The translations under genes and the position numbers were made by a program. The notes under the pieces are model-generated. The model saw only the letters and a list, made by a program, of their open reading frames with translations, was not told the DNA's origin and ran no database searches. A stretch of 64,000 bases of DNA from Yuukianura sp. NJ FZ-2021 (lineage: Eukaryota): contig CM102287.1 in the NCBI GenBank assembly GCA_046563655.1, forward strand, positions 4,340,001 to 4,404,000, written 5' to 3'. Shown piece after piece: positions 1-64,000 of this stretch (the stretch's first letter is position 1; each line of letters starts with the position of its first letter).

Positions 1-3000
1 AAAAGACAAACAGGCTTTTGCAGGAAGTTGACCTCCAAAAAACCGCGAGTTTTCAAAACTTAATTTTTCGTTTACGTTCTTGTGAACTTCCTCATCTGCA
101 TCCTTGCATACCAGAGTAGCTGCTGAAGTTTTAGTTTCGTCCAAAGTTGTTTTTTTGAATTTAAACGTGAAAACTGGAATATGACGAGGCCCAGTTTTTG
201 TTAGGCTTGATGTTGATGAAAATTTTTGAATGATTGACAGTAGGGAGGATCTTGAAGCAAGGGAGAGAGGGATGACATGACATGACTGGATTTTTGCCTT
301 CAACTTTTGTAGTTTCCCCCCACAATAACCTTAACCATATTCTTCACAAACATTAAACCTAACCTCCTTTGCATGTTTTCGGCCTCAAATTTTACTAAAG
401 CAGACAGAAAACTGTATTTTGGACTGAAGCCTTTAGACTTTAGCCTGTTACACACCGTCCCAGGCACAGCACTGCGCCGGCGCAGAGTTCACGTCGAATT
501 TCGTCATGACATGACCCCTCCGTGCAGAGACAAACGACTGACGTCTGTCGGAACAAAATGATGAAACGGATATGAGAGTCTCCCTGTCCAGAATTGAAAT
601 GGAGAAGATTCTAATCAGCTCAGGAACATCCAACACTTGACAATCCCTCAACACGTCAAAAGCCCAAACATCGTGTTAACTCAACACTTGATTTTGATCA
701 ACACAATGTCAAGGCCAATCACCAATCAAATCCTTCCTTTCCGGAGTCCATCCAGGTCAACTTTGAGGTCAGCGGAAGCAAAAGTAATGCAAAAACTTGA
801 AATTCCTTGGACCTGCTTTGACTTTTCGTTGAGAAAATTTCGGTATGAAATTTTGTTGGTGCGGCGCCTAAGTTACAATTTGCAAAATTTTGGAAACCTG
901 GAATACCAAAAATCAAAATTTTGAATTTGGCAGCATGTGGTAAAGGCTTTTGAAGTTATTTGTGAAGCTAACCGTGAAACAAGTTGTTTGGCACTACTAA
1001 CACTGTTTGTTTGTTGTGTGTTGATTTTTTCTTGCTGTTAAAAAGTTTCGCAGCAGGGTGCTGGAAGTTGATGGGCAATTAGGCAGGGCAGGAACAGGCA
1101 GGCCATGTTATTATCCGGAAGTTAAATTACATAAACAAAACCAAAGAACCAATTTGGCACTTTTACAGTAATTACACAAGGAACTTGTTGTACAAAACGC
1201 TTTTTTTCATACAAAGTTTCAATTTCAGAAAAAAAAACTGCGAAAAGTTTCAGCAATTACTCAAAAGTTACAAAAATCTCAAACATCTCCAGTTTTTTGG
1301 CTAAAAAGTATAAGAATTTGTTAGTTTCACTTAAATTTTTTTTTCTGATTCGCTCAAATATTTTTTTGTGAAACGTTTTGCAGATTGGCTTAACTTTTTT
1401 CCTCCGCTTGCCTCCTCCCTTCCAGAACTTTGTGGATCCCGCAGTCTATTGTGATTTTGAAGTTGTTTTGTATTCGACTCATGTTCGGAAGTGAGTTGGC
1501 TTGATTTTACGGTCTATGAACTTGAATTGTTATCCACCAGAAGTTTTTTGGTTCCTGAGAAAGTGAAGCATCACACACCAGCAAGCATCCATAAATCACT
1601 TGTGCTTTTAGGCTTCAACAATTTCCAATTTGCAACTTGAGCCGCTGCTAATTGCCCACAATTCTCGACAGCTCCGCTGCAAAAAATACAAAATTAAATC
1701 AGACTAATCAAAATCAAGAAACAGGAACTTCGTAACGTAAAATTTCCGAGGAAAGAATTTTTTTTAACAAATTTTTTTCTGACCGTGCAACTTTTCTCCA
1801 ATTTTCTCTCAAAATTTTGACTCATCCGAATTGCCACAAAACTTTCATGAAAGTTCAAAATCGGAGTTTTAGAAAACTTTTTTTTTGATCGACCTGAGAG
1901 CAGGTGATGAAAACGTTTATTTTTCCCTGCCCGATTTCCCATTGTCAGACGTTTTTGAAAAAAAGTGTAAGTGTAAGTAGCCTAATGGTTCGATTGTCGA
2001 TAGAAAGTGAGGGTGGTGGTGGGTTCGATTCGTGGCGGCGGTGGTGGGGCGCAGATGTAGGAGGAGGTTGAAGCCAAAGCCCAAAATTTCCATGGAAACT
2101 CGCTCGTCTCTATTATTTTTTTTATATTTTCAACTTGGCTTTTTCGCCCTATAATTTGACTGGGCGGGGCCGCCGAGTTTCCTTCTTTCTCTTCTGCTCT
2201 GCTCTCGTCTTCTTCCCAAAAGCAAAGCCAACATTTTACATTTCGAAAAGAGGGAGACACTCCCTCCCCACCCTCGACATCCACTTCCCCCCACCCCCAC
2301 CATCACCTCACTTCCAAGTCGGCGACATCGACATGTCACCCGATGTGTCATCGTCGTCACGCATCAGGATATGCAACAGATCATCTTTTCAGAAACTTCC
2401 AGGAACCTCGAATGTCGCTATTTCCTGAGTCTGCGCAGTCTTCAGTAGAATTTTTCCAGACAAAGTTGAATTTTTCAGACGAATTTGACTTTTTTTCAAA
2501 GGAAATTTCAGGTTTCTGAAAAGAAAATAAGAAAGAAATTTTGTTAGATTTTTGCTTTTTCGCATCATGAATACCAAATGTAAACTAAATCTCGCATTGA
2601 CGTCATGGTGGCAGTGGAAACCAATGACACAATCAAGTGGCCCCACTTTTGGTGGGGCTGGTCCCACCAAGGTCAGGTTATTAAAGTTATTCGACCAAAG
2701 TTGACTTGTGTTGAGCATCCCACCGTGACTTCAAACGACAAGTGATTTCCAAGGCCATCACCTTACTTTAGTCTCATACGTGCAAAAAGCTTGCAAAAAG
2801 AACCAACATCCTTGCAGAAATTGGTCCTTTCTCTTACGCAATTGAGCCAAATGTGGTTTACCACCATCGCAATTCCAAAATCCGCAGAGCTACAATAGAC
2901 TTTGCGAACGTAATTAGCATATGCTAAGGCTAAACAAGTCTTTTTTCTCTTCACTTCCACTATTCATGCCACCATGACTAAATTTTCGTGTGGTCCACTC

Positions 3001-6000
3001 CTCTTCTCATGCACAAAACTTCAAAATTTTGCAAAAGTCGGAATTACTCAACCTGCTGCTGCTGCTGCTGCCACTCCCATCACTCCAACTTCCTTGCGTT
3101 TGGTTTCTGCAAAAATTGCAACACGTTTTTTCAGAAACTCAGAATCATGAGGCAAAATTTAATTAAAACTGCAAGGAAAAGGAGAAAAAATTGAAGTTTT
3201 CAATATTACGCAAAAGTTCATGTTCACGACACGACAACTCTTCCAGAAATAGAAACGACACGGACAGTCCAAAAATTTTTGTCGGTCATGATATAAACCT
3301 TGTGTGTTGAGATGTTGGGCCGACAATTTCCACGGTGCTTCCAGAACCTGTCCACGGTGTCCACAGTGTCCAGAGCAGCATTTTATTGGACATGTCCGGT
3401 GAAACTTCCTAGAGTTTGAGTCATGTGAGTTCAGCGCATGAGCATATGAAAGTGTTGAGATGTAAACCGATAGGATCTAAATTACCTTCCTCAGTACTTC
3501 ATAATTTTGTCACCGTTGTTGCCTTCTTTATCGTTCTCCACATCAGCCATAATCGGAGACGCCGAAAGTGACGAAATTTTGCATCCAAAACATTTTGAGC
3601 CTTCCGCGGTGTCATTTCCCCCGCTTCCTCACAGAAAAATTTTCTTGCCGCCATTGTAACCTTGTCGTCGTCGTTCCTTTTGAATTTTTGAGAAAACGAA
3701 GAAGCGTGTGGAGGTAATTAGCTCACTCTGCGAATCCTTTCTGAGAATCTAATGATAATCAGGGCATAAATTATGCATGTTTCTTTATACTAATGGCCAC
3801 CACCACCAGTATTAAGCTCTCATAACGATCAACATAACTTGCCTAACTCCCAAACTTCCAACAAAAACTTTTCTCAAGCCAGGCAGAGGGAACAGTTTTT
3901 CTGGTAGGTTAAAAACCCAATTTCAAAGCGCATCACATCATCGCATCGCATCGCCGTTCCACGGTGGTGACGTCCTTTAGGTTGTTTGGCTCCCTGAAAT
4001 GATAATAGCCAAAGAAACCAGAATTAGAAAATGGAAGTTGAAAGTATACAAGCGACATACCTCCAAGGTAAACGCAGAACTTTATGAATTATTCAGTACG
4101 TCTCCAACATTAGTGAGAAAGAACTATTCAAAATGGAAACCATTTTGAAAATTTAGGTATGCAAATACTATGGAATTTGGAAATAGAAAAAAAAAGAAGA
4201 AAGTTATGGCCCAACCCAAACTGCTTTTGGCTTTTCAGCGCAGGAAAACTCTGCCTCGGCGTCGTTTTGGAAAAAAATGGACAAAATCCACGCCTCTCAT
4301 CCTTCCAAAAACTGGAACGTTGAATCTATTAAATAAAAATTGCTTTTGACATTTTGTTTGAAAATTCGAAAATTGTTTTCAAAAATGTACTCGATTAATC
4401 TTAATCAAAATTTCGAGTTCCAATTTCAGCCGTTAGCGAGGCAGGATTAACTAAAAAAAAAACGCAACTTTAAAATAGCGAAGCGAATCCATACAACTTT
4501 TTGTGTGACGTTTAATTTTAGCGGTGCTTACGAAGTTTTGACGATAAATGCTGGCATGACTTTAGCATCAAACGTAGCGTTTTAAAGTCCATCAGCTGTC
4601 CGGAACGCGACACCGTTTTGCGTTTCGTGTCGTTTCACGGTGTCCACGGCGAGTCAAGGTGCAAGGGAAGTCGGAAGTGGGGGTGTGAATACCCGAGTAT
4701 GCAGGAACAGCAGCAGTTTAAAGTGAATTGAGCGTTTCGATCCATTTTCTGATTTAAAAAAAGAGAGAGGGGTTGAGTTAGAACATATTCAAATGAAAGG
4801 CACGCGAGGGCAAGAGGATTTGTTTTGTTCGTTCTGTTATTGTGATTACGTGTGGGTGACGACGGTTGGACTTAAGGGCCAGGAGCCCTTAGCTTTTCAG
4901 AAGGCATCGATCATTGCGTGGGATGTAAAAAGCCGTAGGGTGCCGATGTAAGTCCTTCACCCAGGGACGACCCTCTGCCTTTGTCCGATTGTTCCGCTTC
5001 CTTTATGTAGGTTAGGTCATGCTGTAACGTCCAGGTGAAATCATGTTGCTGTCAAGTCGTCTGTCAGTGGGGGCGTGAGACACTGTTGTCCACAACTGAA
5101 GACAACTCCCGGGTAACCCCTTTTGGCACTACCAGGCACGTGGAACACCGAATCCTGACCCGCCTTCGTCCTCTTGACTATGAGAGACTTCAAAGGACTC
5201 AGAAAAAAGTCCTTTGAATTAACTTCTCTTCATCTAACAATCGGAGAGGGTAAGGATCCGCTCTTTTTGGTCCAGGGTCCTTGTCAATTCAATTGGAAAC
5301 TGGAGACGACACTTCCGGCAGCCAGTCTGCTTAGTTCCGCTGCTAATTCTCAACGACTCCACTTCATTTCAAGTACGGTAACAAGTTGACCCTGTGAGAA
5401 ACAAATGAAGTAAATAACTTTTATTAACGGAATAACAACTGTAGTTAACATGTCATATGTCATGTTCTTTGATGTTGCGAAAACACCTTCATCCTTATAC
5501 TTTACGACTGCAGATACTGATTAGTACTTGCCACTTACTTTTTGTGTTTACTTGTTCACACTCAAATAAATCAACAGCCCAAGAAAACTTGCCAATTTAT
5601 GATGAACCTGTAATTAACAAGACTGCACAATTACAATCCCAACATCACTTACCACAATTAACTGATCAACTCAATAAACTAATTAAATGGTAACTTACAT
5701 TTACGTTCAAAACCAAAAGAACAAAAAATCGTCTGCTTTTTCAGTAGCCCTCAACATTTTCAGCAACTACATTCCACACAGATTCCATTCGTTAATCGAC
5801 TAATTCAAACGTAATTAACTAAAATTAGTTAAATGACTTACCTCAATTGTTTAATTAAAATTAAACTGATTTTAGTAAAAAAGTAAAGTTTTCCTATTTC
5901 ATAATCGATTCATTCGTGATTTGTTTACATTTTTATTTTATTTTTAGAAATTTGAATTCAGATTCCCGCGCTGTCAATTTCATTCATGAATTTCAAAACG

Positions 6001-6260
6001 GAAAAATTGTTTCTGCCCTTGCGCAAATACACCTACGACGTTTGAATCACGTGTCGTTTTTACAACTTTTACTACAAATACCGTAAACTTTCACTGATAA
6101 GATAACAAATGTAAACAAACCCTTTGTTATCAGTTTTCATTCATTTTTCATTCAGTTTCCTTTTTCTTTTAAAAATTCCCAGACTTTCTCCGTTTTTTAT
6201 CAAACTTTCTCTCAAGTGCGCCATTTTCACTCAAGTTTAATTTCTGATATCATTTCGTCT

Positions 6261-6345
6261 GAATCAAGAAACAGAAAATCAGAAACTCTGATGAATCAGT
6301 CAACAGAAAATCAGAAGCTCGGTCGAATCAGTTAACAGAAAATGG
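6261..6345. repeat. Degenerate tandem repeat, ~32-bp unit (gaatcag..aacagaaaatcagaa..), ~2.5 copies
   Basis: aacagaaaat recurs three times at ~32-nt spacing with similar flanks. Confidence 0.6.
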
Positions 6346-9300
6346 TTAAGGATAATGATTTTCTTGGTTCTTGTGAATGAGAACTAATCAAAGATTTTGA
6401 AATAAGCGGAAGAGAGGGAGTAGTTGATTTTTTCGGTAAGTCATTTGTTCTGTTTGTTTGTTCTCTTCTGTGTCCCAAAAAGAGCCACCGACGCCGACTT
6501 TTTGAAACTTCCCTCCCCTTCCAAGATCTTCTTCATCTTGTTCATCTTCGGAAAATGTTAGAGTGATCTCCTGTTCCTTGTGATTAAGTCTCTTCTACAC
6601 ACATTTTTATGTTCTTTTCAAATTTTAGTACTCGTTCATTCAACAATGAAAGTTGAAATGATCCTTCCTTCGTTTCTCAAAAAGTAGCTCATCTTCGTCC
6701 ACGTTTTCTTTTGTTCTTTTTTTCGTGAAAAAAGAAGTACATTTAAAGTTTTTGATGGGCGTTGAGAAATCGACGGAGGCGTGGAAGAACAGGAGAAGAT
6801 GAAGAAGGGAAAGTTTCTGACTTTTTAGAAGTTAACTTTTTTGAATTGTGTTCATTTTGAGCAATTGTGTACATTTTGTACACTGTTGTACGATTCGGAG
6901 AGGACAAATTTTTCATAAACTATTTTTAGAACAAGAAATAATGCTAAGGTAAGGTGCTTGTGATGCTGCGGGTGAAGATGACGAGACTACGGACATTGTC
7001 GTTATTCAAAAGTTGAATTCAAAAAGATGCGCCACATCTCTGCAAATTTCCAAGTCTCAATTGCAATTCATTCTCTTTAACGAGCACTCCATTGTTCTTC
7101 ATCTTCGAAAAAAAAAATCATATCAGACCAGAATCTTCGAAAATTTTAGTTCTACGGTACTTCTTTTCGAATTTCAGTTTTGATTTTTGAAAATAATTTA
7201 AACTGTTCCCATTTCTGAAATTTATTCAGAATTTCTTTCGTTTTTTTTCCTGCTTTGCAAAACTTTTTGATGCGAATGGTCAAGCTATGTTCATTTTTTT
7301 GAGGTAGCGAAATTACTTTATGTTTTGTTTTTGAACGCCGTAGAGTCACCTTCGAGTTGACCTCTATGACCCCTAGCTGCTTTTTAAAAAGTGGCGCCAT
7401 AAATGTAAGCATGAATCACTCTGAAATTGAAGTTGCCGGGAGTCGTGAAGTGTTCCTGATCCATTTAACGCACTTTCTCTCTCGCTTTCTGCTGCACTTC
7501 AAATTTTGGAGGCTTCCACGGAAGGAAGGAAGTGAAAGCGAATGAGTCCAGGAGAGTCTCGAAGCTTCTCATCAATCGATTAACGCACATTTTAGCTCTA
7601 CGAACGCAACAAAAGAGCACTTTCACAAAAATTACACTTTTTTGGTTCACTCAACTCATTTTATTTACTAAAAGTAAAAGTAACCTCCATATGTATTCAA
7701 AACTGGTTTAATAAAATTTTAAAGTTAAAAATTTACTTATGCTTATGCATACATAAGCATAAAACAAACATTTTTGAAATTGAAACAAAAATTTTTGAAA
7801 TTGATGTTGGTGCCAGTCATTAAAAAAAAGAGCAAAATTTCAATAAAAGTTGAAACTAACACAACAGTTAGCATGTATCGGAGTTTGTTGATAAAATTTA
7901 ATAAATAGGTTTTTTTATTTTTGTCGTTTTTTTCGACGAAATTTTTTTTCTTTTCTTTTTTTTCTGTAAATTTTGAATTTTTTTTTGTTCCTTCCTATAT
8001 TTGAAGTTAAAGAACGGATAATTTGGGGTATTGTGTAGTAGTGGACGTATATCATTATCCCTAAAGGAAAGTCGTGCCATCCAAAGAAGACACTTTTCAA
8101 AGCAACAACAAACTAAGGAAGCAGCGATGCATAAGAAATCCATCCATTCCAATGTTATACTGCGCAAAATAACACATTTCTACTCATAACATTCAGTTTT
8201 CAATGATAAAATTTAAAATTTTGAAGAAAACATTTCTCTAAACATTTTTATGTACAATGTAAATTTTCAGCGGATTCATCTCTGTTTCCAAACATTTTTT
8301 CCACTTTTCATTTCAAATCCTGGGAACCGTTTTTGCAAATTGATAAAATGAACTCTTCCGCTCAACTACGCAAAATTTCTGTATTTTCCAACTGTTTGCT
8401 TTCAGTACTTTTTCTTTTGCAAAACGGAAATTGCCTCGTTTGCAATGTAAATTCCAAGAAACCAAATAAGGTACTACCTAGTTTGCAAAAAAAAAGTGAT
8501 CAAGCTTCTGTTTGCTAAGCTCTTGTACCTTAACCTAGCAGATTATTTTCGACTTGTGTTTGAACAGCAAGTTTTAAAACAAAATTTGAAACAAGTTTTT
8601 TAAAGCTGTTTAAAAATTGGCTTCCGGAATTTTAGATCCTCAGCTTCTGAACAGTTAGTTTTTAAAGAAACAGAAGAAGAAGTTTTCACTCCTTTCTCCT
8701 CTGGGCCACAACGGTTTTCATAATTTATTATTTTTGTTAACAAAAATAACTTCCGAGAGCTTCCACATTTAACATTTTAAAAAGTTTTTTTGAAATTCAA
8801 AAAAGCATTTTTTGAGTCCTCCGGGTGGGTACTTGAAGGGACTTAATCACTACTTGACTTGAGAAGTTAAATAAATCAAAGTTAAGTTTTAATCGTTCTA
8901 AGGGCTCTCCAACGGATCTTCTCGTGGTTCATAAAAAGCTAAAAGATTTTTATCACACAAATTACTCAAACGCAGTTTCGAATTTTTATTACACTTTTTT
9001 TAGAAATCGTTCTTTTTTTAAACTTAAATTATATCCAGAACATCACAAGAGCTATTATTACCCTACTTTTTTCTTTTGTTTTTTATGTACACCGAAAACC
9101 GTTTATAAAAAAGACGGTGGTTCATCATATAATTGTAATCATTATTACGAATAATAAAATTTCGAAAGAAATCCGAGTAACGTTTGACCCAGTTCCACCG
9201 CCGCGTGCTTTCTGTGAACACACCGCCGCGGTTTTCTAAAAATTCTAAACGTTAACCCTTTTTTCAGGTTTTATTGTTTTATGAGATTGAATTTCTCAAA

Positions 9301-10459
9301 AAATAAGAATATGTTTGTGGTTCCAAAAAATTTTGAATTATAAAAATATTATCACAAGAAATTGTAACAAAGCTCAAAAATATTTGTACCGCAAGAGTCA
9401 AAAAACGAAGAAAAAGTTGCGGTAAAAGTCCAAATAAGAAAAGGAGATGAAAAGTGTCACTTTTTTTTACAGAGTTGCATCACAATCCTATTCCAAGGGC
9501 CCTTAAGGGCTTCTCCAACGATTTAGATTACAAATCAGGTGAGAAAAATTTCGAATTTCAGTTTTCGAACTTTTCTTTACCAAAAAAAAGTGGACAAAGA
9601 AAATTTAAAAGCTCGGATGCTCTTTTAACATCAAATTTTCTGTTTAAATCAAAAATTAACGAGATTCTTGGCATAAGAAAAAAAATTGTTATAAAAAACT
9701 ACTTTCCGCAACTTTTTTTTGTCTAAACAAAGTGTTCAGAAGATTCACTGCTTTTTTCGTCTTTTTTTTCTGTAAGTACATGATGAAGATTGGCAAAAAG
9801 TGAAGATGACTGAAAGTTAAGCTGAATTTTCGGCAGTAGTGAATGTACCGCCAGTGAATCCCTCCAGGAACAAGGACCGACGTTCGGTTAGGTTAGCCAG
9901 CCTAGCCTAACTGCTTGCTGTAGACGGCGCCAAGGATTGGAACTGCGGCGGTATAATTTGAGGTTCAATATTATAAAAATTGGTAGGTTGTAATTGGTGG
10001 GTCTGGAATGGCTCTTTTCTTAACCCAAGAACTTCTGGAAGGAGTGAAGAAGCCAAGGTGCATAATTAGACATCGGGGGGACCCTTGGAGTCGCATCAAG
10101 GACGACAGGGCCCCTTTGGCCAGCAGTCGGATCAAAACTGTTATTAAGCTTCCTCTGGTGATCAGAGGGCCCTGCAGGGCACAGGGAAGGGCAGCCCTTT
10201 TGGCTTCCAGGAATCAAAGGGCCCTTCTGACTCCGCCTAGAGCCTCAACTAACCTCAACCTACGCAATTTCATATCCGAAGAGAAGCATAAACTATCATT
10301 AAAACCGCCCTCGTAACACAACCAAATGTCCAATTCAGTTTACAAACTAACACACAAAACGTAGTTTGAGCACAAAAAAAAAACTACGGTTTTTCCGAAA
10401 AAAAACTTGGGACTTCCGAAAAAACTTACCTAACATAACGTCAAATACATACGATCATA

Positions 10460-10528
10460 TAAAATGAAAATTTAACTTTACATAAAATGAAAATTTAACT
10501 TTAAATAAAATGAAAATTTAACATTACA
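10460..10528. repeat. Tandem repeat, 23-bp unit x3
   Basis: taaaatgaaaatttaactttaca / taaaatgaaaatttaactttaaa / taaaatgaaaatttaacattaca read directly. Confidence 0.9.
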
Positions 10529-13500
10529 TAACTCAGCAATATAAGATTGTAAGTCCGTCGATGTTTACGGTTATGTAAGCGGTCCATGATTGATGAAAAC
10601 GATTTTTTTAACGAAGTTAGCAGAAAATTTTGGGTTGGGAAAATTATGTTTAAAGCGGAAAATGTTTAATTTCATGCTGAATTTGGACTTTAGTGTTTTC
10701 GGAATGAATCAGCACCAATTTCCTCACTTTTTGGCTTCTTCCGACCATGTTCTGTGTTCAAACAACAAAATTCTCAAAAAAGTCTCTTTTTAGACAAAAA
10801 ATTTAAAGCTCGATACAAAAAGTTCAAGAGGCTTTGTAAGTTTTGTGCTTGAAGACTCTCGTTGGCATAAAATTTAAAATGTTCATTTGTATTTAGAGTG
10901 CCAATGAATGGAGCATTTCGAAAAAAAACTGTCCGTGGCTGTGGCTGCGTCGACGCGCCGTGGTCATGGCGTGAGAAGGCGCCCGGAATCTTGTGTCTCC
11001 ACTAAATTATAGACTGCAGCACAGAAGAAACAACTAAAGTCCAATTCAATGTCTTCTTCTACAGGAATTCAGTCATCTCATAACAAAAAAAACATAGCAT
11101 ACTCAATTCATTTTATAATTTATTTATAATTTTATATTTTATACATTTAAACAAATATAATTAAAAAAAACACAATACTTTTATTTGTGACATATTTAAT
11201 TCACGAACTAGCGCATGCATAACCTATTGACCTTCAAACTTCCGCAGCCACATACTCAAAAAAGTTTGATTGGTGTTGAAATACTGAAATATTGAATTTC
11301 AAAATTTTGAAAACAAGAAAGAAACAAGTTTTAATTTTCACATAATTATGAAATAAAATGCCACCTGAAGTGAAACAATTTTATACGATTTTCTCAAAAA
11401 ACGAAACTTATTGTTAGTTTCAGTGTACTTGTTCTTTTCAAATCAAGCTGCAGAAGAAAACAACCAATTCAAAGAAGGCAGGAAGTTCCAAAATTTTACA
11501 AAAACGAAAAAAAAAAAACTAACAGAATTTGAAATGTAAAACTGTTCACCTCCATTTCCACGCCTCTCTGCGCTCTGTTTTTCAAAAACCCTTTTTCTGT
11601 TTGAGTTTTGGTGCTCTACAATTATTGTGCTTATCAAATTCCAAAATGGACTCTGTTTGAATCAAATAATTGCACAGATTCGCAATTTTACAGAACAGAA
11701 AGAGGAAGAATAGACTTCAAAATTTAAGTATTGGCCTCACTTTAAAATTATACGTTCTCAAAAAGTTTAAATTTTTGAAGAGGCCTTTCCCTGGACTCCT
11801 GCAAAATGAAAAACCCAAAATTATTGTATTAAATTTTTTTCACACTTTGTAGCTTCCATGATTAACTTAACCAGCCTTACAATCCTTTAATACGTTCAGG
11901 TTAAGTTAGGTTATGTTATGCTATTTTTTAAAGTTAGCCTCAGGCTTAAGCTCAAGTTGTCACCAAAGGTGTGAAAAATGAGGTTTCAGTTTGAAAAAGT
12001 GCGATGATGAATGAATCTGGTGTGTGAAACACGAAAAAAACGGAATGAGATGAATGATGAACTTTTTTCGTTTTTGTAACATTCAAAGTCATGAAATCTC
12101 ATAAAAAATGAATTTGAATGTATTTTTTGTGAAAAGATGAAGATGCTCGTGAGAACGGGAGATTATAAATAGGAAGTGTCCTGCTTTGACTTAAACTGGG
12201 ACTTTGGAGATGATAAATGGACGTTCCACCTGTTGCGATCCACTGCACAACTTCTTTGCTTTCTCCGTAATTCAAAACATGTTCAAACAGAACTTGTTCT
12301 AAATCATGTTCAAAAAGAAACTTCATACATTGAAAAGAAAAGAGAAAGCAGAGGGATGAGGCGCGTGTTGGAGATGATAATTTGAAGTCTCTTCTTTGGA
12401 GTCAGTGAGGCAGAAGAAAGCAGCGGGGGCAGAGGCCACGGTCCCTTCGTTAAGGGCCCATTCAAATACTACGTTAAAACTCCAAGGGGATCCCCCTTTG
12501 CATCTCTAATCACCACTAATCCACCCATTCACAAAAACTGAAACTCAAATACAAAAAAGAAAGTCGAAGTTCAACTTTCACTTCAATTTTTTCTTAAAAA
12601 AAATCATTTTGCTAGACCTTACATGGTAGTAATTTCGCACCTACGGACTTTACATAGATTTGCATCATTTTCCACAGCTTCGCTTTGGAAAACATAACCT
12701 GATTCTTGCTCCACTTGCCATTTCTCACGTTGATAAATAACTAAGCTAATATGAAAAAGAAAACTAAAAATTTTGAAAAGTTGAAACTGAAAATTTCATT
12801 TTGAGCTCCACGTTGGGAAAAAATCGGAGACTTTTTTCCGGCCCGACTTGATGGAGTGAACAAAAGATTTTTGGTAAATGACTATCGGAGAATGGGGGTC
12901 CCTCGGATGGACAAAAAGTGAAGGACCATTTCCTCCTCCTGAGAACAATTGATGTCCAACCAAGTGTGGAAAATTGTTGAGTGTCCTATGCCACAACTCT
13001 CTCCATTGTCACTAAAGTCACATTAGAACCAAAGTCAATGTTTCCAGCTCCACAACTTCCATTAGGAACAACAAAAAATGAACCCTTTGAGACAGAGTTC
13101 CTCAAAAATTAAAATGTAGAGCACATCTTTTCTTCTCCTCCAGAATTTATTCTTTCAAAGATCTTATTCACTGCACGAACTCTTCACTTTTTTGTAAAAA
13201 GAAAACCGTGGAGCACGGCCAACGCCGCGGCGGCGTCTTCGCTTCATTCCTTTCCCTAATCCAAAATTTGTCACAGTCACTCAGGAGGAAGAATTTTTTT
13301 GGAAACTTTTTTATTCATCTCAAGATTTGAACTTTTTTCAACATCCATCGTTCCGTACCGTGACGGTGCACCTCTGTTTTAAAATTTTGGACAAGAACTT
13401 TTGAAAATGAAAATACTAATTTGATCAGAAATTTTGGTTTTTGGGAAAATTGTAGTTTGGATTCAAAATTTCAAAATTTGGGTTGAAATCTTGGAGATCT

Positions 13501-14642
13501 TAAGGAATTCCTGTGAGAAACTTCAAAAAACTTTTGGGTCTCGTGATTTTTTTTTCTGTTCTTTGGCATGTTTTTTTTGTGATTGTGATGAAATGTTGGT
13601 GTTTTGTGAAACTTGATTTTCAAGTAGAAATTGTAGGTTTGAGCCGATTGAAAAGCCAGTTTGGTTGGATTGTGTATCCTTACATCCTTCGAGGGAAGGC
13701 AGCCATTGCGGTTGACCTCTGTCCGTGACCTCTGCAGTCACGACTCCAGAAAGCCATCTCTGACACTCCCTTCACACAACAAAAACCATAGACTTCCTTC
13801 CACTTCTGAGGCATTTGTTATAGTCTCTTCAGAGACTACAAAATTATTCTACCACAAAAAAAAATCATGAGAAAAAAATTTGAACTGAAAAAAGTTACAT
13901 GAGTTTAATTAAAATTTCACACTTGCTTTCATAAAACTGTAAAAACCTCAAGAAAAAAAATTTGATTCCATTGAGTTGAACGCCGCTCAAATATTTTCGT
14001 ATGGATTCCATAAGTAGCAAATTAATAAGAAAAAGTTGCCAGTTTCACAAAGTACTAAATACTAATTTTAATTAACTTCATTAATAAAATATATTAAAAT
14101 AACATATTCAAAATCGACAGTTTTGACTTGAGTGGATGATTTTGAAATTATGAAGGCTGAGAAATACCCTGCGGGAGCATGAAATCTTCATGGAATTTTT
14201 CTCTGCTCAACGGAAGTTTTACGGCGAGTTTGAATTTTCCATCGTTGTTGAATTTTGTTATGATTTGAAAAATATGCACAAAAAGCCTTTGGATACAGAG
14301 TGCAATCAATCAAAAGAAGATGATTCCTGCTTCTGCCTGTAACAACATTCAAAAATGTTACACAAAAAAACGAGTTCTTGAATTTTCCAAATGTTCAGTC
14401 TCTTGAAGTACAGAGTCCTTTTATAAGAGATCAAGATGGGATGGGAACTGATCTATTTTTTTTTATTTGAAGTTGGAAATTATAGAGAAGAGTCAAAATG
14501 GCTTCTTGTTCGTCTAGACTTTCAGCGGAGAAGAAGAAATCTTCGTTCCATTGTTCTTTCTGGAGGCGTCTTTCCTTCCAATTTATGCATTTTCAAATCT
14601 TTCCGCCAGGCAGGTCATGTCAAAGTCCAAAAGGTCGTGTCG

Positions 14643-14656
14643 GTTGCTATGGTAAC
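14643..14656. promoter_or_regulatory. Candidate RFX X-box (GTTGCTATGGTAAC)
   Basis: Near-palindromic match to the established X-box pattern GTTNCC/T-AT-G/AGNAAC; function untested. Confidence 0.4.
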
Positions 14657-17600
14657 CAAAAAAAGTTTTAGACTTTTGGAAACTTCAACTCAGCAGATTT
14701 TCAAACTTCGACATGAAAAAAAAGACACAAGCGCAAGATCAATTCAGACTTTTGTTTCAACTCTTGTTCAAGGCTAAAAGGAAGCTTTTTCGAAAAAAAT
14801 GACTTTTTGAAAAAAAATTTTACAATTTAAAATAGAACTGTGGGGTATTCTGAATTTTATCAAAACTTCCAAACAAAGGTAGTCTAGCACTTTGATTTTC
14901 GATTTTTGAAACGAAAAGTAAGAGATTTTGTTTAACTTTGAAGCCGGTTGAAAGAAAACTAATACAACAGTATGCCTCAAATTTCAAAATTTTGAAAAGA
15001 TTCTATATAGATCCGGTCTGCCATTTTTGTCCGCCTTGAGTTTTTCAAAAAAAATTTCTTCTCGTTTTTTTTTTTGAAAATTGTTTGGTAGGGATGTAGT
15101 GGAGAGGAGGTTCATAAATGAATCAAGAGGACAAACGGAGAAGGTGACGCCCTCAAATTACAGACAGGCATGAAAATCGAAGACGGTGGGACATTGTGGT
15201 GGGGCTCCGGTGGGGCTGTTTTTTACGAACGAGTTACAAGAACCCGTTTGAATTAAATTATGCACAGAGTTTATGAAGGTGTGGCTCTGTTCTGGTGGAG
15301 GACAACCCAATCGATAACCTCTGCCAACTTTACACCAATTTCAAAAGTCCCCACGCTCATCTTTTATTCACCAAACGAAAAGAGGACACGCTTAGAAACT
15401 TCACAACTATCCAATGCACAACAGAACAATCAAATTAAACTTTTACTTTTACCCGCTTTTCACAAAAACGAAAAAAATGGAGAAAAGTTTTTACTTTTTC
15501 GGTTTTTTAAAAAACACGACTTTCTCTCTCAAACACTGTAATTTCAGAGTGCCAATTATCTTAGAAAGAGGACACTTTCTGAAAAAGCGAAATTTTTTGA
15601 AGAATTTTGTTTAACCCTACGTCGAAAATCAACTTAAAAACTTAATTTCGAAATTTAAAAAAAAAATTTCTTCAAGTTAAGTTAAGTTGTTCTACCTACC
15701 AAAACGCTACCAAAATGAAAGTCGAATTTGAAATAGGGAAAGATGAGGAATGTTAACCTTGTTCTGTGTTTCAAATTTTGACAAAAAATGATTCGTTTTT
15801 CAAAACGGATGACTGGATTTTTCACAATTTTGAATTTTGAAACAAGTTTGTTGAAAATGCACATTTGTAATTTTACTTTTAAAAAAAAAAAAAGTAATTA
15901 AACACACGAAAAATCGCAATTAGCTAATCTCAAGCAAATTTGCTTTTTCCAGTAGTTCATTTCAAGGTGCTTTCTCCACCTACTCCACAAATGTTGCTCA
16001 AGTTTACACAAAATGCACGCAAACTAAGCTTTTCTTTTTCATTTCAACTTATTTTCAAAAATGGCATTCTTTGTATAAAAATACACTTTTTTTTGAAAAA
16101 CCTAATTTAAGTTAACCCAAAGTTCGAACTCCAAGCCTAACCAGTAAGATTTATGACTTTGATAGTTACTCCCTCCACTGTTCAAATAAACAAGATAAGA
16201 TTTGATTAGGAAATTGCATGTTTCACTCAACTTTCTCCTCTGTGCAACAAGGCAAATGCTCACAACATAATGCAAAGTCAAAAATGAAATTTCAAAATAG
16301 CATTTTTCATTTTGAAATCAGTTTTTTCTTTCAAAATTTTGATTTGAGCGTAACTTTTTGACTGTTCTGGTGTATGCAGAATGGAAAGAAGTGTAATAAA
16401 AGAGTTTATGAGCGGAATAATTTTATTGACATTTTCATACTTGCTGCCTACTTCATGCACTTGTGTAGCAAGTAGCATGTTAGTTGCTGTTTAATTGCCA
16501 ATTTACTTCTCAATTATTCTCATGCACTTGCAATTAAATCACAATTAAATTACAATTAACTTTACAATTAGACTCATCTTCCAATTTACAAAATTTACAA
16601 ACGCCACCACTTTACATAGTTACTCCCCACAACCTCAAAATTTCAAGGAAACTTTAGGAATTTCATTCACAATTTCTGCACTTTCCGTTTGAGCCAACAA
16701 TTTGCACTTTGCATGCAAATTGGAATTTGCAACTTTTGGCACCCAAATTTGTTTTTTTGACAAATAAATTGGCAATAATTTAAGAGTGGCTCATCAACTC
16801 CTTGAAAAAAGAAATTGACCTTTCACCATATCCTGTGTTTTAGTTGAAGCTGTTGCATGTGGCACTTGCATGTGAAGCCATAATTGGGCTACTAAAAGCA
16901 GCAAGCAGTTTAGTAGTTCAAACTTTTGCAAACAAATAAACAACCTGTCCAAGATTCTTACCCAAAATTTACGAAATTTCTGTGCAAATAAGTCAAAATT
17001 TGTCAAAAAGTTAAGTGTGAAAGGTTATTTCAGAGGGAAGGAGAGTTTTTCATTGGCGGATGAGCAATTGAGAGAAAGTTGGGGGCATGGTGAGACGGCG
17101 GACACTTGAATCAAAGCGGCTTCTGTGGAAAATTAGTAGGAAATTAGCGAGTAACCACTTAACCACTTAACCACTTTATTTACACGCTTAATTGAACGCA
17201 ATTCGTCTCACTTTTATACCGCCAACACTCAAAAAACTTCACGCCAATTTCGCCTTCAAACGCTCTGCTTCCGTCTTCAACTCAAAATGTCTTCATCGCC
17301 ATCAAAATTTTTAATTTCGAAAACCGAGCTGTTTGTGCAATTTTTTCTAAAGTTCGCATTGCTTCTAAAACTTTCTCGTTTTTCAAAACTATAGCAATGT
17401 TTCTTAAAAAACTAAATTAAATTTTGGTTTCTGTGTTTTGGCGAATGGAGAAGAAAAAGAGTCAAGAGTCAATCAACGAGTCATTTGCCTTAGGTTTTTG
17501 TTTGAAAATATTGAATTTGTAACAGTTTTAGGTTAAATTGCTTTAGCAAACATAACTTTAGATAGATTGGTTAGGTTAGTAGCCTAGTCAGCATATGTTA

Positions 17601-18049
17601 GGTTAACTTTGTGTTATTAAGCTAACCAAGACGGCGGGAGACTTTGAACTATTCCTTGGTCTGTGATTGGGGAACCTTGTGGGAAAGAATCCTCCTTGTG
17701 AACACTCCCTTCTTTTTCAAAAGGATTTTTCCACCTTTTCCTGTTGGGTGGGAATTACTTTCACAGGGGAAAAGCGAAAATGTAGAATCGATATTGGGCT
17801 TAAGTGGGACAAGAACCCACCAGCCCCACCGTGGTGGGGCTATATCTACTCCACTAAAACCAGGTGATAACATTTTCATCGTTCCCACCATCTCAAAGCC
17901 GCAATTTGCAAAAATTCTGCAAAGAGAAATATTTTTCTACAAAATTTTTGCCATTTGCTTTCTCTTTTTTCTCACATTGCCCCAGAAAGAAAATTCTGAA
18001 ATCCAAAAACTTTTCTTGCTCAAGACCCAAGGCTAACCTCTAAAGAAGC

Positions 18050-18063
18050 GTTGCTATAGTAAC
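18050..18063. promoter_or_regulatory. Candidate RFX X-box (GTTGCTATAGTAAC)
   Basis: Second near-palindromic X-box, 13/14 identical to the one at 14643, about 3 kb upstream of the homeobox ATG. Confidence 0.4.
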
Positions 18064-21009
18064 CCAACTAATTCCAGTAGAAAACATTTTCACACTTTTC
18101 GAAATTGATTTTTTTTAAAGGCTTATTTAACATGGGAAGTTTTTTTTTTAAATTTTGGTGAAAATTTTGTTCTGGAATGGCAAATACACTTGAGAGTTGT
18201 TTTGGGTGCATCATAAGCATAAGGAGCCTTGCATGTTAAAAATTCCTTTTGGAAAATGTATTTTCCACAAGAGTTGTTGCGTGTCTGACTTCCGCCCTCT
18301 TCTGCCTCGGCGTTTTCGGCTATTCTGACTTTTGGACTTTAGAACACGTCACGGATTTCCACGGGACGGCCATTACGCAAGTCCGTGGAAAACTATGGAC
18401 ACGCACCCTTAATACCACAAACACGAAAGACAATGGAGAACATGGACATGCCAAAGATCTTGATTCTGGATAAGATCAAACCGCAGCATCCAACTACTCA
18501 AAAACTTCTTTTATTGGATACGGTTCGCACGTTTTTGGAGAAATTTTATGCAAAGACTTCATTAGTAAGATGAGACTAAAAATTGCAATTAGGCACCACA
18601 AAAACACTAAAAACTACAACAAAAAACTTAGTTTTTCTTCTTCTTCATTTTTTTTTTTCGAAAACTCCCACCAAATTAATTTGAACTTTCGCTGATCTCA
18701 CCTTATGTGACCTTGACCTTGACATTTTCACTTTCACATCACAAAAGGAATCAGAGGAAGCCGAAATTTTTTCTGAACCTAGAAATTACTTGATTTTGGG
18801 TTTGATGAAGAACGAAACTTTTTAGAAAACGTTTTTCAAGTTGAAATTTTGATTTAAATTTTTCCAAAAAAGTGTCAGATGCGTTCTGGAGGGATGTGGA
18901 CAGAGTCAAGTCTTTGGGTTGACTGAAAAGTCCCTTTTTAGTGCGTTCGCTAGTGGAGGTTCGGGAAAATGTTTTAAAATTGCATATAATCAGTTGGCCA
19001 ATTTGAGCCTCATTTTCCTGCCAACGGGGTTATTAGTGAACCACAGTTTTTATTCCAAAGGCATCACTCTTACAGTCTCTTCTGGAGTATTTATAGGCCT
19101 AGCCTAACCATAACCTAACGCAACCTAACTAACCTAACTCACTCTTGCTCTTAGGAGAAGCCAGATGCTGAGCCTTAGCCTAATCGAGACCAGTGCTCAG
19201 TCGACGGACCAATTTTGAAGTAATTGCACCAATTTTCTAAAACCTCACGGTCCAAATTAAACTCAGAGTCATCAAACGAATCTGTTGCTTCCCTCAAACA
19301 ACTTTCTTCCTCTCTTCGTTTTTTGAGATTTCCAGTTTCAAAAAAGTTGAATGTTTTTCAAAATTTTGGAAAAAGTGCTTTCTCCTTCTCATTGATGCAT
19401 GTACATGTTAGCTATTTCGAAGAAAGTAAGTGGATAGCCTCAAACTCTCAAAAACTAGAAATGGCAGCAAAGCAAGGCAGCAAAAAAGAAAAAAGTTTAT
19501 AAAATGCTTTCAAAATTTTCAAAATTCAAGTTTCGAAAAACTGAAATCTTAACTTCGTTTCGGGATTTTCAATTTGGACTCTGGACTCTGGACTAACTGG
19601 AGAACTGAGCCAATCCAAGTAGAAAGTAAAATGTAACCCAAAAATTTCTCTGGCATTAATATTAAAAGTCGAAACGAGTGATGTTTTTTTCTTGTTCAAT
19701 TTTTTTTTGAAAAGTTGCCACTTTTTTGAATTTGAAAAAAGTTGATGTTTGACTGCATTGTTTGTTGAACCAATTGAATTTGAGTGAAAACTTAATTAGG
19801 GTAGTCTTGTTTCCTTGTCAGGCAAAGGAGACAGTTGAGCTGTCAAGATCGGTTCATCCCACTAGCAAGGCAGAAGCACAGCTCACACAGCAGTCTAGCA
19901 CATCTCTATTTTCAAAATTCAAAATTTCAAACATTTAACAAAAAACTCTAAGCAATAATTTCAATAATGTTACTTTTTCAAATAAAAAAGCAAACTGAAA
20001 ATCAAGTTCACACTTAAACGTTGTCCAACAAATTTCCAACTCCGAGCAACCGAAGTTTTTTGAATGTGTTCGACAGTTATTTCGGGTGGGAGTACGGAAA
20101 CTAAATGTTGACCTTGTTGTTGTCGACCTTTTTGCGTACCCTTAAGTACCCATGGCCGACAGGAAGTGGAGGAACCCTTCAAGTCCCCCTATAATCATCG
20201 ACATCAAGTGCATTATCATCGTACGGGTTTAATTGGGGTTTGGGTTCTTCGAACGTTGTTGTTATTGATGAGTCGACTGGTAAGCTGACCTCAAAGGTCA
20301 ACAAATGGCGCCAACCTGGACAGGTTTTCAAAAAAACCGAAAACCCCGCTCTTTTTTGAAAAGAGTGAAGATGCTGGTGCATCTTGGAAGTGAGTGTGTC
20401 TCCCCTGGGACATCTTGTGGAGGAGCTAATTGCGTAATCCGAGCTGAGAGCCAATTACGACCACTTTGGAGGGTGTGAAAGTTGACGCTCATTATCTCAC
20501 CATTTTGCAATCATTTATCCTCTCGTTCCCCTTCATTAACACACAGACAAATTCTGTTCAGTCACATATTTACTTGCCAAGAATTCCACCGGATATAACC
20601 TAATGGTAGCCTAATCCTAACCTAACCAAAAAAATGTAACATGACATCTTAGGCGACATAACGAGGCGTAGGCGACACTTCAACATTCGGAGATTTCAGT
20701 TTCTCTAATTTTAAAATGATGTTTCTGTCTTTCCGTTTCCTCCGAAGTTTAGTCCCAATCCGGGTCAGTTCTTACCCGACTCCCGACCAATTATCACTCT
20801 TTCCCTACTTTTCAAAAAAAGTTCAAAATTTTGAAAACTTAAATGAAATATTTCAACTTCGAATTTTGAAAATTCAGAAGATTCATAGCCAGAAGACTTT
20901 CCATCTCTAGTGACCAACAAATCCCACCAAAAAAACTAGGAATTTCGTATTTCATTAAACCTTCGTTTAGTAAAATTTTGAAAAGAGTTGAAGGTTTTCA
21001 CTTTTGGAA

Positions 21010-22549
21010 ATGGACAGAAGAGCATGTGATTTTACAATTGACAATTTACTGAAAGTTGAAAGTAGAAGTGAGAGGTCAAAGGTCACGGGCACTTTGAGTG
21101 TTGCAGATTCAACAGTTATGGTGGAAACAGACGAAGGTCAAAGGTCACCAGGAGATGAACACTGCACTGAAGACGATAACGAACAACCAGAACTAGATGG
21201 TTAGAAAAATTTTTTTGAAAATCACATTTTCAAAAAACCGAATTTCGAAAACTTTAAAGTTAACTTCGACTGATTTTTCTCCCGCTTAAAAGTTAAGTTG
21301 AAAGTTAAACTTAAGTTTTAATACTCCTACAGTTAGGTTGCCTATACTAGCTTGGTGTCTGATAGCAGTATAAAGGTCGTGAATATAAAATTTAAAAATT
21401 TAGAGTTCTTATTTCTTAAAAAAAAAATCGCCGTTTGTTTTTGGAAATTTTGAATTTTTTGTTTTGTTTTGGAATTTCAACATCCCAGTTTCTGTTAAAA
21501 TGATTGCATTTGAGAAATGAAGTTGCCTAAAATGAAGTGCGAAAAATGTAATTACGGATTCCTGATGCTAAGTAATTAGTAATTAGACAACACGAATTAA
21601 TTACACTCCCAAGTGAATTACACCGCAAATTCAAACACCATTGTTCTCTTTTTAAACACCACGCCCTTCATTTTCCAGCGTCGAGGAATTTTTAAGTGAC
21701 CAGGGGCTCGTTTTTGAAAATTTTCAATTTTGAAAAGTTTTTTTTCAACTCCGCCCCCTTTTCGAGCTTGTAATGAGGTTCGTTTTGGCTCGAGTGAGGA
21801 AGCGTTAATTTTGCACTGAAGAGTAATGGAGACGTGCACTAATGAGGCTGAGATGGAGGATATTTACGTGCTAATAAAGTGACACAAACCATCTGCCGGG
21901 ACTCTCAAATTTACGACTACGAGCAGTCCCCAGAGACTCATTCATTTCAAATTTTAAAAAAGATTTTCAGTTTTCAAAAAAAAAAGTGTTTTTTTTAACT
22001 TTTGAATTTGAACAGAACAGTCCAAGGAAGAGAGGAAGAAGCGACCGAGAACAGCATTTACGGCTGCGCAAGTGAAAGCACTCGAATCTGAATTTGAGCG
22101 GAACAAATACTTGTCGGTAGCCAAGAGATCACAACTGGCCAAGAGTCTCAAGCTGACCGAAACGCAGGTCAGTGACCTTTGACCTTGAAAATTTTTCAGA
22201 ATTGACCTTTGACCTCTGACCTTTACAGATCAAGATCTGGTTCCAGAATAGACGGACGAAGTGGAAGAGGAAGTACACGAGTGAGCTGGAAATGGCGGCT
22301 CAGCAGTACTACTCCGCCATGGGCCTCGTATCTTCTCGTCCAATGGTTCTGGGTGACAGGCTATGGCTTTTTCCGAATGCCACCGCGGCCCCACCATTTG
22401 CCCCACCACAGTCACAAAGGCCCCACTTTCCTGCCCCATCACCAAACGGCCACCACCAGCTCCATCATCCTTCCGTTGCTAATCCGTTTTCAAACAACTC
22501 GTTTCCCGGGAGTCAACGAAATTCAAAATCGGAAGAAGACGGACGCTGA
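21010..22549 (+). CDS. ANTP-class NKL homeobox transcription factor (BarH-related; possibly the invertebrate Bari family)
   Basis: Exons 21010-21199, 22016-22167, 22229-22549 join in frame through GT-AG introns. N-terminal eh1-like motif FTIDNLL. Homeodomain [60 protein letters not shown], with the common intron between Q and I before WFQN. AATAAA near 22752. The family assignment is from memory and tentative. Confidence 0.93.
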
Positions 22550-23123
22550 TTCAAAATTATCAATTCACAAGAGTGTAACCATTGTAACTTTGAGAAATGG
22601 TTACAGTAGAGGTTACACCGATTGGGTTACGATGGTTATACAATAGTTTGCAATTGAAGTTACCACCAACAGTTACCTTAGCCAAAGAGTCTTTACTATA
22701 ATTTACTTTGAGTTACACCTTTTAGTCCGTTTTTATATTTCAATCATTTTAAATAAAATTTTACTTTACAAAATTACCAGTTTGGTGCATCTGGTGTGGG
22801 TATTTTGCAAATTTCAAAGTTGTTGTTTTATGTGACCAATGACCATGATCTTTTTCTTTTTTAAAAAGTTCAGGGACGGGGATTCGATCACGCGTCCCCC
22901 TTGCCCTCTGTCTGAAATTCCACAAAACCGAAATTCGGATCGATACTGAACAGGCGGGAGAGTCCTAAAAACTAAAATCTCTAATACGGAGAAGCGAAAA
23001 GCCAAAACAAAAACTTCCACGTCGCAGTGTTGTTCTACTTTTGAAAATTTTAGTCCAAATTTTAGAAATCCTTAGAAAAGCTTTCCAAATTTTCTAAAAG
23101 CAAAGTTCAAGGCCTACCGTTAA

Positions 23124-23977
23124 ATGGATCGTCAAAGTCCTCTTGTTCTTCGGAAGCAACAGTCCCTAGATGCCATTGAACTCAACAAGGTAAACAATTT
23201 GGAAATTTCAAAGGGCACGCCCTTTTTTAACAAGAAATAATTTTGGCTCCGAATGAAGTAATCTAGAAAAAACAAAACTACAACTTAATGGCTGATTCAG
23301 TTAAAGTTATATTCAATTCAATATGTTCAATTCAGTTAAATGGTTTTTCAAGAATTCTCAAGTTTCTAACAAAAATCAATTACTATTTTCTTTAGGCTCT
23401 TTTTTTTTTTAATTTTTTTTTTGAAATTCAAAACCCAGCCTAACCATTTTTTAAATTCCGAATTGTACAACTATTTGTTTTAAATTTTGTTCTAAATCGC
23501 AGGCCTTCTCGAAAGCGGCTCAACATACACGTTTGATGGTCCAGAAAAAAGTTTTGAATCCTGAAGAAGTGGTGGCTCTGGACGCAATGTTTCGTCAAGC
23601 AACAATGGGAGACGGAAGTGCCTGGGCCCTTTTGAGTAAGTACTTCAAATTTAACTTTACTAAACTAACTAACATTAGCATGACCATAACTTGACCCCAA
23701 CATTCAAATGGTCAGTTTTGGTCACAAGTTTGAGCGTCTGTACTGAGAAGGGTGTGTGGTTGGTACCCTAGGGGACCCCAAGTTCATGGTGGACGCCAAA
23801 ATTTTGGCGACGAACGGCGCCTGGACGGCGAACCGCGGAATGGACCGTGAAACCGCGAAAAGAGAGTACTTGGACATGGTGGAGCGCATGCTGGTCAAGT
23901 ACCACGTCGTTCCACCGCCCAGCCGAGCCGCCAGCGTCTGCTCCGTCTCAACCACATACACTGACCTACCAAACTAA
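23124..23977 (+). CDS. Divergent acyl-CoA-binding protein (ACBP/DBI)-like protein
   Basis: Exons 23124-23189, 23503-23635 and 23772 (or 23751)-23977 splice in frame: MDRQSPLVLRKQQSLDAIELNK|AFSKAAQHTRLMVQKKVLNPEEVVALDAMFRQATMGDGSAWALL|RDPKFMVDAKILATNGAWTANRGMDRETAKREYLDMVERMLVKY... This matches the ACBP pattern F.KAA...(Y/F)(K/R)QAT.GD...AW...G...E.A...Y...V. The exon-3 acceptor is ambiguous. Confidence 0.8.
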
Positions 23978-25929
23978 AAAACTCAAAACAGAGGTCATTA
24001 CATTGTTTCCACTTTGGCAAAATTCAACATTTTGCGGAAATTCGCAATGTTGCAGAAATTTGCGTCCTTGCTGCTGCCTTGGCTTTCGTGCTCTTCGAGA
24101 TTCACTGTTATGGTAAAACCATCAGTGGGTTCCATCTAACAATCATCTCACACATCTCTTCTTACTCTTCTTCCTTCATCTTTACCTAGAGATCACACTT
24201 TATGCTTAATCCATCTTCAAATCCCATTTTCAAGAAGATCTTTTCAAAAGACGTTTCAAAATTTTCTCAAAATTTCAAATGAGCTTGTGCTGAACTAAGG
24301 CGCCAAACACGATGTTATGCGTTTGATCAGAGGTCAAATCCCCTTATGCCGCCTTTAGGTTGTCGAAGGATACATGTGCAACGTCTTCATCTCAAATTTT
24401 AGTTAACGTAAAGTGGTGCTGCAGTCGTTGTAACCACTGTGGTTGTAACCATTTTGGTAACCACCGGATGGTTACAACAGGAAAGAAATTTATATGACGT
24501 CAGCATTCCACTCAATGGTTACAAAGGTGCGGCAGAAGTTGCACTGTAGTTACAACAGATGCAATTTTCGTTTTGCTCAAAATTTTAGGAACCTTTTGAA
24601 TTTTGATTGTTCTAACTATGTTTGTTTTTAAAGTTAGACTAATTTGGCCTAACTTAACTATGTTTAGATTAGTTTTTGTTAGTTTTTGTTATTAATGGTA
24701 TAATGATAATTGCGGAGAGTGAAAGTGGGCTGAGAGTTTGCTAATTGGAAAACCCTGTGATTGACAGGTAGTGAATGAATGACTTATGAAGATGATTTTG
24801 GCTATTAATAGACTGCCGTGATGATGCTCTAGGCTACGAAAGTCAATTTGCTTTTGTTACTAAGGCTAAGCCTAATGGAAAAAACTAACTTTCCATCTTT
24901 TCCCAATTGAAAGTGACGTCCAAAGTTAATCTTGTGGGACAATAGAAACGGTTAATTAATAATTGACACTCTACATCCGTCTTCTCTTCACCTGTACCTG
25001 CAAAGGAACAATATTAACAGTAACTCAACTAAAAGTTAACTTACAAACATAACCTTAACTTGATTCCGAACCTAACCAACATAATATTCCTACATTCCAT
25101 CCTGAATCCAACCAAAAGCTATGCTTAAAATTAATGTTCAGCCTAATTCACGTTAGGTTTTGTTACCTAATCTAATTAACCTAACGTTAACACAAAAACT
25201 GTTCTACAAACAACCTAACTTTGGCCTAAATTTCAATCTTTCTCTTTTATCTTTTTCAATAAAATCGTCTTTTGCTCATTCAACTCTTTCTTTCAAAAAT
25301 TCATTTCGCTCGAGATTTTCGCAAAATTTCATGCAAAATTTAAATTCTTTTGCAAATTTCATTGCAGAATTTGAAGAATTCTTTACACACTCTTTGAGCA
25401 TAACCAAAATTTCAAATATTCCAAATCTGTCGGCAGTTTAGCAGCTCTGGTAACAACATTTTAGTTTCAAAAACTTCTGTCCAAAGTTAAAACTTCATAA
25501 GATGTCGTCGTCATCCAATCTGTCGATTTTTATGCACATTCAACGTTGTCAAAGTTTGCAAAATTCTTTCACGGAGCCAATTTTTGTCAAAATTTTTGCG
25601 AATTCAGTTTTTTTTTAAACGTAGTGGGCAGAGCAGTGTGGTTTAAGTAATGGTTTTAACCTCGTTTGGCGTTCGTCTGAGCTTCAGCTGGTTTGAGCAT
25701 GTCTACGCGATATGTTGGTCATCGAAGCTGAAACTTTAACCTAGAGAACGGAAGATGAAGAGAGGCTGTGATCTGTTGATTTGAATACAATGGAAGATGG
25801 AGATGGTTCTTTTGATGTGGGTTGGATGAGCAACGAAAGAGAGATTTCAATTTCCCACCTTGAGACTCACCTCTACAAGTATCTATACTGCTGCCCACTG
25901 CCCAAAAATTGAGGTGACATAGAAAATTT

Positions 25930-25970
25930 TATAAAAGGACCAACCACGGATTTCACTCACGTCTTCAGTC
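25930..25970 (+). promoter_or_regulatory. Possible TATA/Inr core promoter of the glycogenin-PKS gene
   Basis: TATAAAA at 25930 followed by TCACT (25953) and TCAGT (25965) Inr-like motifs; spacing only approximately canonical. Splice donors follow at 26213 and 26333. Confidence 0.3.
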
Positions 25971-27283
25971 GTTGGGCCCAAACTCAGCGACTACTATTTC
26001 AGCGATTTCCAAAAATAATACACGAATAGTGACGACTTTAGGCTAAAACAGTGGAATTGTACCCCACAGACTTTCTACTTGTCCCCACTGGGTCAAAGGT
26101 CAACAACCTTTCAGCCCTGGTCGGGTCAAAGGTCAACGACCAGCCAAAGTTAACAAAGCGCTTCAAGGAAAAAAAAGTTCTACAGAAAAGTTTTTAGAAA
26201 GTTTGCAAAATTGTAAGTTCGGAATACTTCGCGTGTTGTTCCATTTTGCGTTGGAAATCAAATCGTAAATTTCTTCAAAGTTGAGCGGGGTACTTGACCC
26301 CTTGACCCCTGGGGTACTGACCACAATGAAAGGTAATTCAAAATTATGCTAACTGTTGTAACTTATCCCTATTTAATTAACACAATCTTAATTAACTAAC
26401 CTATTTATATCAAACTTAGTTAGTTCTACCGGAAGTTTAAATTTGACTCTTCACCTTTGACCTTTAAGACATTAAAAATTGACCTGTGACCTCGGGTGTA
26501 TCGCACCGTAAACAAAAGTTTAAATTTCCCATTTCACTGCCGTGGTTTTTTCATGTCAAGATTTTACCTAATATTAATGATACTCATAGATTGTCGGTGT
26601 TGGATCTGGTGAATGTACTGGGTTGTTGGTATCTTTTTGAAATTTGGATTTCAAAATTTTGAAAATTTGAAAAGGTCGAAGGTCAAATGGATGATTTAAA
26701 GTGGATTTTGAGGTTTGCGCTTTCTTTTTCCGTGAGTTTCCGGCTCAACCTGTTTCTTTGTGTGTCTTTTTCGTTTTTGGAAAGGGTTGTAGCCAAAAAC
26801 TGGTTTCTGGTTTTGCAAATTATTCGCACTAGTTGCTCATTTGCACATGCAATTTTTGGGATATTGAATCAAAGGAAGTGGAACAACAGCCACAGAACAT
26901 GCAGGGACCATAAAAACACGAATTCATCGTTGGGTACTTGACCAGAAACTTTCATTCTGCTCCAAATTCAAACCTACACAACTTTTAATTGTCTTTGGAA
27001 AGTTTCATTTCACAATACAAAGAAATAAATATAGACGAACAAAAGATTTCTTCAGATTTCGTGATCTGCAGATCAGAAATTCTTTCCTGATGAAAACTAG
27101 AGATTAAGTTAGGAGAAATTGCGAAATTAAACTGCGAATTCCTAAATCTGCAAATCTTTAGCAAACTTGGTGAACCAAAAAATACGCTACTTGCCTTGCA
27201 AATTCCAAAATTGGCAACAAATGCAAATCCTGAAGTGTGAAATTTCGCACCTTTTCTAAGCTGTGTCGCTTCTGTTTACATTT

Positions 27284-28313
27284 ATGACAGATCGAGAAGA
27301 ATGCTGGGTTACCTTGGCTCGGTCGGATCGTGAAGGACTTGATGCCCTTGTCTGTTCGAAGGCTCTGCGGAGGTCATTGACCTCTAGGAAACGTACAGTG
27401 CTGATTACAGATGGGGTCACGCATCACATGAAGTAAGGTCATTGACCTTTGACCTTTGACCTTTTTGAGCATACTTCAGTATCTTAATCTTCGTTTTAGA
27501 TTCATCTTGAGCCAAGAGTACGACCATGTTGTAAGGATTGAACAAGATGACCTTCAAGGACTTGAGATCAACCAGATCAAATTGGTCCTGTGGACACTTA
27601 AGGCCTGGAACAAATGTGTCTTCCTTGATGCTCAATTGATGGTAACAAATTTTCTGCAAAATTTTGGAAATTTGATCTAAAGATTTTGTGTTTTAAAAAT
27701 TTCAGATTCGTGAAAACTGTGATGAACTTTTTGATCATGAGGAACTTACAATTTCTGAAACTGGAAGTATTTTGGTTCTCAAACCACAACTAGATACGTT
27801 CGAACAACTTTTAGAACAAGCTGAAAACACAAAAGATGCAAAAGGTGAAAAATCGAACATGCTCTGACCCACTTTTTTTAAATGACCTTTGACCCCAACT
27901 TTTTTTAAAAATGGTTTTCAGACATGGACTTATTAAAATCTTACTTCAAGGACCATCATCTTCTACCAGAAAATTTTGTGCAAAATTTGGAAAATCCGGA
28001 TTCACGAGCAACGTCAAAAATTTTAGATTGCTCCGGACACAATTTTGGTTTAAAAAACTCCAATTTTCAAAAGGTAGTGAAAGTTGTGAAATGCTAAAAA
28101 GTGTTTTTTCCCAGGACAGAAATATTTAATGAAATTTAGTCCTGAAAAATTTGAAAAATTGTTTTTTGAAAAATTGAAAACTTGGAACTACATTTTCTCG
28201 TTTTCACTAACAATTTTATAAATTTTCTTCATAATTTTAATTTTCAGGACCATACTCATCCCTGGGAATCAATTTACTACGAGGATGTGCTTCCATTTCT
28301 TCGTCAACAAAAA
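27284..28313 (+). CDS. N-terminal glycogenin-like domain (exons 1-5 of the fusion gene, 216 aa)
   Basis: Spliced translation MTDREECWVTLARSDREGLDALVCSKALRRSLTSRKRTVLITDGVTHHMKFILSQEYDHVVRIEQ...IKLVLWTLKAWNKCVFLDAQLMIRENCDELFDHEEL...ILVLKPQLDTFEQLL...DLLKSYF...WESIYYEDVLPFLRQQK is colinear with glycogenin (MTDQAFVTL...ALVL...[36 protein letters not shown]...VFVYQPSVETYNQLL...WWNIFTTNVLPLL). Confidence 0.87.
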
Positions 28314-31300
28314 GTAAGTCAATGAATTAATCACTTAAATTAAATGTAACATTATTTTAATAAAAATAATTAATAGTAATTAAAATTAAAATTGCATAAA
28401 TTAAATATAACAATTCTATAATTCTAACAACTTATACATTAGTAAGACTAAATCAACAGCGAAACTTTTCATCGGCAACACTATGTACGTATAGCACTAT
28501 TTTAATTTTTTCATGACTTTAGCGTACTGCAGTAGTGACTTACATCCAAGACTTGCTCAGTTCACTGGAGCTGCCTTCTGACCCCGCCCAAATGCCAAGA
28601 CCACCAGTATCACATGAACACGACCATTCCATTGCCGTGATTGGCATGAGCTGTCGCTTTCCAAGTGGCAACAGCCTGGACGAATACTGGGAAATGCTCA
28701 ACTCCGGCACAGACGCAATCAAATACTTTCCAGCCAACAGACCTCTGCGTTCCAGCGATGTTGATTTGGCCACTAAAATGAAAGCAGGATTTTTGACTTG
28801 TCCAGTAGACGAATTCGATGCAAAATTGTTCGGAATCAGCCCAAGAGAAGCGCCTTTTATTGACCCCCAGCAGCGATTGCTTTTAGAAGTGACGTGGGAG
28901 AGTCTGGAAAACGCTGGAATCAATCCACAGACACTGAGAGACTCCAACGCTGGAGTTTTTCTTGGAATTTGGCAACAAGATTACGAACGCCTTCTACCGG
29001 ATTCACTGTTGTCCACAAATGACTTTTTTCATCGGTACTTGGGAAACGAATTCAGCGCCACAGCGTCCAGGATTAGTTACTGTTTGGGACTTCATGGTCC
29101 AGCGATTGCGACGGAGTCTGGATGCTCTTCGGCGCTTGGTGGACTGCATCTTGCGTGTGAAAGTTTGAGACGCGGAGAAACTTCGCTGGCGATTGCTTCA
29201 GGAGTCAACTTGGTCCTGATTCCATTCAATCCCTTTTCTGGAAAAGGAGAAGAAGCAGTAGTACTTTCAAAGGATTTCAAATGTAAAACTTTCGATGAAA
29301 GCGCTGATGGATTTGTTCGGTAAGCTTGAAATTCTAGAAAATACAGTGAAATGGTTGAAAATAGCGTAATTCTTTGAAAAGTCGTAGAAATTTCAGGGAT
29401 TTAAGAAAAATCGTTCAAATTCTTTGAAAATAGCGCGATTTTCTGAAAATTCGTGAAAATTTCGGCGATTTAGGAAAAATCGTTCAAATTCAAAATCTTT
29501 AGAAATAGCGCGATTTTCCTGAAGCTTTAAACATTCTGCGTCATCAAGCATCAACTATTTATTTAAAAAGTTTTATAGCGTAGCGTTTAATTTGAAAATT
29601 ATCAAATGACAACAAAGTTTTGAAAAATCGCTGAAACTCTAGAGAAGTTTATTGAAAATTATTGAACGTCCTTTTTATTTTTAGAAAATCGATTAAATTC
29701 TTCTGGTTTTTTGAAAAATTGTGGACAAATAAGTCAATTTCTTTAGAAATTGAATAATTTTCAGCAAAATCAAACCAGGCTCATTCGATTGTTTGAAATT
29801 TCAGAGCCGAAGGTTGCGGAGTTATCATTTTGAAGCGATATGCCGACGCTGTTCGTGACGGTGACAATATTTTGGCGCTTATTCGCGGTTCAGCTTTGAA
29901 CAACGACGGAGCCGGAACCAGTTTCGGTACACCAAATGCAAAAGCCCAAATTCGCGTTTTCCGGGAAGCTTTGAAAAATGCTGGAGTGAAGCCTTCTGAA
30001 GTAAGTTTTCTGGAAGCCCACGGAACAGGTACAGTAGTGGGTGACCCCATTGAAATGTACGCAATTGGCGAAGTATATTCAGAAGGTCGTGAGGTCAATG
30101 ACCCCCTCATTGTCAGCTCCGTCAAAACGAATATTGGACACTGCGAGGCTGCTGCCGGAATTGCCAGTATCATCAAAATGATTCTTTGTCTGCGCAAGGC
30201 CAGTATTCCACCGCATTTGAATCTGAATAAACTCAATCCCCGGATTGACCTTGACCGAATTCCAGCCAAAATTCCAACAACAGCGATTCCATGGCCTGGA
30301 ACAAACAAAATCGGAGCAGTCAGTTCATTCAGCATGAGTGGAACCAACGTACACATGATTCTACAAGAAGCTCCAGCGATTTCACAAGAAAAAATCGCTC
30401 CAATCGCTGAATCAGCCGAAACGCCGCAACTCGTCACGATTTCAGCCAAATCTAAGGAAGGACTTACAGCTCTACTTGAGCGATACGCTGAATACTTGAA
30501 ATCGCTGCAAGGAAGCACACCATTGGTCGACATCGCTTATGCAACAAACACTGGAAGAGCAAACTTGACCCACCGTGTTGCAATTCTAGCCAAAACGGTA
30601 TCGCAACTCGAAACAAAATTGGGCAAAGAAAGTTACATTTCCGGTAAAATTTCATCGATTAAAAACAAAATCGGATTTTTGTTTACGGGTCAAGGGTCAC
30701 AGTACCTCGGAATGAGCCGAAACGCCTACGAAACATTTCCAGTATTCAGAACAGCGCTGGATCGCTGCGCAGTACTTTTCCAGGCCCACCTAAAACAGAA
30801 TCTCCATGAAGTTCTTTGGCGGGAAGATTTGAATTTGCTTGAAAAAACAATTTACTGTCAACCTTCAATCTTTTGTGTCCAGTATGCGCTGATCCAACTC
30901 TGGAAATCGTTTGGAATCACACCAGACTTTGTTCTAGGACACTCCGTTGGTGAATTTGGAGCAGCCGTTTGCGCAGGCGTGTTGACGCTGGAAGATGCCA
31001 TGACTTTGGTCATCAGTCGAAGTGAATTGGTCAACAAATTGAGTCCAGGAGCCATGCTAGCCCTGAGATTTCCACAAGAGAAGGTCATCAAGCTCCTACA
31101 AACTTTTAACAAAGAATCGCTTCCAGAAAATCGCTGGATTGATGTCGCTGCTGTAAATTCGCCTGAAGAAATTGTCGTTTCTGGAGGACTTGAAGCGATT
31201 GGACATTTTCGTGATGTTTGTCTCAACAATGGAGTCAAATTCGTTAACATTCCAGCATCTCATGCATTCCATTCTAGAGACATGGACAAAATATTGGAAG

Positions 31301-34300
31301 AGTTTGGATCAATCGCTGCCAAGGTCAAGGTCAACCAACCAAAATGTACTTACATCTCAGGAACGCTTGCAAAGCCACTGGAAGTTGTAGATTTCGGTCC
31401 CGACTACTGGCAGCGTCATCTCCGAGATACTGTCCACTTTTCAGAGGCCATTGACCTCTTGTATAATGACTGTAAAATCTTGGTCGAAATTGGACCACAA
31501 CCGATTCTCCTTGGACTGGCAATGGGCAATCTCCAGGACGTGGCTGCTGGAACATTCTGTCCATCTCTACGTAAAAACGAAGAAGATTCAACAACATTTT
31601 TCAGTACTTTGGGCAAATTGTATACAACTGGAATTGACCTTGACTGGACATCATGGTTTGGCCAGCGGCAAAAGCATCTAACACTTCCAAATTATCCGTT
31701 CCAGCGTCAAAAGTATTGGTTTTCTGGAGAAGAAGTGACAGGTCAAGTGATGGGTCTCAACACGCCTTTGATCCATCCGCTTCTCGGTCGACAGTTTCCG
31801 TCTCCCCTGGAAGATTTAACATTCTGCCAAACTTTTACAACCAAAGAAATAACGTGGGCTGAAGATCATCGTGTGGCAGAAAAAGTTATTATTCCAGCCG
31901 CTGCTTACCTTGAAGCCTTTTTAGCCGCGGGAAAACAAATCCTCCAATCAGGAAACCGCGTTCCGTTGATCATTGAGCAATTAGTTGTAGAAGCGGCTTT
32001 GGAACTGGAAAAACCTGTCCAAATTCAAACAATTGTCAAATCAATTCATCAAGAAAGTTCTGTCCAGTATAAGATTTCAATCAACCGACAACTGGAATCA
32101 CAAAATGATAAATGGAAAGTCCATTCTACTGCAACTTTTAGCCCAAGTTCGCGTCTTCCAGAACATCGATCAACTGATCTTGAGGTGATCAAAGGTCGTC
32201 TGACACACAAAGATTCTCTGACGTCTGTCTACGAAGCAATTTCAGAAATTGGAATCCAATTTGGCCCGAAATTCCAATCCATTTCAGAAGCTTGGTCAAG
32301 TGACGATGAACTGTTGACGAGAATTGTGCTTCCAGAGGGTCACGAATCCTACATATGTCATCCCATTGTCCTGGACGGTATCATCCAGACATGCGCATTT
32401 CGGGAGTACTTGAATGGTACCAAGGATACAACTAATGAAGACAAGCCATTAGTGTTGCCAGTGAGCATCAAGAAGTTTATTTGGTTGTCCCAGCCAACCA
32501 CGTCGACAGTCTATGCTCTCAGTTCCGGATCGGATGGAAACGTCAACTTGTACAGCGATGCTGGGGAACTACTTGCAGTAATGGAAGGACTTGATCTGAT
32601 CAAAACCAGTGTCTCAACGGTCATCCGTGCTCTACGGTCCTACGACTGTCTTGATGTCGACAGAATGACGGAAATCTGGAAACCGAAACTCAGTATCGCT
32701 CAAAACCGGATTGATTTGTCGGCACTTGCAATTCCATCTGGCAATACACCTTACGTCGCCGAGATTTTGCGGATTACAGGCGAACGGGCCTTGGAAGTGG
32801 GTGACCAAATTCCATCTTTGGCCATTCTGCATATCAATTACGTTTTTCGGAGTGCCTTGGAACTGCACTGGCCTTGGGGCAAGGTTGGATCGGTTCTTTC
32901 AACCGAAAAATGGCGACGACTTCTACCGTCTACACTGAATCCACTGACGATCGACGGATACTTTGAGGAAATGACCAAATATGGACCGTATCTGGCTCAT
33001 ACCGACGAACCTGGAACTTACACAATTCTTAAGGTCAGTAGGTCAAAGGTCAATTGACAACTTAAACAATCTTTAATGTAAAACTCATAACTTATTTCTC
33101 CAGGAAATACCCAGTATGGAACAGCTCGAACTGGAAATCAACAGTTGCGTAGCCAAACTCCAATCCTACGCAAGAGAAGGCGAAACTGGAGTCGGATTTG
33201 CCCAAAATTTTGGCGAACACATCACACGCGTGTTGCAAGGGAAGATGACTGGCCTCAGTGTTCTGTTTCCCGAAGATGACACAAAAATTGGAGCCATCAA
33301 GTACTACATGCACGGTGAGTTTTACGAATTTAGCGCTGGACTTGGCCTGGCCTTTGTTTGGGACACCCTTGCTCCATTGGCTGTTGCCAGCAACAGAGGA
33401 TCCGGTATTCTGCGAATTCTGGAAGTCGGAGCTGGATCGGGTGCTGGATTTATTCAACTGCGAGACAAATTGAACGAGTTGGGAATTCCATTTACGTTTA
33501 CATTTACCGATATCTCACCCGTTTTGGTATCCGAGGCTAAGAAGAAACTTGGACCGGACGTGCAATATCAGCTGTTGAACATCGAGGAAGATCCAATGTC
33601 TCAAGGATTTGCACCAGAAGAGTATGACTTTATCATTGCAATGCACGTAATCCACGCAACAGCTGACATCAAAGAATCCCTTACCAACATACACAAACTG
33701 CTGCGTCCTGGCGGTCGACTCCTGATCACTGAGCAATTTGGCATCATGCCGTCAATCACGTTTCCTTTCAGTATGCTCGATGGTTGGTGGAGATTTAAGG
33801 ACTTTAGGAAGCTGAGCCCATTGATTGACGAAGAAACTTGGAAACACTGCTTGAGCGAAACTGGATACAATCAGCTGGAAGCCATTGAGATGCAGGCAAC
33901 ACCGCTGGGAGCTGTGATTGGTCGAAAACAAGAATCAGCTGCTGTGATTGGTCAAACAAAGTCAGCTGACCCGCCGTCCGCAGCTCTAGGTTCGCAGAAA
34001 CCGTGGATTGTGTTCGACGACCAATCCGAGCTGGCCGAAAATATCGTTTCAAGACTAGCCAACTTTGGTAGAAAAGCACTCCGAGTAAGAATCGTTGACG
34101 AGGTCACTGACCTTCCAGAACAAAAAGATGACCTGATCGTGACCTCTCCAGATGACCTTCCGATCGCTTCCATTTTTGAATCCGATGGTGAACCGATCGA
34201 GGGCATTGTATATTTCTGGACTCACCAGGTTCCACAAAACGTTGAAGTAGAACAGAGGCGGCTAATTGTTCCCATCCTAAAAATGTTCCAGTCGTACCAC

Positions 34301-37300
34301 CGCGGCGGTCCAAGATGGAAACGAAAACCGAAGTTTGTTTTAGTAACACGCGGAGTTGCTTATATTGGAGACACTGTGGCTGGAAATCCAGTTGGTGCAA
34401 CAGCCTGGGGACTTGTCAAGTCTGTCATGAATGAGTATCCAGAACTGTCTAGTGTGCTGATTGACGTTGACCAAAACGGGTCAGAGGTCGAGTCGGAACA
34501 AGTTTTTGCCGAACTTTGGACCAGGAGCAAAGAAGCATTCGTTGGACTTCGGCAAGACAAAAAATTCGTTCAGCGATTGGTTTACATGGACAAGGAACCG
34601 ATTCCGCTAAATCTACCGAACACTGATCGCTTCAAATTTATCAACCCACCTTCTGGAGCGTTCTCTGACATCCAGGTAAACTTGAATTTCAATTTTAAAT
34701 TTTTTGAAAAGTTTTTCTAAAATTTTGAAATATTTCAGGTTGGTCCGTCCCAAAAACTGGACGTGAGTGGTGACTCAGTCGAAATTGAAATCCGTGCTAC
34801 AGCGCTGAATTTCCGTGATTTATTTATGGTTCTCAAACCAGAAGGTTTCAATCTACCGCTGGATCAGCTCGATTCTATTGGGCTGGATATCGCTGGAAAA
34901 GTTGTCGCTGTTGGTCCAGAAACGAAGCGATTTCAAGTTGGCGACAATGTGTTTGGATTTACATCGTCCGGTGGACTGGCCAGTCACGTCGTGGCTTCCG
35001 AGAAAGCGCTGATGCTCAAACCAGACTGGATGACTTTCGCTGAAGCGTCAACAATTCCTTGTGCTTTTCTCACCGCTTACGTTTGTCTCGTCGAAGTAGC
35101 AAAAACTACTGCACAGGATCGGGTTTTGGTTCATGTTGCTTCAGGGGGCGTTGGACTTGCAGCGATTCAAATTTTGAAACACATTGGGGCTGAAATTTAC
35201 GCAACAGCTGGAAACAAGCGAAAACGAGCCTACCTCAAAAACCTTGGAATCAAGTACATCTACCATTCGAGGAACACGAGTTACGGAGAAGGGATTTCAC
35301 GTGACACGCAAGGTCAAGGGGTCACCGTCGTCCTGAACTCTCTAACAGGTAAGATTTTTCAAAAATTAATCTAAAATTTTGATTTTTTGAAACTCAAAAT
35401 TGAAAATTTCAATTTCAGGGCCCAATTTCAAGGAAACTACTTTGGGTGTGTGCAGTCAAGGAGCAAGATTTTTGGAAATTGCAAAACTGAACATTTGGAG
35501 TAACGAAGAAGTGAAGGCCCTTCGACCTGATGTGGCTTACGACATTCTGGACTTAAGTACCATGGACACTTCTGAGGGTACTGGGCCCTTATTCGCCGAA
35601 ATGGAAAAGTACATACACCAAGGGATCTACAAGGGCCTCCCCAGCACTAACTTCCCACTGGACCAAGTTCGAAAAGCCTTCTACTACTTCCAAGAGGCCA
35701 AGCACATTGGGAAAATCGTCGTTACCATACCAACAGCATCCTACTCCAATGGAAAACTGACCCTTAGACATGACCTGTTTAACGCCCAGAGTACTTATCT
35801 CATCACAGGGGGTCTGGGGGGCCTTGGAGTTGAAGTGACCAAGTGGATGCTGACCAAGGGAGCCAAAAACATTGTCCTAGCTGGTCGAAGGCCCCCGGCT
35901 CCTCGTGTCCAAAAGTTAATCGATGACTGGAATGCTGGCGGTGGAAATGTGCTGGTGAGGCAAACGGATATTGGAGTCAAAGGAAACTGCGAAATGCTGT
36001 TGAGAGAAATCCAGGAACTGGGACTACCGCCGTTACGAGGAATTATGCATGCAGCGGGAATAATCAGCGATAATTTTATACCGAACCAAACGTGGGAGTC
36101 GATCGAAACTGTATTTGGTCCGAAAGTGTACGGTGGCTGGCATTTGCATGAACTGACGCTGAATTACTCGCTGGAATTCTTCGTTTTCTTTTCTTCCGTG
36201 ACGTGTATGTTTGGTATGATGGGACAATGCAACCATGTCGCTGCAAATCGCTTCCTCGATTCGCTGGCTTTTCTGAGAGAGTCAATGGGTCTTCCAGCCG
36301 TCACGATCAATTGGGGTAAGCAAGCAATTTTTTCGTCGTTTTTCGAAAATGTTTGCTTCAGTTTTCAAAAATGCTGGTTTCATTTGTAAATCGTTGATCC
36401 GTCACGATTAGGGGTATAAATCCGGCATTTTGACGGAATCGGATTCTTCCAAATCCGGATTTCATAAAAATGGAAACAGGATTTGATGGATTTTTCGTTC
36501 CATTTCAGAGTACGATATGCGAAAATAAAAAATTTGAAATAGGAAAAGCTAAATTTAAACGAAAAGTTATATCTTAAATCAAATTTAAAAAAAAAGTAAG
36601 CATTCCTGAGATCTGCAATCTACCTTTTCTGGCAGCACTAGGAGTTTAAAACCAGTCTTTATCCATCATTTTAAAAAATTACATAAATTTCTAATGTATT
36701 TTGAAATCCGGATTTAAATCAGGGTTTTTTAAACCAAAATCCGTCAAAATCCGAAATCCGGATTTGTAGAAAGCGGTGAGGGAGTCATACATACCTCTAG
36801 TCTCGATTAACTGGAGTAAAAATCCCCAAAGAATTTAGTTTAAAAAAAAATTTTTTTTTTTAATTTTGATTTCATTACACTTTTTTTGTGATACAGGAGC
36901 CTGGAGTGACGTTGGAGCCGCAGCACACATCAAGTTAGGTCAAGAAGGATTGTCTGGACTCCGTGCTTTCACACCAGCTCAAGGCACTGCAGCGCTGGAA
37001 AAGGTCATGAAAGGTCATTCGCTGCAAGTCGGGGTCATCGATGTCAGTGATTGGCGGTTGCTGAAACTCATGGTTTGTGGTACTGGTCATTACTTGGACG
37101 AAATGAAATCAGATGACCGTGAGGTCAAAGGCGGCGGAGGTGAATTTGACCACTTAATTCAAGAAATCCAAGCTGCCAGTCCAGACGAACTTGAAGACAA
37201 AATCAGAATTTTCATGATCCACATTCTAAAAGACACGCTGAAACTTCCAGAAGCAGAAGTGGTTGACCTTGACCAAAATTTTAGTGAACTCGGAGTCGAT

Positions 37301-38686
37301 TCTCTCATGGCAATGGAAATGAAAAACAGACTTCAAGGAATTCTCGGCGGGAAAACACTTACAGTCAGCGCCTTACAAGAAAATCGAACTGTGCGGAGCC
37401 TCTCTCGTCACCTAGCGTCTCTCCTGCTTTCAGATTTACCAGAAGCGTCTAATGTGTCACTAAGTGACCTTGTCAAGTCTGATTCCATTTTGCCCGATGA
37501 CATCCGAGCCCTTGAAGGGCCCTGCCTCCTTCCCTCATCCTACAAATCCATTTTCTTAACAGGGGTCACAGGTCACCTTGGCTTTCACGTTCTTCTGGAA
37601 CTTCTGTCTTCACGTCCAGACATAACAGTCCACTGTTTAGTTCGATCCAAGACGCCGGAAGAAGGTCACCAACGTATTGTCCGCAATTTCAGTACATACC
37701 AAATTCCAGAAGTTGACCTGCACCGTGTCACGGTTGTTCCTGGAGATGTCACTCTGGATCGATTCGGACTTGATGCGGCCACTTTTGATTCCCTGGCGAC
37801 CTCCGTTGACGCAGTGCTACACTGTGCCATCAAAGCCAATCACCTTGACTCTTACTCCGACGGCAGTCGAACGGACATGCGCACACACAACGTCTTTGGT
37901 CTCATAAACGTTCTAAGATTCGTCACTTCCGGAAAGTCCAAGCATCTCTGTCACGCTTCCTCCCTCTTAGCCGTGACCAAAGCCACCGAAGATGGACTCC
38001 TGTCCGAAGATTTTCCGAGTATTGACGACGACGGTGGTTCTCTTCTAAAACAAGGCTACTCTCTGTCCAAGTTCGTCGGAGAAAAACTGCTCGCAGAAGC
38101 CGTGCGCCGTGGAATTCCGGTCACGGTGGTCCGCTATCCAAGTATTTTCGGACACAGTGTCACCGGAGTGATGCCTCCAGGCTACAACCATGCCTGGAAC
38201 ATTCTTTTATCTTGTATCAGAGTTCGAATGGTTCCGAAAGTTTTTCTCGACGGACTTCCGGTTATGCCTGTTGACATTTGTGCTCGGGTCACCGCGTCTC
38301 TGTTTTTGTCCGACTCGGCAGAATCCGGAATGTACAATTTCAGTAACGATACGAACGAAGACAGTGATATCCTGGAGGTGTTTCAAGAATTTGGAATCAG
38401 TGCGGAGTATGTAACGTTTGAAGAGTGGCGGGACGCTGTTTTTGATGACACCGCGGGTGATCCAAGCATTTTAGGTCCAGTGCGTGACCTCTACAAGAAC
38501 GACACCGAAAGCAGTCCAATGGACATCCATCCTCTGGGGAATCAAATGGACACTGTGAGCTGGTCCACTTTGAGCAAAAAGTTGGAACGAAATGTACCCG
38601 ACATTCGGAAGTGGATCATCCCCCCAAAAGTCGTTTTTCAACGACATCTGAACTACCACTACAAATCAGCGACGAGTCAACCGTAA
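27284..38686 (+). CDS. Glycogenin-like (GT8-fold) domain fused to a type I polyketide synthase: GT8-KS-AT-DH-cMT-ER-KR-ACP-thioester reductase, ~3180 aa
   Basis: Eleven exons with phase-consistent GT-AG introns: 27284-27432, 27500-27641, 27706-27844, 27922-28073, 28248-28313, 28523-29319, 29805-33033, 33104-34675, 34739-35348, 35419-36315, 36897-38686 (9543 nt, 3181 codons including stop). An alternative start is the micro-exon 26326-26332 spliced to 27291. Motifs: KS ESGCSS (Cys 29123), AHGTGT, KTNIGH; AT GQGSQ, GHSVG, HAFH; DH HPLLG, DHRVAEKVIIP, DGIIQ; MT LEVGAGSG, VIHAT; ER VHVASGGVG; KR YLITGGLGGLG; ACP LGVDSL (Ser 37301); reductase FLTGVTGHLG, YSLSK. The PKS part is near certain; the fusion is inferred from splice logic. 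Confidence 0.88.
29357..29522. repeat. Intronic degenerate tandem repeat, ~69-bp unit, ~2.4 copies
   Basis: gaaaatagcg...gaaaaatcgttcaaattc recurs inside the KS intron 29320-29804. Confidence 0.7.
36409..36799. mobile_element. Non-autonomous hAT-like MITE in the last PKS intron
   Basis: Terminal inverted repeats TAGGGGTAT (36409-36417) / ATACCTCTA (36791-36799), 8/9 match. 8-bp target-site duplication GTCACGAT (36401-36408) / GTCTCGAT (36800-36807). Subterminal inverted repeat ATTTTGACGGA/TCCGTCAAAAT and several AAATCCGGATTT palindromes. No ORF. Confidence 0.75.
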
Positions 38687-39002
38687 GGTCAAAGGTCATG
38701 ACACAAAAAAAATTGCAAGCTGAAAAAGTCCAATTTCCTGCCAGTTTGATTTCAAACTCGGTTTCCGAAAGTTTCCGAGTCGGTTGACCTTGAAACTGGC
38801 AGTATAAAAACTAAAAACATCGATTTTCAGGCAGGCATGCGCACAAGAAGGCAGTTTGTGTATCCTAAGTTTTTCGTAAAACTTGAAAAATTGTACATTA
38901 TATTATTTTTTGGTTGTTTTTATAAATAAAACAAGTTTAGTTTAGTTTTCTTTTTTCATTTTAGGAATTGTTCATGGTTGACCTCAAACTATTTATGAAA
39001 GG

Positions 39003-42000
39003 TCAAAGGTCATCGTCATCGATGTTTTGCGTATCTTCAGCATTTTCGTTCTTTTCTTCCTCGGTTTCTGACACTTCAAAAGATGTATCCGGAATTTCTT
39101 CAAAATTTTCCTCTTCGTTCCAAAACGCTTCAATTTCGAATTCTCCCGCCAGGGATTCTGGCGGCGTCGGAGCTGGAGCGCTGAAATTCATGTTTTTAGA
39201 AACCGAAATTTTCTGGCCAGACGTCGGCAAGTAAAATTCATCTTCTCCGAGCAGCGATTCTTGAGCTGATTCTGCATCTTCTCCCATTGTACCTTCGTAC
39301 GCTTTCAGCGTTCTGAGTTGCTCGGAATCCTTCAAGCGATAAGTGTAGTCCATCTCTACGGCCACTTGGAGTCGCTGTTCCAACGGAGCCTTCTGATTGG
39401 CCAAGATTCGAAAAGCGTCCTTGAAGTACCTCCACTCGTCCCGCCCTTTCCAGCGATTCAAAATTGTTTCCAGCTCTCTTTCTACTGGATTATCTTCGCT
39501 GATTTTGTTCAGTTCGTACATATCATCAGCGACCTCGTCTCGCACCAGTTTCAGCGTTCCGTAAGCATCTGCTGGCAGAAGTCGTTCAATGAAGAACGCT
39601 GCGGTAATATCCTGCGAAATTCCAAAAAATTAAAAAAAAAATCAAAATTTCGGCTAAACCTTTCAAAATTTTGAATATTTTTCTAACCCGTGGCATTTCA
39701 TGAGGCGGTTCGGCTTTGGTTTTAGCAGTCTCAGCAGCCCATTCACCTTCGGCATCTTCCGGATGCAGAAGTTCTGAATTTTTTACCTCTACGTCGGACT
39801 GAGTCCTTTGCTTATGAACCAAAACACTGTCCAAATGTGGAAACGAAGCGACGAGTTCGGACAGCTTCGGGTCACCACTTTGACGTTGCGTGTCAAAGGC
39901 CACTGAAACTTTCTGCTCGTCTTCAGTTGACGATGTTTCGGGATTGGTAATTGACACGACTGAACTGTGCGTGTGCGATGTCTCGGAATCGGCTTTGACG
40001 TACCAGCTTGACGTTGACGTTCGTGCTTTAGAAACATATTTTTTAGCCTCTTCTTTCTGTGGAGCTTCGTAGAAATTCGGAAGGAAGTGGGGCAGATCCA
40101 CCTCTTCAAGTTTTTCTCCTGGAATTCAAAATTTTGAAAATTTTGAAATTCCTAAAAAATCAAGTTACATTGTTATGTTAGTTTCTGTAATGTAAAAGAC
40201 CTCTAACCTTTTGTGGTGATGAGAGTGACAAAATTTTCCCGTGGAATTTTTGGGGGGTCAAGGTCAGGTTCAGCCAAAATGCTGAAGGCTTTGACCACAT
40301 CTGAAGGCAAAACGCCTCCGTCTTTGTGATTTGCAAAGAGAATCAAAAAATCGTCGTAGCGAATTTCGTTTTGCTCTTCGCCATACTTCAGTCCTAGCAG
40401 AAACTCCGTCTCTTCCAAAATCTGCTCAACCTGAAACGGCATTTTAAAAATTCAGAAAATTTTCAAAAAATTTTGCCACTATTGAATTCCTAGTTCTCAT
40501 TTCGAAATCAACAGCAACCCAAGACTAATCTTTTTGCACAACCGGCTCCGGCTGACTCACAAGTATTCAGAGGCATTTTTAAAATGAAAAGCATTATTTC
40601 GCCGACCACAAAGCAGTTTCGATGGAGAAAATGAGAAAAAACGCCTAGATACTTGTGAGACACCCGGTACAAAACACTACGGGCATTCATTCCAATGTTG
40701 GATTGACCTCTGACCTCTTGTTCCGTTACGAAGTATCCACAAGTACGCATGACCGTTGGAATTTCTGTGACTGGGATTCGTCTGTTCATGCGCACAAATT
40801 CGTCTTGGTTGGGAGCTCTCGTGAGCATCGAATGGTAAAAGATGTTCTCAATGTCGTTTACGACACTTTCTCCAGCAGGAAGATTCCAGTCCAAGTAGCG
40901 TCTGTACGGAGTCACTCCATATCCACCAGTCATTTCAAAATTTTCCATTGCTCTTCAAAAAACAAGGTTTTACAAAATTTCTGACTTTTATAGTCAATTT
41001 CAGAATTTTCAAAATTTTGAAACTTTCCCTTACAGCATTTCTGGCATCCACATGAAAACGGAACAGTCGTTGGCACCTACAGTGAAGATTTCGCGTCCTT
41101 CGTAACTAAGCCCAAGCCCTACGATCTGCTCATAATTCAAAATTCAAAATTTTAAAAAACATTTTGAAATGAAATTTTTGGTTTCTTATGAAATTTTAGT
41201 TTTCAACTTACACCTTCCGGATGTGCAAACACCGACATTGCCTTGAACGGATTTCCATCAACAGGAGTTTTGATGAGACCAAGTCTCTCCTTTTGAATTG
41301 TCAAAATCAGCTTGGTACTTCCGCCTGCACTGCTCTCAGGAGCAATTAACTGGGCAAAACACAATTAAACTAATTGATTAACAAACAATTAAGTTCAATT
41401 TTAACTACAATTTAAAAGTGTCCTAGGCTTACAGTCATTGAGGTTATCGGACTTCCATAATTCGGAGCTTGGCAAGTTTTACGAATTTTGTATTCGTCCT
41501 GGTCAAAAACCCGGATCTTGTTCTGCAAAACCGAGAAAGTGTGAGAGGTCAAATGTTAGCACAAAAAGTCAAAATATAGCACAAAACGTCAAAAGTCAGC
41601 ACGAAGAATTAAAGGTCAGCATAAAATGTCAAAAGTCAGCACAAAGAATCAAAAGTCAGCACGAAGAATCAAAGGTCAGCAAAAAAAAGTCAAAGGTCAA
41701 CAGCTCCTTACTTTCGTAGTGGCATAGTGTATGAGTGGTCCATGCTCTGAAAATGCTTCAGCGAAGACCATCGCTGTTGGAATCGCTGTCACTTCAACAT
41801 TAGTGATTTGCAGAATCTCGAGTCCCGAAACAGCCCGACTCTCCGCAATGTTATACTCAATGAGTCTCCGATCTTCTCCGAGTGAAAAGTATCGCTGAAA
41901 ACCAAGTTCGGGATCTTTGAAAAAACAAATGTCAACTACAGGATGGTAGTGGGACTTGTGTTTCCCTTTGATCGTCCATGTAACTCTCTCTGAATGGAAG

Positions 42001-44772
42001 TTACAAAGTGTAACAGTGTTGGCAGTATCCTAAAAATTCAAAATTTTGAACTCTTTTTTCAAAAAACAGAAAACTTTGTTTAAATCGTTTCCTTACGAAA
42101 AGTCCCAAATAAAGCCCGCAACTCGAAAATTCAACTTTCATAATTTTTGATTTTCCGACTGCAAGCGGAGCGTCCATTGGCGTCAGCGTAACTGCACGGC
42201 GAAAGTAGAGCGTCCCTGTGGTATTCCCAAGCACAATCAAGGCTCCTGTTTCACAAAATTTTTACACATTTTTTTAAAATTTCGAATTTTGAAATTTCGG
42301 GATTTCTTTTCAAAAAAGTACCAGAAGGATGGTACTTGATTGTCGTCACAACCATTTCCTTAGTAAACAGTTTTCCACTGAAAATGACTTCATTCGAATG
42401 GTAATCAACCAGTTGGAAGTCACTCGTCGGAGTACACATGGCCAAGTGTGTTCTAAATTAAAAAAAAAGCAGTGACCTTGACCTTTGACCTTTCAAAGGT
42501 CAAAGGTCAAGGTCACTTACGTTATGGGTGACACGGCCATGATGGCTGAAGAGGCATATTTCCCAAGCGACTCTGGCACAATGAGGTCCATTCTGCCTTC
42601 GGCAATATGAAAATAGGCCACAGCTCCATCTTCATAACCTACAGGCAAAGTATAAAGGTCAGAGGTCATTGACCTTAGACCTGAGGTCAACTAAGGTCAA
42701 TGACCTCTGACCTCTAATTTTACTTGAGGTCAATGACCTTACCAACGACCATGTCTAGACACTCTTTAGGTTGATGGAGAGGGTTTCGCTCCAAAGTTGT
42801 TTCGGAAGGTGGTCGATACTTGGTTCCGCCAAAAGTGTAGTCGTAGACGGCACTGATTCCCTCGCGGTGAAAAGTGTTGTGAGGGTAGCCATAAGTGAAG
42901 TAAGTTTTTCCTATGTTGACAAAAATATATAAATATAAAATAATAAATTAATATGAAATAATATATTTGATGTAATAACTCACTCATTTCTTTCTTCCAG
43001 AAAGGCTGGAGTGGATTGGAGCTGAAGGCGATAGAGGTGACAACCTCGTCCCGCGGAATCGTTTTTATCCAGCGCAGAATCCGAAACTTCGTGTCCAGAA
43101 ACCGGACGCCACCAAGGGAGTCACCAACGACAATGAAGCTACAAAAAAAGGTCAAGACCTTTAGTCAACGTCAAGCAAAGGTCAAAGGTCAACTCAAAAT
43201 GAACATACTCCTTGTGTAGAACGATGGCAGTGATGGACAGATCCTCGTCGATCTTGATGAATCTTCGAAATTCTTTGATATTGTGATTCGGATCTGGCGC
43301 TTCTTCTAATCCCAGAGCTTTCTGGGCTTTGAACTCCAAAATGTAGCCTAAAGGTCAAAGGTCAAACTTTTAGGAAGGTCAAAGATCAAAGGTCAAAGTT
43401 CAAAACAGAGTGGAAGATGACCTTTCGTTGTACAAATGAGCACAGAGTCTTGAATCCAAATTCCAGTTGTGAAGTCTCCCAAACGTGACATCAATTTCCA
43501 GTGACCTTTGGCCTGGCGGTAAATAATTTTCCGCTCTTGCCGAAGCTGAAATGCAAATTTTTTTTCCAAAATGACAAATTTTCCGAGTTTTTTTTTAAAA
43601 TTGGTATCCAAAATTTTTTAAATTGTAAAAAACTTGCCCAAGTGTAGAACAGGACCGTCCGTTGTCCGTAAGTTACAAAGTGATGCGGCTTGTCAGTGCT
43701 GGCAAGTATTTTGTGGTGTAAAGTTTTCTTAAAATATAAAGTCTCACTCGCTGTTTCAAAATTCAAAACGAGTTTTAAAAAATCGTTTTTCATATTTCAA
43801 GTTTCATTTTTTTCAGTTTTTTTTTTGTAAATTGGACCTTCCAAGTGTGATTCCTTGTGTCCGAGAGTCCAAATGCTGACCATTTGCTGATTCTGAGATG
43901 CTGGAGTACCATCACCAGAAGTGCTTGGGGTCAAATCCTTAACACAGTGGAGAACTGCTACATCCGCGTGACCTCCCCCGACAAAGGTCACGTCACAAGC
44001 ATCTTGCCATCGAGCATTCGGGTCACCCGAGTCAATCTGACATGCGCGAGACAGCAATCCAGTATGGACGTTCCAGATAATCAACGTCGGTGGCTGGAAC
44101 GGTTCTTCACCACTTCCGGAATCCACTGTGACGATGTGCTCGTAGTTTTCTTCCTGATGCAGAGCAGCTATCTTCTGAGTCTAAAAAAACAGAATTTTAA
44201 CCTTAGTTTCAAAATTTCAAAAAACTTTCAAAAATTATTTCAATCTTACATGTCCTTGTAAAACACTTTGCTTGTTGTTGTAGAAGTCGAAGAAAACGAG
44301 GACGCTGGAAGCGACATAAGCGATATGACTCCCATGAATTCCTGACAAATTCAAAACTTCCTTGACGTTCTTGTTCCTCCCAAAAGCTCTCAGCAATTTC
44401 TAAAAACCAAAATAAAATTTAACTTTTTTGAATTTCGAAATTTCGGGTTTTGAAAATCACTTTTTAAAAACTGGGCGTTACCAATGGAGGTAAGTTCTGT
44501 CCGCTGGATCCTTGTTGCCCTGGAATTGCCGCAGCTTGACTCTTTTGTGTTTTGAGTACTAAGGGCCCAGTTTCTGCATCAGCGTCTTGTGACCTTTGAC
44601 CTCTCCTTGCAAAAAACTGGATTTCTTCCAGAAATTGAATTGTGAATGGATCTGACTCATCTCGAATCAAATCTCCCGCCAGTCCGTACACCCCACTGCG
44701 ATTGATTTCTGTTGATTGGATTCTTTCTACTGGACGAGCTGCTGGACGCAACGGAGGAGCTGCTGGCGACAT
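39003..44772 (-). CDS. CFAP251: Cilia- and flagella-associated protein 251 (WDR66), WD40 repeats plus EF-hand-like C-terminus; multi-exon
   Basis: Spliced minus-strand segments include YFSLGEDRRLIEYNI, KIRKTCQAPNYGSPI, LGLIKTPVDGNPFKAMSVFAHPEG, LSYEGREIFTVGANDCSVFMW, IFYHSML...IPVTEIPTVMRTCGYFVTEQEVEQILEE and DITAAFFIERLL, which I recognise as colinear with CFAP251. The start codon and some exon borders are uncertain. Confidence 0.85.
40548..40667. mobile_element. Small degenerate Tc1/mariner-like MITE in a CFAP251 intron
   Basis: CCGGCTGACTCACAAGTAT (40548-40566) versus the reverse complement of 40649-40667, CCGGGTGTCTCACAAGTAT: 17/19 match. Further internal inverted match AGGCATTTTT/AAAAACGCCT. 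TA follows the right end only. Confidence 0.55.
41551..41700. repeat. Intronic minisatellite, 20-bp unit (aaaagtcagcacgaagaatc-like), ~7.5 copies
   Basis: 20-nt periodicity read directly; lies within a CFAP251 intron. Confidence 0.85.
42471..42517. repeat. Perfect inverted repeat, 23-bp arms, 1-nt spacer
   Basis: agtgaccttgacctttgaccttt-c-aaaggtcaaaggtcaaggtcact; fills most of the minus-strand intron 42453-42520. Confidence 0.95.
42656..42713. repeat. Perfect inverted repeat, 23-bp arms, 12-nt loop
   Basis: aggtcagaggtcattgaccttag (42656-42678) / ctaaggtcaatgacctctgacct (42691-42713), inside the minus-strand intron 42639-42742. Confidence 0.95.
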
Positions 44773-44950
44773 TGCTTCTCGAATTATTCTGATTGCTTGT
44801 CTATTTGAACAGATTCTAAACAGCTTCTGTTTAAAAAAACTGTAAACGTTTCAGTTTCAAAAAAAAAAAATTACATTTCATTTCTTAGAAAAAATGAGCA
44901 ACATTTTAAAAAACAACTACTACATATATACGTCGCCCTAGTAGCAGTAA

Positions 44951-44964
44951 GTTGTCAAGGAAAC
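44951..44964. promoter_or_regulatory. Candidate RFX X-box upstream of CFAP251
   Basis: GTTGTCAAGGAAAC, about 180 bp upstream of the putative ATG of a ciliary gene. RFX/X-box control of ciliary genes is established. Confidence 0.55.
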
Positions 44965-45305
44965 ATAAAAATGTAGTTGCTAAATCATTAAAATACTTCC
45001 ATAACAAGATAACCTAACATGGAAATTACATAAAGTTACATAAAATTACAGTACATAAAATTATGTACAGTACATAACTAATTCTATGTTTCTAAAATTA
45101 TATAAATTATGAACTTTGGTCAGGTTTTTTGGAAATGTTGTTTTGAAAAATAAAACAACATTTAGATTACATCGAAAGGCTTTATGGGCAAGGGATTTTT
45201 AAACTAATTAGAAAACTAAACTAACTTTAGATTTAGATTAACCTAGTGCACAACTTTTCTATAACTTTTAGAAGTTTCTTGAAAGTTGACCTCGGAGTGA
45301 CCTCT

Positions 45306-47982
45306 TCATTGCTTCAGCGGATACTTGCGTGGACGTCCACGACCTCTTTTCTTTGGTGGTTCCTCTGCCACTGCCCCAGAAGATTCACGGTCAGCTTCAT
45401 TTCCACGGTCTTCCACCTCCGCGGCGCTTTTGTCTTTGAGCATTGCCTTCCGACCGCGGCGGCGTCCACGGTGACATTGAGCAACCGGTGTATCCAGGAA
45501 TTCTCGTGGCGGTGAAGCCTCAGGATCAACATTCTCCTGGTTTTCATCATCCGAAGTCTCTGCTGGAACTTTGTCTTCTATTTTCATCTTCTTCAGTTGC
45601 TTCACCACAACTGTAGATTTTAAAAAACCAAAATGATTTTTAAAAATTTTGAAAAAAAAATGACTAAAACTTTGAATTTTTATGGAATTTGGATGGGTTT
45701 TACAAATACCTGAAGGAGATTCTTTCCGTGGACGACCACGTCCTCGTTTTTCGTACTTTCTCTTCGGCGGCGCCAAAACTTCGCGTTCAGTTGGATGACG
45801 ACGACGTTTGCGTTCTGGTGTTGGCGGTGGTGTACGAATACGATCCTTGAGAATTTTCAAACATTAGAAACTGAATTTTTTAAAAACTCGTTTTTGAAAA
45901 AAAAAGTAGAAACAAACGGAATCCGATGGAGGTGTCGAGATCAAGGCAAATTTGACGATTTCTTCATCATCTAAATCGTCCAAGTCCAGTTCCATGTCAG
46001 ATTCAGTTTCCTCGTCACTCGTGTCATCACGACGGCGGCGTTTGTTTCCTCGGGTGCTGGCTACAAGTTCAAAATTTCGAAAATGAATTTTCAAAAACGT
46101 TTGTTAATCGATCTTTTTCTAAAAAGCTGCTTCTGTTACCAGTACGTCGCTTCTTTGGTATTTTCTCTTCCTTGGCATCTTTTCCTTGATTTCGTTTCTT
46201 GTAAGCTCGTTTGGTTCTGCCACGAGGAATTTCAATGTCAGGCGTATCGAGACGTTCTCCTGGAACAGGCTTCGGTGGAAATGAGAGACAGCGCAGACGT
46301 CTTGGCTGGAACGAAAAGGTCAAGAGGTCAACGTCATTGGCATGTCAGGTCAACAGGTCTTAGTATGAAGACTTACACAACATTGGATGATAGTACGAGC
46401 AAAGTGTTTGAAAGAGATGAGTGACACGGTTTCTGGAGGAGCTGGAGGATGAATTACGATTTGCAGTTTGTTGTTTTCGTCCAGAATTTGTTCAGCCAGT
46501 GCCACAATTGCAACATGTGAAAACGTTATGCAGGATTTCTTGATTACTTCTCTCAAGTCACCTCCAGTGGACAGCAGTGAAGCATCGAAAGTGGCACGAT
46601 GAGCAAAGTAGAAATTGGGTTCACTGTCGACTCCTCCAGCAGCTTTCAAGTCTTTTTCAGTAGCTGGTAGCAGAAGCTGCGGAAGGTCAAGGTCAAGAAG
46701 TCAAACTAAGAAATGAGGAAATTGTTGAAACTCAATTAACAATTGATTACCTGCGTTTCTTCATTGAGTGTTTGAATAGACAAGAGGTAAAGCCGTTTCG
46801 ATCGAAGCGGGCGGTACGACGCGAATGGCGTTTCGCTGCGTTCCAGTGCCACCTTCATTGCATAAGTTCGAATCCGACGAACCAAAATTCCAGCGCCAAA
46901 GTCTTCTGACTAAAATTTTGGAAGGTCAAATAATGAGCAGCTCACACTTCATACATCAAAAATATACTTACCTTGTCCATTACTGGAAATAGGTCAAATG
47001 GATCCACCTCGTGAGCCGAAGGAAACTCTTCCGCGCGTTTTTTGAAGTCGAACGTTTGCTAAAATTACGAAACCAGCAGGTCAAGGTCACTAAAATGAAT
47101 GTCACAGTGAACCTCTGAAGTACAACTTACAACTCCCAGGACATTTGAAGCATTTTGGCCATTTTGTTCCATGAGTGCTTGGACGCAGGGATCCAGCTTC
47201 TCCCCTTCGGCCATTTCCTGTGGCATCCGAATCAACTTGACCTTCTTCCTGTTCAACAAAGTGACATTATATGACACCATTTAGTTCAGTGTAAAAGTTA
47301 ACCTTTGAGCTTACCCTCTTTCAGTAAACACAAACTTGATTCCATGACGTCTCTCCATATGATTGTTGAGAAACAACTTCTTCCGGAACTTTTCTGGACA
47401 AAGGGAACACTGAAAGTACTTCCCATCCTTGTCATTCTCCATGGATTGTTCCGCTTGCACTTGCCTCTGGATCTTTCGCGTTTTCTGGACAAAATAAGTA
47501 CCATTACGATCCGAATCCTTATCGATACATCGATACATGACATTTTATCTTACCTCCGAGATTTCACTAAAGTCCCGGATACGGATTCCTCCAGGATCTT
47601 CCAGAGGATACTGACTGTTCATTTCAGATCCATCGTAGCATGGATGAATCGTCGAATACGTGTAGACTGCCTCAATTGGATTACCCATTTCATCTACCTC
47701 GATCATTTCATAATTATCCATGTCCATGGCCTCTTCTTCCTGTTGACATTCCACTTCGACCAGTTGTGTTTCTTGATCCGTCGTGGATTGTTCAAGCGAT
47801 GCTTCAACTTGCAGTACTGGCGGCGGAGTACTTCCATCCCTACGTGCAACTGCTCCAGCTCCACTAAATGCAGAAAGTGGATCCTCTTCCAGTATCGGTG
47901 CTTCAATGACCTGGGTCAATTGATCTTCAATTCCAACAGCAGGCTCTTCCTTTTGTTCGGCGTTCCTCGAGTGTCTAACCAT
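45306..47982 (-). CDS. Uncharacterised multi-exon nuclear protein with one C2H2 zinc finger and AT-hooks
   Basis: Acidic N-terminal exon (47982 to ~47554), C2H2 finger FQCSLCPEKFRKKLFLNNHMERRH (~47340-47420), several short exons, basic NLS-like and acidic tracts, and two KRGRGRPRK AT-hooks (~45725-45750 and ~45325-45350). Stop at 45306. Confidence 0.75.
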
Positions 47983-48902
47983 TATATCTTACCGGAATAC
48001 GATTCCCGTTAATCGATTAATCTCGAAACTTAATTGAAACTCAATGTTATCAAATCGAAATCAGTGACGAGAAAACGACGAGCAACCTTCCTTCTTGAAA
48101 TCAGGAAAAAGAGTGACAACTGAAAAGGCATTCATTCCGCCGCTGCACAGCTGATCATCTAACCGCCAAAACTTCTCGCGCAAACGCAAGAAACACGTTT
48201 GTGACGTCACAATGAGGTCAATGACCTCAAAACTAGAACACAAAGGTCAACAACCTCAACCTTCAGCTGTACCTAACATAACATAGAGGGCGCCACAATA
48301 ACTTTAAACAGGTGAGTTAATTAACCATTTAACTTTAATTCGGTTTCCATCCATGCATGTGAAAGTAATCAAAGTAACAACCGTGTATCAGCATATGACC
48401 CTGTTCTAAAACCTAACCTTACATCGCTTAACGCTTACAGTTAATTAAGAAACACGACTAATTAGACGTTAATTTAAAATCATTAAACTACTACAACTCT
48501 TAACCATTTAACATTTTGGATATGTCCTTAACCTATAACTTTTGTCTTGTCGTGTATCGAAGTCCAGCAACTTAGCAAAATAACTTATCAGCGTGAAGTA
48601 CTTAGCAGCTAATCTAACATTCACAGCGTTTGGTGACACGAAGTAGTACTAAACAGTTAATTTAAAACTGGAATTACCTAACTTTAAAAATGGTTGAACA
48701 CAAAGGAGCATATTGAATACTTAGTCCATTAAAAACCTAATTAACTTGAACTGTTCGAACACTTTTCAGCCGAGTCAAAGAAGATTGTCATTTCCACCTT
48801 GCCGTTTCTTGTACTCGAGCTCGTGAGGAACACAATATTCGTCATCGTTTAGAACCAATGTCAGCTTCGTGTTGAGCAGCATCGACCAACAAATCTTCCG
48901 GA

Positions 48903-51900
48903 TCATTTAGCAACTCCGTCTGAACTGGATCCGTTTCCACCAGAACGCAGACCTTCAATCTTTGCACAAAGTTTGAGTGCTGGTCCCAACTTCATGCCAA
49001 TGGCAGACATGAGATGGTCTTCCTTCAGAAGTAACAGTGCCTGCCCATCAATTTCTTGAACAGCAAAGTCATCTGCATACTCCGAACATCCTGGAAGTGA
49101 CTTCACAAAGTCCACGACCTCTGATACACCCCATTTGACTGGATTGACACGACTCTCCTCCACTTCCATTGCTGACGGTTCGTCATTTGCCGATGCATCG
49201 CCAACCGAACTGCTAGTTTCGTCGGTAAAGTCCATTCCAGTGTCACCCTGCAACAAACACCAAGGTAAGCATGAAAACTTTTGGAATTTCCCAAACTTAC
49301 TTTCAAAACGTTTCAAAAACGTTTGAAAATTTATTTCTAATGTTCCGTCTTACCCATTTCCGTCCGCGATTCTTCTTCTTCTCTTCTACTTGATTTCCGT
49401 GACTATTTGTAGACGTGGCTTGAGCTTGCTGTTGAGCTGCTTTCATCCCTTTAGCGCACTGTGACGAACAAAATCGCTTGTTCTTTTTGAATTTCGCTTT
49501 CAAATCTACTTTCCCGCACATTTCGCATTTCCCCATTTCTCCACTCATTGCTGATTTCTTTTCTGCAAAATCAATTCAAAAACAAAATGAGAACAGAACG
49601 ATTTTCTTACGATTTTTGAAAAAGTGATTTTTTTTTCCTGCGAAATGCAAACTTACTCGGTGGTTCTTCAACTTCTCCGTGCTTTGGCATTGGAAACGGC
49701 TCAGATGCCTCCTGGATAACAAATCCTTCTATTACATGCGTCAACACTTGTGGTTTGACCATCGCTTTGGGCAGTTTCTGCTTCAGCGATACTTCCTCAG
49801 CTTCTTCTCCATTGCTCACTCCATTTACAGCCTTCAGCTTGTTCTCCTTCTCGATTTCATTTCTAAAACAAAAGTCAAATTCAACTCAATTTCGAAAGAA
49901 ATACTGCCACAACTTTTATGAATCTGCTTACGCTTTCTGATCATGACCTTTGACCTCTTCCTTGGCTTCGTCTTTCTTTGGTGTATTTTGTGTTACTGGA
50001 GGTGGAGCCGGCGTGATGGAAATGTTCGGACTAGGAACCTGCGTCGTAAAAACTTGCAGTGCCGGTGGCATGGACTGGCCAGCATTCGACTGCTGCTGCT
50101 GCTGTTGTTGTTGTTGGGGCTGAGATCCTTGTGGAATCAACGGCGTGATTGTGGCATCAGGCAGATTTGGCTGAATAGCAGAAATATTTATAGTTTTCAA
50201 ATGTGATACCATTTGTTGCGGTTGTTGCTGCGGTTGACTTGTTACTGTCACTGGCAACCTGGCCAACTGCTGATTCACTTGATTTTGGTTCGTTTGGTTC
50301 TGTTGCTGTTGTTGTTGGAATTGCTTCTGTTGTGGATTCGGTACACTTATGATAGTAGTTCCAGTTCTGGGAGGTTGTAAAACTGTCGTAGCCGATCCCG
50401 GTCCAGCCGAACCTCCGCGTGGCGTACTTTTTCTAACTTTCTGTCTCGGTTGTGGCAATTGGAGTCCATTAGTAGTCGTCGGCTGTTGCGCAGTCGCTGG
50501 TGCCTGGCTGGTCATAACCGTAACTCCAGCAGTTGTAGTAAAATTGGGCCGAATCGCTTGTGGTTGTGGAATAATCTGAATTGATTGGTTCTGGATTTGA
50601 TTTCCCTGCGGAATCAGCGTCAGTCTGGGTTGTTGTTGTTGTTGTTGGTTATTCTGTTGTTGTTGTTGTTGTTGAGCCTGTTGCAGAACTTGAGTTGCTT
50701 GAGACTGACTAATTGAAATAGACTGTGGAATCATACTGGCAGTAGTAGCTTGTGGAATCATTTGGATTTGTTGTTGATTCGGTTGGGTCATTGTGACTTG
50801 AAACTGCTGTTGAAGTTGATGCTGATGCTGGAGTTGATGAGTTTGTTGTTGTTGTTGTGTGTTGGGTTGGATTTGGAGTGGTGGCGGTTTGGGTTGTAAG
50901 TTGGCGGGAGTTTTGACCGATATGACATTTGGTTGGGGCTGAATAGCTTGTGGCTGTTGTTGTTGATTCTGTTGTTGTTGTTGCTGCTGATGCTGCAGCG
51001 TTCCCTGTTGAATCGTTTGTTGAACTTGAGTTGATGTCGGGGGAGCGGGAGCGATTGAAGTCGTTGTCAGCTGACCAGTGTTACTTTGCAGGGCTAAAAT
51101 TTGAAAAAAGTTCATTATTTTCTCACATTCCTCCAAGATCTGTTGAATTTTAGTTTTTGGACTTACGTTGCATTGAAAAATGCTGGGAAGTAGCATTACT
51201 CGTCATCTGTGGCTGGATATACATCTGTTCCGGATGTGTTCCTCTAATGAGAAAAGAATTCTGGCCGCCAGTAGTAAACAGCGTTTGTGGCCACAGTCCT
51301 TGCTGTAACTGCGCTCCAATCATCTTCGGCATTTCTCCGGGTTTACCCTGCTGATGCTGGATTTGGAGCGGAGATGTTGGTGAAAAGTTGGAAATGATGT
51401 ACTGCTGTCCAACTGAGTTGTTGGATCCGCCGCTGGTAGGAATTGCATAACTTGCTAAAAACAAACAAGAAAATCCACATTTCAGAAAAATCGAAACTTT
51501 CAAAACAAAATCAACTTTTTCTAAAAAATTCTCTTCTTACTAGTTCCAGGCAGCATATGCGTTGTGAACTGATTCTGGATTGGTTTAGTTATCACCTGAG
51601 TATAACAAAAAGTCAAGTTTAGTACAACTTACCACAACTTTAGGGAAAAGCGTACCATAATAATTCAATTTGTAAGTGTAACTACTTCAATTAGCACAGA
51701 AACACTGAAACTACAACTGATTTCACTCTGGCAATGCCTAATCTCGGTGCTTTAAGCTTCTGCTTGACTATTGGACAGCAAACCTCCAACTTCGACAACA
51801 CATAGCTTACTAAACTGTTCACATTCATTCTACTACAAATACAAGTTAAAGGCGTAGCAATGTTAATGCTGGTGCTTATGATTTGCGAGAAAATTACACC

Positions 51901-52466
51901 AAAATGTTTAGCAAAAACAGCAAAACACTAAATCCCGTCAAGGATTTGTGGGTTGGGTTTCTCGTGTTGCAAATCCTCACGAATCAGGTTCAGGTTAAGC
52001 TATACCTAACGTAAAACTTTGGTGTCGAGTTAAAAACTACGCGAATTCGACTAATCTTGGACCAGTTAGTGCTAATTTGATTAACAGAACGGAATTTTGG
52101 TAAAGTCACCTGAATCTGTGGATTCATGTTGGGGTTGATGAAGTTTCCGGGGACGAGGATCTGGCCCTGATTGAGCAGTTGTTGAAAATTGGCCAAGTTC
52201 CCTTGGAGGTTGTACTGCTGCGGACTGCTGATCAGTTGTACTTGCTGCATCTGCTGGGTTTGGTTCACTTGCTGTTGTTGTTGATGCTGCTGGGCTCCGT
52301 GAATCGCTTGAGCAGTAGCAGCTTGCTGGAGCTGAATTTGCTGTGGCTGTTGCTGTTGTTGTACTTGGGCCTGCATCTGACCAGCGCCGTTTTGACCTGG
52401 AACTTGCTGTTGTGGTCCGGACTGCTGCTGCGGCGGACCTTGCCCGTTTCCATCAGTCGAAGCCAT
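48903..52466 (-). CDS. ph: Polyhomeotic (PRC1 subunit): Q-rich N-terminus, HD1, FCS zinc finger, SAM domain
   Basis: HD1 KLPKAMVKPQVLTHVIEGFVIQEASEPFP; FCS finger CEMCGK...KRFCSSQCAK; SAM WGVSEVVDFVKSLPGCSEYADDFAVQEIDGQALLLLKEDHLMSAIGMKLGPALKL. About 7 exons: ~52110-52466, ~51540-51596, ~51166-51454, ~49931-51093, ~49657-49862, ~49354-49562, 48903-~49247. Confidence 0.93.
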
Positions 52467-54860
52467 TTCTGAAACTAAAATTCAAAATTTCTTAATTCAG
52501 AATTCGAAATTTTGAAATTCAAAACACAACTGTCACTCCTAAACCCTTAAGCACAGCTAGAGTGACAATGGATGGCCCAATTCCCGTGTCATCTGGAATT
52601 CAAAGTCCCCTCTCTTCACATTGCTTCTTTCCTTCCGGTTCCCTTATCCCTTCAAAGCTTCAATTGCAACAAAAAATAGGTCCCGGCAAAATTGAAATTC
52701 AGTTTTTTAGAATTCGGTTCCTCAATTGATTTTTTGCAGAGTCGAGGGGATCGGCTTGTCATTTCCGATACCCGAAATATATTTATGAATTCCTTGCTCC
52801 GTTCAAATTCAAAAGGGGGCCCTTCATTCTTCCTTTGCAAAATGAAAATACTAATCCATCCAACCGTGTTCTCATTCAATTGAATCCCATTTCTCATTTT
52901 ATAGTCACGAAGATCAAAAGACCCGGGACTTATGTTAGACCTAATGTCATGTTAGCCTATTCCATCATAGTTTGTAAAGGACTGGGGAAGCCTCATTTCA
53001 ACATCTCCTGTGACTACGGTGTGACCTCATCCTAATCCGCATCCCCTAGCAACGCAGATCATCTCGCCCTCCAGTGGTTGTCATGGACAGAAACACAAAG
53101 GTTAGGTGAACATGAAAGAGGAACCTGAATAGAAACGGAGGAGGGGGAAGTTTAGATGATGATGAAAATGGAAACGGGGAAGAGGGGAATTTCAGAATCC
53201 AATTCCAGCATCACCATCATCTACTTTTTCATCCCCGACTAAACTTTGGACCAAGAGAGCAAGATCAAATTCCGAGTCTTCAATCTTCTCTCCTAACAAA
53301 AACTAAAAACATGCGTACAACGCATCTCTCTTCTTCATCTTCCACTGAGGACACATCCCAACATTAACATTGGAAAACTTGGAAGATGCCACTAGGATTC
53401 TTATTTCTACGAAGAACAACCTCAGCTATTAACGATCTCTTCACATGCATCCCACAAGCGCCTACCCGGTTTTTAAAACAATGCAAAAAGTCGTTTTTGG
53501 AAGTCCAAAACTATAAAATTCAAAAACTCAGAGTAAAAAAGTTGAAATTGACAATTGACTTAAATGGTAGGTATGGAAGGTGGATTGAAACAAAGCAGAC
53601 ACTTTGACTTGCAATGCAAAATTGAGCAGTAGAACAATGGCTGACGACAGGTATTGATCCTATCTCCACTCCTAAGGAACGACCCGCCTTAATTGCCACT
53701 CTCTGTTTTCCCATTATTCCGCCTTTTAGACAATTCCCTTAATTAACTTTCACATCCATCACACAAACAAAGGCCCTTCAGGGTCAACTGAGCCCTTCAG
53801 TTTAAAAACCAGACTCCCTTGGGCACAATAACGTCAAGGGATCCCTTCAAGTACCCCCTACACTTCACATGGTTTGAATGTTGATAGACACGGAAGACCT
53901 AAAAATTCATCCATCTTCCTTACGGCTGTTTTTCCTAAAAAATTATGTACGGCGACAACCCAATCAACTTTGCGAAGCAATCTTGTTCTATGCTTGCAGA
54001 AACCGAGAGATCAGAGATGCCAAAAATATTTTGATCAGAATGTGCAAAATTGCAAAATTCTGATCAGCATGTGCAAAATTTTGATTAGACATTTCGCTAA
54101 TGTGCTCATCCTACTTGGTTGAATGGGGATGGACCAATTCCATCGTAGACTTCCCTCTGCTAGAACTTAATCTGATTTGCTAAATTTTGAAAGCCTGTAG
54201 CCTCGCATACTCCTATTTTGCAAAATACTGGCGAACGATTAGTGTTCTTCGCAATGAGAGCTACCTGGGGATCCTAGCTGAGCTTTATAGTGCCAAATCC
54301 CTTGCCACTTTCTGCTTTAAGCTTACATCTTATGCTGCTCGACGTGTTCTGGTGGATCGTATAGCTCAGAATGAAAGTTCCCCTACTGCATTTTCTGTGT
54401 ACTCTTCAGCATGAGCAGTGTGGTATAGTTACTTCCTCGTCGAATCGTATAACCAAAGAATATGGTAGGAAGAAGAGCTCTTATTTGGCAGGAATAGGAA
54501 TGAACTCTTCCAGAATCGTAGTGTATATGGCATGGAATGGCAGGAAAACAATACGGTATGCGCTATACACAGAAAAGAAACTCCTCATCTCCAATCACCA
54601 AAATAAATACAAGTTTAGAGCATTTGTAAACACGAGATCCAATTTTAGAGCAATCGAATTCAATTCCAAATGCATTATTGACATTTGACAAACCTCAATC
54701 AGGAATGAATGAGAAAAGACAGTTTCGGAATGAGTGGTCAGCTGGAGTGATGGACGGACGGACACTACCACGCGAAAAACGTTAGTAAAACGTCCGCCGA
54801 AACGTTTTCCGAATGACCCCGAACATGATTACTTAACTAAAAAAGGAATAACATTCAGGA

Positions 54861-54900
54861 TTAGGTTAGGTTACTGGTTAGGTTAGTTAGGTTATGGTTA
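54861..54900. repeat. Degenerate interstitial (TTAGG)n-like tract
   Basis: ttaggttaggttactggttaggttagttaggttatggtta; TTAGG is the common arthropod telomeric unit. Confidence 0.6.
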
Positions 54901-55548
54901 ACTGGGGAAAGACGTCAAACCTAATTCTATTTACTAATGAAAAGTAAGAAATGAGTGTGTGTCTGCTACTTACCGACAACTGTCCGTATTCAGAATGACC
55001 TTTGAACTGTTATGGCTTAGTTGATACCGTTACTTTCGAGTTGACTCGGATACTGTACTTTTAAGTGCACTTCCCACTTTGATGTTTTGTTACTGTACTG
55101 AAACAAAGAGGTTACGGTGGGCCGTGGGACTGCGGACTGTTATGTCCATAGGAAAGAGTTGACTGAGCAACTCGATGTCGGCTGTCCTTAGGTTAGGTGG
55201 GTAGGAAAGGACGCCTTCTGTGTCCACCGATGTCTATGAGGCTCTCAGCCAATCAGAGACTGCGATGAGAGGGAGCCGGAGCGGAGGGCGTGGCCCCCCT
55301 CACTCACCCAAACAATGATTGATGACACTTACAAGCACATTCCATTCCCCTCCATCCCCATTCCAGACAACTGCACCACGCTCCAAATGGAAACAAATAA
55401 CACTATTTAATCCACTACAGTCCAAAATTACAATTTTAAATAGTAACAGCGATGATTTTATAATTATTTATAATGATTATTTTAATAACTCCCCTGGTCA
55501 TTTGACATTTGACCTCCCCGGTCAAACGTCAAAGTCAAAACAAATTTT

Positions 55549-55647
55549 AAACTGCGCATAAACTGCGCATAAACTGCGCATAAACTGCGCATAAACTGCG
55601 CACAAACTGCGCATAAACTGCGCACAAACTGCGCACAGACTGCGCTA
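55549..55647. repeat. Tandem repeat, 11-bp unit AAACTGCGCA(T/C) x9
   Basis: Nine consecutive 11-nt units read directly; the last is degenerate. Confidence 0.95.
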
Positions 55648-58110
55648 TAAATATCTAAAAATGATTTCATTTTTTTCGGAATGATGTACATATTTTCACT
55701 AATTATTATAATTAATTAATAATTTAACAATTTGATTGTTAAACGTTATTTATAATCATGGAAAAACTGTATTTGGGAATAGTTTAAATTAAATATTAAT
55801 TAATTTAATTGTTCAAATTTAATTTAAATTGTTATTTAGATTTGAATTTAAATGTTAAATTTTTAAGTTAAGCTACTTAAATAGCGGGGGAACGTTTATG
55901 AGCATACGTGTAGATTGTATATTCCTGTAAACGGTGCAGTTGTCTGAATGTAAGGGGAGCCTGTGAGCTGAGACGGAGGGTTGACGGGAGAGTTAACGGG
56001 AATAATAAATAGGGAGGGCTTCAAGAAATCTCTCAAAAATCCCAATTAAGTTTGGCACAAGAGGGAGGGGTGGCATTCACTCGATATTCCTCTTCTTCCT
56101 AAAGTTGACCCACTAATCACTAGGCTTCCAGACTATCAAAATCCATGGCAATTCTATCTTCAAATTGACCCTCCAAGTGACCCCAAACCCTCTTCTGCAA
56201 TAACTTTCACTCCGTCCGTACTCACCAGTTACACTTACACAGTTTTTGTACACGATCTTCTGCAACATAACAACCATAACCTGAGACGGATATGATTCCC
56301 AAGTTAAGCTCAAGTTACACTGTTACTCACTGATATCATAATGCATGACGATCAGCAACTGAGCTTAACAATTCTTATGCCGGTTAGTTCCAGACATAAT
56401 CCAGAACAATTCGCGATCAGCAGAATTTAGCCCCAGATCATCGAATTCTTCAAACTGAAGTTAAGATTACGATCAGCTAACTTAAGCCCTTCTCCACAGT
56501 CTTAGAAGTGCATGTCTTATGCAATTTGCATAGGCGCTAATTTCAAAAATGGCTCCCATCAGCATAAAAGTTAGGCCAATACTAGTGACGGCCCTGCAAG
56601 TTTAAGGCTTAAGTTGGGGCCGTAGGGGGAATGGTTGCAGCTGCTGAAGCGAGAAACAGTTCGGTTCATTCGTTTCACTGAACTCGTTATTTGAACCGCT
56701 TCCCCCTTCGCATACGTTAGGTTAGGGTTACAGTCTGGCCAAACCCAGTGGGGCTTTAGTCCCAAGTTCCTGGATGGATTCACATAGGAAGAGAGGGGGA
56801 ATACTCCGGAGTCATGGTAACCTTGGAGATGCCAGAAAATAATGAACCAAGAGGGGGATTCGATCTTGCTTCGTTGAAAATGTTCAGAAAGTCGGAGGAG
56901 TAGGTTCTATTTTGCCCGATTCCATTGTCCAATTACTCTATGCCTGTTTGCAGTGTAGGGGCCTGCAGCCGTCTGCATTGGCTCATCCCACATTCGCCCG
57001 TCCTTAAACATTGGAGCACGCAAGACGCAAAGAACCTCGGAGTAGCCACATACCCAACTGGGATTGGGAATTCAACTTTTGCAACAAACTTCAGACTAGT
57101 GCGTCCCTGGTATATGGAAGCCCCAGGTCTGCTTTTGTGGTTTTTTGGCTTTAGTTGGTCCCCATTTTTTGTTTGAAGCCAAACAACAAGCCAGGGATGT
57201 CAGAAGCATCTGTGAAGTGGGCATCTTGCATATTGGCTCAAAAATTTTGTACAAACAAACATGTCTACATTTTCAAAGTGATGAGTTGTGGCTACTTATT
57301 GCTCGGCTCCAATAGAAATCGCATTAGTATAATGAATTTTTAAATTTTGAACTTAACTAAGCTTGGAAAAGTTCACATTTTTGTTAACCCAGAACGTAAG
57401 GGCCCAAATCTCACTAAATGGCGTTCCGGCCCTGAAATACTCATCACAATTAGTAAATACACGCACAGTCTGTGCCGATCGTTCTTTTAGCGAACGACTG
57501 AAGTTGTTTTTCGTTTAGAACGTTGCACTAACGTCAAAGTTAGCACAAAGTTTCATTTTTAAAATTCACGGTGCTTGACCAAGTTTGAAAAAATTTGGTA
57601 CAAAGAAGTGGAATGGTATTCATGACTTGAAATCAGAATTTACTCGTGCTTTTGAATAGCTTTTTGTGCTATATTTGGAATAAGCATGTAAAGACTTGAG
57701 TTTAACGTGTGAAATTAAAATTTCAAAATAAAATAAGCTTGTTTTGAGCAAAACAAACACAATTTTTAGAAAAATGTGTTTTGTTATTGTACTAAAAATT
57801 CAAAACTTTATTTTCGCGCCAGTGCTGCCATCTCGGCATAGAAGGCAGAACTAAAATTGCAAAATATTTGTGCCGGCGGGAATTCAAACTCAGCCGTTAG
57901 TTTCGCACCCGCTTTTTCGTTTTTTCTTACTTTTTGCACTTTCGATTCACTGTTGCGTTTTTCGTTTTTTGTAATCGTTTTAGTGCCACTTTCATTCGGT
58001 AAATCACAACAAAACTACACTAATTGACAACTGATTAATCAAATGGGCATAAGTTGGTTCTTCTTCAACCATTGGATACCGGTATTTTGTTAAAAGTTAT
58101 TTACAAAGGT

Positions 58111-61100
58111 ATGAAGTATTGGAAACAATTACAACTGAAGATAAAAAACAATCTTGCTACTTGCTGGACGACATCCTCTCGTCGTTTTAATTCACTCTTC
58201 ATCAACTACAGAGATTACTTCAACTACCGATTCCTGTCAACAGTCATTGATCCGAGCATTGTTGGACTCTGCGTCGTCTTAGGACTTTGTGGCGCCGTAC
58301 TTCTGCTTATATCCAACCTCTACGTTATCATCTGGTGGTTAGCCTGTGTAGCTACGATAATGTGGTTATTCAACAAACTGACGGGAAGTCCACAAGATCA
58401 AGGAAAGTCTCCACGTCCGAATCCTCAAACGTTGCAGACGCAGAGAGAAGCGAAGATTCGTGTTGTATCGAACGGAAGAGAATGCTCGAACGGCAGCGTA
58501 ATTGTTGAGGATAGGCTGAACCAAAGTTATGATTACGGAAATAGCGGACGACAGGGCGAAGAAACCAACCATCGTCAGTTGAATAACAATACTGACAAGG
58601 ACAGACATCAATCAAGACCGTCATCATCATCAGTCGCGAATGGATTAACTACCGTGGATGAAGAGATGCCGGAAAGGCATAGCAATGTCACTAGAGACAG
58701 GAGCATGTCATCTCTAAGCCCAACGTAAGTGTTATATGCTTAATCCTAAAGTTATTTACACTAAATGTTCTATCAGTTGTGTATAATCTGAGTATGCTTT
58801 GCAGGGAATGGTCTGCTGTGACAAGTCCTGGATATTCATCAAGAATAGTACGAGCAGCGGAGCATGATCCACCACTGAGGGAAATGCGGACTCCTGGAGG
58901 ACGTACTTACAATTTGTCACCATTCCAGAGATCACCAAATCGAAATCTGGGAATTGGAGATCTACCGTCATCGTCATCGATTGGACTCTGGAAAAGTACT
59001 GTAGCACCGTCACCAGCTCGATTTACTTCTCCACAAAGTGCCAACAGAAGTCTAAGCATGGGGTATCATCGACGAGAGGAGAATCCTGGCAGACTGTTTT
59101 TAAAAATTGCTCCACTTGTCGACAAATCTTCACCGGTGACTCCTGGATCTTCGGAAACTCCAGAAAATACGTCAGTTCATTCTGGTGGTGGTACTCCAGG
59201 TCTCGGTGGTACCCGTGCATCTCCGATTACAAACAAATTCAGTCGTCTTTGGCCAAGTTCGGCAACCAAGAACAGTATGGATGGCTCACCTTCACTGCCA
59301 ATGACGACGAGTACACCAATTTCTTCTACGCTGGCGGATAATCTAAATCGAAAGAGGTGAGTATCACGATTTTTCACACCTTTATTCACAAAATGACATA
59401 GATTTGCGCTGATTCGCAATTCATGAGCGAAATGAAAGTTTTTGAATCCATGACAATGCATAGTTAGAAAAACAACATGTTTTACTTGTTGACAAGATCT
59501 CGATCTCTCCTTCCCGCCTTGTCATTTTTGGAAGTTTGAAGTTCTGTTTGTCAACGTTCTTACTGCAGAGTTTGAATCACTTCTCTGGAAGGATTGTGAT
59601 TTTAACACTGAATTTGAATTTAGTGCACATTTATATTATTCATAATTGCATAATATTTCAAAATGTATTGTAGTTTTGGTGCGAAAAGGTATATTTTCAA
59701 ATTCTGTGTTAATTAATTGGTACACATTCTTTCAGATTAATAAGTTTTACATGTGTAATTTTGTTTTCACACTTCCTTTTGTTTTTGTTTTATAGAATGC
59801 GAATGTCAGAGGACAAACCAGAAACGGATTCAGTATCTTCCACTCCATCTTCCACCCCAGCAGAAGAAACTTCAAGCAACAAGCGATTGAAATTCATCAG
59901 CACCCCTGGGAGTAGCAGTGGCGGTGGAGACGCTCATGGTCATATTTTATCAAATCCGTCTCTCGCCTCAGTCCCACTTACCAATTTCCATAACACTGGA
60001 CCTGGCATGTCCTCGGAATCCATTCTGGAACAAATGAATCAAACGGAGAAACGATTTTTGCCAGACGATGACAGCAGTACCACTTCACTTCGACCTGCTG
60101 TAAAACGACAGAAGAGTAACAGTACAAGTGGATCCTCCACAACTCCAACAAGATTACTTCAAACTCCTTCAATCTCTCCAGCATTTATTCGAAAACGTAA
60201 AGTCCTTGAAACACATCCTCCTTCTCGCACGCCTTTCACCGTTGTGGATGAGGATTCGGCAGTAACAAAGGAAAAGACACCGCGTCTCTGCGGTTGTGCT
60301 GATTGTTACAAGGAAGCAGCAGGAATACCGTTGACAAAACCGGAAACTACGACCAAACCGACACCGGTTGTTGCTGAAGTACCGAAGCCAGTAACAGAAA
60401 ATGTCCCAAGTACAAGTTCGGGAGGGAATACGGTGACTGCTGACAAAAAATCAGAAGACGTTCCTGATCGTCAACCAAGAACGGAAGAAGAGGAACCGAA
60501 GAAAACTGAAACGTTGTTTCCATATTCAATTTTCGACAAGGAGAAGCATATGGCTGATAAAATACGTAAGGAAGCAAGACTCCGAAGAATTCTGGAACTG
60601 TCTCAGGAAAATTCACGGTCCAGTAATTTATCACAACCTCAAGCATCTTCATCTTCAAGTTCAGCATCTTCGTCGGTGTCTGTAGAATCCACAGCTCCGA
60701 TTTTATCACAACCACCGGTGATTGCTGTTACGACGGCACCGACGACTTCGATTTCCTTTTCGACTCCTTCGTCTACGACTCTAGCTGTACCTAATACATT
60801 GCAATCTACAACTGCTTCAGCATCAGCGACGACATTGACGACACCACCTACGACTTCTGCTTCGACTGCTCAATTTGGTTTCACGCCAAGCATTTCAAAT
60901 CAGCAGTCCACGATTCCTGCTGCAACGTTACCTACTACTCAAACGCAGCCAGCAGCTACTTCTTCTTCCGTACCTTCTTTCGGCTTTTCATCACCGTTGG
61001 CACAACCAACTACCAAGAAACCGGAAACGGAAAGTGCTGATTCTCCTTCACTACTTCAAACGTCATCTCCAAGCACCAGTACACCTCAAGCGACGTTTAA

Positions 61101-63412
61101 ATTTGGAACGACTTCGACATCAGCATCAGTTTCTGCTACTTCGGGACTTGCTGCCTCAACATCAACGCCAACTTTTGGAATTGCAGCGACTGCACCAGCA
61201 GTTGCTCCTCCCACTGTTGGATTCAACTTTGGAACTCCCACTCCAAGTTCAGGCTCCTCAACATCTTCTGCAGCCTCGACCTCGTTCAGTTTTGGAGGAT
61301 CATCGTCCGATACAGCATCGCCTGTTGTGAAAGAAAATACTCCCAGTATCTTCCCAGCACAACAATCAACATCTTCAACTGCAATTGGGCCAGCACCCTC
61401 GAGTACTGCTGCAAGTCAGCCTCAACCATCGCTGCCGGCTCTGACGCCGTTGACCACTCCTGCTGCAATTACCTTTGGCACGATTTCGACTCCAACGACG
61501 TCGAAGTCTGATACGACTGTGGCATTACCACAACCTAAGACTGCTTCTACTGGTCAGTTTGGATTTCCAGCTCCATCAACAACAAATCAACAGTCGACTC
61601 CAAGTTTAAGTTTTCCTGCTGCGTCAAAACCAGCACTTCCACCAACGCAGACGCAGTCATTGGCTACTCCAGCTCCTGTACCGGCGTTTGGATTTAATTC
61701 ACCGTCTACAGTGACTGGAGGAGCGTCTACGAACAATTCTGGAGCTGGAACGACTGCTTTTCCATCGCTGCAGAGCCAACCAACCAGCACAACTCCTCAG
61801 GTACCAGCGGTGTTCCAGTTTGGTTCACCAGTATCTTCGACTTCAGGTAAGAATTAAGCTGATTTTGATTTTTGAAAATTTGTTTCACTGAAATTCTGTC
61901 TTTTTTCAGTGTCAACGAATAGTTCAGCGTTTGGTACTGGAACAACTCCGTCATTTGGAGGAAATTCAACAGCACCCGCTCCAAGTTTCAGTTTTGGAAG
62001 TAATACATCGGCTACCACGGCTCCTCAGCCGTTTGGATCCACCACGACTCCAGCATTTGGATCCACAGTGCCAGCTTTTGGTTCCAGTGGAACTGCACCG
62101 GCGTTTGGTACTCCAAATACTGGATTTAACTTTGGAGCTCAATCTCAAACAACGTCCAGTGCTGCCGCTGCCGGATCTACGACTGCAGGTTGGTTAATGT
62201 TCTCAATTCAATTACCAGTTGATCCTCGCATCGTCGCATCTAAGTGAGAACTATTTTTATTTATCTATTTTTTTACTTTTTACAGTAACAAACAATACTT
62301 CAGGATTTGGCGGGGGTATGCAACAATCGCAGTCAAATTTCGGCGGAGTAATGCAACAAACCCAGTCTCAGTCATCCCCGTTTGGAACTAATGTCAATAC
62401 CACCACAACAACACCAGCAGGATTTAATTTTACTTCTACACAACCGACTACTGTTTCTACTGCGTCAGGATTTGGAACTTCAGTTCCAGCATTTGGTTCA
62501 ACTACTCCAGCACCTGCGTTTGGTTCAACTACAACACCAGCACCAGCGTTTGGTTCAACTACAACACCAGCATTTGGTTCAACTACAGCACCAGCATTTG
62601 GTTCAACTACAGCACCAACATTTGGAGGTGCAACAACGGCGCCTACGTTTGGGGCTCAAAACACCGGAGGATTTAACTTTGGAGCTCAGGCTTCGACAAC
62701 CACTGGCCAAACAGCAGCCACGTCCTTGACGTCAGGTACTGAGCGAAATCTTGAATCCATTTGCTTCGTAATTTTGCTCTGATTAAGTTCATAATTGTAT
62801 ATTATGTTTGTCTTTTCAGCATCAACCTTCGGAACTGGAACGAGTTCACCAGCACCAGCGTTTGGAAGTAATTCTACAACGGCTGGAACTGGGTCAACTT
62901 TTGGTTTCACATCTACACCAACTACTTTCGCTTCTACAACTTCCCAGCCGTTTGGTTCTTCAACTCCAGCCTTTGGATCCACGGTGCCAGCGTTTGGTAC
63001 CACTTCACCGACACCGGCTTTTGGAGCTCCAAGTCCGAGCACAGGATTTAACTTTGGATCTCCAGCTCCAGTAACTTCTGCCACCACGGGTCCTACTTTT
63101 GGTGGATCATTTGGAGCACCACAACCACAAGCTACTACTGGATTCAATTTTGGTAGCCAAGCCACCTCCACGCCGCCAGCATTTGGTGCATCAAATCAAC
63201 AAGCTCCTTCAGCACCCTTTCAATTTGGAGCAACGGCAAACGTACCACAAGGGAGCCCAGGTTTGTAACTTTTTTTGTTGAAATTTTTTCATTAATTTAA
63301 TTATTTGTCTTTTCAAGCAGGATTTGCAGCGCAACAGCCGCAAATGTTTACGGTTGGCGGATCTTCTCCGTCAACTCGGCGTCCAATGGGTCGTGGACGA
63401 AGGTATCGCTAG
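58111..63412 (+). CDS. Transmembrane FG-repeat nucleoporin, POM121-like architecture
   Basis: Exons 58111-58724, 58805-59356, 59796-61846, 61910-62188, 62286-62735, 62820-63260, 63321-63412 join in frame. N-terminal hydrophobic segment IVGLCVVLGLCGAVLLLISNLYVIIWWLACVATIMWLF; basic clusters (NRKRMR, KRLK, KRQK, RKRK); long S/T/P-rich region; many PAFG/FNFG/FQFG repeats; basic tail MFTVGGSSPSTRRPMGRGRRYR*. Confidence 0.85.
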
Positions 63413-64000
63413 ACGAACCTAAAATCGTAAACTGCAATGACAGACAGAAGACAAAAAATTGAATGAATTAAAAATTGAAGACTGTAAGCTCACAAGTTGA
63501 AACGCTGTCGTCATCAGTTAAGTAATTAACTTAAATACCTGAGAATATTGCTTTCTCTTGTTCATAGGATTTCATTTTATGAATTGATTTCCTCAAAAAC
63601 TACTGCTGTGCTGTAGCAAGCAGAGAAGAAATGGTGAATTAATTTACAAATCCATTTATTAACGTCTTTGTTTTTTAAGATTTATTCTAAAAAGGAAAAA
63701 AATGTTCTAAATTTGAAGTAATAAACTTTATGTCCATTACTTCTCATTTCGATTTTCTCATGAAAAGAGTTTATTAATAAGCAAAAAATTCCAATTTTCT
63801 CCTTCGATGACTCAAAGGAGAAAGGGACAAGTAAAGTTCACATTTACTTTTCTTGGAGAGTGAACGAAGGAGAAATGAGGGTTGTTCGCTTGTAAATATT
63901 TTACCCGGGTTTCAGTTGATTAGGATTTGGCGAGTGGAAATTCGAAATAGTTTTTTTTTGTCTAGAAGACACAAATTAATGGTTCAAGTGAAGTGGGAGA

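Follow-up and report, generated by a model that had tools for sequence, protein, structure and literature searches.

Springtails are known to carry horizontally acquired type I PKSs (PMC5490193, PMC10764717). Folsomia candida, as described by Faddeeva-Vakhrusheva et al. (2017, PMC5490193), has 30 type I PKS clusters, and most of the genes in its biosynthetic clusters were called horizontal transfers; the F. candida protein OXA62418.1 is cited in a later account (PMC10764717). Likened by these descriptions only, the F. candida enzymes share with the one reported here a bacterial-type type I PKS sequence and, plausibly, residence in an arthropod genome. The animal FAS-like PKSs (AFPKs), in the account of Lin et al. 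(2024, PMC10764717), are likewise animal-encoded type I enzymes and yield reduced or methyl-branched polyketides, but they descend from animal FAS, whereas the KS analyzed here finds its best matches among bacterial PKSs and is accompanied by CurL-like and RhiE-like linkers. Springtail PKSs of bacterial origin are known; far less is understood of how such foreign genes become integrated and come to be expressed. The present gene suggests one such route, a host promoter, a start codon, and five short exons fused in frame to a foreign synthase, and this fusion is kept across distant relatives. To our knowledge, a glycogenin-derived domain directly ahead of a KS has not been reported. Our literature search found no description of the GT8-like-KS-AT-DH-MT-ER-KR-ACP-R architecture, and the word "glycogenin" occurs 0 times in the main texts of PMC5490193 and PMC10764717 and in two supplementary files. 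We rate the gene as an undescribed variant among the known horizontally acquired PKSs of springtails.

In the window (the whole stretch of 64,000 nucleotides that was analyzed), 11 GT..AG exons on the forward strand, at positions 27284 to 38686 (Table 1), splice to one frame of 3180 codons in which the only stop is the terminal one. The spliceosomal introns show that the host is a eukaryote, and an animal-genome setting is plausible because the nearest named relatives are proteins of a springtail, Orchesella dallaii. Exons 1 to 5 (648 nt) provide 216 stop-free codons with GT donors and AG acceptors. A preliminary description of this DNA had proposed a stop-free domain of 216 aa ending ...FLRQQK at the GTAAGT at 28314, resumption in phase 0 after the AG at 28521-28522, and a spliced length of 3180 aa; the coordinates and splice sites agree with the first of these, exon 6 does open with RTAVVTYIQDLL...IAVIGMSCRFP, and the frame reaches its single stop at the length given. 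An in-frame stop lies 9 codons 5' of the start ATG, and exon 1 aligns with the N termini of two O. dallaii proteins, P0259 and P0251. The best explanation, to which we assign a probability of roughly 60%, is one gene for a 3180-aa chimera in which a glycogenin-derived pseudo-enzyme caps a horizontally acquired, reductase-ended, highly reducing PKS.

Table 1. Exons of the chimeric gene and the intron that separates its two parts (positions are those of the window)
Feature	Position	Strand	Content
Exon 1	27284..27432	+	Start ATG; glycogenin-like domain, N-terminal strand and helix (MTDREECWVTLARSD...); matches glycogenin residues 3-46
Exon 2	27500..27641	+	Most conserved glycogenin block, KCVFLDAQ; DAQ lies opposite the glycogenin DxD (DAD)
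Exon 3	27706..27844	+	NCDELFD...ILVLKPQLDTFEQLL; aligned to glycogenin-1 residues 110-154; lacks eight residues (WPDCFNSG)
Exon 4	27922..28073	+	Region where the domain is most diverged and shortened; placed by family alignment
Exon 5	28248..28313	+	66 nt; last glycogenin-like helix (WESIYYEDVLPFLRQQK); no stop; ends in phase 0
Intron 5	28314..28522	+	209 nt, 21% G+C, GTAAGT...TTTAG; between the GT8-like part and the PKS
Exon 6	28523..29319	+	Pre-KS linker (RTAVVTYIQDLLSSLELPSD...) and KS N-terminal domain; Pfam ketoacyl-synt, E = 2.8e-64
Exon 7	29805..33033	+	KS C-terminal domain, KS-AT linker, AT (GHSVG, HAFH), DH
Exon 8	33104..34675	+	C-methyltransferase; Pfam Methyltransf_12, E = 4.1e-16; motif I present
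Exon 9	34739..35348	+	Enoyl reductase (ADH_N, ADH_zinc_N); GGVG
Exon 10	35419..36315	+	End of ER and ketoreductase; Pfam KR, E = 3.9e-56
Exon 11	36897..38686	+	ACP (GVDSL) and thioester reductase R (GVTGHLG, YSLSK); Pfam PP-binding, NAD_binding_4; TAA at 38684-38686

Across exons 6 to 11, Pfam recognized, in this order, KS, KS_C, AT, DH, MT, ER (ADH_N/ADH_zinc_N), KR, PP-binding, and NAD_binding_4, that is, a single KS-AT-DH-MT-ER-KR-ACP module followed by R, the layout of a highly reducing type I PKS with a reductase. All active-site motifs looked for were present in the PKS: GCSS, HGTGT, and NIGH in the KS, GHSVG and HAFH in the AT, ILEVGAGSG in the MT, GGVG in the ER, GVDSL with its serine in the ACP, and GVTGHLG and YSLSK in R; the DH motif, HPLLGRQFPSP, is a near match to HxxxGxxxxP. 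Outside the family that shares the GT8-KS arrangement, the best named matches of the KS were all bacterial PKSs (38 to 50% identity), and the KS-AT linker families found by Pfam (CurL-like and RhiE-like) were of bacterial type; we class the PKS part, on its sequence, as bacterial in type. The C-terminal ~2960 aa would form a single-module highly reducing PKS with a malonyl-type AT, working iteratively, and its product would be a reduced, probably methyl-branched acyl chain, released as aldehyde or alcohol by the predicted NAD(P)H-dependent thioester reductase. Springtails have an unusual cuticular and defensive chemistry, to which such products could be relevant.

Two bacterial modular type I PKSs, P0001 and P0004, are 46 to 47% identical to the window gene in the KS, and their alignments also cover 23 to 35 residues before the KS, which in P0004 are the very N terminus of the protein. 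Both are multi-module enzymes without GT8, whereas the window gene has a folded eukaryotic domain where the bacterial protein begins. Word-index protein searches with the KS exon, the 1086-aa exon, and the ACP-R ORF returned bacterial and metagenomic PKSs at no more than 50% identity, or nothing; the relatives, which an exhaustive search recovered, had probably been masked by the length limits of these searches (2000, 5000, and 3075 aa) and by multi-module PKSs crowding the results.

Likeness to glycogenin was assessed exon by exon against PDB at E <= 10. All 19 matches of exon 2 were glycogenins (best E = 0.0066, glycogenin-2 residues 66 to 104), as were 18 of the 24 matches of exon 1 (E = 0.08 upward; the top match, at E = 0.025, was an unrelated protein) and, weakly, the 4 matches of exon 3 (all glycogenin-1, E = 1.5), and exons 1 to 3 match glycogenin collinearly. 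Exons 4 and 5 had one PDB match each at E <= 10, neither of them a glycogenin. For a family profile, alignment A2 was preferred to an alignment of all exon fragments (A1), in which exon 4 and the D and E exons of a metagenome locus (L001) were misplaced. Searched against PDB, the A2 profile gave 20 matches, 19 glycogenins and one GT8 Skp1 galactosyltransferase, with the best to residues 3 to 265 of glycogenin-2 (E = 4.8e-32, over 240 positions), and its alignment places the exon 5 helix as the counterpart of the C-terminal helix of glycogenin-2. The ESM feature neighbors of the P0251 domain were GT8 clusters (score, 0.95 to 0.96). Pfam GT8 (PF01501) was found in none of the single window exons and, even at E <= 10, was not found in the homologous P0259 domain (260 aa). 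Of the GT8 profile match expected earlier for aa 1 to 216, the Pfam part failed to appear, whereas the PDB and family-profile searches brought out clear glycogenin homology. A domain that Pfam does not see leaves the fusion missing from architecture databases, which may explain why our search turned up no report.

Judged by these alignments, exons 1 to 5 encode a 216-aa glycogenin-like domain, homologous to glycogenin (GYG1/GYG2; CAZy GT8; PDB 4ueg, 1ll2, 3t7m, and others) across the catalytic domain. The blocks FVTL.., KCVFLDA, N.DELFD, VFV..PS, and LW..VY...VLPL are common to glycogenin and the domain family, but the window shows divergence and shortening in the acceptor-loop region. The structure of the P0259 domain predicted by AlphaFold2 from alignment A2 was poor (mean pLDDT, 49; pTM, 0.35). 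Glycogenin, which has a C-terminal glycogen-synthase-binding tail, stands alone, whereas in the window a 209-nt intron follows the last helix and the frame continues beyond it as pre-KS linker and KS.

The same fusion, which the preliminary description had proposed to seek in other taxa, is present in two O. dallaii proteins and at metagenome locus L001. Residues 6 to 3105 of the window protein aligned with residues 10 to 3136 of P0259 (CAL8085358.1) in one HSP at 36.3% identity; this protein of 3219 aa, named "Erythronolide synthase, modules 3 and 4" in UniRef, has its KS from residue 260, after a homologous domain of about 240 to 260 aa. The second O. dallaii model, P0251 (CAL8118605.1), has the homologous domain and then the start of the KS, with most of KS-AT skipped. 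Both resemble the window gene in joining a GT8-like domain to KS-AT-DH-MT-ER-KR-ACP-R and in the loss of DxD, but in the GT8-like part they are only 27 to 33% identical to it; they are automated, uncharacterized models that could merge neighbors, and P0251 is visibly mis-spliced. On the contig of L001, the GT8-like exons lie on the same strand as the KS and the model is in frame throughout. The phases at its first three introns equal those of the window, its last GT8 exon is also 66 nt long and in phase 0 and ends 101 nt before the KS exon, and window exon 4 corresponds to two exons there; between the two loci, the GT8 part is about 25 to 33% and the KS 61 to 72% identical. A metagenome scan with the exon 2 ORF found no relative. 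A Logan protein, P0265 (3053 aa, KS from residue 104), matched residues 163 to 215 of P0259 (blastp E = 5e-5 in a comparison of three sequences), did not match the four-sequence domain HMM when 390 proteins were searched, and had 0 PDB matches at E <= 10; the C-terminal half of the GT8-like domain may lie in its KS ORF, and we regard P0265 as no more than a lead.

The end-to-end alignment of P0259, the P0251 model, and the intron phases of L001 support, by comparison, the earlier claim of one megasynthase, and the fusion looks like a real and conserved enzyme design. Adjacent or co-transcribed units could instead give two products, in which case the fused models from other genomes would be prediction merges. 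Retention of intron 5 adds VSQ and then, 3 codons into the intron, a TGA at 28323-28325, with an AATAAA nearby at 28359-28364 and still inside the intron, which would end a 219-aa glycogenin-like protein (...FLRQQKVSQ); a separate PKS (MPRPPVSHEHDHSIAVIGMSCRFP) could then start at 28592, the first in-frame ATG of exon 6, 14 codons ahead of IAVIGMSCRFP. Neither the TGA and AATAAA nor this ATG figured in the preliminary description. L001 is similar in having a weak donor (GTCATA) after its last GT8 exon, a read-through stop after 10 codons (VISPVKSVTP), and an ATG as second codon of its KS exon, and four proteins that match the window ACP-R at 28 to 32% identity (P0322, P0280, P0299, and P0295) begin their KS within the first 40 residues. 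Such a division would, however, have to fit a terminator and a promoter into a scant space of 209 nt (window) or 101 nt (L001), next to a donor (GTAAGT) that is perfect in the window. It would also leave the last GT8 exon stop-free, with 66 nt and phase 0 kept despite only ~33% identity between the GT8 parts of the two genomes, while the tails past that exon are not conserved (VSQ versus VISPVKSVTP); and the 23 codons 5' of the ATG at 28592 are open, their residues aligning with the pre-KS linkers of P0001 and P0004. We consider two separate products unlikely.

Within a single protein, the glycogenin-derived domain is most likely a pseudo-enzyme, because DxD and further residues aligned with conserved blocks of glycogenin have been lost. 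The DxD of glycogenin binds Mn2+ and UDP-glucose; it is absent from all four homologues and replaced in four different ways (DAQ in the window, SPN in P0259, DAG in P0251, and DTR in L001), contrary to a conserved metal site. The window also lacks, within the stretch aligned to exon 3, a counterpart of eight residues (WPDCFNSG in glycogenin-1) in what we take to be part of the sugar pocket, and exon 4, for which no glycogenin match was detectable, is shorter than in P0259 and P0251, so that pairing single residues with those of glycogenin would not be reliable there. The C-terminal third, which in glycogenin presumably holds the acceptor tyrosine and the metal-binding histidine, is the least conserved part of the domain family. 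The loss of DxD throughout the family makes a glycolipid synthase that transfers sugar unlikely, and the earlier idea of a sugar-handling, one-gene glycolipid synthase is not supported, given that loss and the missing WPDCFNSG counterpart. If the domain had kept an enzymatic or sugar-binding function, it might glycosylate the polyketide alcohol independently of DxD, or bind UDP-sugar or glycogen and so place or regulate the PKS. Such a function would account for a glycogenin fold signature kept over the full domain length and for the lysine that the window, P0259, and P0251 retain in alignment with the glycogenin KLHCW block, and the terminal R domain could provide an alcohol acceptor; the DGGD block, which resembles DG[GA]DQ of glycogenin, is kept in L001 and not in the window or the two O. 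dallaii proteins. Given the loss of DxD and of the WPDCFNSG counterpart and the low conservation of the C-terminal third, we find it very unlikely that a live, DxD-independent domain, still able to bind nucleotide sugars or glucan, makes this protein a single-polypeptide glycolipid synthase or tethers the synthase to glycogen particles; such a tether would couple carbohydrate stores to specialized lipid synthesis in an animal. The GT8 exons could also be a captured 5' leader that gave promoter and start codon to a foreign PKS, with the 216 aa as a decaying, functionless appendage. The domain does change much faster than the PKS (~25% identity between the window and L001 by tblastn, versus the 61 to 72% of the KS), its catalytic motifs are lost, and the window copy is the shortest (216 aa versus 238 to 262 aa). 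A neutral leader, however, would have gained stops or indels or shrunk to a few codons, whereas four homologues at 25 to 33% identity preserve the frame, the splice sites, and the pattern of the hydrophobic core, and the family profile still reaches glycogenin (E = 4.8e-32) across 240 positions; we hold a mere leader to be quite unlikely.

In the preferred reading of a one-gene chimera, a glycogenin paralogue would have lent its promoter, start codon, and 5' exons to a horizontally acquired PKS, the five short N-terminal exons appearing host-like, and a lineage to which springtails belong would then have retained the fusion. Glycogenin forms dimers, and the KS is the dimer core of PKSs; by analogy, a repurposed structural, possibly dimerizing, domain, close to the preliminary description's alternative of a PKS anchored or dimerized through a glycogenin fold, appears to be a better reading than a glycolipid synthase. 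The folded glycogenin-like domain directly before the KS would then be a structural cap that may dimerize and would not transfer sugar. If the domain dimerizes or acts as a scaffold, it would be a new natural answer to a task for which bacterial PKSs use docking helices, and a possible engineering part.

An operon with trans-splicing was rejected as an arrangement for this locus; the Rfam scan of the window found no spliced-leader RNA, and we know of no operons in springtails. Neither Rfam nor tRNA scanning gave any match in the window, and among 28 other ORFs of the window Pfam recognized one SAM domain only.

The gene rebuilt in the window reproduced exactly the exons and reading frame of the preliminary description, with 3180 open codons across exons 1 to 11 and a phase 0 junction into the KS domain. 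Exons 1 to 5 spliced to 648 nt (216 stop-free codons), and an in-frame stop was located 9 codons 5' of the start ATG. The GT8-like (glycogenin-like) exons were short (66 to 152 nt; n = 5) and the PKS exons long (maximum, 3229 nt), with G+C contents of 33 to 51% in exons and 16 to 36% in introns of the gene. Intron 6 (485 nt), which splits the KS domain, contained a tandemly duplicated 69-nt unit. The terminal TAA lay within a donor-like GTAAGGTCA (38683-38698) that begins just as intron 1 does (27433), so that an additional 3' exon is conceivable; against this, the Orchesella dallaii protein P0259 ended at a length similar to that of the window protein.

Features of the window and of the homologous metagenome locus L001
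Feature	Position	Strand	Remarks
Exon 1	27284-27432	+	start ATG at 27284; GT donor
Exon 2	27500-27641	+	AG acceptor, GT donor
Exon 3	27706-27844	+	AG acceptor, GT donor
Exon 4	27922-28073	+	AG acceptor, GT donor
Exon 5	28248-28313	+	ends ...FLRQQK, phase 0; GTAAGT donor follows
Exon 6 (KS exon)	begins after AG 28521-28522	+	phase 0; reads RTAVVTYIQDLL...IAVIGMSCRFP
Exons 7-9	29805-33033, 33104-34675, 34739-35348	+	part of open PKS frame
Exons 10-11	35419-36315, 36897-38686	+	open PKS frame to stop TAA 38684-38686
69-nt tandem duplication	29355-29491		2.0 copies, 85% match
20-nt tandem array GTCAAAAGTCAGCACAAAAA	41548-41699		7.6 copies
SAM domain frame	48906-49349	-
714-aa open frame	59713-61854	+
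24/30-nt tandem repeats	62486-62652		coding-like
L001 GT8-like exons	623-765, 847-1000, 1100-1247, 1314-1413, 1491-1572, 1649-1714		built from DNA
L001 KS exon	from 1816		built from DNA

In the open frames, Pfam identified, in order, ketoacyl-synt (E = 2.8e-64), Ketoacyl-synt_C, Acyl_transf_1, PKS_DH_N/PS-DH, Methyltransf_12, ADH_N/ADH_zinc_N, KR (E = 3.9e-56), PP-binding, and NAD_binding_4 (E = 7.3e-50). A pattern search of the spliced protein with generally known PKS active-site motifs recovered the cysteine and both histidine motifs of the KS, GHSVG and a malonyl-type HAFH in the AT, a near-canonical HPLLGRQFPSP in the DH, motif I of the MT, GGVG in the ER, GVDSL in the ACP, and GVTGHLG and YSLSK in the R domain. 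Together, exons 6 to 11 encode one complete highly reducing PKS module, which includes a C-methyltransferase and ends in a domain for reductive release; its product should be a reduced aldehyde or alcohol, probably methyl branched.

Three word-index protein searches returned bacterial or metagenomic PKSs only, or nothing. An exhaustive search with the ACP-R exon yielded closer relatives, both ORF-sized fragments (e.g., P0241; 581 aa, 68% identity) and full-length proteins, including P0259 (3219 aa). By exact look-up, P0259 was CAL8085358.1 and P0251 was CAL8118605.1, both unnamed protein products of the springtail O. dallaii. Pfam placed the KS of P0259 from residue 260, with a domain order (KS-AT-DH-MT-ER-KR-ACP-R) identical to that of the window. 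Among the 15 proteins Pfam scanned, P0259 and P0265 carried an N-terminal extension ahead of the KS, and in four (P0322, P0280, P0299, and P0295) the KS began within the first 40 residues. When the spliced 216-aa domain was compared by blastp with 390 proteins, P0259 (28.6% identity over 238 columns; E = 1.4e-18) and P0251 (36% over 105; E = 7.6e-15) were recovered, the six remaining matches having E values of ≥3.3. The window protein and P0259 aligned in a single HSP (residues 6-3105 versus 10-3136; 36.3% identity). In P0251 the domain was followed by ...EPIAIVGMSCR, after which the model, evidently mis-spliced, jumped to the DH. At least five predicted O. dallaii proteins (P0259, P0266, P0251, P0260, and P0254) were akin to the ACP-R end, two of them (P0259 and P0266) on one 3.04-Mb contig, which suggests a paralogue family; several of these models were truncated.

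The metagenome locus L001, reached via protein P0243, matched the window protein in tblastn with a GT8-like part (626-1273; E = 1e-13) upstream of a KS of 61 to 72% identity, the remaining PKS lying on the same strand. All exon junctions built from its DNA were in frame; no start codon of the L001 gene was found. The first three intron phases (2, 0, and 1) were those of the window, and the last GT8 exon was 66 nt long and in phase 0 at both loci (...VLPLLIRKK in L001 and ...VLPFLRQQK in the window). The two loci also agreed in the alignment positions of the KS intron that follows ...GFV(R) and of the intron preceding the ACP-R exon. The intron joining the GT8-like part to the KS exon measured 101 nt. 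Two features of L001 qualify this junction: the donor is weak (GTCATA), and, as in the window, the intron contains a stop (here ten codons in) and the KS exon an early ATG (here its second codon).

Against PDB sequences (E ≤ 10), all 19 matches of exon 2 were glycogenins (best E = 0.0066; glycogenin-2 residues 66-104), as were 18 of 24 for exon 1 (E from 0.08; residues 3-46; the top match, E = 0.025, was unrelated) and all 4 for exon 3 (glycogenin-1 residues 110-154, but at E = 1.5), whereas exons 4 and 5 gave one unrelated match each and no glycogenin. Since three exons match one family collinearly, we do not regard these matches as chance. The N-terminal 260 aa of P0259 matched glycogenin-2 at E = 1e-11, and its 22 matches at E ≤ 1 included 19 glycogenins and one GT8 Skp1 galactosyltransferase. 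The GT8 profile match anticipated in the preliminary description for residues 1-216 did not appear in Pfam, where exons 1 to 5, each too short for Pfam, gave 0 of 5 matches singly and the P0259 segment gave nothing at E ≤ 10; the likeness to glycogenin did emerge with the profile of the domain family alignment A2 (P0259, P0251, window exons 1, 2, 3, and 5, and L001 exons A, B, C, and F), which matched glycogenin-2 residues 3-265 at E = 4.8e-32, glycogenins making up 19 of its 20 PDB matches at E ≤ 0.01 and bacterial GT8 structures none. By ESM features, the P0251 domain had GT8 clusters as its neighbours. On these comparisons, the N-terminal domain is glycogenin derived.

Pairwise identity among the four domains (window, P0259, P0251, and L001) was 25 to 33%. 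Where glycogenin has DAD, the DxD position read DAQ in window exon 2, SPN in P0259, DAG in P0251, and DTR in L001; the DG[GA]DQ block of glycogenin was retained solely in L001 (DGGD), and eight residues of glycogenin-1 (WPDCFNSG) had no counterpart in window exon 3. By alignment, none of the copies retains the metal site and no two share a replacement, which makes classical retaining glycosyltransferase activity unlikely. The replacement in all four domains also weakens the earlier reading of a sugar-handling, one-gene glycolipid synthase. An AlphaFold2 model of the P0259 domain was poor (mean pLDDT, 49) and confident solely in the first beta-alpha-beta units.

The best reading of the locus, to which we assign a probability of about 85%, is that the GT8-like and PKS parts are fused as one gene, because their adjacency is common to four loci, the last GT8 exon is stop-free with its size and phase kept, the gap to the KS exon leaves too little room for independent units, and the linker ahead of the first KS-exon ATG looks coding. 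Possibly there are instead two units, a GT8-like protein ending in intron 5 and a PKS starting at the KS-exon ATG: readthrough past exon 5 adds VSQ before a TGA stop (28323-28325), AATAAA occurs in the same intron (28359-28364), and an in-frame ATG (28592) precedes IAVIGMSCRFP by 14 codons. However, the frame is open through the 23 codons between the acceptor and this ATG, and these codons align with the pre-KS linkers of the bacterial PKSs P0001 (residues 56 onward) and P0004, where the linker forms the extreme N-terminus; they thus look like coding sequence needing an upstream start. The one-megasynthase claim of the preliminary description was upheld by comparison (the end-to-end HSP with P0259, P0251, and exon phase and size in L001); its sugar chemistry was not.

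For the fused protein, the role we favor for the GT8-like domain is that of a folded cap, possibly dimerizing, at the position where bacterial PKSs have a docking helix, because glycogenin is a dimer and PKSs dimerize through their KS. The GT8 part, eukaryote-type and split into several exons, contrasts with the bacterial-type PKS part, in which introns are few; this fits a chimera, which we infer, between a host glycogenin paralogue and a PKS gained by horizontal transfer. Judged from the gene models, the architecture is conserved at least across the window's organism, the metagenome organism, and a springtail.

The Folsomia candida genome has been reported to hold 30 type I PKS clusters, most genes of its biosynthetic clusters being called horizontal transfers (PMC5490193), and one such PKS gene is cited by Lin et al. 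2024 (PMC10764717). The term glycogenin is absent from the main texts of both papers and from two supplementary files of the former. Among matches listed for both terms, no title or abstract opening named a glycogenin-polyketide synthase fusion, and "glycogenin-like" together with "ketosynthase" gave no literature match. The portions covered of the openly accessible Collembola, springtail, and Orchesella polyketide literature, including PMC13389473, PMC10825826, and PMC8460440, do not describe the architecture. The GT8-like plus PKS architecture thus appears to be undescribed.

In the window, the 13-mer AGGTCAAAGGTCA, which is built like a DR1 repeat of nuclear-receptor half-sites, occurred at 33 sites between 21073 and 55515 (≤1 mismatch; 0.12 expected), for example at 27443-27462, 33040-33052, 38686-38698, and 42479-42509. 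The copies had unrelated flanks and so do not belong to one long repeat. Three copies stood a few bases 3' of donor-like GT sites (in introns 1 and 7 and directly after the PKS stop), and a near copy, AGGTCAAAGGTTA, preceded the homologous L001 gene (about 445-457). At its end, the 20-nt array had a close match to the AGGTCA motif. The 714-aa frame, without a Pfam match, had ESM feature neighbours in animal POM121/FG-nucleoporin-like clusters (score, 0.91; low recognition) and was followed by the 24/30-nt repeats. Among 28 other ORFs of the window, the sole Pfam match was a SAM (sterile alpha motif) domain (E = 2.2e-14).
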